Shown here: positions 1-64,000 of the stretch, piece after piece
Layout: every line of letters begins with the position of its first letter
Position numbering within the stretch: position 1 is the first letter of the stretch
Source: Corallococcus exercitus
Lineage (GTDB): Bacteria; Myxococcota; Myxococcia; Myxococcales; Myxococcaceae
NCBI RefSeq assembly: GCF_042231735.1
Contig: NZ_CP102577.1
Coordinates: 2,911,281 to 2,975,280 of the forward strand
Direction: 5' to 3'
DNA: 64,000 nt
Made by a program: the position numbers and the translations under genes
The notes under the pieces: model-generated
Told to the model about the DNA's origin: nothing
What the model saw: only the letters and a program-made list of their open reading frames with translations
Databases searched by the model: none

Positions 1-9164: not shown

Positions 9165-11051
9165 TTAGCGGCCCGGCGCCGTCGAGGGTAGCGCCTTCAA
9201 CTTGCGCTCCAGGGAGGTGCGCTGATCCGCGGGCTCGGCGGCCTCCGGCTCCAGCGTCAGCACCTCCAGCGCGCGCTTCCAGACCCGGGCGGCCTCCGGG
9301 GCGCGGCCCGCCTTGAGGTAGGCGTCCCCCAGGTGCTCCAGGATGGCGGGTTCGTCCGGGGACAGGTCCACCGCGCACTCCAGGACCTCCACGGCCTTCC
9401 TCGCTTCGCCGCGCTGGAAGTGCACCCACCCCAGCGAGTCCACGTAGGCGGCGTCGTCGGGCCGGAGCGCCAGCGCGCGGCGCACCAGCCGCTCCGCCTC
9501 GTCCAGGTCCCGGCCCCGCTGCGCCAGCACGTAGCCCATGAAGTTCAGCGCCGCGGAGTGGTCCGGCTTCAGCGCCAGCACCGCCCGCATGCGCGACAGC
9601 GCCCCCTCCACGTCCCCCTGGCGCTCCAGCAGGGTGCCCAGGGCGAACTGCAGGTCCTGGTTCCTGGGCGCCTTGGCCACGGCGTCCCGCAGGAGCGCGA
9701 GCGCATCCGGGGCCCGGCCCTGGCGCTCCAGCAGGGTGGCCAGCGCGTCGTACGCCATCGCCCCACCCTGCCCCGCCAGCGCCTCGCGCAGCACGCCTTC
9801 CGCCTTCGCGGCCGCCCCGCTCCGCTCCAGCGCCCGGGCGTAGCCGACGCGCACCTCCACGTCATCGGGCGCCTCCGCCATGGCGGCACGGTAGAGGGCC
9901 AGCGCGCGCGGATGGTCCCCCGCCAGCGACAGGCAGCGGGCCTGGCGCACGCGGGCGTCCGGGAACACCTCCGAGTCCGGGGGCACGCTGGCGAAGTCCG
10001 CGGCGGCGACGGTGAAGCGGCGCGTCCGCTCCGCGACGAGGCCCGCGTAGTACGCCAGCCGGGGCTCGTCCGGCGCGTCCTTGCGCGCGGCGTCCAGCAC
10101 CTCCTTCGCGGCGGCGGGCTCGCCCGAGGCCAGGTAGCTGAAGGCCACCCGCACGGCCAGCTCCGGCGACGCGGACAGCGACAGCAGCCGGTCGAAGTAC
10201 GCCCGCGCCCGCGTCACCGACCCGCCCTTCAGCGCGGCGCGGCCCGCCGACAGCAGCACCTCGCGGCTGTCCGGATCCGCCTCCAGCGCGCGGGCCAGCG
10301 CGTCCTCCGCGTCCCTCGCCCGGCCGGACTCCTCGTGGAGGCGGGCCAGCGTGGACCACACCTCCACGTCGCCCGGGTCGCGCTCGGCGGCCTTCGCGAG
10401 CAGGCGCTCGGCGCGGGCCGCGTCGCCGCGCTCGGCCAGGACGAGCCCCAGCCGCCGGTAGCCGGAGGGCTCCCCCGGCAGCGCGTGGGCCAGCGCCTCC
10501 ACGACCTTCACCGCCTCGTCGGGGTCCTTCGCGTCGAGGTACAGCTGCGACAGGACGAGGTACGCCTCCGGGTCGCGGGGGCGCAGGGCCACCGCGCGGC
10601 GCAGGTGCTGGCGGGCGCGCGGCGCACGGCCGGACTCCATCAGCACCCGGCCCAGGAGCACGTGAGCGGCGTAGTGCTTGGGGGCCTTCTCCACGGCGCG
10701 GCGCAGCTCGCGCTCGGCGCGCGCCAGGTCGCCCAGGCGCGCGTACTCCTCGCCCAGCTGGGTGAGGAGGTTCGGGTTGCCGTCGTCGGTGGCGAGCGCC
10801 AGCCGCAGCTCGTCCACCGCGCCCCGGTGGTTGCCCTCCAGGTGCATGAGCCGCGACTGGAGGTAGTGCGCGTAGCTGGCGGACGACGCGGACGGCTCGT
10901 CGTCGCGGTTGCTCGCGTCCATGGCCTCGCGCATCGCCTCGCGGTCGACGTGCGGGGCCGGGGCCTTCCTCGCGGGCGCGGCCCCCGAACCTCCGGCGGC
11001 CAGCGCGAGGCACAACACGGCGGCACGGCTGAGGAGCGGGAGCGGGCGCAC
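9165..11051 (-). CDS. Secreted TPR-repeat protein
   Basis: ORF 9165..11222(-); probable GTG start at 11051 (VRPLPLLSRAAVLCLALAAGGSGA signal peptide) which avoids overlap with upstream kinase; >10 TPR units. Confidence 0.7.
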   Translation of the reverse strand: MRPLPLLSRAAVLCLALAAGGSGAAPARKAPAPHVDREAMREAMDASNRDDEPSASSASYAHYLQSRLMHLEGNHRGAVDELRLALATDDGNPNLLTQLGEEYARLGDLARAERELRRAVEKAPKHYAAHVLLGRVLMESGRAPRARQHLRRAVALRPRDPEAYLVLSQLYLDAKDPDEAVKVVEALAHALPGEPSGYRRLGLVLAERGDAARAERLLAKAAERDPGDVEVWSTLARLHEESGRARDAEDALARALEADPDSREVLLSAGRAALKGGSVTRARAYFDRLLSLSASPELAVRVAFSYLASGEPAAAKEVLDAARKDAPDEPRLAYYAGLVAERTRRFTVAAADFASVPPDSEVFPDARVRQARCLSLAGDHPRALALYRAAMAEAPDDVEVRVGYARALERSGAAAKAEGVLREALAGQGGAMAYDALATLLERQGRAPDALALLRDAVAKAPRNQDLQFALGTLLERQGDVEGALSRMRAVLALKPDHSAALNFMGYVLAQRGRDLDEAERLVRRALALRPDDAAYVDSLGWVHFQRGEARKAVEVLECAVDLSPDEPAILEHLGDAYLKAGRAPEAARVWKRALEVLTLEPEAAEPADQRTSLERKLKALPSTAPGR

Positions 11052-11056
11052 GCGGG

Positions 11057-13570
11057 CTAGTGGACCTCGGGCGGAGGCGCCCCCAGCTTCTCCAGCAGCT
11101 TCTCCACCGGATCGCTGTCCTGGCTGACGTCCGCCATGGCGGCCCGGTACTCGATGGAGGTCACCTTCTCCACGTCCGGCATCAGGCGGTTGATGACCGT
11201 GCGCGCCGCGTCCGCGTTGCACTCGGGCAGCACCACCGCGAAGACGCCCAGTCCCAGGTGGGCGATGGAGTCCGGGTGGCGCACGCGCTTGCGCATCACG
11301 TCCCCCATGTTGGGCGGCATCTCCTCCAGCTCGCGGTCCGGACGGAGCACCGCCAGCGTGAGGGCGCGGTGGTAGCGCCGGCTGCGGGCCACCTCCTGCT
11401 CCAGCCGCAGGAGCAGGCCGCGGCGGTCGAGCAGGCCCGTCGCCGGGTCGCTGCCGGTGCGCCGCTGGAGCGAGTTCGTCTTGTCCTGCTGGTCCTTCTC
11501 ACCCTGGCGCAGCTTGAGCGCGCGCTCGGTGCGGTTGAGCAGCTCCACCGCGTTGAAGGGCTTGGCCATGTAGTCCACCGCGCCCAGGTTGAGCGCGCGG
11601 ACCTTGTCGGCCACGCCCTGGTGGGCGGACAGCAGGATGACGGGGATGTGCGCCGTGTCCGACGAGGACTTGAGCGCCATGGCCGCGTCCAGGCCGTCCA
11701 GCTTGGGCAGGAACACGTCCATGACCACCAGGTCCGGCCGGGACGCCCGCGCCTTCGCCAGGCCCTCCGCGCCGTCGCGCGCCACCTCCACGCGGTACTT
11801 CGAGCGCAGCACCTCCGACAGCACGGCCGCGATCTCCGGCTCGTCCTCCACCACCAGCACGCGCGGCTGCTCGGGCGCGGCGCCGGGCGCGGGCTGCGGC
11901 CGGGGGTTGCGCGCGGCTTCCTGCGCCAGCGGCAGCGTGAAGACGAAGGTGCAGCCGCCGTCGGCCGGGCTCTCCGCCCAGATTTCACCGCCGTGCAGCT
12001 CCACGAACTCCTTGCAGATGGCCAGCCCCAGCCCCGTGCCCTTGGGCCCGTGGCGGTAGCGGTCGAACACGAGGTGCAGCTCGTCCGGGGGGATGCCCAC
12101 CCCGTTGTCGCTCACCATGACGCGCACCGCGTCGCCATCCGGGCGGGACAGCCGCTGCGTGCGCACCACGACCGAGCCCGGATCGCTGGCGTGCTGGATG
12201 GCGTTGCTGATGAGGTTCTGCAGCACCTCGTGCAGCTTCACCTCGTCGCCAATCAGCATCAGGCTGTCGGGGCACTCGGAGCGCAGCGCCACGGCCTTCT
12301 CCGCCGCGAGGATTTCCAGCTCCGCCACGGCGTCGCGGCACAGCTGCGCCACGTCCAGCACGCGGGGCTCGATGGACAGCCGCGCCGCCTCGCCCTTGCC
12401 CTTCTCCAGCAGGGACTCGACCAGGGTGAGGATCTTCCGGCCCTGGCGGATCATCGCGTCCGCGGACTGCTTCTGCTGCGCCTCCAGCGGCCCTTCCAGG
12501 AGGAGCCGGCCGTGCCCCAGGAGCACCTGGAGCGGGGCGCGCAGGTCGTGGCTGCACACCGCGATGATCTCATCCTTGAGGCGGTTGAGCTCCTTGAGGC
12601 GGCGGTTCGCGTCGTTGAGCTCGCGGTAGCGCTCCACGTACGCCAGCTCCAGGTCCTCGCGCTTCTTCTTCACCGCCGTGTGCAGGCGCGCGTTGCGGAT
12701 GGAGTTGGCGAGCACGCCCGCCACCGCCTCCGCGAACTCCTGCTCGTCGCGCCCGATGGACGCCTCGCCCTTGGACACGCGCAGGAAGAGCGCGCCCAAG
12801 AGGTCGTCCTGGCAGATGAGCGGCTGCACCAGGATGGACTTCACGCCCTGGGGCAGCAGCGACGTGCGCACCTCCGCCATCAGCGGGTCGCGCTGCGCCT
12901 CTTCAATCAGCACGGGCTGCCGCGTCTCCAGCGCGCGGCGCAGCTCCGGGTAGCGCGCCACCTCGATGTCCAGCTGGACGAGGCTGGGGTCCTCCTGCGT
13001 CGCGACGACCGTGGCCGTGCGCGCGTGGCTGCCCTCCACCAGCACCACGGAGCAGCGGTCCGTGCCGGTGACCTGGCCGACCTTCTCCACCGCGATGCGG
13101 AGGATCTCCTCCAGCTCCAGGGAGCTGGTGGCCGCCTGGGTGATTTCGAGCAGCATCCCCATGCGCATGCGGATGCGCTCCTCGCGCTCCTTCAGCCTCC
13201 AGGCGCGCAGGGCGGACTCCAGCCGGGGCACCAGCTCATCCGCGCCGCGCACGAAGTCGTCCACCGCCAGCCGCTTGAAGGCCTCCGCGGAACGGGCACG
13301 GCCCTGGTCCACCAGCACCGGCAGGCGCTGGAGCTTGTCCGTCTTGCGCACCGTCTCCAGCAGCTCCGCCGCCCGCTTGGCCGTCACGGCCAGGAGCACC
13401 ACCTCTGGCTGGAGCTGGTCCACCATCTCCGCCAGCCCGGTCTCCCGTTCGGTGGAGGCGCACTGATAGCCACTCGCCGTGAGCCGCTCCACCAGCGCGT
13501 CACCCGCGGCCTTCGCCGCGAGTACGAGCACCCGCCCCCGCTGCTCCGACGACAACATCTCGATCCTCAC
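11057..13570 (-). CDS. Hybrid sensor histidine kinase: N-terminal receiver-like, GAF, HisKA/HATPase, receiver, and degenerate GGDEF-like C-terminal domain
   Basis: H-box AVCSHDLRAPL, HATPase G-boxes (DNGVGI, GTGLGLAI), receiver VLVVEDEPE...D, C-terminal DPATGLLDRRG... lacking GG(D/E)EF. Confidence 0.85.
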   Translation of the reverse strand: MRIEMLSSEQRGRVLVLAAKAAGDALVERLTASGYQCASTERETGLAEMVDQLQPEVVLLAVTAKRAAELLETVRKTDKLQRLPVLVDQGRARSAEAFKRLAVDDFVRGADELVPRLESALRAWRLKEREERIRMRMGMLLEITQAATSSLELEEILRIAVEKVGQVTGTDRCSVVLVEGSHARTATVVATQEDPSLVQLDIEVARYPELRRALETRQPVLIEEAQRDPLMAEVRTSLLPQGVKSILVQPLICQDDLLGALFLRVSKGEASIGRDEQEFAEAVAGVLANSIRNARLHTAVKKKREDLELAYVERYRELNDANRRLKELNRLKDEIIAVCSHDLRAPLQVLLGHGRLLLEGPLEAQQKQSADAMIRQGRKILTLVESLLEKGKGEAARLSIEPRVLDVAQLCRDAVAELEILAAEKAVALRSECPDSLMLIGDEVKLHEVLQNLISNAIQHASDPGSVVVRTQRLSRPDGDAVRVMVSDNGVGIPPDELHLVFDRYRHGPKGTGLGLAICKEFVELHGGEIWAESPADGGCTFVFTLPLAQEAARNPRPQPAPGAAPEQPRVLVVEDEPEIAAVLSEVLRSKYRVEVARDGAEGLAKARASRPDLVVMDVFLPKLDGLDAAMALKSSSDTAHIPVILLSAHQGVADKVRALNLGAVDYMAKPFNAVELLNRTERALKLRQGEKDQQDKTNSLQRRTGSDPATGLLDRRGLLLRLEQEVARSRRYHRALTLAVLRPDRELEEMPPNMGDVMRKRVRHPDSIAHLGLGVFAVVLPECNADAARTVINRLMPDVEKVTSIEYRAAMADVSQDSDPVEKLLEKLGAPPPEVH

Positions 13571-14009
13571 GGCGCGCCTCCGCCCCGCCCAGCCAGGGAA
13601 CGACGTCGCGGAAACCCGTTGGGTGCGAAAGGGGTCATGTTCGATTCCGGATCATGCCGTCTAACCCGTCCGCGGGCCAGCGGATGGACGGGGCTCTCCT
13701 GAGCGAGAGGGGTGAGGAAAGGCGCGCGACGTATACCCCGGCCCGGTGTTCTTCCTCCGGAATCCCGCACGCGCGTGACGGTCTGGTGACCGGGACCGCC
13801 TGCCCAGCCCCTTGATGGGGTGGAACAGCGCGAAAACAGTCAGGCTGTCACTTTCTTCCCTTACCACTCTTCCAACCTGGCCGGAGGCTGGCCGGGCAGG
13901 CAGGCGTCGGTGGCCGTTTCCGGCGGCCTTCGCGATCAGGATTGAGGCGGAAAGCAGGTGGGGCGTGGCCTCGCCCGCTTCCCGAGGGAGCGCGGTAGAG
14001 TGCGAAACC

Positions 14010-15569
14010 ATGCACTCCGTCCCTTCGCGCCCGTTCTCGCAGCGGGCCTTCCTGGCCACGCTGACCTTCTGCGCTTCCGTGTTCGCCGCCTGCGGCGACC
14101 CGAAGCCGCCGCCCACCCCGGACCCGCCGGTGGTGACCCTCACCGTGCCGCAGCCCAACACGGCGGCCCCGTCGCTGACGGTGCGGGTCATCGTGGCCGG
14201 GTGTGACTCCGTGGCGCAGGTGGACATCTACGACCGGGACACGTTCCTCAAGACGGTCCCCTACACCAGCGGGTCCATGGACTTCGAGCTGGCGTCGACG
14301 GAGATCAAGTACACCCGCGGCCTCGCCGTGAACCTGTCGCTCAACGCGCGGGCGACGTGCTCTGACGGCCGGACCAACGTGTCCCAGCCGCAGGCGGCCA
14401 CGTTCCTGCCGGTGACGAAGGTGGTCAAGGACCCGGATCCCAACGGCCAGGTGGTGACGGACTTCTTCATCGCCGAGGGCAGCGGCGCGAACGTCGCCTT
14501 CATCGGGTGCGGCAACCCCACCACCGGAACCGGCACCCTCTTCCGGGTGGACTCGGCGGGCGAGGTCCGCAACTCGGTGACCCTGGGCATCCCGTGCAAC
14601 GCGACCACGGTCATCACCAGCATCAACCCGGTGAGCGGCAAGCGGTGGGTGTGGACGCCCGGCTCGGGCGCGGTGGCGGTGGACTCCAACTTCACCATCA
14701 GCGGCCGCACGTCGCCCACGTACTTCCTGGTCCACCTGTCGGTGATGGCCAATGGCGACGCGCTCGTGCGCGACCGCTACACGGTGTCCCGCCTCAAGCA
14801 TGCCAACGCCGGCGGCACCTTCCAGTGGACGTACAAGGGCGCGGTGCTGGGCCCCATCAGCCCGCCGCAGGAGAAGGGCCAGCAGGTGCTGGTGCCCTAC
14901 GTGGCGCAGCTGGAGTTCTCGCAGGTGCCGCAGGTCATCGTGGCCTACCTCGACGCGAACGGCACGAGCCAGGAGCTGCAGCCCGTGCAGGAGAAGAAGA
15001 TCTTCGCGTACAACGGCGAGCTGGATGCGCCGCCCGTCACCGCGTTCAGCCCGGACGGGTCCACCCTCTACGTGGCGTTCCTCCTCGCCAACAACCAGTC
15101 GAAGGTGCAGGCCTGCTCCACGGACCTGGAGGGCTGCGAGGGCGCCGCCTTCAAGTGGAGCAGCGACACGTTCCCGGTGCCGCTGAACTTCCTGATGCCC
15201 TTCTCCGCGGGCTCGAAGCTGGCGGCCATCGGCACGCAGCGCGTGTGGTTCCTGGATTCGACGAACGGCATCATCACCAACAAGAACCGCACGTCCGTGG
15301 ACGCGTCCGGTCAGCTGCGCATCTCGCAGGTGCAGCTGGGCCAGGCGACGAGCCCCGAGTTCTACCTGCTCAACGCCCCGAACGTGGACGGCGCCCTGCC
15401 CGTGGAGATCGTCGCGGTGGACTCCGCCGAAAAGGGCGAGCTGTTCCGCTACGAGGTCTCCAGCAGCCTGTCCTGCTCCGTGGATGACAGCGGGCGGCTG
15501 TGGATGCGCGTGGGCAACAACCTGGTCCAGGCCCTGCCGCTGAGCGACTACCGCGCCGTCCGGCCGTGA
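14010..15569 (+). CDS. Hypothetical lipoprotein (519 aa)
   Basis: In-frame ATG at 14010 gives MHSVPSRPFSQRAFLATLTFCASVFAAC lipobox; longer ORF start at 13812 rejected. Confidence 0.6.
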   Translation: MHSVPSRPFSQRAFLATLTFCASVFAACGDPKPPPTPDPPVVTLTVPQPNTAAPSLTVRVIVAGCDSVAQVDIYDRDTFLKTVPYTSGSMDFELASTEIKYTRGLAVNLSLNARATCSDGRTNVSQPQAATFLPVTKVVKDPDPNGQVVTDFFIAEGSGANVAFIGCGNPTTGTGTLFRVDSAGEVRNSVTLGIPCNATTVITSINPVSGKRWVWTPGSGAVAVDSNFTISGRTSPTYFLVHLSVMANGDALVRDRYTVSRLKHANAGGTFQWTYKGAVLGPISPPQEKGQQVLVPYVAQLEFSQVPQVIVAYLDANGTSQELQPVQEKKIFAYNGELDAPPVTAFSPDGSTLYVAFLLANNQSKVQACSTDLEGCEGAAFKWSSDTFPVPLNFLMPFSAGSKLAAIGTQRVWFLDSTNGIITNKNRTSVDASGQLRISQVQLGQATSPEFYLLNAPNVDGALPVEIVAVDSAEKGELFRYEVSSSLSCSVDDSGRLWMRVGNNLVQALPLSDYRAVRP

Positions 15570-15578
15570 CGGTGGCCG

Positions 15579-16319
15579 TCAGGGCCTGTCGGCGACGAGG
15601 AGCGCTTCCACGTTGCCGGCGGGCCCGGGCACGGGTGAGTCCATCACCCCGCGCACGGTGAGCCCGTGCTCGCGCACGAACGCCGTCACGGTGTCGATGG
15701 CGTCCTGCCGGGCCGCGGGGTCGCGCACCACGCCGCCCTTGCCCACCCGGTCCGGCCCCACCTCGAACTGGGGCTTCACCAGGGCGATGAGCAGGCCGCC
15801 CGGCAGGAGGAACGGCAGCACCGACGGCAGCACCTGGGTGAGCGAGATGAAGCTCACGTCGATGACGACCACGCCCACCTTCTCCGGCAGGTCCTCGTCC
15901 GTGAGGTAGCGCGCGTTGACCCGCTCGCGCGAGCGGACGCGCGGGTCCACGCGCAGCTTCTCGTGGAGCTGGCCGTAGCCCACGTCGATGGCGTGCACGC
16001 GCACGGCGCCGTGCTGGAGCAGGCAGTCGGTGAAGCCGCCGGTGCTGGCGCCGATGTCCGCGCCCACGCGGCCCGTCACGTCCAGGCCGAAGCGGTCCAT
16101 GGCCGCCTTCAGCTTGAGGCCACCGCGAGACACGTACGGCAGCACCTCGCCCTTGAGGCGCAGCTCGGCTTCCACGGGGACCAGGGAGCCGGGCTTGTCC
16201 ACGCGCTGATCCGCGACCACGACCTGGCCGGCGAGGATGAGCGCCTGGGCCTTGGTGCGCGACTCGGCGAGCCCGCGCTCCACGACCAGCACGTCCAGCC
16301 GTTCCTTCTTCGGCTTCAC
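15579..16319 (-). CDS. tlyA: TlyA-family rRNA 2'-O-methyltransferase (haemolysin A-like)
   Basis: S4 domain + FtsJ-like MTase (ADIGASTGGFTDCLLQHGA); ATGA overlap with dxs stop. Confidence 0.85.
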   Translation of the reverse strand: MKPKKERLDVLVVERGLAESRTKAQALILAGQVVVADQRVDKPGSLVPVEAELRLKGEVLPYVSRGGLKLKAAMDRFGLDVTGRVGADIGASTGGFTDCLLQHGAVRVHAIDVGYGQLHEKLRVDPRVRSRERVNARYLTDEDLPEKVGVVVIDVSFISLTQVLPSVLPFLLPGGLLIALVKPQFEVGPDRVGKGGVVRDPAARQDAIDTVTAFVREHGLTVRGVMDSPVPGPAGNVEALLVADRP

Positions 16320-18127
16320 CGGCGCTCCTCTCCGAGCAGCGCATGGCCCGCGTGCCGCAGGCCCGCCGCGTCCAGTCCCAGCTGGGTGCGCTGCACCCGC
16401 GCGTCTCCGTGCGGCAGGAACACGTCCGGCATGCCCAGGAGCTTCACCCGGGGGGCGATGCCGGCCGCCGCGTACAGCTCCAGCACCGCGCTGCCCAGGC
16501 CGCCCCGGACGGTGCCCTCCTCCGCCACCACCACGTGCCCGCCCGCCGCGGCCTCCAGGAGCGCCGCTTCATCCAGGGGCCACGCCCGGCGCGCGTCCAG
16601 GACGCTCCAGTCCGGCTCGTTGCGAGCAGCCTCCAGCGCGGACAGCCCCAACGGCCCGAGCGTCACCAGCGTCAGACGCGAGCCGGGCACGCGCCTCAGC
16701 CAGCGGGCGCCTGAAGCCGTGAACGCGTCTGGCGCCGGCTGCACGGGCGCGGGCGCACCAGCGGACGGCCTGGGCACCTCGGGCTCCGCCTGGGCCAGCT
16801 CCAGCGGAAGGTCCGGCAGCGTGCCTCGCGGGAAGCGCAGCACGGAAGGCCCGGACGCCTGGAGCGCGGTGGCGAGCATGGGCGCCAGGTCCTCGCCCAC
16901 CATCGGAGCCCACTGCGTGAGGCCCGGCAGCGGCCGGAGGAAGGACACGTCGTAGGCGCCCTGGTGCGTGGCGCCGTCCGCGCCCACGAGCCCCGCCCGG
17001 TCCACCGCGAAGACCACGGGCAGGCCCGGCAGGCACACGTCGTGGACCACCTGGTCGTACGCGCGCTGGAGGAAGGTGGAGTAGATGACGCAGACCGGCT
17101 TCGCCCCCGCCGCGGCCAGCCCCGCGCAGAAGGTGACGGCGTGCTGCTCGGCGATGCCCACGTCGTGCACGCGGTCCGGGAAACGCGCCTTCAGGCCGGT
17201 GAGCGCGCTGCCCTCCAGCATCGCGGGCGTCACGGCCACCACGCGCGGGTCGCGCTCCAGCGCTTCGCCCAGCACCTGCGCGAAGGCCTCGCTGAACGTG
17301 GGCCGGCCCCCGCGCGAGCGCACCAGCTTGCCGTCGCGCCACTCGTACGGCCCCATCGCGTGGCCGCGCGTCTGCTCGTCGGCCTCCGCCGGTGGAAAGC
17401 CGCGCCCCTTCTTCGTCAGCGCGTGCACCACCACCGGGCGCGAGGACGCCTTCGCCTCGCGCAGCGCGCGGGTGAGCGCCCCCAGGTCGTGCCCGTCCAC
17501 CGGGCCCAGGTACGTGAAGCCCAGCGACTCGAAGAAGGCGCGGGCGTTGCGCGTGCGCAGGAGCGCGGGGATGGCGCCCACGTTCGCGCTGATGGACATC
17601 TGGTTGTCGTTGAGCACCACCACGAGCGGCAGCGGACTGCCTCCCGCGTTGTTGAGCCCCTCGAAGCTCAGGCCCCCGGTGAGCGCGCCGTCGCCCACCA
17701 CGGCGACCACGTGGCCCGGGTGGCCCAGCTGCCGCCGGCCGGCGAGCAGGCCCAGCGCCGCGGAGATGGCCGTGCACGCGTGCCCCGCCGCCAGCGCGTC
17801 GTGGTGGCTCTCGCGCGGATCCAGGAACGGCGCGATGCCGCCCGCCTGCCGCAGCGTGTGCATGCGGTCGCGGCGGCCGGTGAGCAGCTTGTGCGCGTAC
17901 GCCTGGTGTCCCACGTCGAAGAGGAGCGCGTCCTGCGGCGTGTGGAAGACGCGGTGGAGGGCCACCACCAGCTCCACCGCGCCCAGCGACGCGCCCAGGT
18001 GGCCGCCCACGCGGCCGCACGTGGTGATGATGGCCTCGCGCAGCGCCTCGCACAGGCCGGGCAGCGCGGCCTCGGGGAGCGCGCGCACATCCGCGGGAGA
18101 CGCCACTCCGGACAGCACGTCCGCCAT
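16316..18127 (-). CDS. dxs: 1-deoxy-D-xylulose-5-phosphate synthase
   Basis: Start MADVLSGVASPADV at 18127 (ATGA overlap with ispA stop); TPP motif GDGALTGG, HQAYAHK; 603 aa; ORF upstream extension (Arg/Gly-rich) rejected. Confidence 0.9.
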   Translation of the reverse strand: MADVLSGVASPADVRALPEAALPGLCEALREAIITTCGRVGGHLGASLGAVELVVALHRVFHTPQDALLFDVGHQAYAHKLLTGRRDRMHTLRQAGGIAPFLDPRESHHDALAAGHACTAISAALGLLAGRRQLGHPGHVVAVVGDGALTGGLSFEGLNNAGGSPLPLVVVLNDNQMSISANVGAIPALLRTRNARAFFESLGFTYLGPVDGHDLGALTRALREAKASSRPVVVHALTKKGRGFPPAEADEQTRGHAMGPYEWRDGKLVRSRGGRPTFSEAFAQVLGEALERDPRVVAVTPAMLEGSALTGLKARFPDRVHDVGIAEQHAVTFCAGLAAAGAKPVCVIYSTFLQRAYDQVVHDVCLPGLPVVFAVDRAGLVGADGATHQGAYDVSFLRPLPGLTQWAPMVGEDLAPMLATALQASGPSVLRFPRGTLPDLPLELAQAEPEVPRPSAGAPAPVQPAPDAFTASGARWLRRVPGSRLTLVTLGPLGLSALEAARNEPDWSVLDARRAWPLDEAALLEAAAGGHVVVAEEGTVRGGLGSAVLELYAAAGIAPRVKLLGMPDVFLPHGDARVQRTQLGLDAAGLRHAGHALLGEERR

Positions 18128-19020
18128 CAGGACTTCCGCTCCACCGAGTAGCGCGCCAGCGCCGCCAGCGGTCCGTCCGCGCCCTCCAGCGGGCGCACCG
18201 CCGCCTCCGCCCGGGCCACCAGGTCCGCGGCCATGCGGCGCGACTCGTCCAGCCCCACCACCGCCGGGAAGGTGAAGCGCCCGGCCTCCGCGTCCGCGCC
18301 CACCGGCTTGCCCATGGCCTCCGCGCTCGACGTCACGTCCAGCACGTCGTCGGCGATCTGGAAGGCCAGGCCCACTGCTTCTCCGTACGTCACCGCGCTC
18401 GCGAGCGCCGCCGCGTCGCCCCCCGCCGCCAGGACGCCCATCCGGCATGCCGCCAGGATGAGCGCGCCCGTCTTCATCCGGTGCAGCCGCAGGAGGTAGT
18501 CCAGCGTCGCGGCCCGGTCCGCCGCGATGTCCAGCACCTGCCCGCCCACCATGCCCGCCGCGCCCGCCGCGCGCGCCAGCTCCGCGCACAGCGTGCCGCG
18601 CACCGGCTCCGGCCCGGAGGCGAGCAGCGTGAAGGCCTCCGTGAGCAGCGCGTCCCCGGCCAGCAGCGCCACCGCTTCCCCGTGGACCTTGTGGTTCGTG
18701 GGCACGCCCCGGCGCAGGTCGTCGTTGTCCAGGCAGGGCAGGTCGTCATGCACCAGCGAGTACGTGTGCACGTACTCCAGCGCGCACGCGGCATCCCGCA
18801 CGACGGCGGTGTCGGTGCTCGACTTCGCCACCGCGTCCGCGAAGGCCAGGCACAGCACCGGGCGCAGGCGCTTGCCACCCGCGAGCAGCGAGTAGCGCAT
18901 GGACTCCGCCAGCCGGGGCGGCGTGCCCGCGGGGCCCCAGCGGTCCGCGCTCTCGCGCAGGAGCGCCTCCACCCGCGCCTGGCTCGAGCGCATGAAGGGT
19001 TCCAGGTTGAAAGCGGCCAT
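18127..19020 (-). CDS. ispA: Polyprenyl (farnesyl/geranylgeranyl) diphosphate synthase
   Basis: Start MAAFNLEPFMRS at 19020; DDxxD motifs LVHDDLPCLDNDDLRRG and FQIADDVLD. Confidence 0.85.
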   Translation of the reverse strand: MAAFNLEPFMRSSQARVEALLRESADRWGPAGTPPRLAESMRYSLLAGGKRLRPVLCLAFADAVAKSSTDTAVVRDAACALEYVHTYSLVHDDLPCLDNDDLRRGVPTNHKVHGEAVALLAGDALLTEAFTLLASGPEPVRGTLCAELARAAGAAGMVGGQVLDIAADRAATLDYLLRLHRMKTGALILAACRMGVLAAGGDAAALASAVTYGEAVGLAFQIADDVLDVTSSAEAMGKPVGADAEAGRFTFPAVVGLDESRRMAADLVARAEAAVRPLEGADGPLAALARYSVERKS

Positions 19021-19025
19021 CGGCG

Positions 19026-19415
19026 TCAGGGCTCCTTCGCCACGTCGGCGGGGATGAGTTGGCGGATGCGCTTGACGAGCGCGTCCAGCTCCAGCGGCTT
19101 CACGAAGTAGTCGGCCGCGCCGACCTCCATGCCGCGCCGTTTGTCCTCCGGGTCTCCCCGCCCGCTGATGAAGATGATGGGGATGTCCCGGAACTGCTTG
19201 TTCTGCTTCACGGCCTGACACAGCTCGAAGCCGTTGATCCAGGACATGTTCACGTCCAGGAGGATGGCGTGCGGCCGGTGCAGCTCCAGCGACGCGACCA
19301 GCCGCAGGCCGTTGGCCGCGGACATGACCTCGAACCCCTCGGCCCCCAGGGCCTCGGCGAGCAGCTCGCGCGTGTCGCGGTCGTCATCGACAATCGTAAT
19401 CTTCGGCTTCGACAT
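19026..19415 (-). CDS. Single-domain response regulator (CheY-like receiver)
   Basis: ITIVDDDRDTRELL...ILLDVNMSWINGFEL...KPLE; 129 aa. Confidence 0.8.
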   Translation of the reverse strand: MSKPKITIVDDDRDTRELLAEALGAEGFEVMSAANGLRLVASLELHRPHAILLDVNMSWINGFELCQAVKQNKQFRDIPIIFISGRGDPEDKRRGMEVGAADYFVKPLELDALVKRIRQLIPADVAKEP

Positions 19416-19442
19416 GCCCGGCCTCCGCCCTTCCCCTGATGC

Positions 19443-19781
19443 CTAGAACGGGACATCGTCCTCCGGTGGCGGACGCGCCTGCGCGGCCGTCCGGGGGGCT
19501 GCCTGGGGAGCGGGCCGGGCCGCCACCGCCAGCGGCGCGACGACCTCCTGGCCATCCTCGTCCACCAGCAGCTGCTCGATGCGCTGCTCGGCCTCCGTGA
19601 GCAGCTTCTCGCCCCTGCGGACGAGGCGGATGCCCTCCTCGAACGCCTTGAGCGACTCTTCCAGCGACAGGTCGCCGCTTTCCAGCCGCGCCACCGTCTC
19701 TTCCAGGCGCGACACCACGTCCCCGTACTGCTCCGGGGCGGGCTCCACCTTGGGGTTCTTGTCCGACTTCGCCACGGCCAT
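19443..19781 (-). CDS. xseB: Exodeoxyribonuclease VII small subunit
   Basis: SLEESLKAFEEGIRLVRRGEKLLTEAEQRIEQL signature. Confidence 0.85.
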   Translation of the reverse strand: MAVAKSDKNPKVEPAPEQYGDVVSRLEETVARLESGDLSLEESLKAFEEGIRLVRRGEKLLTEAEQRIEQLLVDEDGQEVVAPLAVAARPAPQAAPRTAAQARPPPEDDVPF

Positions 19782-19822
19782 CCACCTCCCCGAGCGGGGC
19801 GCGGAATGTAGAGGGTGGCCCG

Positions 19823-21535
19823 CTAGCAGTCCACCGGGCCTTTCAGGCTGGTAACGGTCGCTTCGATTTCTTCACACCCACCCAGGGTTTTCGCCCCGTG
19901 GGCCGCCAGCTTGATGCCCAGCACGTCCCCCACCGCCACGTCCGCCATGGAACGCACCACCACGCCATCCCGCTGGCGGAACGTCACCGCGTAGCCGCGC
20001 GACATCACCTTCAGGGGGCTCAGGGCGTCCAGCCGGCCCCCCAACCGTCCGAAGTGCGTCTGCGCGGACGACAGCATGCCCCGCTGCAGCTCCAGGAGCC
20101 GCGCCCGCGCCTGCGCCACCTTCGCCCGCTCGGCGGCCACCCGCGCCGTGGGTGACGCCCGCTCCAGGCCCAGCCGCGTGTCCGCCAGCGCACTCCGCCG
20201 CCGGGACACGCCCGCGCGCGCCGCCTCCGACAGGCGCATGGCCAGCTTCAAGAGGTGCGCCCGCTGCTCCGACAGCCGCGTCTGGGGCCGCGCCCGCTGC
20301 AGCCGCTCCTGGAGGCCGCGCAGCGTCTCCCGGTCCTGACGCACGCGGGGGCGCAGCACGCGCATCATCGCCTCCACCTGTTCGGACAGGTGCAGGCGCT
20401 GGTGGTTCACCTCGCGGCGGGGGTCCGGCAGCCGCGCGCGAAGCTGGCCCTGGCGCTCGCGCAGCTCCAGCACCCGCCGCTCCATGGCCCGGCGCAGCCG
20501 GCCGGACTGCGTGGCCAGCGTCAGCTCCAGGTCCGCCAGCACCGGCGCCAGCCGCTCCGCCGCCGCGCTGGGCGTGGGCGCGCGCAGGTCCGCGACGAAG
20601 TCGGAGATGGTGAAGTCGATTTCGTGGCCGATGGCGGACACCACCGGCACCGGCGAGGCGAAGATGGCGCGCGCCACCCGCTCCTCGTTGAACGTCCAGA
20701 GGTCCTCCACGGACCCTCCGCCGCGCGTCACGACGATGACGTCCACGTCGGTGCGCCCCAGCCGCTCGATGGCCCGCGCCACGTCCTCCGCGGAGCCCTC
20801 GCCCTGCACGCGCGCGTCCGCCAGCAGCACGCCCAGCCGGGGGTTGCGCGAGTGCAGCACGCGCAGGAAGTCCTGGAGCGCCGCGCCGGTGCGGCTCGTC
20901 ACGACGCCGATGCGCCGGGGCAGGAACGGCACGGGCCGGGGCGGCCGCACGCGCCGGTCTCCGATGAGCCCCTCCGCCGCCAGCCGCTGCTTGAGCTGCT
21001 CGAACGCGAGCGCCAGCGCGCCCTCGCCCACCGGCTCCAGCCGGGACACGATGAGGCTGTAGCGGCCCTGCGGCTCGTACAGGTCCACGCTGCCCTCGGC
21101 CAGCACCTCCATGCCGTCGCGCAGCGCGAAGCGCATCCGCCCCGCCATGGACGCCCACACCTTCGCGTCGATGGAGGCGTCCGCGTCCTTGAGCGTGAAG
21201 TACCAGTGGCCGCGCGCGTTGGCGCCCCGGAAGCTGGACACCTCGCCGCGCACCAGCACGCGCGGGAAGCGCGACTCCACCGTCTGCTTGATCTGCCGGG
21301 TGAGCTCGCCCACCGACAGCACCGTGCGCTCCGGGCGCGGCGGCGGGGTGACGGCGGCGAGGGGCGGCGCAGCGGCTTCCGCCACCGGCGCGGGCGGCGG
21401 GGCCACGGGCGGCTTGCTCGCGCTCGCGGCCTTCGCGGGAGGGGGGCGCAGGGGTGGCAGGAGCGACGTGCCGAACAGGTCGCCCTGCCCCGGCTCCTCG
21501 GCCGGGGGCGGCTCCATCCCCTTGCGCTTCTTCAT
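19823..21535 (-). CDS. xseA: Exodeoxyribonuclease VII large subunit with Pro/Ala-rich N-terminal extension
   Basis: Start MKKRKGMEPPP at 21535 (ATGA overlap with upstream FHA gene stop); OB-fold and catalytic regions (VVTSRTGAALQDF, VIVVTRGGGSVEDLWTFNEE). Confidence 0.85.
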   Translation of the reverse strand: MKKRKGMEPPPAEEPGQGDLFGTSLLPPLRPPPAKAASASKPPVAPPPAPVAEAAAPPLAAVTPPPRPERTVLSVGELTRQIKQTVESRFPRVLVRGEVSSFRGANARGHWYFTLKDADASIDAKVWASMAGRMRFALRDGMEVLAEGSVDLYEPQGRYSLIVSRLEPVGEGALALAFEQLKQRLAAEGLIGDRRVRPPRPVPFLPRRIGVVTSRTGAALQDFLRVLHSRNPRLGVLLADARVQGEGSAEDVARAIERLGRTDVDVIVVTRGGGSVEDLWTFNEERVARAIFASPVPVVSAIGHEIDFTISDFVADLRAPTPSAAAERLAPVLADLELTLATQSGRLRRAMERRVLELRERQGQLRARLPDPRREVNHQRLHLSEQVEAMMRVLRPRVRQDRETLRGLQERLQRARPQTRLSEQRAHLLKLAMRLSEAARAGVSRRRSALADTRLGLERASPTARVAAERAKVAQARARLLELQRGMLSSAQTHFGRLGGRLDALSPLKVMSRGYAVTFRQRDGVVVRSMADVAVGDVLGIKLAAHGAKTLGGCEEIEATVTSLKGPVDC

Positions 21536-23280
21536 CGCGACAGCTTCTCGACCCAGCCCTGGGCCTTGCCGTGCAGCTCGTCGTCGGGCGGCGTCATCGT
21601 GACGACGTCGCGGAACTTGGGCAGCGCGTCCTCGGGGCTGGAGTCCTTGATGGAGTAGGCCTGCATGTACAGGTCCTTCGCCTTGCCCTTGAGGTCGTTG
21701 ACGATGTTGGCGGCGCCCGTGTGGTTGGGGTCCGCCCGGAGCGCGTTGCGGGCGGCCTCCATGGCGCGCGACCACTGGCCGGCGGCCTTCGCGGCCGCGG
21801 CGCTCTTGTAATAGATGGTCGCCGCGCGGGTGCCCGCGTTGCGCCCCATCTTGCTGCCGCGCCCGTCGGTGATGTCCTTGTCCAGCGCGAGCAGCCGGGT
21901 GAGGCCCTTGGCTTCCAGCTCCTCCAGCTTCTTGTAGAGGTTGCCGAACTCCGTCACCTGCCCCATCAGCTGCTTGCACTGCGGCGTCTTGGCCGCGCAC
22001 GCGTTGAGGATGGCCACCGCGCCGGACGTGTCACCGTCGCGGAAGCGGTCCACGGCGGGCTCCCACGGCTTGGGCGCCGCGGCCACGCGCACCGGATCCG
22101 GACGGGTCAGGTCCGCGATGACGCGCACGGCGTCGTCGTTGACGAGCTTGCCGTCGCGGTGCTCCGGGAAGGCCGCGAGCACGTCGTCGGTGATGGCCTT
22201 GGCCTGCTGCACGTTCTCCAGCTGGCGGGTGTCCAGCAGCTGCTTGGCCTCCTTCGTGCGCTTGTCGGCGGCGTCCGTCAGGTTCTTGCGCGCCGTCTTC
22301 AGCTGCTCGTAGAGCTGGGTGTCGCTGCTCACCTTCGCGATGGACGCCTTCGCGCTGGCGAGCTCCCCCTTGTCCAACGCCGCCTGGGCCGTGGCCAGGT
22401 GGTTCTGGTTGGGGATCTCCCGCTCCGAGGCCTTGAGGTAGTCCTCCACGCCGGGGTAGTCCGGCGCCTGCGCGTGGAGTTCCTCCAGCTTCGCCTTGGC
22501 CTGCTGCCACTGGCCCTCGCGCACCAGGTTCTTGGCCTCCTGGAAGAGGCCCCCCAGCTGCTCGCGGTACTGGCGCTGCTCCGCCTCGATGCGGCCCTGC
22601 TCCTCCTGCTGCTGCCGCATGCGCGAGCGCGCGACGCCCAGGCCCGCGAAGAGCAACACCAGCACGGCGGCGCCCGCGAGCTTCATCCGCATGCGCCTGC
22701 GCTGGATCTCCGGCGTGAGCTCCGCGGCGGCCGCGGCCCGCGCCGTCTGCGGGCGCGCACGGCCCTCGCGGGCAGGACGCGAGGGCACGGCCGTGGGACC
22801 GCGCCCTCCCGCCGTGGACGGACGGGGCCGGGGGCCGGAGGGGGCCTGCACCTTGGCGGTGCTGTTGGCGGTGTCCTCGTAGCGCAGCTCCGAGTCCCCC
22901 AGCGTGATGACGTCGCCGTTGGCGAGCAGCGTCTCCTCGGAGATGGGCTCGCCGTTGACGATGGTCCCGTTGCCGGAGCCCATGTCGCTGACCATCCAGC
23001 CGGCGGACTCCTTGCGCAGCGTCACGTGCTTGCGGGAGACGGACGTGTCCTGGATGCAGATGGGGTTGTCGGTGGAGCGGCCGACCGTGTACTCGAGCTC
23101 GGAGAGCGAGAACTCCTCACCCTCCATGGGGCCGGCGATGACGACGAGCTTCGCGGGGCGGGCCGCGGCGGCCCCGGCGGAGGACCGGCGGGCCGGCGCG
23201 CGCTGTCCGGTCCCGGAGGCGGGCGTACCGGATGTAGGCCGTCGGCGGGCGGGGGGTGGTGCGTTCGACATGGCGGTCAC
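21532..23280 (-). CDS. FHA-domain protein with one TM segment and coiled-coil/TPR-like C-terminal region
   Basis: FHA: KLVVIAGPMEGEEFSLSELEYTVGRSTDNPICIQDTSVSRKHVTL...GSGNGTIVNG; TM AAVLVLLFAGLGV. Confidence 0.75.
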   Translation of the reverse strand: MTAMSNAPPPARRRPTSGTPASGTGQRAPARRSSAGAAAARPAKLVVIAGPMEGEEFSLSELEYTVGRSTDNPICIQDTSVSRKHVTLRKESAGWMVSDMGSGNGTIVNGEPISEETLLANGDVITLGDSELRYEDTANSTAKVQAPSGPRPRPSTAGGRGPTAVPSRPAREGRARPQTARAAAAAELTPEIQRRRMRMKLAGAAVLVLLFAGLGVARSRMRQQQEEQGRIEAEQRQYREQLGGLFQEAKNLVREGQWQQAKAKLEELHAQAPDYPGVEDYLKASEREIPNQNHLATAQAALDKGELASAKASIAKVSSDTQLYEQLKTARKNLTDAADKRTKEAKQLLDTRQLENVQQAKAITDDVLAAFPEHRDGKLVNDDAVRVIADLTRPDPVRVAAAPKPWEPAVDRFRDGDTSGAVAILNACAAKTPQCKQLMGQVTEFGNLYKKLEELEAKGLTRLLALDKDITDGRGSKMGRNAGTRAATIYYKSAAAAKAAGQWSRAMEAARNALRADPNHTGAANIVNDLKGKAKDLYMQAYSIKDSSPEDALPKFRDVVTMTPPDDELHGKAQGWVEKLSR

Positions 23281-23307
23281 CGCGTCCTGCTGAGGGGGGC
23301 ACGGGCC

Positions 23308-26163
23308 CTAAAGCTCGTGCTCATAGGCTTTTTCCAGCCCGAGATTGTGGCAGCGATGCTCGGCGGTAGGGAAGCGTCTCCGCACGTCTTCGAGGGTCGC
23401 GACCGCATCCCGTCGGCTGCGGAACTGAACGGCCCGCTGGAATTGCATCATCAGCTGCCCGCAGCGGTGGTCCAGCTCCGTTGAAATCTGGGCGATCCGC
23501 TCCCGCACGTCGTCGTACAGCTCCGGCTTGTCGTCGAGCGCTTCCAGGGTGATCCACGCGGCGCGGTACTCCCGCCACGCCTTGAACAGGTTCTCCGCGC
23601 CCACGTCCTTCAGCTCGTAGAAGCGGGCTCCGGCCTTCGCGGACTCCCGGGCGGAAGCCACCAGCTGGTCCGGCGGCAGCTCGGGCACCGGGATGACCTC
23701 CAGGCGCAGGTTCCAGATGCGCCAGGGGTCGCGGCCGGGCGGGTTGAGGGCGTTGTCGAAGAGCAGCTGGTTGTTGGCGTTGCGGCGCAGGAGGCTGGGG
23801 GGCAGCACCTGCTCCAGCTCGCGCTCGGCCGTCTGCGCCGTGTCCGGGGGCACCCAGCCCAGGGACACGCCGTTGAGGGACAGGTTGACCTCGTCCCGGG
23901 CGATGTTGCTGGCCTGGTAGTGCAGCACCGCCACCGCGCGCGTGGGGGACACGAAGCGGAAGTCGAAGAGCTTGTCGTCGGCGTGCACCCAGCGCACGCC
24001 CTCACCCAGGCCGAAGGAGTCCGTCACCGGATCCAGGCCCAGCTTGAAGGGCTCGCGGCCGGGGAGGCGGATCGCCGAGGGCACCGCGAGCGCCACGAGC
24101 AGCGTCACCACCGCCAGCGCGCCCAGCCCCGCCAGCGACGCGAAGCCGATGCGCCGGGGCAGCGACTGGCGCTGCCAGAAGAGGAGGAACCGGCCCTTGA
24201 GCGTCTTGCCCAGCTGACGCCGCTGGCGGGCCTTGTCGGCGGCGGACGACGGTTCAATCTTCGCGACGACCGTCACCGGGCCCTTGGGCACGGGCGCGAG
24301 GGCGGAGGTTTCCGGGCCAGGAGGGAGGGACTGGGGGGCGTCGCCCTCCGCCGCCGGGACGAGCGCGGGGGCCAGCAGCGGCGCCTCACCGGGCAGCGGT
24401 CCGGCGTCCAGCTTCGGCGGAGACGCGGACCGGTTCCGGCCCACGAGCGTCACGGGCTCCGGCTCCGGCTCCCGCGAAGGCGGCGGGACGGGGGGGCTCC
24501 AGGCCGGCGGGGGCGCCAGGGCCGAAGCAGCGGGCGCGAGCGCGTCCTGGCCCGCGAAGGTGGGCGAGGCCCGGGTCTCCTCCGGAGGGTCCGCGGGGAT
24601 GTCGTCGTCCTGGCCGACGAAGGTCGCCGGCTCGGGGGCGCCCGGCGCGGGGGGAGCCGCCGCCGCGAGGCCAATGCGCATCGGCCTGGCCACGAGCGGG
24701 CTGACCGGGGTGATGGGCCGGAGGTCGAGGACGGTCCGCTCCTCGGGCTCCTCCAGCGTCGGCGCGGGCAGCACGGGCGCAGCGTCCAGCGGCGGTGCGG
24801 CCTCCACCAGGGGCGGCGCTTCCGGGGTCGCCGGAATCGCCATCAGCGTGCGCTCCTCGGGCTCGTCCAGGTCCGGGACGGGCAGCACGGGAGCAAATGC
24901 GGAGGGGGGCTCGGGCGAGTCCACGGTGGGAATCGCCATCAGCGTGTGCTCCGCGGGCTCGTCCAGGTCCGGGACGGGCAGCACGGGCGCCAGCGCGGAG
25001 GCAGGCACGGGCGAGTCCACGGTGGGAATCGCCATCAGCGTGCGCTCCTCGGGCTCGTCCGGCATCACCGGGGCGAGCTCCACGGGAGGCGACGCGACGG
25101 GAGGCCGTGCCGGCGGGGGCGGAGCCATGAGCCCCGGCGGCGTCGCCAACGGCAGGCCGGACACGGAAGCCGCGGACGCACGCGCGGCACCACGCCCCAG
25201 CTCGGGACGGTTCAGGGCGGGCGCGCCGACACCAGGCAGGTTCGCGACGGCCTTGCGCTTCGGGGAGGCCGCCGGCTCCACGGGGCCGGGAGCCGGGGAC
25301 GCCCCCACCGCGGGCAGTCCCGACGCCGAGGCTCTTCCCGATGAGGAAGCGCCCAGCACCGGAGGCCTGGCCGGAACTCCGGCCACGTGGTTTCCCGGCG
25401 CCGAAGCCCCCAACACGGGAGGCCCGGAAGGGGCCCTGTTCGAAGCAGCTGCGTCAGCGACAAGCCCTGGCGCCAAGGGCCCCAGCACCGGAGGTCCCGC
25501 GGGAGCCTTGGCCGGGGTGGCCGCCCCCGGCGCGACGGCACCCAGCACCGGAGGTCCAGCGGAAGGCTTCGCCGCCACGGACGCTCCCGGAACGGAAGCC
25601 CCCAGCACCGGAGGTCCCACGGGAGTCCTGGCCGGCGCGGCCGCTACCGGCGGAGCGGCACCGACCGCCGGCAGATCCGGAGCGGAGGGCCGCTTCGGCG
25701 TGGCGCTCGCGACCACCGGCATCGCGGGAGCCGCCCCACCCTTCGCGGCGGGCACGGCCATCCCGGGGCGCGGAAGGGACGCGGGCCGCGCCATCGCGGG
25801 CATCGACTGCTGGTAGCTCGTGGGCGCCGCTTCGATCTCCGCGAGCGAGGCCTGCTCCACGCCCTGCGGCGACACCTTCGCGTGCGGCGGCGCGAGCGCC
25901 CGCCGGATGGGCCGGGTGACGTCGTCGTCATCCTCCGGGGCCACCCAGACGAACGTGAACTCCACCGGACCGACGGTGATGCGGTCGCCGTCGCGCAGCT
26001 GCTTCTCACCGGCCAGCGGCTGGCCGTTCAGCTGCGTGCCGTTCGCGCTGCCGACGTCCTCGGCGAAGTAACGCCCCTCCCTCGCCGTGATGCGGGCATG
26101 ACGCCGGGAGACACCGTGGTCATGCAGCACCAGGTCGTTCTCCGAGGTCCGGCCGATCTTCAC
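23308..26163 (-). CDS. Large FHA-domain membrane protein (951 aa): FHA, ~550-aa Pro/Ala-rich repetitive linker, TM helix, ~280-aa C-terminal domain. Annotated start (GTG 26161) probably too short
   Basis: (V)KIGRTSENDLVLHDHGVSRRHARI...GSANGTQLNG; TM GFASLAGLGALAVVTLLVALAV. Confidence 0.75.
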   Translation of the reverse strand: MKIGRTSENDLVLHDHGVSRRHARITAREGRYFAEDVGSANGTQLNGQPLAGEKQLRDGDRITVGPVEFTFVWVAPEDDDDVTRPIRRALAPPHAKVSPQGVEQASLAEIEAAPTSYQQSMPAMARPASLPRPGMAVPAAKGGAAPAMPVVASATPKRPSAPDLPAVGAAPPVAAAPARTPVGPPVLGASVPGASVAAKPSAGPPVLGAVAPGAATPAKAPAGPPVLGPLAPGLVADAAASNRAPSGPPVLGASAPGNHVAGVPARPPVLGASSSGRASASGLPAVGASPAPGPVEPAASPKRKAVANLPGVGAPALNRPELGRGAARASAASVSGLPLATPPGLMAPPPPARPPVASPPVELAPVMPDEPEERTLMAIPTVDSPVPASALAPVLPVPDLDEPAEHTLMAIPTVDSPEPPSAFAPVLPVPDLDEPEERTLMAIPATPEAPPLVEAAPPLDAAPVLPAPTLEEPEERTVLDLRPITPVSPLVARPMRIGLAAAAPPAPGAPEPATFVGQDDDIPADPPEETRASPTFAGQDALAPAASALAPPPAWSPPVPPPSREPEPEPVTLVGRNRSASPPKLDAGPLPGEAPLLAPALVPAAEGDAPQSLPPGPETSALAPVPKGPVTVVAKIEPSSAADKARQRRQLGKTLKGRFLLFWQRQSLPRRIGFASLAGLGALAVVTLLVALAVPSAIRLPGREPFKLGLDPVTDSFGLGEGVRWVHADDKLFDFRFVSPTRAVAVLHYQASNIARDEVNLSLNGVSLGWVPPDTAQTAERELEQVLPPSLLRRNANNQLLFDNALNPPGRDPWRIWNLRLEVIPVPELPPDQLVASARESAKAGARFYELKDVGAENLFKAWREYRAAWITLEALDDKPELYDDVRERIAQISTELDHRCGQLMMQFQRAVQFRSRRDAVATLEDVRRRFPTAEHRCHNLGLEKAYEHEL
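24834..25075. repeat. 96-nt direct tandem repeat (~2.5 copies) within FHA-protein linker (encodes PVLPVPDLDEPEERTLMAIPTVDSP units)
   Basis: 'gaatcgccatcagcgtg(c/t)gctc...gagtccacggtgg' recurs at 24834, 24930, 25026. Confidence 0.8.
25340..25660. repeat. 60-nt degenerate tandem repeats (encode 20-aa GPPVLGA units) in same FHA gene
   Basis: 'cccagcaccggaggtcc' recurs at ~25357, 25478, 25538, 25598. Confidence 0.7.
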
Positions 26164-26236
26164 CTCGGCCTGCTCGAAGGCGAGCTCCCGTCCGACCTGG
26201 AGCCCCTGGGTGATGGTGAGCAGGATGGGCAGAGGA

Positions 26237-27127
26237 CTAGCCCCCGACGTTGCCGAACATGAACTGGAACACGATGGGCCCGAAGAGCACCATGAACACC
26301 GTCGGGAAGATGCAGGCGATGAGCGGGAACAGCATCTTCACCGGGGCCTCGCCGGCCAGCTTCTCCGCGCGCTGCGTGCGGTCGATGCGCATCTGCGTGG
26401 ACTGGATGCGCAGCACCTTGCCCAGGCTCGTGCCCATCTTGTCCGCCTGGATCAGCGCCGTGACGAACGTCGTCAGGGACGGCAGGTCCACGCGCACGAT
26501 CATGCTCTTGAGCGCCTCTTCACGCGTCTTGCCCATCTTGAGCTGCTTGAGCACCAGCTGCAGCTCCTCGCGCAGCGGGCCCTGGCGGCCCTTCTCCACC
26601 ACCTTCGCCAGCGCGCCCGTGAAGTCCATGCCCGCTTCCACCGACAGCGTCAGCAGGTCCAGGTTGTACGGAAGCGCGCGGCTGATGGCCAGATGACGGC
26701 GCTTCACCTGATCGTTCAACCAGATGAGCGGATAGAACAGGCCCAGCAGCATCACCAGCAGCGACCAGGCCAGGTTCATCCCGATGCCGTTGACCACGAA
26801 CAGGCCGGCCAGCAGGGCGAAGAAGGCGCTGATCTCCTGCAGCGCCATGATGTCCTCGGGCTTGTACTGCGACGGCTCGCCCGCCTTGATGAGCTTGCGG
26901 CGCGTCTTGGACTCGTAGCCCGGCCACATGAAGCGCCGGTTCATCGCGCCCAGCTTGCGGATGGCGACGGAGCCCGCGCCCTTCACGCCGCCCGCGGACT
27001 CGTCCCGGACTTCCGACAGGAAGCGCTCCAGGACGTTGGAGTACAGGCCGATGCCCAGGAACGCCACCGCGCCCGCGGTCAGCAGGGCCGAGCCGCCCAT
27101 CAGCAGAAATGTCAGGACTTCCTGCAC
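26237..27127 (-). CDS. tadC: Type II secretion system F-family platform protein (TadC-like)
   Basis: T2SSF domain, 3 TM clusters, 296 aa. Confidence 0.8.
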   Translation of the reverse strand: MQEVLTFLLMGGSALLTAGAVAFLGIGLYSNVLERFLSEVRDESAGGVKGAGSVAIRKLGAMNRRFMWPGYESKTRRKLIKAGEPSQYKPEDIMALQEISAFFALLAGLFVVNGIGMNLAWSLLVMLLGLFYPLIWLNDQVKRRHLAISRALPYNLDLLTLSVEAGMDFTGALAKVVEKGRQGPLREELQLVLKQLKMGKTREEALKSMIVRVDLPSLTTFVTALIQADKMGTSLGKVLRIQSTQMRIDRTQRAEKLAGEAPVKMLFPLIACIFPTVFMVLFGPIVFQFMFGNVGG

Positions 27128-27140
27128 GGTGCGCCTCGTT

Positions 27141-27986
27141 TCAGATGTCGATGTTGACGATGCGCCGGATGATGAGGATGCCCATGATCTCCATGATGGC
27201 GATCAGGGTCACCAGGATGTAGCCGAAGAAGTGGTTCATCATCGGCTCCATCAGGTCCGGACGCATGTAGTTGAGCACCAGGCCCAGCACCGCCGGCATG
27301 GCCGCGACGATCCACCCTTGAAGCTTGCCCTGGGACGTCAGCGCGTCGATCTTGCCTTCCAGACGGAAGCGCTCGCGGATCACCGTGGAGATGGTCTCGA
27401 ACATCTCCGCCATGTTGCCGCCCAGCTGGCGCGCGATGTTGGTGGACACGACCACCAGCTCCAGGTCGTCGCTGCCCACGCGGCGGCCCATGTTGATGAG
27501 CGCCTCCTCCAGCGGCACGCCCAGCTTCACTTCCTTCACGAAGAGGCCGAACTCCTGGGACAGGGGCGGCATCGCCTCGCGCGCCACGTGCTCGATGGCC
27601 TGGGGGAACGTGAGGCCCGCCTTGAACGCGTTGGCCATGGCCTGCAGCGCGTCCACCAGCTGCACGTTGAACTTCTTGATGCGGCGCTTGCGGTAGTGCT
27701 TCACGAGCAGCATCGGCAGGAAGAAGCCGAAGATGGTCGCCAGCACCGCCAGGATGGGGTTGAAGATGATGTAGCTGAGGATGCCCAGGAGGCACATGCA
27801 GGCGATGTTGAGGATCAACATCTGCCGCGCGTCGATGAAGAGGAACATGTCGCTCAAGTCGTTCATCGACTTGGCGACGTACCGCTCCTGGTACTGCTCG
27901 TACGCCTTCGACAGGACGCTGAAGATCACCAGGCTGAAGAAGAACACCGAGCCGGTGACGAGGAGGAGGACGATACCTGCGAGCAT
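27141..27986 (-). CDS. tadB: Type II secretion system F-family platform protein (TadB-like)
   Basis: T2SSF domain, TM topology typical of TadB, 281 aa. Confidence 0.8.
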   Translation of the reverse strand: MLAGIVLLLVTGSVFFFSLVIFSVLSKAYEQYQERYVAKSMNDLSDMFLFIDARQMLILNIACMCLLGILSYIIFNPILAVLATIFGFFLPMLLVKHYRKRRIKKFNVQLVDALQAMANAFKAGLTFPQAIEHVAREAMPPLSQEFGLFVKEVKLGVPLEEALINMGRRVGSDDLELVVVSTNIARQLGGNMAEMFETISTVIRERFRLEGKIDALTSQGKLQGWIVAAMPAVLGLVLNYMRPDLMEPMMNHFFGYILVTLIAIMEIMGILIIRRIVNIDI

Positions 27987-28063
27987 GGGCGCGAATCCCC
28001 GGGGGATGAGGGAGGGGTCGGCAGGGCCGCTTCAGCTTAAGGAAGCGGCCCCGCGCGCGACGA

Positions 28064-28882
28064 CTACGGAGAGCCGGCCGAGGCCTTCTCGCCGCTGCCA
28101 CTGCCCTTGATGATCTGGATGATCTCCCGGCGCTTCTGCTCCAGCACGCGGGTGCGCTCGCCGGACAGGAGCGTGCTGATGGTGGCGCGGCCGCGCTCCT
28201 CGATGAGGTCCACGTCGTCCTCGTTGCGCAGGGACAGCGTCAGCTGCCCCAGCTCCGCCGCCAGCACCAGGATCTCCGCCTCTTCCGGCAGCACCATCAG
28301 CGAGACGTTGTTGTACTCGCGCTGGTTCTCCGGGATGAGGTTGATGTTCGTGGTGCCGGTGATTTTGCCCGTGGCGACCACGATGATGTTCTGCAGCAGC
28401 GTCACGGCGACGCTCTCGTCCGTCTGCGGATCACGGAACGTGCCGATGATGTCCACGTGGTCGTTGGGGCGGATCCACCCGCCCACGGACGTGGTCTGCT
28501 TCGCCTCGATGGTGATGGCGCGCGCCTTCTTCTGCACCTTCGTGGACAGGCGCTCGGCGGCCTTCGTCGTCTCGAACTGGCTCCAGAGGATGGGGTCGCC
28601 GGCCTGCAGCGCCACCAGCACCTTCTGGTTCACGATGTAGTTGGCGGAGTCCGGCTTCACCACCGACGAGGTGACGAACTGCTCCGGCACGGAGCGCTGG
28701 GAGATCATCTCGTACGTGATGACCGAACCCTCGGGCATGTCCTGGCCCGCCACCACCACGGGCACCAGGTTCCACCCGCGGCGCACATCCGATTCCTTCT
28801 TCTTGATGGCCGAGTAGGCCACGATGCCGGCGAGCAAACCGAGCACCAGTGCGACGACGAGCGGGGTCTTACCCTTCAACAT
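28064..28882 (-). CDS. cpaB: Flp pilus assembly protein CpaB/RcpC
   Basis: N-terminal TM anchor, SAF/RcpC domain architecture, 272 aa. Confidence 0.8.
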   Translation of the reverse strand: MLKGKTPLVVALVLGLLAGIVAYSAIKKKESDVRRGWNLVPVVVAGQDMPEGSVITYEMISQRSVPEQFVTSSVVKPDSANYIVNQKVLVALQAGDPILWSQFETTKAAERLSTKVQKKARAITIEAKQTTSVGGWIRPNDHVDIIGTFRDPQTDESVAVTLLQNIIVVATGKITGTTNINLIPENQREYNNVSLMVLPEEAEILVLAAELGQLTLSLRNEDDVDLIEERGRATISTLLSGERTRVLEQKRREIIQIIKGSGSGEKASAGSP

Positions 28883-29115
28883 GGTTCTAGGTCCTCCAGA
28901 ACGGTGGGGCGCCGTCGTGGCGGCAGGACAGCTTTGGACGAGGGGGCGATGCCAGGGCGCGAACGGGGCGGAATGTTATCCATGCCCCACGCCGGGTGTC
29001 AAAACCACCTCTCGAGACAAAGCGGAATCCCGGGACACCCGGGGCTCGCGGCGCCTGCCCGCCCGGCAGGGAGGACGGCGCGTCACACGGGCCTGATCCG
29101 CGGCCTCTGCGTCGC

Positions 29116-29418
29116 TCAGGGGAACGGCAGGTTCAGCACGAAGTAGAACGAGTCGTAATAGATCTGGTACGCCTCGAGGAACAGGTCGATGACGTTGGTC
29201 TGCTTGTCCTCGTTCCAGCGGATCTTCACCGTGGCGCCGATGACGAGCCCGACGATCAACACCCAGTTGATCATCGAGTACTCCACCATGGCCTGGCCAC
29301 GACGGGCCCGGCGCGGGGAGCGCGGCGGTGACTTCCGGGGGCTGTTCACGGGGGGAGCGTGCACGTCCGACGTCATGTCCCCATTATCCAGGACCCGGGC
29401 CCCGGACACATCGGTCAT
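29116..29418 (-). CDS. Putative Flp/Fap-type pilin (class III prepilin) with long leader
   Basis: ...RRARRG|QAMVEYSMINWVLIVGLVIGATVK resembles Flp G/xxxxEY processing motif followed by a hydrophobic helix; start uncertain (M1 or M15). Confidence 0.5.
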   Translation of the reverse strand: MTDVSGARVLDNGDMTSDVHAPPVNSPRKSPPRSPRRARRGQAMVEYSMINWVLIVGLVIGATVKIRWNEDKQTNVIDLFLEAYQIYYDSFYFVLNLPFP

Positions 29419-29435
29419 GTGGACTGCCCCCTCCC

Positions 29436-30872
29436 CTACTGCGCGGGCTTGGAGGGGGCGGCCTTGGCAGGAGCCGACGCGGGCGCCGCGGGAGGCGTGG
29501 CCTGACGCAGGCGGCGCTGGGCCAGCTGGGCCGCGCTGGAGCCGGGGGCCTCGGTGATGATCTGCCCGCAGACGGTGGCGGCTTCCTGGCTCCGGCCCTG
29601 GACGGACTCGGACTCGCAGAGCCGTGAGAGCAGCGCCAGCCGCTCGCTGCCCGTGGCTCCGGCCGCGAGCGCGGCGCGCAGCAGCTGCGCTTCCCGGGCG
29701 CGGTTCCCCTGGTTGGCGGCGGCCTGGGCCTGGGCGGCCAGGTCGCGCGACGTCATCGCCTCGTCAGCGGAGGCGGACTTCTCCACGGGCCTGGGCTTCG
29801 CGGCCTCGACGCGGGCAGCGGTCTCCTGCTTCGGTTCCGCGGACGGGAGCGTCGTGGTCGCCGGCGGGGACTGCCGGTCCAGCGCGCCCGTGGGGGCGGG
29901 AGCCATGGCCTCGGCCATGGGCGCGGAGGCCGCGGAAGGAGGAGGCGGCGGGGGCGCGCCGGCGGCCATGCCTTCGGCGTCTTCGTCCATGGAGAGCCCA
30001 CGGCCATAGGACGCACCGCCCAGCCGCAGGGAGTCGGTCTTCGCGACCTTCCCCTTGTCGCTGCTTCCACCCGGTGCGCGGCGCGGCGCGGAGGCGTCCT
30101 TCATGGCGAGGGCGCTGTCGGCCTCCTCTTCCTTCGGAGGCGACTGCTGCGCGGCCGGGGCCTGCTCGAGAGAAGCGAATCCGTCGTCCGCGTCCCGGAC
30201 GGCCTTGGACATCTTCTTCCTCGGTGCGTCGGTGTTCGCGCGGCGCTGCTCCAGCAGCGCGCCACCGCTGCCCGCGTTCATCCAATCCGACGGACGGACG
30301 TTGGCCGCGCCCTTGAGCTCCGCGCGCGCTTCGGCCTGCTTCCGTTCGGCGAGCTCATCCACCACCGGCTCGGACGCGGCCGGCTCCGGAGGCGCGCTCG
30401 AAGGCGCAGGCGGGGGCATCAGGGCTCTCGAAGCGCGGTCGCCTCGAGCGTCCGCCTCCTTCGCCGCCTCCGCCACCACCGGGCTGGAGGCCTTCTGCGA
30501 CAGGTTTGGCTCCAGGTGGAGGTTCTCGCTGACCGTCAACGTGAGGAGGCCGAAGGTGCTCACCGTGGCCAGGCCCACCGCGGGCAGCAGCCAGCGGCGC
30601 CAGCGCGAGGGCTTCGGCTCGGGCCCGGCGGCGGCGCGGCGCGCGGACTGCTGCGCGTACGCGAGCAGCGACTCCAGGCCCGCGTCCGGCGCGGGTTCTG
30701 ACGACAGCTGCGCCATGGTGCTCCGCACGCCGCGGATGTCCGCCAGCGCCTTCGTGCAGCGCGCGCAGCCCTGGACGTGCTGCTCCAGCGACTGGGCCTC
30801 CGACGCGGGCAGCTCGCCATAGGCGAAGTCGAGGAGCCGGTCCTCGTGCGCGTGGGCATTCTGGGCACTCAT
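29436..30872 (-). CDS. Membrane anti-sigma factor (zf-HC2/ChrR-like N-terminus, TM, Ala/Pro-rich periplasmic region)
   Basis: HVQGCARCTKAL zinc-finger motif, TM WRRWLLPAVGLATVSTFGLLTL; ATGA overlap with ECF sigma gene. Confidence 0.7.
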   Translation of the reverse strand: MSAQNAHAHEDRLLDFAYGELPASEAQSLEQHVQGCARCTKALADIRGVRSTMAQLSSEPAPDAGLESLLAYAQQSARRAAAGPEPKPSRWRRWLLPAVGLATVSTFGLLTLTVSENLHLEPNLSQKASSPVVAEAAKEADARGDRASRALMPPPAPSSAPPEPAASEPVVDELAERKQAEARAELKGAANVRPSDWMNAGSGGALLEQRRANTDAPRKKMSKAVRDADDGFASLEQAPAAQQSPPKEEEADSALAMKDASAPRRAPGGSSDKGKVAKTDSLRLGGASYGRGLSMDEDAEGMAAGAPPPPPPSAASAPMAEAMAPAPTGALDRQSPPATTTLPSAEPKQETAARVEAAKPRPVEKSASADEAMTSRDLAAQAQAAANQGNRAREAQLLRAALAAGATGSERLALLSRLCESESVQGRSQEAATVCGQIITEAPGSSAAQLAQRRLRQATPPAAPASAPAKAAPSKPAQ

Positions 30873-31516
30873 CCCGCCACCGTCCTTCCATCCTCCGACA
30901 GGTCGCCATCCACGCCCAGCTCTCCCAGGCGGCGGCGCAGGCCCTCCAGCGCGTAGCGCATCCGGCTCTTCACCGTGTTCTCGGACACGCCCGTCACCTC
31001 GGCGATCTCCTTGAACGGGATGCCGCTGTACTCACGCAGCACGAACACCTCGCGCTGCTCCTCCGGCAGGGCCGACAGGGCCCGCTCCAGCAGGGGCCGC
31101 AGGCGCGCGTTGTGCGCCCCGCGCTCCGGACTGGCGCCGGCATCCGGCAGCCCCTCGCCCAGCGGACGTCCCTCGTCCCCGTCGGTACCCGCCGCGGGGG
31201 CTTCCAGGGACGTGGCCTGGCGGTAGCTCTCTTTGCGCGTGCTGTCCACGCAGAGGTTCCTCGCGATGGTGTACAGCCAGGTCGTGAACCGGGCCTTGGG
31301 CTCGTATTCCCGGGCGCTGCGGACCACCTTGAGCCACGTCTCCTGCAGCACGTCCTCCGCCCGTGCCCGCTGCCCCACGAAGCGCAGGATGAAGTTGAAC
31401 ACCGGCGCGCGGTGCTTGCGCACCAACGCTTCGAACGCGCGCGCGTCTCCCGCCTGGAAGGCGAGCATCAGCTGCTCGTCTGAGGTTTCGGGTGCCAAAC
31501 TTCCCCCAGTGCCCAT
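30869..31516 (-). CDS. ECF (RpoE-like) sigma-70 family sigma factor
   Basis: Region 2 (VFNFILRFVG...DVLQETWLKV) and region 4 (EVFVLREYSGIPFKEIAEVTGVSENTVKSRMRYA); start ATG 31516 (MGTGGS). Confidence 0.85.
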   Translation of the reverse strand: MGTGGSLAPETSDEQLMLAFQAGDARAFEALVRKHRAPVFNFILRFVGQRARAEDVLQETWLKVVRSAREYEPKARFTTWLYTIARNLCVDSTRKESYRQATSLEAPAAGTDGDEGRPLGEGLPDAGASPERGAHNARLRPLLERALSALPEEQREVFVLREYSGIPFKEIAEVTGVSENTVKSRMRYALEGLRRRLGELGVDGDLSEDGRTVAG

Positions 31517-31580
31517 GAAGCCACGGGTGCCATCCCCTTCACCGCCCACGGCCTGTAACGGACAGCCGTGCGCGAAAGGT

Positions 31581-31994
31581 CTATTCCGGCCGTGGCCGCC
31601 GGTAAGTGGCGAGAATGACAGGGACCGCCACCCCTGTCACCAGAAGTGCCTGCGCCAGCAGCACCGCCGGCAGCGGGCGCTGCACGTGCACGTACAGCGA
31701 GCGGCCAAGCCCCACCCCCAACAGGACGCCTGTCAGCGTGCGCAGCCAGTTGGAACCGGACGCGGGCCGGAAGCGTCCCACCGCCCAGTCCACCAGCGCG
31801 GGCAGCGTGAGGGCCAGCACCACCGGCACGTCCCGCTCCCACTGGAGCGGCGCCTTCAGCGCGAACAGCCCCAGGAACACGGCGGCGAGCACCGGGTACG
31901 TGCCCAGGCACCGCGCGCACACGCGCACGCCCGCGAGCACGTACGTGCGGTTGTACTCATCCGGGTGATGATGGCTGAGCCAGAACACCGGCAC
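31581..31994 (-). CDS. DUF2085 family membrane protein
   Basis: [28 protein letters not shown] signature; probable GTG start (31994/31988) overlapping 3' end of upstream ABC gene. Confidence 0.5.
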
Positions 31995-33008
31995 CTCCCG
32001 CGGACGCGGAAACAGAAGTCCCTTCCTGCGCGTTCCGCGAATCCCCTTCCGCCAGGAAGCACGCCGCGGCGTGGCCTCCGCCCAGCGGATACAGCGGCGG
32101 CGACTCGCGCCGGCAGCGCTCCATCGCATGGGGGCAGCGCGGGTGGAACGCGCAGCCGGTCGGCGGCGACAGGGGCGAGGGCGGCTCTCCCGGCAGGAGC
32201 AGCCGCGCGCGGGGACGCTCCGGATCCGGCACCGGCACCGCGGACAGCAGGGCCTGCGTGTACGGATGGCGAGGCCCGGCGTACAGCGCCCGCGACGGCG
32301 CCACCTCCACGATGCGCCCCAGGTACATCACCGCCACGCGCGTGGACACGTACTCCACAATCTTCAGGTCGTGCGCGATGAAGACGTAGGTGAGCCCGCG
32401 CTCGCGCTGCAGGTCCACCAGCAGGTTGACGATCTGCGCCTGGATGGAGACGTCCAGCGCGCTGATGGGCTCGTCCGCCACCACCAGGTCCGGACGCAAC
32501 GCGATGGCACGTGCAATGCCAATGCGTTGGCGCTGGCCGCCGGAGAACTCGTGCGGGTAGCGGTGCCGCGCCTCGCGGGGCAGCCCCATGGCGTCCAGCA
32601 GCGCCAGCACCTCGTCCTCGCGCGCCTTGCCCTTCGCGAGGCCATGGATGGCGAAGGGCTCCGCGAGGATGTCCCCCACCGTCATGCGCGGGTTGAGCGA
32701 CGCGTACGGATCCTGGAACACGAGCTGCATCTGCCGGCGCAGCGGCCGCAGCTCGCGCTGCGACAGGCCGGTCAGCTCGCGCCCGGCCACGCGGATGGAG
32801 CCGGAGGTCGGGTCGATGAGGCGCAGCACCGCGCGCCCCAGGGTGCTCTTGCCGCAGCCGCTCTCCCCCACCAGGCCCAGCGTCTCGCCCCGGGCGACGT
32901 CGAAGGACACGCCGTCCACCGCGCGCACCGTGCCGCGCGTCCGGCCCAGCCAGCCGCCCTTCACCGGGAAGTGCACCTTCAGGTCGCGCACCTGGACCAG
33001 GGGCTCGC

Positions 33009-33012
<4 letters not shown>
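31957..33012 (-). CDS. ABC transporter ATP-binding protein (OppF/DppF type); no permease or SBP gene adjacent
   Basis: Start [13 protein letters not shown] (ATGA overlap with upstream gene); Walker [10 protein letters not shown], signature FSGGQRQR, C-terminal oligopeptide-ABC extension. Confidence 0.85.
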
Positions 33013-34042
<1,030 letters not shown>

Positions 34043-34046
<4 letters not shown>

Positions 34047-35038
34047 TTCTGGGCCAGTTCCTCCAGGAACTCCGCCTCCTGGATGAGCCCCTTGCGGATG
34101 AGCAGGCGGATGAGGCTCGCGACCATGCGCGCGGGCTTCACCTTCTCCGTGTCCAGGCTGGCCTCCTCGCCGCGCGAGATGCGGTCGATGTCGTCCAGCA
34201 CCGCCAGGTCCTCCTCGGAGAAGTCCGGCTTGGGCGTGAGCGCCACGGACGGCTTCGAGCCCTGCGCGGCGCCGCCGAAGAGCACCACCGGCACGCGCGG
34301 CTTGCTCGGGTCCTCCGGTTCGGAGGGCGGCGGGGGCGGCGGCCGGGCCGCGGCGGGAGGAGGCGGCGGGGGCTTCGGGGCCTTGGGACGGGGCTTGGAG
34401 CCCAGGATGTCCTCCAGCACCTCCGCGCCGTCGACGCCCGAGTCGTGCGGCGGCGGAGGAGGCAGGTCCCAGTCCAGCGCCGGCGGCGCGGGCGGGCGCG
34501 GCGGCGCCGGGGGCCGCGCGGCGGCGGGAGGCGGCGGCGGCAGGATGTCCGGCGAATCGTCTTCGTCCATGTCCATCGGTTCAGCCTCCACGATGTCCAG
34601 GGGCTCGCCCCGGCCGCGCGCGAGCGCCTGCTCCATGTCATCCGGCGCGGCGACGAACACCTTGAGCTGCTTGCGCAGCTGGAAGCGCAGCTCGTCCACC
34701 AGCGTCAGGTTGCCCGGGTCCTCCACCGCGACGTGGATCCGCTCACTGCGGCCTTCCTGCTCCGACGCGAAGAGGAGCACCCGGTGCTCGTTCTGGAAGT
34801 CCATGGACACCAGCGAGGACACCCCGTGCGGGATGTACTCGGGGATCTCCACGAACGGCAGCGCGTGCTGCGCCGCCAGCGCCCGCGCGATGTCCCGGCC
34901 GGTGCACAGGCCCATGGACACCAGCACCTCGCCCAGCTTGCGGCCCTGGCCGCGACGCCCGGAGGCCAGGGCCTGCTTCACCTGCTCGTCCGTCACCACT
35001 CCGGCCTGGACGAGGAGTTCACCAATCTTCTTGCGCAT
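34043..35038 (-). CDS. Standalone T2SSE_N/MshEN-domain protein (predicted c-di-GMP receptor) with Pro-rich linker and C-terminal amphipathic helix
   Basis: [54 protein letters not shown] = tandem MshEN 24-residue motifs; ATGA overlap with downstream ABC ATPase. Confidence 0.7.
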
Positions 35039-35047
35039 GGCCGGGGG

Positions 35048-35800
35048 CTACCGCTTGACCTTGGCGAGGTATTCCTCGCGGGAGAAAACGCCCTTCTCGA
35101 TGAGCAGCTCCACCATGGCCTTCAGCGCCGCGACCTCCTTGCGCTGGACCTCCTCCACGCTCTTGAGCAGCTCCGCGGGGCTGCCGGAGGCCGCCTGACG
35201 GGGAGGCTCCGCGGGGGGAGGCGGCCGGGCCGGGGGCGCGGCGGCGGGCTTGGGGGACATGGCCACGGCGGCGGCCGGGTCCAGGTCCTTCAGGTTCTTC
35301 ACGACGGTGCGGCCCTGCGCGTCCACCACCTTGAAGTTGGTGTCCGCGTCCTCCAGCTCCGCCGTCTCCTCGTAGAGGCGCGCGAACGCCCGCGCCACGG
35401 AGGTGCGCCCCGCCACGTTGGCCACGATGCGGCACTTGGACAGGGCCCGCAGCTCGTCCAGCACCCGCACGTTGAGCGGGTCCGACATGGCGACCACGAG
35501 CGTCTTGCCGTCGTCGCGCAGCTGCAGCGGCACGACGGAGAAGTCGCGCGCCGTCTGCGCGGGAATCTTCGCCTTCACGTGCGGCGGCACCATCTGCACG
35601 GCGTCCAGGTTCACCGCCGGCATGCCGAGCTGCTTCGACAGGGCGCGCACGAGGATGTCCTCGGAGACGAGGTTCATGCGGACGAGGATCTCGCCCAGCT
35701 TCCCGCCCCACTTGGCCTGCTCGGCGAGCGCCGCCTTGAGCTGGCTCTCCTGCAGGACGTTCGCCTTGATCAGCAGTTCTCCGAGCTTGATCTGTGCCAT
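35048..35800 (-). CDS. Standalone T2SSE_N/MshEN-domain protein, paralogue of preceding gene
   Basis: KLGELLIKANVLQESQLKAALAEQAKWGGKLGEILVRMNLVSEDILVRALSKQ; same architecture and similar C-terminal helix. Confidence 0.7.
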   Translation of the reverse strand: MAQIKLGELLIKANVLQESQLKAALAEQAKWGGKLGEILVRMNLVSEDILVRALSKQLGMPAVNLDAVQMVPPHVKAKIPAQTARDFSVVPLQLRDDGKTLVVAMSDPLNVRVLDELRALSKCRIVANVAGRTSVARAFARLYEETAELEDADTNFKVVDAQGRTVVKNLKDLDPAAAVAMSPKPAAAPPARPPPPAEPPRQAASGSPAELLKSVEEVQRKEVAALKAMVELLIEKGVFSREEYLAKVKR

Positions 35801-35859
35801 GTCGTGCGCGCCATAGTACCCGGTTTGCGCCGGTGTGCTGCCTTTCGACGCCTGGATGC

Positions 35860-36690
35860 TCAGGAACCCGGCGCGGGGGGCGGGGGCGACACCGGCCCCC
35901 CCGAGCGGACTTCCTGGCCCCGTGCGTCGACGTCCACCACCCGGGCCCCCTCGGGCGCCCCCAGCTCATAGAGCGTCAGGTCCGGGCGGCCGTTGAGGCG
36001 GATGTCCGTGTACTTCAGGTCCAGCTTCGTGTCCGCCGTGGAGGCGATGAGGTGCACCTTGCCGGGGAAGAGCTGGTCGCCGCGCGGCTCGAAGTCCTCG
36101 AACGCCAGGTCGTAGCCCGGCACGCCCCGGACCTCGCTCTTCACCACGCGCAGGTGCTTGGGATCCACGCGGAGTGTCTGCGTCGCGGCTCCCCGCTGGA
36201 GCTTCAGCACGTACACCCGCTCCTGCTCGTCCAGCTCCAGGGTCATGGACTCCGGGGGTAGGAGGGGGACCTGGCCCAGCATCACCGCCACCAGCTCCTC
36301 GCTCGGCAGGACGACGGGCAGGAAGCGGGACACGTTCTCCGCGCTCGCAGGGCCCTGGAGGTATGTGTTCTCCCGCGCCTGGTAGACGCCGAAGCGCTCA
36401 CCGTCGGAGACGAGCGAGGCCACCGGGCGGTTGAAGAAGTCGTACGTCTCCAGGTGGATGAGGGCCGGACGGGTGATGGAGAGGTACGCGGAGAGCGTGC
36501 CGCTGCCCTGGGGCGAGTCGACGTGCAGCTTGGCGTCGCCCTCCAGGTTCACGACCTTCGCCTGCCGCTCGCGCACGTGCTGGTAGAGCGTCTGGGCGTC
36601 CTCGATGCGTCCCTCTGGACCGAACTCGAGGCGTTTGGGGCAGGCCGAACAGAGGAGGGCCAGGAAGATTGCGGCGGCTGCGCGGTTCAT
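35860..36690 (-). CDS. Lipoprotein (LolB/DUF4292-like fold suspected)
   Basis: MNRAAAAIFLALLCSAC lipobox; 276 aa. Confidence 0.6.
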   Translation of the reverse strand: MNRAAAAIFLALLCSACPKRLEFGPEGRIEDAQTLYQHVRERQAKVVNLEGDAKLHVDSPQGSGTLSAYLSITRPALIHLETYDFFNRPVASLVSDGERFGVYQARENTYLQGPASAENVSRFLPVVLPSEELVAVMLGQVPLLPPESMTLELDEQERVYVLKLQRGAATQTLRVDPKHLRVVKSEVRGVPGYDLAFEDFEPRGDQLFPGKVHLIASTADTKLDLKYTDIRLNGRPDLTLYELGAPEGARVVDVDARGQEVRSGGPVSPPPPAPGS

Positions 36691-36732
36691 ATGTCCTAGT
36701 GTGAGCCAGGGCCGCCTGCCCGGTCATCCATC

Positions 36733-37461
36733 ATGAATCTGAACGATCTACTTCATTACCTTCGCCTGGGCGGCGTCACCCTCGCCCTCCTCCTGGGCGC
36801 CTCCGTGGTGGCCCTGGGCGTGGCCATCGAGCGGCTCATCGCCCTCTGGGGTGTGAGCGAGCGCTCCCGCAACCTGGGGGAGATCGTCCAGAAGCACCTC
36901 CTGCGGGGGGACGTGGCCGCCGCCCGCACCGCCGCCGAGCGCTCCGACGCCGTGGCGGCCGACATCTTCCTCGCCGGCTTCGACCGCTGGGAGCGCTCGC
37001 GCTCCACCGGCGGCAACGGCATTGAGTCCGCCGTGGAGCGCGAGCGCGCGCAGGTGGGGCTCAAGCTGCGGCGCAACCTGTGGCTGCTCGCCACCATCGG
37101 TTCGACGACGCCCTTCGTGGGCCTCTTCGGCACCGTGGCCGGCATCATGCGTTCGTTCAAGGACCTGGGCGTGGACGTGGAGGCCGGCGGCACCGGCGGC
37201 TCCGCGGCCGTGATGATGGGCATCTCCGAGGCGCTCGTCGCCACCGCCGTGGGCATCCTCGTCGCCGTGCAGGCGATGGTCTTCTACAACTACTTCCAGG
37301 CCCGGCTGTCCCGGGTGCTGGTGGAGCTGCGCCTGCTGGGCGACGAGTTCGTGGAGGTCCTCAAGGAGCGCGCCGCCGGCGGGCCCCTGCCGGACGCCAC
37401 GCCCTCGCGCGAGAGCGCCACGCCCCCGGCCCCGCGGCCGGATCCGCAGCCCGCCTCGTAA
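36733..37461 (+). CDS. MotA/TolQ/ExbB proton-channel family protein
   Basis: 3 TM, conserved TIGSTTPFVGLFGTVAGIM motif. Confidence 0.85.
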   Translation: MNLNDLLHYLRLGGVTLALLLGASVVALGVAIERLIALWGVSERSRNLGEIVQKHLLRGDVAAARTAAERSDAVAADIFLAGFDRWERSRSTGGNGIESAVERERAQVGLKLRRNLWLLATIGSTTPFVGLFGTVAGIMRSFKDLGVDVEAGGTGGSAAVMMGISEALVATAVGILVAVQAMVFYNYFQARLSRVLVELRLLGDEFVEVLKERAAGGPLPDATPSRESATPPAPRPDPQPAS

Positions 37462-37476
37462 GGAGAGACGCCCACC

Positions 37477-37932
37477 ATGGCCATGGGAAAGACGCCCGGC
37501 TCGGGCGACGACGAGGTGGAGGGCGCGGGCTTCGCGGAGATCAACATCACGCCGCTGACGGACGTGATGCTCGTGCTGCTCATCATCTTCATGGTGACCA
37601 GCTCGGTCATCACCCAGCAGGGCCCGGGGGGCGGCGCCAAGGCGGGCCTCAAGGTGAACCTGCCCAAGGGCGGCGCCGCGGACGTCACCGCGAAGACGAC
37701 GGACCTGTCCGTGGCGGTGCTCGCGGACGGCCGCTTCGTGCTCGCGGGCAACGTCGTCGCGGAGGCGGAACTGAAGCAGGCCTTCGACGCCGCGAAGAAC
37801 CAGAACCCCGACACCGTGGTCATCGTGCAGGCGGACGAAGGCGTCCCCCACGGCACCGTGGTGCAGGTGATGGAGCTGGCGAAGAAGGCCGGCCTCGCGC
37901 AGCTCGCCATCGGCGTGCGCGACGGCGAATAG
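37477..37932 (+). CDS. ExbD/TolR biopolymer transport protein
   Basis: EINITPLTDVMLVLLIIFMV TM plus periplasmic domain; 151 aa. Confidence 0.85.
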   Translation: MAMGKTPGSGDDEVEGAGFAEINITPLTDVMLVLLIIFMVTSSVITQQGPGGGAKAGLKVNLPKGGAADVTAKTTDLSVAVLADGRFVLAGNVVAEAELKQAFDAAKNQNPDTVVIVQADEGVPHGTVVQVMELAKKAGLAQLAIGVRDGE

Positions 37933-38007
37933 GCGCTCGAAAGGTCAAAGGCCCTCCGGCACCACGTGCCGGAGGGCCTTCTTCATTTCAGGGCTTCAAG
38001 CCGGGCT

Positions 38008-39852
<1,845 letters not shown>

Positions 39853-40041
39853 GGCCCACTCCTGCGTGGGGGCTCGCTGCCTGCTTGCTTCCCGCAGGGC
39901 GGGAAAAAGAAAGGGTCAGCGGCCCATGTGACGCAGGAAGTGTGGCGTCGACTGATTTTTGAGTCAACCCAAGATGACACCCCGCGTTGAGCAGCGGTCG
40001 AAAGCTGCCCTGCCCGAACGCGGGATTTCGTCCTGGAACGC

Positions 40042-40740
40042 CTACTTCTTGGCCTTCTTCGCGGCCGGGAGGGACGCCGTCTTGGCGGCGGGCTTCTCCC
40101 GGGGGGCGGTCTTCTTGGACGAGGCTCCGGCGCGGGGCTCGTCCGCCTCCTCGTCGTCCTCGTCATCCTCGTCGCGGTCCCGCTCCGGGGCGGACGGCGG
40201 CGCGCTGGAGGCGGCCTCCGGGGTGGCGGGGGCCGGGACGACCAGGCTCTCGCGGGGCACCTCCACCACGATGGGGGACTGGCCGGAGCGCTGCCGGTTC
40301 TCGTCCTCCAGCGAGTAGAAGAGCTGAATCTGCGAGCCGCCCTTCATGACGAGCTCGCCCTTCTGGTTCTCCGCCCAGAGGTCGATTTCGACGAAGTACC
40401 GGCCGCCGGAGCCGTGCCGGTCGCTCACGCGGCCCTTGCAGACCACGGTGTCGCCCGGCCACACCATCTTGATGAAGCGGACGTTGTAGCGCCGCAGCTG
40501 CCCGCCGCGCGCCCAGTCGCTGATGAGCTGGCCGAGCATGCCCATGACGAGCATGCCGGGGGCGTAGACGGACGGCATGCCCACGCTCTTGGCGTAGAGC
40601 TCGTCCACGTGCACGGGGTTGTAGTCGCCGGAGGCGCCCGCGTAGCGCGACAGCTGGACGCGGTCCACCGGGGCCTTGGCCAGCGCCGGCAGCTCGTCAC
40701 CGACGCGGATGGATTCGAAGTAGAGCTTGCGCGCGGGCAT
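40042..40740 (-). CDS. MaoC-like (R)-specific enoyl-CoA hydratase hotdog protein with acidic then Lys/Ala-rich C-terminal tail
   Basis: YAGASGDYNPVHVDELYAKSVG hotdog motif; tail DRDEDDEDDEEADE...AAKKAKK. Confidence 0.75.
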   Translation of the reverse strand: MPARKLYFESIRVGDELPALAKAPVDRVQLSRYAGASGDYNPVHVDELYAKSVGMPSVYAPGMLVMGMLGQLISDWARGGQLRRYNVRFIKMVWPGDTVVCKGRVSDRHGSGGRYFVEIDLWAENQKGELVMKGGSQIQLFYSLEDENRQRSGQSPIVVEVPRESLVVPAPATPEAASSAPPSAPERDRDEDDEDDEEADEPRAGASSKKTAPREKPAAKTASLPAAKKAKK

Positions 40741-41189
40741 CAGGCGTTCTCCTTGGCGGCACGCACCACGAGGGTCCGGCGGGCGCGGAAGACGAGGTTG
40801 CCCTCTTCGTCCCGGCCTTCGTCCTCGATGACCGCGATGTCCATCTTGCCGGACATGCCCGGCCGCTCGAAGACGTCCGACACGCGGGTGGACACGTAGA
40901 TGCGGTCCCCCGCGAAGATGGGCCGCTCGTAGTCAAAGCCCTGTTCGGCGTGCAGCAGGCTCTTGATGCCCACCCCCAGCAGCTCCCGCAGGTCCGCGGC
41001 GGAATGGAACGACGCGGGGAACGTGGGCGGCGCGACGATGGTGGGGTAGCCCGAAGCACGGGCGTACTCCTCGTCGTAGTAGATGGGATTGTAGTCGCCA
41101 ATCGCCTCGGCGAAGCGCCGGATGGCGCCCTTCTCCACCTCGTTGAGCGTCGGCGGCGAGGCGCGGCCAATCGCGTTCTTGTCCAGCAT
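40740..41189 (-). CDS. MaoC N-terminal-like hotdog dehydratase subunit
   Basis: IRRFAEAIGDYNPIYYDEEYARASGYPTIVAPPTF; TGATG overlap with next gene. Confidence 0.7.
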   Translation of the reverse strand: MLDKNAIGRASPPTLNEVEKGAIRRFAEAIGDYNPIYYDEEYARASGYPTIVAPPTFPASFHSAADLRELLGVGIKSLLHAEQGFDYERPIFAGDRIYVSTRVSDVFERPGMSGKMDIAVIEDEGRDEEGNLVFRARRTLVVRAAKENA

Positions 41190-41209
41190 TTCCCTCTCCT
41201 GATGAACCT

Positions 41210-42211
41210 TCAGCGGCCTGCCGGAAGCTCGAGCACCGTCAGGAGCCCTGCCTCCGCGGCCGTCAAACGTGGCGCGGCATTCACCAGCGCGTTCGCGGTG
41301 GCCCGGTCGCCCGCCACTCCCCCCGGGATTTCCAGCACCAGCCTGGGATCCGCGTCGATTTCGATGCGATCCCGTGGGTTGTCCGCCCCTACCGCGATGG
41401 TCAGCTCCAGGCGGACCCGCTCCTGCCCCTCCTCCAAACCCACCACGGACTGGAACATGCCCGCGACGCGGCCTTTCTTCACGACAAATGCGCCGCCGGT
41501 GATCTCCTCCTCGGCGAAGACGGGTGCGACCTCCTCCTCGAAGTCGTCGCAGTCCAGCCCCAGCCCCAGCGCCGCCAGCGCCGCGGACTCCACCAGCCCC
41601 ACGTGGCCCAGCTCCTCGCGGTCCACCAGGTCGAAGAACTCCTCCTCCGTCAGGCCCGCGCCCACCTTGCGCTGCAGGGCTTCACGGCGCGTCCGGGCAT
41701 CCACCACCCGGCTGGCCAGCACCTTGCGCACGGGGCCGCAGACCTGCCCGGCGGTGGCCACCAGCCGGTCCAGGACGAAGCCGGGGTTCACGCCCGTGCC
41801 CACGATGGCGACGCCCGCCTTCTGCGCGGCGCGCTCCAGCTTCTCCGCCAGCTCCGGATACTTCAGGTGCGGGAACGCCAGCTCCTCGCAGGTGCTGGCG
41901 ACGGGCAGGCCCAGCTTCAGCGCGTCCAGCAGCTGATCCATCACCTGGGACAGCCGGGAGCTGGTGGCGTGCAGCACCACCACGCCCTTGCGGCGCCCCA
42001 CGGCGCGCTCCAGCGTGTCCGCGACCTTGAAGCGCGGCCCGGCCTGCCCCAGCACGTCCCCCAGGGGACGTCCCACCAGGGAGGGCTGCGAGTCCACCGC
42101 GCCCATGAGCTCTACTTCGGGGGATGACAGGGCCGCCCTGGCAATCTCCTGCCCGATGAACCCCAGCCCCATCACCACCACCGGCACCGGCCCATCAGGG
42201 GCTCTAGCCAT
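41210..42211 (-). CDS. NAD(P)-binding oxidoreductase, dihydrodipicolinate reductase (DapB)-like family
   Basis: N-terminal Rossmann VPVVVMGLGFIGQEIARA; DapB-like N and C domains. Confidence 0.6.
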   Translation of the reverse strand: MARAPDGPVPVVVMGLGFIGQEIARAALSSPEVELMGAVDSQPSLVGRPLGDVLGQAGPRFKVADTLERAVGRRKGVVVLHATSSRLSQVMDQLLDALKLGLPVASTCEELAFPHLKYPELAEKLERAAQKAGVAIVGTGVNPGFVLDRLVATAGQVCGPVRKVLASRVVDARTRREALQRKVGAGLTEEEFFDLVDREELGHVGLVESAALAALGLGLDCDDFEEEVAPVFAEEEITGGAFVVKKGRVAGMFQSVVGLEEGQERVRLELTIAVGADNPRDRIEIDADPRLVLEIPGGVAGDRATANALVNAAPRLTAAEAGLLTVLELPAGR

Positions 42212-42458
42212 CGGAGATTGCTCCCGAATTCCAAGGGGTTACAGCCATTTACGTCGGGTAGGCGGCCACCATAGAACACGGCTCGACGGGCAGGCAAGCA
42301 GGACGTGGAGTCCGGCGACCTCCTGTTTGAGGGAAACTTCAAGAATTCCGGCAGTTTAGCGGCACTGGAAAGCTTGGGGGGGCCTGTCTGGCCGTCCCCG
42401 GACCGGCTATAAGACTCTGAGAAAAAACGCAGCCCACTCGCTCGGAGCGTATCAGCCC

Positions 42459-43580
42459 ATGGCCCGAATCCTCGTGGTGGACGACGACGTGCTCATCCTC
42501 GCGGCGCTGTCCCGGATCCTCCAGGCGGAGGGTTACGAGGTCGTCATGCACAGCGACCCGGTGGTGGCGGCGCGGGAGCAGGGGTTCGACGTCGTGCTGA
42601 CGGACTTCATGATGCCGTACCTCAACGGCATCGAGCTCCTGTCGGCGCTCCGGGAGAAGAACCCGCGCGCGGTGCGCTTGATGCTGACGGCGGCGGCGGA
42701 CTTCAAGGTCGCGTCGGAGGCGGTGAACCGGGGCGAGGTCTTCCGGCTGCTGGGCAAGCCGTGGGCCTTGAGCGAGCTGACGAGCAGCATCCGGCAGGCC
42801 TTCGAGCACCACCGGCTGGTGGCGGCCAACGAGCGGCTGACGCGCGAGGTGGCGGACAAGAACGCGGAGCTCCTGGCCATCAACATGGACCTGGAGCGCC
42901 GGGTCATCGAGCGCACCACGGGGCTCCTGGACGGGCTCATCAGCGCGCTGGACTACCGGGACACGGAGACGCAGTGGCACTCGCGTCGCGTGTCGCTGTA
43001 CGCGCGGCGGCTGGCGCAGGAGATTGGCCTCAGCGGGCCGGCACTGGACGTGGTGGAACAGGGCGCGCTCTTGCACGACATCGGGAAGATTGGAGTTCGG
43101 GACTCCATCCTGCTCAAGCCCGGCCCCCTCACGCCGGATGAGTGGGTGGAGATGAAGCAGCACCCGGAGTTCGGCTACCGGATGCTGGCGAAGATGCCCT
43201 ACCTGCACGAGGCGGCGCTCATCGTCCTGCAGCACCAGGAGCGCTGGGACGGCAAGGGCTATCCGCTGGGGCTCAAGGGCGAGGAGATCGTCATCGGCGC
43301 GCGCATCTTCTGCCTCGTGGACACGCTGGACGCCATCACCTCCGACCGGCCCTATCGCAAGGGGCGCCCCATGAGCGTGGCGCGCGACGAGGTCCGCCGC
43401 TGCGCGGGGACGCAGTTCGACCCGGCGCTCGCGGAGGCGTTCCTCGGCCTGCCGGAGACGGAGTGGGCCCGCATCCGCCGCGAGGTGGAGGTGATGGAAG
43501 AGGCGGAGAGCCACCGCTGGACGGGCGGCAAGCTCAACGCCCAGGGCGAGCCGATGCCCGCGCGCGCGTCCGGAGCCTGA
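42459..43580 (+). CDS. Response regulator with HD-GYP c-di-GMP phosphodiesterase domain
   Basis: Receiver ILVVDDDVLIL...VLTDFMMPYLNG; HD domain LLHDIGKIGV; HQERWDGKGYP (HD-GYP signature). Confidence 0.85.
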   Translation: MARILVVDDDVLILAALSRILQAEGYEVVMHSDPVVAAREQGFDVVLTDFMMPYLNGIELLSALREKNPRAVRLMLTAAADFKVASEAVNRGEVFRLLGKPWALSELTSSIRQAFEHHRLVAANERLTREVADKNAELLAINMDLERRVIERTTGLLDGLISALDYRDTETQWHSRRVSLYARRLAQEIGLSGPALDVVEQGALLHDIGKIGVRDSILLKPGPLTPDEWVEMKQHPEFGYRMLAKMPYLHEAALIVLQHQERWDGKGYPLGLKGEEIVIGARIFCLVDTLDAITSDRPYRKGRPMSVARDEVRRCAGTQFDPALAEAFLGLPETEWARIRREVEVMEEAESHRWTGGKLNAQGEPMPARASGA

Positions 43581-43595
43581 CGCGCGAGGGGCTTC

Positions 43596-45725
43596 TCAGG
43601 GGGCGCGGGTTCCGACGATGACGTCGTCGATGACCGTGCCCTCCAGCAGCGCATCCACGACGTCCATGCCGCTGACGACTTCGCCGAAGGCCGTGTAGCG
43701 GCCGTCCAGGTGCGGCTGCGGTGAGTGGGTGAAGAAGAACTGGCTGCCGCCGGTGTCCTTGCCCGACAGCGCCATCCCCACCGTGCCCCGTGCATACGGC
43801 CGGCGCGTCATCTCACAGCGGATGGAGTGCCCGGGACCGCCCTCCCCGTCTCCGCGCGGGTCTCCGCCCTGCGCGACGAAGTCCGGCACCACGCGGTGGA
43901 AGGTGATGCCCCGGAAGTAGCCCTGCTTCGCGAGCGCCACCAGGTTGCCGCCCGTGAGCGGCGCGTCCGGATCCAACAGGACGGTGACGTCGCCCTTGCG
44001 CGTGCGCAGCGTGAGCGTCGTCCCGGCGGGCGCGGCCGGCGGACGGTAGGTGTCCGCGGGCAGCTCCACGCGGCCGGAGCGGACGGGGCTGCCGGTGAGC
44101 GTCGTGAGGGACTCGGCCGCGACCCGGCGCACGTTGGCGTGCGGATGGGTCAGCCATTCGCGCAGGCGGGGCTCCGCGGCGCGGCCCTGCAACGCGACGA
44201 GCGCGCCCGCCACCGCCTCCGCCAGGTCCGGCTCCTTGGGGACGCGATCGGCCAGGGCCTCCAAGGCGGGCAGCGCACCGGCGTCCTTCAGCTTGCCGGC
44301 GGTGGCCGCGGCGAGCCCCGCCACCACCGCGTCGCCTCCCCCGATGAGCGCGCGCACGGGCGCCATCGCTTCGGGCACGGGGCGCTCGGAGAGGGCGTCC
44401 AGCGCGGCGCCACGCACGAGGGGACTGGCGTGGTCCAGGTAGGGCACCGCGAACGCCGCGCCGGGCACCGCCGGGCTGGCCTCGCCCGGCTTCGAGGCGG
44501 CGGTGGGCGCGCCCTTGAACAAGGCCACTTCATGGAGTCCGAGGGCGAGCCTTCGGGCTTCGGGCACGCGGCCATAGCCGCACTGGAGCACCTGCTCCAA
44601 CGTGCCCTGCTGCCGGTCCATCGCCGCCGCGAACCGGCAGTCCAGCCAGGCGAGGTCCGCGTGGGCTTCGTCGGAGACGGCGACGCGGTCGGCTTCGGCG
44701 AGGGCACTCCGCAAGCGCGACAGGACCGGCCGGCCGTGGAGCGGAAGTCCCTGCTGCGCCACCGCCAGCAACGCATGGCCCTGCGCCGCCTTCCCCTCCG
44801 CCACCCGCTTCGCCCGGTGCCCCTGGCCTTCCAGGGCGAGGAGCGGATCACAAGGCGCACCGGCCTCGCACTTCGCCGCGAGCTTCGCCAGCGCACGCGC
44901 CGCTTCCGCCGACACGCGGGGCGTGGCGTCCCCCAGCATCATGTTCAGCGCCATCGTGTCCCTGGGACTGCCCAGGTCGCCCAGGCCCTTCACGCAGAGG
45001 GCCATCACATCCGGGTGCGGGTTGGCCAGACAGGAGCGGAGCGTCTCCACGGAGTCCGGCCGCTTCGCCGTCGCCAGGAGGTACGCCCCGGCGAGGTTCA
45101 CCTCGATGCGCTCGCGGGGCTTCAACAGCGCGCGGATGGCATCCAGCGGGACGCTCGCCACCGCCGCGGCTCCCGCCTTGCGCGCCGCCACGCCCAGCGC
45201 CGTCGCCGCGGCCTCGGACCAGGGGCCATTCGCCGGAGTCAGGCGGGCGGTCAGCACCTCCACCGCGCCGGGCGTGGCCAGCTTGCCCAGGGACTCCAGC
45301 AGCGTGATGCGCACCCAGCCGTCGGCTTCGGAGGCCTCCGCGCGCACCAGCGCTCCGGTGAGCGCCGTCCGTGCGTCCTCCGGCAGCGGCTCCCACGACA
45401 GCGCCAGCTCGCCCGCGGCGAAGGCCGCCTCGTCGCGCACGGCCTTGTCCGGCGCCGTCAGGCCCGCGATGACGGCCTCCAGCGTGGCCACGTCCTGGAT
45501 GCGCGCCAGGGCCCGCAGGGCCCGCACGCGCACGGCCACTTCCGGCGCGGAGGTGGCGAGCCGCACCAGCTCACCGCCCCCCAGCGAGCGCCGGTCCTCC
45601 CAGTCCTGGATGCGCGCCATCACCCGCGCGGGCGTCTCTGGCGGCGGAGCGGGCGGCGGCACCGTGTGGGCACAGGCGCTCACGAGGAGGAATCCGGCGG
45701 ACACTGCGGCGGGCAGGCGGGCCAT
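43596..45725 (-). CDS. HEAT-repeat lipoprotein fused to C-terminal cyclophilin-type peptidyl-prolyl isomerase
   Basis: LLVSAC lipobox; multiple HEAT/PBS-lyase-like repeats; cyclophilin motifs FHRVVPDFVAQGGDP, GTVGMALSG, GGSQFFFTH. Confidence 0.8.
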   Translation of the reverse strand: MARLPAAVSAGFLLVSACAHTVPPPAPPPETPARVMARIQDWEDRRSLGGGELVRLATSAPEVAVRVRALRALARIQDVATLEAVIAGLTAPDKAVRDEAAFAAGELALSWEPLPEDARTALTGALVRAEASEADGWVRITLLESLGKLATPGAVEVLTARLTPANGPWSEAAATALGVAARKAGAAAVASVPLDAIRALLKPRERIEVNLAGAYLLATAKRPDSVETLRSCLANPHPDVMALCVKGLGDLGSPRDTMALNMMLGDATPRVSAEAARALAKLAAKCEAGAPCDPLLALEGQGHRAKRVAEGKAAQGHALLAVAQQGLPLHGRPVLSRLRSALAEADRVAVSDEAHADLAWLDCRFAAAMDRQQGTLEQVLQCGYGRVPEARRLALGLHEVALFKGAPTAASKPGEASPAVPGAAFAVPYLDHASPLVRGAALDALSERPVPEAMAPVRALIGGGDAVVAGLAAATAGKLKDAGALPALEALADRVPKEPDLAEAVAGALVALQGRAAEPRLREWLTHPHANVRRVAAESLTTLTGSPVRSGRVELPADTYRPPAAPAGTTLTLRTRKGDVTVLLDPDAPLTGGNLVALAKQGYFRGITFHRVVPDFVAQGGDPRGDGEGGPGHSIRCEMTRRPYARGTVGMALSGKDTGGSQFFFTHSPQPHLDGRYTAFGEVVSGMDVVDALLEGTVIDDVIVGTRAP

Positions 45726-45811
45726 GGCTGCGGGGCTAGGTCAATTCCCCGCGAAAATCCAGGGGTTATGGCGCTGAACAGGTTTGACAGCCGCGCGCCG
45801 GGGCCGGGAAG

Positions 45812-46792
45812 ATGCCGGGCCGTTTCCCCCCTCCCGGAGCACCGGCCCTGAACTGCCCAGGCTGCAATCGCAAGGTCGCGGACGACACCGCCATCTGCCC
45901 CAACTGCGACTACATCATCGACCAGTCCTTCCTTGGGGGAGCCGGGGACGAGGGAGACTCCGGCGATGACGAGAGCACCGGGGTCGGCCCTCCGCCGCGC
46001 TCGCGCCCGCCCGCGGCCCGTGCCGCGCCGGAGCCCCGTGCGCGCCCTGCCCCGGCCCGCGCCAGGACCGGCCCCCGCCCCGCCGCGCCCCCGCCCAGCG
46101 ACGACGCCACCAACGTGCGCAGCATGGAGGACATCGCCCGGGAGAAGGCCCAGCGTGCTCCGTCGCGCGCGGGCAGCGGCGCCGCCAAGGCCGCTCCCGC
46201 ACGGGCCCCGGCCGCCCGCCGCGCACCGGCCCCCGCGCCGGTCGAGGAAGAGGACGACGCCGGCGACGCGGTGGCGGACCCCTGGTCCCGCGAGGCGCGT
46301 GAGCTGGAGGCCACCCGCTCCCCCATCGATGATCCGGAGGTCCTGCTGGATGACGCGCGCTCGTTCCTGCGCGAGCTGGAGGGCGGCGACCGCATCGCGT
46401 TCTGGGGCGCGGCGCTGGTGGTGCTCTCCTGCTTCATCCCGTGGAAGGAGACGGCGGCGGACGGCGACTTCCTGGGCCTCATCAGCCTGGGGTTCATCTC
46501 CTTCCTCTTCGCCATCGCGACCATGGTCTTCGTGGGCCTGCGCGCGCGTCAGGTGATGACCTGGGTGAACCCCATGCTGCCGTGGGGCGCGCAGATGTTC
46601 TGCAGCGTGGTGACCCTCGTGTGGTCGCTGGTGTTCCTGAAGCTCTCCTCGGACACCACCCTCGTGCCGTCGCCGCTCGGCAACTCGGAGATGATGAACT
46701 CGTCGCCCAGCATCGGCTGCTTCCTGGGCATCCTCGGCGGCGTCATCGCGGTGCTGGGCGGCCTGATGGGGCTGAAGCGCCAGCAGGACTAG
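45812..46792 (+). CDS. Zinc-ribbon domain membrane protein
   Basis: N-terminal CPGCNRKV...CPNCDY double zinc ribbon, Pro/Ala-rich linker, 4 C-terminal TM helices. Confidence 0.55.
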   Translation: MPGRFPPPGAPALNCPGCNRKVADDTAICPNCDYIIDQSFLGGAGDEGDSGDDESTGVGPPPRSRPPAARAAPEPRARPAPARARTGPRPAAPPPSDDATNVRSMEDIAREKAQRAPSRAGSGAAKAAPARAPAARRAPAPAPVEEEDDAGDAVADPWSREARELEATRSPIDDPEVLLDDARSFLRELEGGDRIAFWGAALVVLSCFIPWKETAADGDFLGLISLGFISFLFAIATMVFVGLRARQVMTWVNPMLPWGAQMFCSVVTLVWSLVFLKLSSDTTLVPSPLGNSEMMNSSPSIGCFLGILGGVIAVLGGLMGLKRQQD

Positions 46793-46850
46793 GGCCGCGA
46801 GGATTTCGCTGCCTCGCCGGACGGGAGGCGGGCTACCGTCGCCGGCCACC

Positions 46851-47786
46851 ATGTCCGACGCCACGCCCCTCTCCCGCCTCCTCGACGCGCTGGGCTCGGC
46901 CGTCGTGGGCCAGCCCCGCGTGCTGGCCGACCTGGTGACGGCCTTCCTCGCGCGCGGCCACGTGCTGCTGGAGGGCGTGCCCGGCGTCGCCAAGACGCTC
47001 ACCGCGCGCAGCATGGCGGGGGCGCTGGGCCTGTCCTTCTCCCGCGTGCAGTTCACGCCGGACCTGATGCCCGCGGACATCCTGGGCACCAACGTCTTCC
47101 AGCCGCAGTCGCAGACCTTCCGCCTGATGAAGGGCCCCGTCTTCACGGAGGTCCTGGTCGCGGATGAAATCAACCGCACGCCGCCCAAGACGCAGGCCGC
47201 GCTCCTGGAGGCCATGGAGGAGCGGCAGGTCACCATCGACGGCGTCACGCACGCGCTGCCGCCGCACTTCTTCGTCGTCGCCACGCAGAACCCGCTGGAG
47301 CTGGAGGGCACCTATCCCCTCCCCGAGGCCCAGCTGGACCGCTTCCTCATGCGCGTGCGCGTGGGCTACCCGGACGGGGACTCCGAGACGGCGCTGCTCC
47401 GCGCCTTCCACCAGCGCGAGGGCCGGCCGCCCGGCGTGGCCCGCGTGCTGGACGCCGCCACGTTGACGCAGCTGCAGGACCGCGCGGCCCGCGTCGCGTG
47501 CGACGACTCCATCCTCCAGTACGTCGTGCAGCTCGTGCGCGACACCCGCGCCCACCCCCGCGTGCGGCTGGGCGCGAGCCCCCGCGCCGCGCAGGCCCTG
47601 CTCGCGGCGGCCAAGGCGGCGGCGGCGCTGCGGGGCACCGACTTCGTCACCCCGGACGACGTGAAGGCCGTCACGCCTGGCGTGCTCAACCACCGCCTCC
47701 TCCTCAAGGCCGAGGCGGAGGTGGAGGGCGTCACCGCGGACGACGTGCTCAAGCAGATGCTCGAGCGGGTGCGAGTGCCCCGGTGA
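46851..47786 (+). CDS. MoxR-family AAA+ ATPase
   Basis: Walker A GVPGVAKT, Walker [23 protein letters not shown], sensor motifs; 311 aa. Confidence 0.9.
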
Positions 47787-49111
47787 GCCCTGGGCGTCCC
47801 GTCCCCAGCGGCCTCGCCGTGGCGCTGTTCGCCGGAGCGCTCGTGCCCGCCGCGCTCGCGGTGGCGAGCCCCGCCTTCGGGTGGCTGGCGCTCGCGGTGG
47901 ACGTGGCCGTGCTGCTCCTGTGCGCGGTGGACTTCGTGCGCGCGCCGCACGCCCGTGACCTCGAGGCCCACCGCGAGGTGGAGCCCATCCTCTCCTCCGG
48001 CGTGGACAACGCCGTGCGCTGGGAGCTGCGGTCGCGCACGGACCTGCCCGTGCGCGGCGAGCTTCGCGACGAGCCGCCCCTGGACGTGGAGAGCCACGGG
48101 CACCGGCAGCCCTTCTCCCTGGAGGCGGGCGGCGCGGCCACGCGGCTGACGTACCGCGTGCGTCCCCCCGCTCGCGGCGACGCGCGCTTCGGCGACGTGA
48201 ACCTGCGCCTGATGGGCCCCCTGGGCCTGTGCTCGCGGCAGGTGAAGCTGCCCGCGGCCCGGGACGTGAAGGTGTATCCGGACCTGAGCGCCCTGTCGCG
48301 TGAGGCGCTGACGCTGGCGCGCGCGTCGGAGGCCGTGTCCGCGCGCACGCTCCTTCGCAAGTCGGTGGAGGGCCGCGAGTTCGAATCGCTGCGCGAGTAC
48401 CGCCCCGGCGACGACTACCGCCACATCGACTGGAAGTCCTCCGCGCGCCATGGCCGCACGCTGGTGCGCACGTGGCAGCCGGAGCGCAACCAGCCGGTGC
48501 TGCTGCTCCTCGACTGCGGCCGCCACATGGCGGGCCGGGTGCAGGGGCGCAGGAAGCTGGACCACGCGGTGGACGCGGCGCTGCGGCTGGCACGCGTGAG
48601 CCTGGACGCGGGGGACGTGGTGGGCGTGCTCGCGTTCGCCAGCGACGTGCGCGCCTTCCTGCCTCCGCGAAAGGGCGCGGAGCACCTGCGCCTCATCACC
48701 GAGTCCCTCTACCGCGCGGAGGCCGGCCTGGAGGAGAGCGACTACGGCCGCGCGTTCGACTTCGCGTTCGCCCGCCAGACGCGCCGCGCGCTGGTGGTGC
48801 TCTTCACCGACCTGGTGGACCCGGACGCATCCGCCGCGCTCCTCACGCGCACGCTGGCCCTGCGCCCCCGGCACCTGCCCGTCGTCGCGTCGCTGCTGGA
48901 CGAGGACCTGGAGGCCGCCGCCACCGACGTGCCCGGCGACGCCCCTTCCGCCTACGCGCGCCAGGCCGCCTCCCGCATGGAGGCCGAGTACCGCCGCACC
49001 GCCACCACGCTGCGCGACGCGGGGGCGCTGGTGGTGCGCGCACCGGCACGCGGCTTCGGCGCCGCTGCACTCAACGTGTACCTGGACGTGAAGGCGCGCG
49101 GGCGGCTCTGA
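47783..49111 (+). CDS. DUF58 (vWA-like) protein, canonical MoxR partner
   Basis: GTG start overlapping moxR stop (GTGA); two N-terminal TM helices; [26 protein letters not shown]58 signature. Confidence 0.8.
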
Positions 49112-49245
49112 GGAGTCCCGTCGCATTCGTCAAGCCCTTTGAGACCTTCCCGCACGCGCGCACGCGCGTGGCGTTTCGCCGAACGCCACGCTTGCCAATC
49201 GCGCGGAGGCCGAGTTTTCGGCCTCGGGGAGGACCCCCTTTACAG

Positions 49246-52074
49246 ATGCCGATCGCTGCCCAGAATGGCGCGCCTCAACTGTTCGCGCGCACGCGCGCAC
49301 GCTCCAAACCGGACGGGAGGCGGGACTTGGCGGAGGTCGCGAGGGGTTTGAAGCTGGAAGTGGAAGCGGACGCCGCGGCCGTCGCGGCCCGGGCCGCGGA
49401 GGAGCTGGTGGAGGCGGGGCTGACGCCCTTCCACGAGCGGCTCCTCGCCGAGGAGCTGCTGGCGCGCAGCGGTGACACGCAGCAGCGGCTGGCCAACGCG
49501 CTGGCCGAAGCGAAGGTGGACCTCAACCCCCACCAGGTCGAAGCGGCGATGTTCGCGCTGGACGCGCTGTCGCGCGGCGGCTGCATGCTCGCGGACGAGG
49601 TGGGCCTGGGGAAGACCATCGAGGCGGGCCTCGTCGTCGCCCAGCTCATGGCCGAGGGCAAGAACCGCATCCTCATCCTGGCCCCGGCGGTGCTGCGCGC
49701 CCAGTGGAACGCGGAGCTGCGCGAGAAGTTCGACCTGGACAGCGTCCTCGTCGACGGCCGCGACGTGAAGAAGCACAACAACTGCTTCGACCAGCCCTTC
49801 CCCGTCATCTGCTCGCACCCGTTCGCGGCGAACAAGTCCGCGCTCGTGTCGGAGATTCCCTGGGACCTGGTCATCATCGACGAGGCCCACCGCCTGCGCA
49901 ACGCGCACCGGGCCAACAACAAGACGGGCCAGGCGCTGCGCGCGTCGCTGGCGGGCCGCCCCAAGCTGCTGCTCACCGCCACCCCGCTCCAGAACGACCT
50001 GATGGAGCTGTTCGGCCTGATGTCGCTCCTGGACGAGCAGATCCTGGGCCCCGAGCACGCCTTCCGCAGCCGCTACCGCGCCGACGAGGGCGGCGGCATG
50101 ACGGAGGCCGCCGCGTGCGAGCTCAAGGAGCGGCTGGCCCCGGTGGTGCAGCGCACGCTGCGCCGGCAGGTGCGCGAATACGTCCGCTACACCAACCGCC
50201 GCAGCATCGTGGAGGACTTCCACCCGTCCCCCCAGGAGCACGACCTCTACGAGAAGGTCAGTGAGTACCTGCAGCGCTCGGAGGCCGCGGCCATCGAGCC
50301 GGGCAAGAAGACGCTCCTGACGCTGTGCTACCGCAAGCTCCTGGCCTCCTCCACGTTCGCCATCGCGCCCACGCTGCGGCGGCTGTCGGAGAACCTGGAG
50401 AAGCGCCTGACGGCCGCGCGGCTGGGGCAGCAGGCCCTGTCGCTCTTCGAGCCGGAAGAGGCCAAGCAGTTCGTGGAGGAAGGCGAGGAGTGGTCCGACG
50501 ACCCCGCCAAGGCCCCCCAGGTCCGCACGCTGGAGCAGGAGGTCTGGGAGCTGCGCCAGTACGCGGACCTCGCGGACTCCATCCGCATCAACGCCAAGGG
50601 TGAGGCGCTCAAGCGCGCCCTGGACCGCACCTTCGCGGTGATGCGCACGCACTCCTGGCCGGAGAAGGCGCTCATCTTCACGGAGTCCAAGCGCACGCAG
50701 CAGTACCTCTTCAACCTGCTGTCGGAGCACGGCTACAAGGACAAGATCTCCCTGCTCTCCGGCGACGCGGGGGGCACGCCCGAGGAGCGCCGGGCGCTGG
50801 TGGAGGAGTTCCGCCACAAGACGCAGATCCTCATCTGCACGGAGGCCGGTGCCGAAGGCCTCAACCTCCAGTTCTGCAACCTGGTGGTGAACTACGACCT
50901 GCCGTGGAACCCGCAGCGCGTGGAGCAGCGCATCGGCCGGTGCCACCGCTACGGCCAGCAGCGCGACGTGCTGGTGGTGAACTTCCTCAACCGGCAGAAC
51001 GCGGCGGACGCGCGCCTGTTCGAGCTGCTGGAGAAGAAGCTCAACCTCTTCGACGGCGTGTTCGGCGCGTCCGACGAAATCCTGGGCGCGCTGGAGAGCG
51101 GCGTCGACTTCGAGCGCCGCGTGCTGGACATCTACCAGTCCTGCCGCGACCCGAAGGACATCAACGTCGCCTTCGACAAGCTGCGCGAGGAGCTGGAGGG
51201 CAGCATCAACCAGCGCATGACGTCGATGCGCTCGGTGGTGCTGGAGCGCTTCGACGGCGACGTGCGCCGCCGGCTGCGCGTGGCGGGAGACGCGGCCAAG
51301 GAGGTGGTGGCCAAGCGCCAGCAGGAGGCGAAGGCGCTCACCGGCTCCGTGCTGGGCAGCCGCACCTCCGGACGGCTCCAGGTGGCCAAGGCCGCCTACG
51401 CGGTGCGCGACCGCACCCAGGACTCCGTCAGCTACCTGCAGCTGGACGCGGCGGGTCTCCCCTCCCGGCTGGCGCGGCTGGCCGGCAGCGAGGGCTGGTG
51501 GTTCGTCTACAAGTTCGAGACCACGGGCCTGAAGCCCGAGGAGAAGCTGGTCCACCTGGTGCTGGTGAAGGACCGGGACGGCGGCTTCCGCGCCCTGCCG
51601 CTGACGGACGGTGTCCACTTCACGAAGCTCGACGCCAAGGAAGAGAAGCGGCGGCAGCCCGCGCCGGTGTCGGTCCAGCTCATGCAAGAGCAGTCGCTCA
51701 TGACCGCCAAGGATGAGCTGATTCGGGCTGCGGAACGGCGCAACGCGTTGGAGCTGGACAAGGCCAAGGAGCGCGCGGACCGCTACGTCGAGGACTGCCT
51801 GATGGAGTCGCGCGAGGTGGTGGAGGCCGCCCGCCAGGCGTGGTTCGACGCGCGCAAGGACGTCTCCGGCATCGAGGACGTCGCGGAACGCGCGAAAGCG
51901 CGGGCGCACTCGGACCGCCTGGAGCGCGACTACCGCCGCAAGCTGGCGTCGCTGCGCAACGAAGAGGAGAAGCGCTACGCGTCCAAGGACCGGCAGCTGG
52001 CGGAGCTGGCCAACAAGGGGCGCGTGACGGAGAAGCGCACCCTCATCGCCTCCGCGTACTTCTGGCTGTCCTGA
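49246..52074 (+). CDS. SNF2-family helicase (RapA/HepA-like) with ~350-aa C-terminal coiled-coil-rich extension
   Basis: Motif I LADEVGLGKTIEAG, motif II DEAHRLRN, motif III LTATPLQN, helicase C (NYDLPWNPQRVEQRIGRCHRYGQ); first 258 codons of ORF 48472..52074 rejected as they overlap DUF58 gene. Confidence 0.85.
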   Translation: MPIAAQNGAPQLFARTRARSKPDGRRDLAEVARGLKLEVEADAAAVAARAAEELVEAGLTPFHERLLAEELLARSGDTQQRLANALAEAKVDLNPHQVEAAMFALDALSRGGCMLADEVGLGKTIEAGLVVAQLMAEGKNRILILAPAVLRAQWNAELREKFDLDSVLVDGRDVKKHNNCFDQPFPVICSHPFAANKSALVSEIPWDLVIIDEAHRLRNAHRANNKTGQALRASLAGRPKLLLTATPLQNDLMELFGLMSLLDEQILGPEHAFRSRYRADEGGGMTEAAACELKERLAPVVQRTLRRQVREYVRYTNRRSIVEDFHPSPQEHDLYEKVSEYLQRSEAAAIEPGKKTLLTLCYRKLLASSTFAIAPTLRRLSENLEKRLTAARLGQQALSLFEPEEAKQFVEEGEEWSDDPAKAPQVRTLEQEVWELRQYADLADSIRINAKGEALKRALDRTFAVMRTHSWPEKALIFTESKRTQQYLFNLLSEHGYKDKISLLSGDAGGTPEERRALVEEFRHKTQILICTEAGAEGLNLQFCNLVVNYDLPWNPQRVEQRIGRCHRYGQQRDVLVVNFLNRQNAADARLFELLEKKLNLFDGVFGASDEILGALESGVDFERRVLDIYQSCRDPKDINVAFDKLREELEGSINQRMTSMRSVVLERFDGDVRRRLRVAGDAAKEVVAKRQQEAKALTGSVLGSRTSGRLQVAKAAYAVRDRTQDSVSYLQLDAAGLPSRLARLAGSEGWWFVYKFETTGLKPEEKLVHLVLVKDRDGGFRALPLTDGVHFTKLDAKEEKRRQPAPVSVQLMQEQSLMTAKDELIRAAERRNALELDKAKERADRYVEDCLMESREVVEAARQAWFDARKDVSGIEDVAERAKARAHSDRLERDYRRKLASLRNEEEKRYASKDRQLAELANKGRVTEKRTLIASAYFWLS

Positions 52075-52095
52075 AGCCCCCGGCCGCGGGCCCCG

Positions 52096-62900: not shown

Positions 62901-63794
62901 ATGTCCCTGCTTCCCGACGACTTCGCGTACCTGCGGCAGCGCGTGCTGCGCCGCTCCGGGCTCGTGCTGGAGCCCGACACGTACGCGCTGGTGGAGACGC
63001 GGCTCACGTCGCTCATGCGCGAGGAGCGCCTGCCGGACCTCTCCTCCCTCGTCGCGCGGCTGCGCTCACAGCCGGAGAGCAGCCCGCTCCACCAGCGGCT
63101 GGCGGAGGCGCTGGCCAACCACGAGACGGCCTTCTTCCGCGACGCGCCCGTGTTCGACGCCCTGCGCACCACGGTCCTGCCCGCCCTGCTGGCGAAGCGC
63201 TCCCGCACGCGGACGCTGCGCATCTGGTGCGCGGCGTGCGCCTACGGCCAGGAGCCCTACAGCGTGGCGATGACGCTGGCGGAGGCCGGGCTGCTGATCA
63301 CCGGATGGACGGTGCGCATCCTCGCCACCGACTTCTCCACCCGCGCGCTCGTGCGCGCCAGCGAGGCCCGCTACGACGCGCAGGAGATCCACCGGGGCCT
63401 GACGCCCGAGCTGCGCCAGCGCTACTTCCACCAGGAGCGAGACGGGTGGCGGCTGAGCGAACAGGTCCGCAGGCCGGTGGAGTTCCGGCCGCTCAACCTG
63501 ATGGACGACTTCCCACCGGAAGCGCCCGTGGACCTCGTCTTCCTTCGCAACGTGATGATCTACTGGGACGTGCCCACCCGGCGCGCGGTGCTCGCCCGCG
63601 TGCGGCGGATGCTCCACGCGGATGGCTACCTGGTGCTGGGCGCCGCGGAGGCCTCGCCCCTGGTGGAGGATGGCTTCACGCGGCACCTGATTGGACAGAC
63701 CAGCTGGTACCGCCCCACGCCCGCCTCCCACGCCAGCGCGGGCGCGCCGGTGGAGGACGCGCCGCGCCCGCCCCGCTCCGGCGCTAGACCTTGA
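62901..63794 (+). CDS. cheR: Chemotaxis methyltransferase CheR
   Basis: ETAFFRD, RIWCAACAYGQEPYSVAM, LRNVMIYWD SAM-MTase motifs. Confidence 0.9.
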   Translation: MSLLPDDFAYLRQRVLRRSGLVLEPDTYALVETRLTSLMREERLPDLSSLVARLRSQPESSPLHQRLAEALANHETAFFRDAPVFDALRTTVLPALLAKRSRTRTLRIWCAACAYGQEPYSVAMTLAEAGLLITGWTVRILATDFSTRALVRASEARYDAQEIHRGLTPELRQRYFHQERDGWRLSEQVRRPVEFRPLNLMDDFPPEAPVDLVFLRNVMIYWDVPTRRAVLARVRRMLHADGYLVLGAAEASPLVEDGFTRHLIGQTSWYRPTPASHASAGAPVEDAPRPPRSGARP

Positions 63795-64000
63795 GGCGGA
63801 TGGCGCCGGGCAACATCGTCATGGTGCACGGCAGCCGGCCCGGCGTCTCGCCGTCCACGTCCAGGAACACGTCGCCGTCCTCCGACTCCGCGTGGATCGT
63901 GCGGCAGCGCAGCCGCCGCGTGCCCTTCCAGGTGACGTGGTCGCCGTTGTAGACGCCCTTGGACTTGAGCACGAAGTCGGACAGTCCGTAGTTGGACCAG
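63784..64000 (-). CDS. Diacylglycerol-kinase-family lipid kinase, C-terminal fragment (N-terminus beyond window end)
   Basis: Reverse-strand reading frame open to window end; ...VFLDVDGETPGRLPCTMTMLPGAIRLKV resembles YegS/DAGK C-terminal strand. Confidence 0.45.
   Translation of the reverse strand, partial: WSNYGLSDFVLKSKGVYNGDHVTWKGTRRLRCRTIHAESEDGDVFLDVDGETPGRLPCTMTMLPGAIRLKV

What the first reader, a model, noticed from the sequence alone, without database searches (positions are those of the whole stretch)
21532..29418. Compact Tad/Kil-like pilus module lacking ATPase, secretin and peptidase, fused to two FHA-domain proteins
Six co-directional, tightly packed minus-strand genes encode a Flp-like prepilin, CpaB/RcpC, TadB, TadC and two FHA-domain proteins, one of them 951 aa with a TM helix. 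The whole set sits directly downstream of an ECF sigma/anti-sigma pair. No TadA/CpaF ATPase, secretin or prepilin peptidase lies within 30 kb, so essential parts must be encoded in trans. From memory, this architecture and its position about 11 genes downstream of bacN match 'kil cluster 2' of the Tad-like contact-dependent prey-killing apparatus described in M. xanthus in 2021. If it is an orthologue in another species, or an uncharacterised paralogue, its role is open. The FHA proteins imply phospho-Thr (Ser/Thr kinase) control of the machine.
Basis: partly seen in the sequence, partly recalled or inferred. Interest (0 to 1): 0.7.

Follow-up and report, generated by a model that had tools for sequence, protein, structure and literature searches.

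The report
Corallococcus copy of Kil predation-pilus cluster II
This is the Corallococcus version of a gene cluster already studied in Myxococcus xanthus, where it builds the membrane base of a pilus that kills prey bacteria on contact; it is a known system in a trimmed-down form, not a new one.

Summary
The window comes from a Corallococcus species. Region 21532-29418 is the syntenic orthologue of M. xanthus kil gene cluster II (MXAN_4648-4661). It encodes the Flp-type adapter pilin KilK, KilB (CpaB/RcpC), KilG and KilH (TadB/TadC), and two FHA proteins matching MXAN_4649 and MXAN_4648. The flanks match too: ECF sigma/anti-sigma (MXAN_4661-like) on one side, xseAB ... bacNOP-padC on the other. 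No ATPase, secretin or prepilin peptidase lies in the 64 kb. Published tables place KilA/C/D/F about 88 genes away in C. coralloides.

Corrections:
- The real kilG is 27141-27986. The longer ORF 27112-28101 is in the wrong frame.
- Both FHA proteins, not one, have a single transmembrane helix.
- The long FHA gene probably starts 69 nt further upstream, at a CTG codon.
- kilB has its own housekeeping-type promoter, invariant across genera.

Differences from M. xanthus:
- All Corallococcus loci lack the Tip4 minor-pilin genes (kilL4/N4/M4) and four accessory genes. Only kilK remains.
- The MXAN_4649-like protein is about twice as long because of a Pro/Ala-rich linker.

Novelty is low. This is an orthologue of a characterised system, and the role of the FHA proteins is still open.

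The parts
30869..31549 (-). ECF-type sigma factor gene. The start is uncertain; homologues are annotated at 215 aa, which would put it near 31516.
   Evidence: Sigma70_r2 6.9e-19 and Sigma70_r4_2 4.8e-17. NCBIfam PRK12513 270 bits against a cut-off of 206. It sits next to the anti-sigma gene in the related loci that reach that far.
29436..30872 (-). Membrane anti-sigma factor (zf-HC2, one TM helix at about aa 94-114, Ala/Pro-rich C-terminal part). Counterpart of MXAN_4661. It overlaps the sigma gene stop by 4 nt.
   Evidence: zf-HC2 2.3e-05. NF052375 anti-sigma 9.7e-10. TM scan and composition. MXAN_4661 is listed as 'putative zinc-finger' in cluster II.
29116..29418 (-). kilK orthologue: a Flp-type prepilin with cleavage motif RRG/QAMVEY and a predicted 59-aa mature protein. 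In M. xanthus this is the minor 'adapter' pilin.
   Evidence: Sequence. 69-83% identity to the kilK position of Myxococcus, Pyxidicoccus and Citreicoccus loci. Direct comparison with the M. xanthus AM003 KilK ORF. KilK function from PMC12075869. No HMM hit.
28973..29002 (-). Sigma-70-type promoter-like site TTGACA-18 nt-TAACAT, about 90 nt upstream of the kilB ATG.
   Evidence: It is the only such site in 13 kb, against 0.2 expected from shuffles. Both hexamers and their flanks are invariant in Corallococcus, Citreicoccus, Myxococcus, Pyxidicoccus, Hyalangium, Archangium and Cystobacter, although the upstream gene differs (alignment A3).
28064..28882 (-). kilB (CpaB/RcpC family, N-terminal TM/signal anchor).
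   Evidence: RcpC 6.8e-23 and SAF 3.5e-07. TIGR03177 1.5e-56. 99% identical to Corallococcus sp. CA054B CpaB and 91-93% to Myxococcus loci. The closest solved relative is RcpC, 9gzr, 1.8e-09.
27141..27986 (-). kilG (TadB-like inner-membrane platform protein, 281 aa).
   Evidence: T2SSF 9e-18. 94-96% identical to Myxococcus loci. pN/pS 0.09-0.11. The overlapping 329-aa ORF 27112-28101 is a wrong-frame artefact.
26237..27127 (-). kilH (TadC-like inner-membrane platform protein, 296 aa).
   Evidence: T2SSF 2.1e-19. 82-83% identical to Myxococcus loci. pN/pS 0.19-0.35.
23308..26232 (-). Long bitopic FHA protein, orthologue of MXAN_4649. Order of parts: cytoplasmic FHA domain, a Pro/Ala-rich repeat linker of about 600 aa, a TM helix (about aa 680-702 in the 951-aa numbering), and a periplasmic beta-sandwich plus helical domain. 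The first ATG/GTG/TTG is at 26163; the likely true start is a CTG at 26232.
   Evidence: FHA 2.6e-19. With the 23-aa extension the Yop-YscD_cpl match rises from 55.7 to 66.6 bits and covers profile positions 2-91 instead of 20-91. The extension is conserved in protein sequence across Corallococcus, and a GTG occupies that position in a Myxococcus locus. TM and composition. Tandem repeats. C-terminal model pLDDT 88.6.
21532..23280 (-). Bitopic FHA-TM-helical/TPR protein, orthologue of MXAN_4648. FHA at aa 47-133, TM at about aa 197-219, and an all-helical C-terminal part of about 360 aa that is predicted periplasmic.
   Evidence: FHA 5.7e-19, Yop-YscD_cpl 4.4e-20 and weak TPR hits. TM. 59-61% identical to Myxococcus loci over the full length. 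Single-sequence model is all-helical, with pLDDT above 90 for the first ~170 residues. The FHA domain is closest to the pThr-binding GarA/OdhI type.

Best explanation
Region 21532-29418, together with the sigma/anti-sigma pair up to 31549, is the Corallococcus orthologue of M. xanthus kil gene cluster II.

What it encodes:
- KilG and KilH form the inner-membrane platform of the Kil Tad-like pilus machine.
- KilB is the periplasmic CpaB/RcpC partner of the secretin.
- KilK is the small Flp-type adapter pilin.
- Two membrane-anchored FHA proteins complete the set.

What is encoded elsewhere: the motor ATPase KilF, secretin KilC, peptidase KilA, KilD, the major pilin KilP and the tip minor pilins.

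[quoted passage not shown] They polymerise a short KilP pilus primed by a KilLMN tip plus KilK, and this is needed for killing the prey.

FHA proteins (inferred): both have a cytoplasmic FHA domain that keeps the canonical phospho-threonine-binding residues, one TM helix and a periplasmic domain. I propose they act as trans-membrane scaffolds or signal couplers. They would link events in the periplasm to phospho-Thr-dependent recruitment of the FHA-bearing cytoplasmic parts (KilF, KilD).

How the Corallococcus version differs: it has lost the Tip4 genes and four accessory genes from this locus, and its long FHA protein carries a greatly expanded disordered linker.
For: Shown:
- Domain content of all genes.
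- Source genus Corallococcus.
- Gene-for-gene match to the published MXAN_4648-4661 table.
- Identity to the M. xanthus AM003 locus (L034): KilB 93%, KilG 95%, KilH 82%, FHA-TPR 60%; KilK 71% or 78%.
- L034 is anchored to DK1622 by KilN4, which is 97% identical to MXAN_4659.
- Conserved flanks: xseA, xseB, response regulator, polyprenyl synthase, dxs ... bacNOP-padC on one side, and the sigma/anti-sigma pair, DUF2085 and ABC genes on the other.
- Purifying selection on kilB, kilG and kilH, pN/pS 0.09-0.25 within Corallococcus.
- A promoter upstream of kilB that is invariant across seven genera.
- No ATPase, secretin or peptidase in the window.
- Herrou et al. 2025, Supplementary Data 1, lists KilA/C/D/F (gene index 4932-4935), KilB/G/H (4842-4844), KilP, Tip1 and a Tip2 gene in C. 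coralloides.
- Function of KilB/G/H/K in M. xanthus: deletion mutants lose contact-dependent killing, and KilG-NG forms foci at prey contacts (PMC8460266). KilK is the adapter for Tip1, Tip2 and Tip4 (PMC12075869).

FHA proteins:
- Both carry the GR...SR(R/K)H...NGT motifs.
- Each has a single TM helix.
- The long protein's periplasmic domain models confidently (pLDDT 88.6) as a beta-sandwich plus helical bundle.
Against: - No function was tested here. The predation role is transferred by orthology from a sister genus.
- The cluster I genes, kilP and the tip clusters could not be checked in the source genome, because only 64 kb is available.
- The Flp-like gene matches no curated HMM.
- The proposed role of the FHA proteins rests on domain architecture only. 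No paper I could find reports a phenotype for MXAN_4648 or MXAN_4649, and a 2026 preprint still calls the spatial determinants of Kil assembly unknown.
- Fold searches of the periplasmic domain gave only generic TPR hits and weak CBM/jelly-roll hits. They did not show the SctD/PrgH-like ring motifs that an earlier annotation suggested.
Confidence: 0.88

Rival explanations
1. A classical Tad/Flp adhesion pilus locus (Caulobacter or Aggregatibacter type) that looks incomplete only because of assembly or window limits.
For: KilB, KilG and KilH belong to the general CpaB/RcpC and T2SSF families. KilB's nearest solved relative is RcpC of a Tad system.
Against: The same gene order, without ATPase or secretin, recurs in more than 15 independent Corallococcus assemblies, on contigs up to 0.48 Mb, and in complete genomes of related genera. 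Identity to the M. xanthus kil locus is 82-95%. The split into two clusters is the published hallmark of Kil.
Confidence: 0.02
2. A decaying remnant. Having lost the Tip4 genes and four accessory genes, the Corallococcus cluster II would be on its way to pseudogenisation and no longer functional.
For: Seven genes present in the Myxococcus-type loci (kilM4, kilN4, kilL4 and the MXAN_4657, 4656, 4654 and 4653 homologues) are absent from every Corallococcus locus; six of them (all but MXAN_4653) are also found in the Hyalangium and Archangium loci. The long FHA gene lacks a canonical start codon in front of its conserved N-terminus.
Against: All retained ORFs are intact. pN/pS is 0.09-0.25. KilG is 96-99% identical across Corallococcus species. 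The kilB promoter is invariant. The retained pilin is KilK, which in M. xanthus also serves Tip1 and Tip2, and Tip1 genes and a Tip2 gene are listed for C. coralloides.
Confidence: 0.04
3. An ECF-sigma-controlled envelope module in which the adjacent sigma/anti-sigma pair is the main regulator of the six genes.
For: The sigma/anti-sigma pair is conserved next to the locus in the related loci that reach that far. In Corallococcus the anti-sigma stop codon lies only 18 nt from kilK. MXAN_4661 was counted in cluster II by Seef et al..
Against: kilB and the genes downstream have their own sigma-70-type promoter, invariant across genera. In Myxococcus about 9.4 kb and eight genes separate the sigma gene from kilB. 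No ECF-type promoter was identified.
Confidence: 0.15

Closest known systems
M. xanthus kil gene cluster II (MXAN_4648-4661) of the Kil Tad-like contact-dependent killing apparatus (Seef et al. 2021, PMC8460266; Herrou et al. 2025, PMC12075869)
   Same: Same genes in the same order and orientation: FHA-TPR (4648), FHA (4649), KilH, KilG, KilB, KilK and the zf-HC2 anti-sigma (4661). Same flanks (xseAB ... bacNOP-padC). Identity is 82-95% for KilB, KilG and KilH. The same conserved promoter lies upstream of kilB. The ATPase, secretin and peptidase are encoded elsewhere.
   Different: - It lacks kilL4, kilN4 and kilM4 (Tip4) and the MXAN_4653, 4654, 4656 and 4657 homologues. The anti-sigma gene therefore abuts kilK, and kilK lies 233 nt from kilB. 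The sigma-to-kilB distance is about 2.0 kb against about 9.4 kb.
- The MXAN_4649 orthologue is 951-974 aa against about 460-475 aa, through a Pro/Ala-rich repeat linker.
- The start codon of that gene appears to be CTG instead of GTG.
- In C. coralloides, clusters I and II are about 88 genes apart, against about 1500 in M. xanthus.
Canonical Tad/Flp pilus loci (Aggregatibacter tad, Caulobacter cpa, Pseudomonas rcp/tad)
   Same: Homologous TadB/TadC (T2SSF), CpaB/RcpC and Flp-type pilin with a G/XXXXEY cleavage motif.
   Different: No contiguous tadZ-tadA-rcpA-tadV, and no TadD, RcpB or TadG here. FHA-domain membrane proteins are attached. By orthology the function is predation, not adhesion.
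Kil-like Tad systems of Bdellovibrio and Bradymonas
   Same: Tad-derived machines in predators, genetically dispersed, with FHA and TPR regulators near the tad genes.
   Different: They are much more distant in sequence and have a different gene order. Bdellovibrio has a TadZ-TadA fusion and polar control by RomR.
FHA-TM scaffold proteins of other envelope machines (T3SS SctD/PrgH/YscD, T6SS TagH/Fha, gliding GltG)
   Same: N-terminal cytoplasmic FHA-type domain, a single TM helix and a periplasmic domain. Weak profile matches to Yop-YscD_cpl, TagH, GltG and SctD, limited to the FHA region.
   Different: All of those hits fall below the family cut-offs. The modelled periplasmic domain is a jelly-roll-like beta-sandwich plus a TPR-like bundle, not SctD ring-building motifs.

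Membership tests
Kil system, gene cluster II (M. xanthus MXAN_4648-4661) | Adjacent kilB (CpaB/RcpC), kilG and kilH (two T2SSF platform genes) orthologous to MXAN_4652, 4651 and 4650 | tested here: met
   Pfam and NCBIfam hits. Identity to the M. xanthus AM003 locus is 93%, 95% and 82%. That locus carries MXAN_4659 at 97% identity.
Kil system, gene cluster II (M. xanthus MXAN_4648-4661) | Two FHA-domain genes directly downstream of kilH (MXAN_4649 FHA; MXAN_4648 FHA+TPR) | tested here: met
   FHA 2.6e-19 and 5.7e-19, with TPR hits in the second. [quoted passage not shown]
Kil system, gene cluster II (M. xanthus MXAN_4648-4661) | Flp-type pilin KilK (MXAN_4655) in the cluster | tested here: met
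   G/QAMVEY motif. 78% identity to M. xanthus KilK. Sequences compared directly.
Kil system, gene cluster II (M. xanthus MXAN_4648-4661) | Tip4 minor pilins KilL4/KilN4/KilM4 (MXAN_4658-4660) and the MXAN_4653/4654/4656/4657 genes between the anti-sigma gene and kilB | tested here: not met
   tblastn with the M. xanthus proteins finds none of them in the window or in any of 15 Corallococcus loci, whereas Myxococcus, Pyxidicoccus, Citreicoccus, Hyalangium, Archangium and Cystobacter loci have them (MXAN_4653 only in the first three). A KilN4 database search returned no Corallococcus sensu stricto protein among the best 120 of 214 hits. These genes are accessory in M. xanthus (Tips are redundant), so their absence marks a variant and does not exclude membership.
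Kil system, gene cluster II (M. xanthus MXAN_4648-4661) | Chromosomal context: zf-HC2 anti-sigma (MXAN_4661) on one side, xseA/xseB ... TPR (MXAN_4639) ... bacNOP-padC on the other | tested here: met
   The same flanks are seen in related loci.
Kil system as a whole | Cluster I in trans (KilA peptidase, KilC secretin, FHA-fused KilF ATPase, KilD) plus the major pilin KilP | not testable with these tools
   They are not in the window, and the source genome is not available. They are reported for C. coralloides genomes in Herrou et al. 2025, Supplementary Data 1.
Kil system as a whole | Required for contact-dependent prey killing; assembles at prey contact sites | not testable with these tools
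   Shown only for M. xanthus. It needs genetics and microscopy in Corallococcus.
Canonical Tad/Flp pilus operon | Contiguous operon containing the TadA/CpaF ATPase, RcpA/CpaC secretin, TadV/CpaA peptidase and TadZ/CpaE | tested here: not met
   None of these domains occurs in any ORF of the 64-kb window.
T3SS SctD/PrgH family (earlier annotation of MXAN_4649) | Full-length match including periplasmic ring-building motifs | tested here: not met

The most novel reading that the evidence does not exclude
Two linked readings remain open.

(1) Corallococcus as a genus may run a Tip4-less Kil machine. In M. xanthus, Tip4 is the only tip with killing activity independent of the needleless T3SS*. Corallococcus killing would then depend entirely on the T3SS*, or on tips not yet recognised.

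(2) The two bitopic FHA proteins may be the missing trans-envelope link that positions Kil assembly at prey contacts. One has a periplasmic jelly-roll/CBM-like plus TPR-like domain; the other has a long periplasmic helical domain. They would couple a periplasmic cue to phospho-Thr-dependent recruitment of KilF and KilD. The doubled disordered linker in Corallococcus would change the reach or valency of this scaffold.
Probability: 0.3. Interest if true: 0.5.

Novelty: new member of a known kind. Interest (0 to 1): 0.25.

Why it matters
The finding mainly confirms that the Kil predation pilus is conserved, with strong purifying selection, in another predatory myxobacterial genus. It also gives a corrected gene map for this locus.

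Three points could be useful to people working on Kil:
- Natural loss of Tip4 with retention of KilK fits KilK's published role as adapter for several tips. It offers a natural test of T3SS*-dependence of killing.
- An invariant housekeeping-type promoter upstream of kilB argues that the platform genes are made constitutively rather than under the neighbouring ECF sigma. This fits with assembly, not expression, being what prey contact triggers.
- Both uncharacterised FHA proteins are bitopic membrane proteins with intact pThr-binding motifs. That makes them concrete candidates for the still unknown spatial and signalling determinants of Kil assembly.

None of this is a new kind of system.

Tried and rejected
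- The 329-aa ORF 27112-28101 as TadB: rejected. It has no family hit even at E=10 and an Arg/Pro/Gly-rich translation. The T2SSF hit lies in the other frame, 27141-27986.
- Look-ups of other window proteins to find the exact source contig: nothing on record. The exact genome was not identified. The anti-sigma gene is at most 84% identical to the sampled Corallococcus species.
- Reading Tip4 presence or absence for Corallococcus from Herrou et al. Supplementary Data 1: the stored table is cut after the first Tip2 column.
- Single-sequence model of the FHA-TPR periplasmic part: all-helical, confident only for the first ~170 residues. No fold search was run because only generic helical-repeat hits were expected.
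- The one KilN4 hit named 'Corallococcus' (P0173, 'C. macrosporus'): it comes from CP002830.1, a 9.0-Mb genome, and sits alone outside cluster II. From my own knowledge this organism is classed with Myxococcus by others. NCBI keeps it in Corallococcus, so this is a caveat, not proof.
- Terminator scan: nothing above the shuffle expectation.

Full report
**Observation**

The window is about 72% G+C. Minus-strand ORFs at 21532-29418 encode the following proteins.
- A 100-aa Flp-like protein at 29116-29418. Its sequence reads ...RRARRG/QAMVEYSMINWVLIVGLVIGATV..., which is the G/XXXXEY prepilin motif followed by a hydrophobic helix.
- KilB/CpaB at 28064-28882: RcpC 6.8e-23, TIGR03177 1.5e-56.
- A TadB-like protein.
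- A TadC-like protein at 26237-27127: T2SSF 2.1e-19.
- A 951-aa FHA protein at 23308-26163: FHA 2.6e-19.
- A 582-aa FHA+TPR protein at 21532-23280: FHA 5.7e-19.

The TadB-like gene needed a correction. The longest ORF in that stretch (27112-28101, 329 aa) has no family hit even at E=10 and an implausible Arg/Pro-rich translation. The real gene is 27141-27986 in another frame (281 aa, T2SSF 9e-18).

An ECF sigma gene (30869-31549) and a zf-HC2 anti-sigma gene (29436-30872) lie directly upstream.

Pfam scans of about 55 high-GC3 ORFs over the whole 64 kb found no T2SSE ATPase, secretin, prepilin peptidase, TadE or TadG.

**Source and orthology**

KilB is 99% identical to CpaB of Corallococcus sp. 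CA054B. The exact protein occurs in several Corallococcus assemblies. The window is therefore from a Corallococcus species. The exact genome was not found: the anti-sigma gene is at most 84% identical to those sampled.

Seef et al. 2021 (PMC8460266, supplementary file 1) list M. xanthus kil cluster II as follows.

| Locus tag | Product |
|---|---|
| MXAN_4648 | FHA+TPR |
| MXAN_4649 | FHA |
| MXAN_4650 | KilH |
| MXAN_4651 | KilG |
| MXAN_4652 | KilB |
| MXAN_4653, 4654 | unknown |
| MXAN_4655 | KilK |
| MXAN_4656, 4657 | unknown |
| MXAN_4658 | KilL |
| MXAN_4659 | TadG-like |
| MXAN_4660 | KilM |
| MXAN_4661 | zinc-finger protein |

I fetched 80 related loci with a KilB alignment and compared them by tblastn. 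Against M. xanthus AM003 (L034) the window proteins are 93% (KilB), 95% (KilG), 82% (KilH), 60% (FHA-TPR) and 58% (C-terminal domain of the long FHA protein) identical. KilK is 71% by the window query and 78% by the L034 KilK query. L034 is the MXAN_4648-4661 locus, because its KilN4 is 97% identical to MXAN_4659 of DK1622.

The flanks also agree. Below the FHA-TPR gene lie xseA, xseB, a response regulator, polyprenyl synthase, dxs, FtsJ, an unannotated ORF, a hybrid kinase, a TPR protein (MXAN_4639-like) and a hydrolase. Then come two bactofilins (7921-8310 and 6812-7528) and a PadC-like ParB_N protein.

The interpretation 'orthologue of kil cluster 2 in another species' is supported.

**Missing parts**

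Herrou et al. 2025 (PMC12075869, Supplementary Data 1) list these gene indices for C. coralloides DSM 2259:
- KilH/G/B at 4842-4844
- KilD/F/C/A at 4932-4935
- KilP at 2355
- Tip1 at 7628-7630
- a Tip2 gene at 621

In this genus cluster I is thus about 88 genes from cluster II, just outside a 64-kb window. In M. xanthus the separation is about 1500 genes. Kil orthologues in Corallococcus are therefore already catalogued.

**Differences from M. xanthus**

tblastn with the M. xanthus proteins encoded between the anti-sigma gene and kilB shows three layouts.
- Myxococcus, Pyxidicoccus, Citreicoccus and Hyalangium carry kilM4-kilN4-kilL4-4657-4656-kilK-4654(-4653), with 8.7-9.5 kb between the sigma gene and kilB.
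- Archangium, Cystobacter and Vitiosangium carry the same block inverted.
- All 15 Corallococcus loci and the window carry only kilK, with about 2.0 kb between the sigma gene and kilB and 231-275 nt between kilK and kilB. (One further record labelled 'C. terminator BB12-2', L037, has the Myxococcus-type layout instead and is discussed under smaller points.)

A database search with KilN4 returned 214 hits. The named ones come from Myxococcus, Pyxidicoccus, Hyalangium, Archangium, Cystobacter, Melittangium, Aggregicoccus and Vitiosangium, down to 44% identity. None is from Corallococcus sensu stricto. The one 'C. macrosporus' hit comes from CP002830.1 and sits outside cluster II.

Corallococcus is nested among Tip4-bearing genera. 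The parsimonious reading is therefore two deletions that removed Tip4 and four accessory genes but kept kilK. This is inference, and a genome-wide check was not possible.

Keeping kilK makes sense, because in M. xanthus KilK is the adapter for Tip1, Tip2 and Tip4.

In M. xanthus, Tip4 is the only tip with T3SS*-independent killing activity. A Tip4-less genus is therefore a natural experiment.

Some deep-branching Myxococcaceae genomes and MAGs (for example L082) also have a compact sigma/anti-sigma-kilK-kilB layout.

**The retained genes look functional**

- pN/pS against other Corallococcus species is 0.09-0.25 for kilB, kilG and kilH.
- A sigma-70-type site, TTGACA-18-TAACAT, lies at 29002-28973. 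It is the only such site in 13 kb, against 0.2 expected by chance.
- Both hexamers and their flanks are invariant across seven genera, although the upstream gene differs.

I infer that kilB-kilG-kilH and the two FHA genes are transcribed from their own housekeeping-type promoter. Only kilK, 18 nt after the anti-sigma stop codon, is positioned for co-transcription with the sigma/anti-sigma pair.

**The FHA proteins**

Both keep the canonical pThr-binding residues (GR ... SR(R/K)H ... NGT). Each has one TM helix.

The long protein:
- Its FHA domain is cut short by the first ATG/GTG/TTG start. The 23 codons upstream (LPILLTITQGLQVGRELAFEQAE) are conserved in protein sequence across Corallococcus. 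In a Myxococcus locus they begin with a GTG exactly where Corallococcus has CTG.
- Adding them raises the Yop-YscD_cpl score from 55.7 to 66.6 bits and extends the match to profile position 2. The gene probably starts at CTG 26232, 4 nt after the kilH stop codon.
- Residues about 76-690 are 41% Pro+Ala and contain 96-bp and 60-bp tandem repeats.
- Orthologues in Myxococcus and Pyxidicoccus are only about 460-475 aa. The kilH-to-FHA-TPR spacing is about 950-1140 codons in Corallococcus against about 500 in Myxococcus.
- The C-terminal 272 aa have relatives only in Myxococcaceae (41 hits). They model at pLDDT 88.6 as a TM helix, an eight-strand beta-sandwich and a five-helix bundle.

The FHA-TPR protein has an all-helical C-terminal part of about 360 aa after its TM helix.

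Mechanistic proposal (inferred): these are bitopic scaffolds or signal couplers. They would link the periplasm to pThr-dependent recruitment of the FHA-bearing KilF and KilD.

No phenotype for MXAN_4648 or MXAN_4649 is published in the library I could search. A July 2026 preprint still calls the spatial determinants of Kil assembly unknown.

**Smaller points**

- Upstream of the sigma gene there is a block invariant at the nucleotide level. It contains the inverted repeat TGACAGGG/CCCTGTCA and overlaps the 3' end of the DUF2085 gene.
- Two stand-alone MshEN-domain proteins sit in a conserved block upstream.
- The record labelled 'C. terminator BB12-2' (L037) shows Myxococcus-type organisation.

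**Verdict**

It is the Corallococcus orthologue of a characterised system that is already tabulated for the genus.

The Tip4-less compact layout, the expanded FHA linker, the likely CTG start and the conserved kilB promoter are modest new details. Interest is low to moderate (0.25). The open question worth pursuing is the role of the two bitopic FHA proteins.

Noticed in passing
window 27112-28101 (-): The longest ORF over the kilG region (329 aa, GTG start) is a wrong-frame high-GC artefact with an Arg/Pro/Gly-rich translation and no family hit. The real kilG is 27141-27986. Choosing ORFs by length alone would mis-annotate this gene.
   Followed up: yes
window 26163-26232 (-): The long FHA gene has no ATG/GTG/TTG in front of its conserved N-terminal 23 residues. 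A CTG at 26232 occupies the position of the GTG start seen in a Myxococcus locus. Public Corallococcus annotations start at the internal GTG and so truncate the FHA domain.
   Followed up: yes
window 28973-29002 (-): A sigma-70-type promoter, TTGACA-18-TAACAT, lies upstream of kilB. It is invariant across seven myxobacterial genera even though the upstream gene differs.
   Followed up: yes
window ~31557-31641 (-), upstream of the ECF sigma gene: A block invariant at the nucleotide level, GTGACAG-N10-TCCCTGTCATTCTCGCCACTTAC ... TAGACC ... CCGTT, contains the inverted repeat TGACAGGG/CCCTGTCA. It overlaps the last codons and the stop codon of the DUF2085 gene. It is also conserved in Archangium loci where tblastn found no DUF2085 homologue upstream. 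It may be an operator or promoter of the sigma/anti-sigma unit.
   Followed up: partly
window 34043-35038 (-) and 35048-35800 (-): Two adjacent stand-alone MshEN-domain proteins (the N-terminal domain of GspE/PilB-type ATPases, without an ATPase domain). The block MshEN-MshEN-ABC-ABC-DUF2085-sigma-anti-sigma is conserved upstream of kil cluster II in Corallococcus and in deep-branching Myxococcaceae MAGs.
   Followed up: partly
window 24833-25060 and 25481-25662 (within the long FHA gene): Tandem repeats of 96 bp (2.4 copies, 91% matches) and 60 bp (3 copies) encode Pro/Ala-rich peptide repeats. The length of this linker varies widely between species: the kilH-to-FHA-TPR spacing is about 500 codons in most Myxococcus, 667 in M. 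eversor, about 950-1140 in Corallococcus and 1399 in M. dinghuensis.
   Followed up: partly
window 5293-8310 (-): A bacNOP-padC-like bactofilin/ParB_N cluster: bactofilins at 7921-8310 and 6812-7528, and a PadC-like protein at 5293-6825. A third bactofilin probably lies between them at about 7530-7900, which I did not scan.
   Followed up: partly
window 54036-63794 (+): A chemosensory cluster: a PAS-LuxR regulator, CheA-CheW (54875-57331), an MCP with a bacterial globin and a PAS domain (57315-59900), an ABC1 kinase-like protein, CheB and CheR.
   Followed up: no
L037 (JBLZWL010000017.1, labelled Corallococcus terminator BB12-2): This record has the Myxococcus-type organisation with Tip4, and its locus coordinates track M. 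eversor L041 closely. C. terminator CA054A (L012) has the compact Corallococcus layout. The label is probably wrong or the assembly mixed.
   Followed up: no
L085 (CP002830.1, 3594981-3617077): In this 9.0-Mb genome (named C. macrosporus by NCBI) a KilN4 homologue with 73% identity sits alone among unrelated genes (TetR regulators, glyoxalase, terpene synthase), away from kil cluster II.
   Followed up: no
L059, L074, L076, L077, L078: Some Myxococcaceae MAGs carry a second KilB-like gene (75-79% identity) with no kilG or kilH beside it, sometimes in the same MAG as a full cluster (L043 and L059; L047 and L076). These look like KilB paralogues of unknown role.
   Followed up: no
window 13779-15569 (+): A 596-aa ORF with high GC3 and no Pfam hit lies between the hybrid histidine kinase and the FtsJ-like gene.
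   Followed up: no
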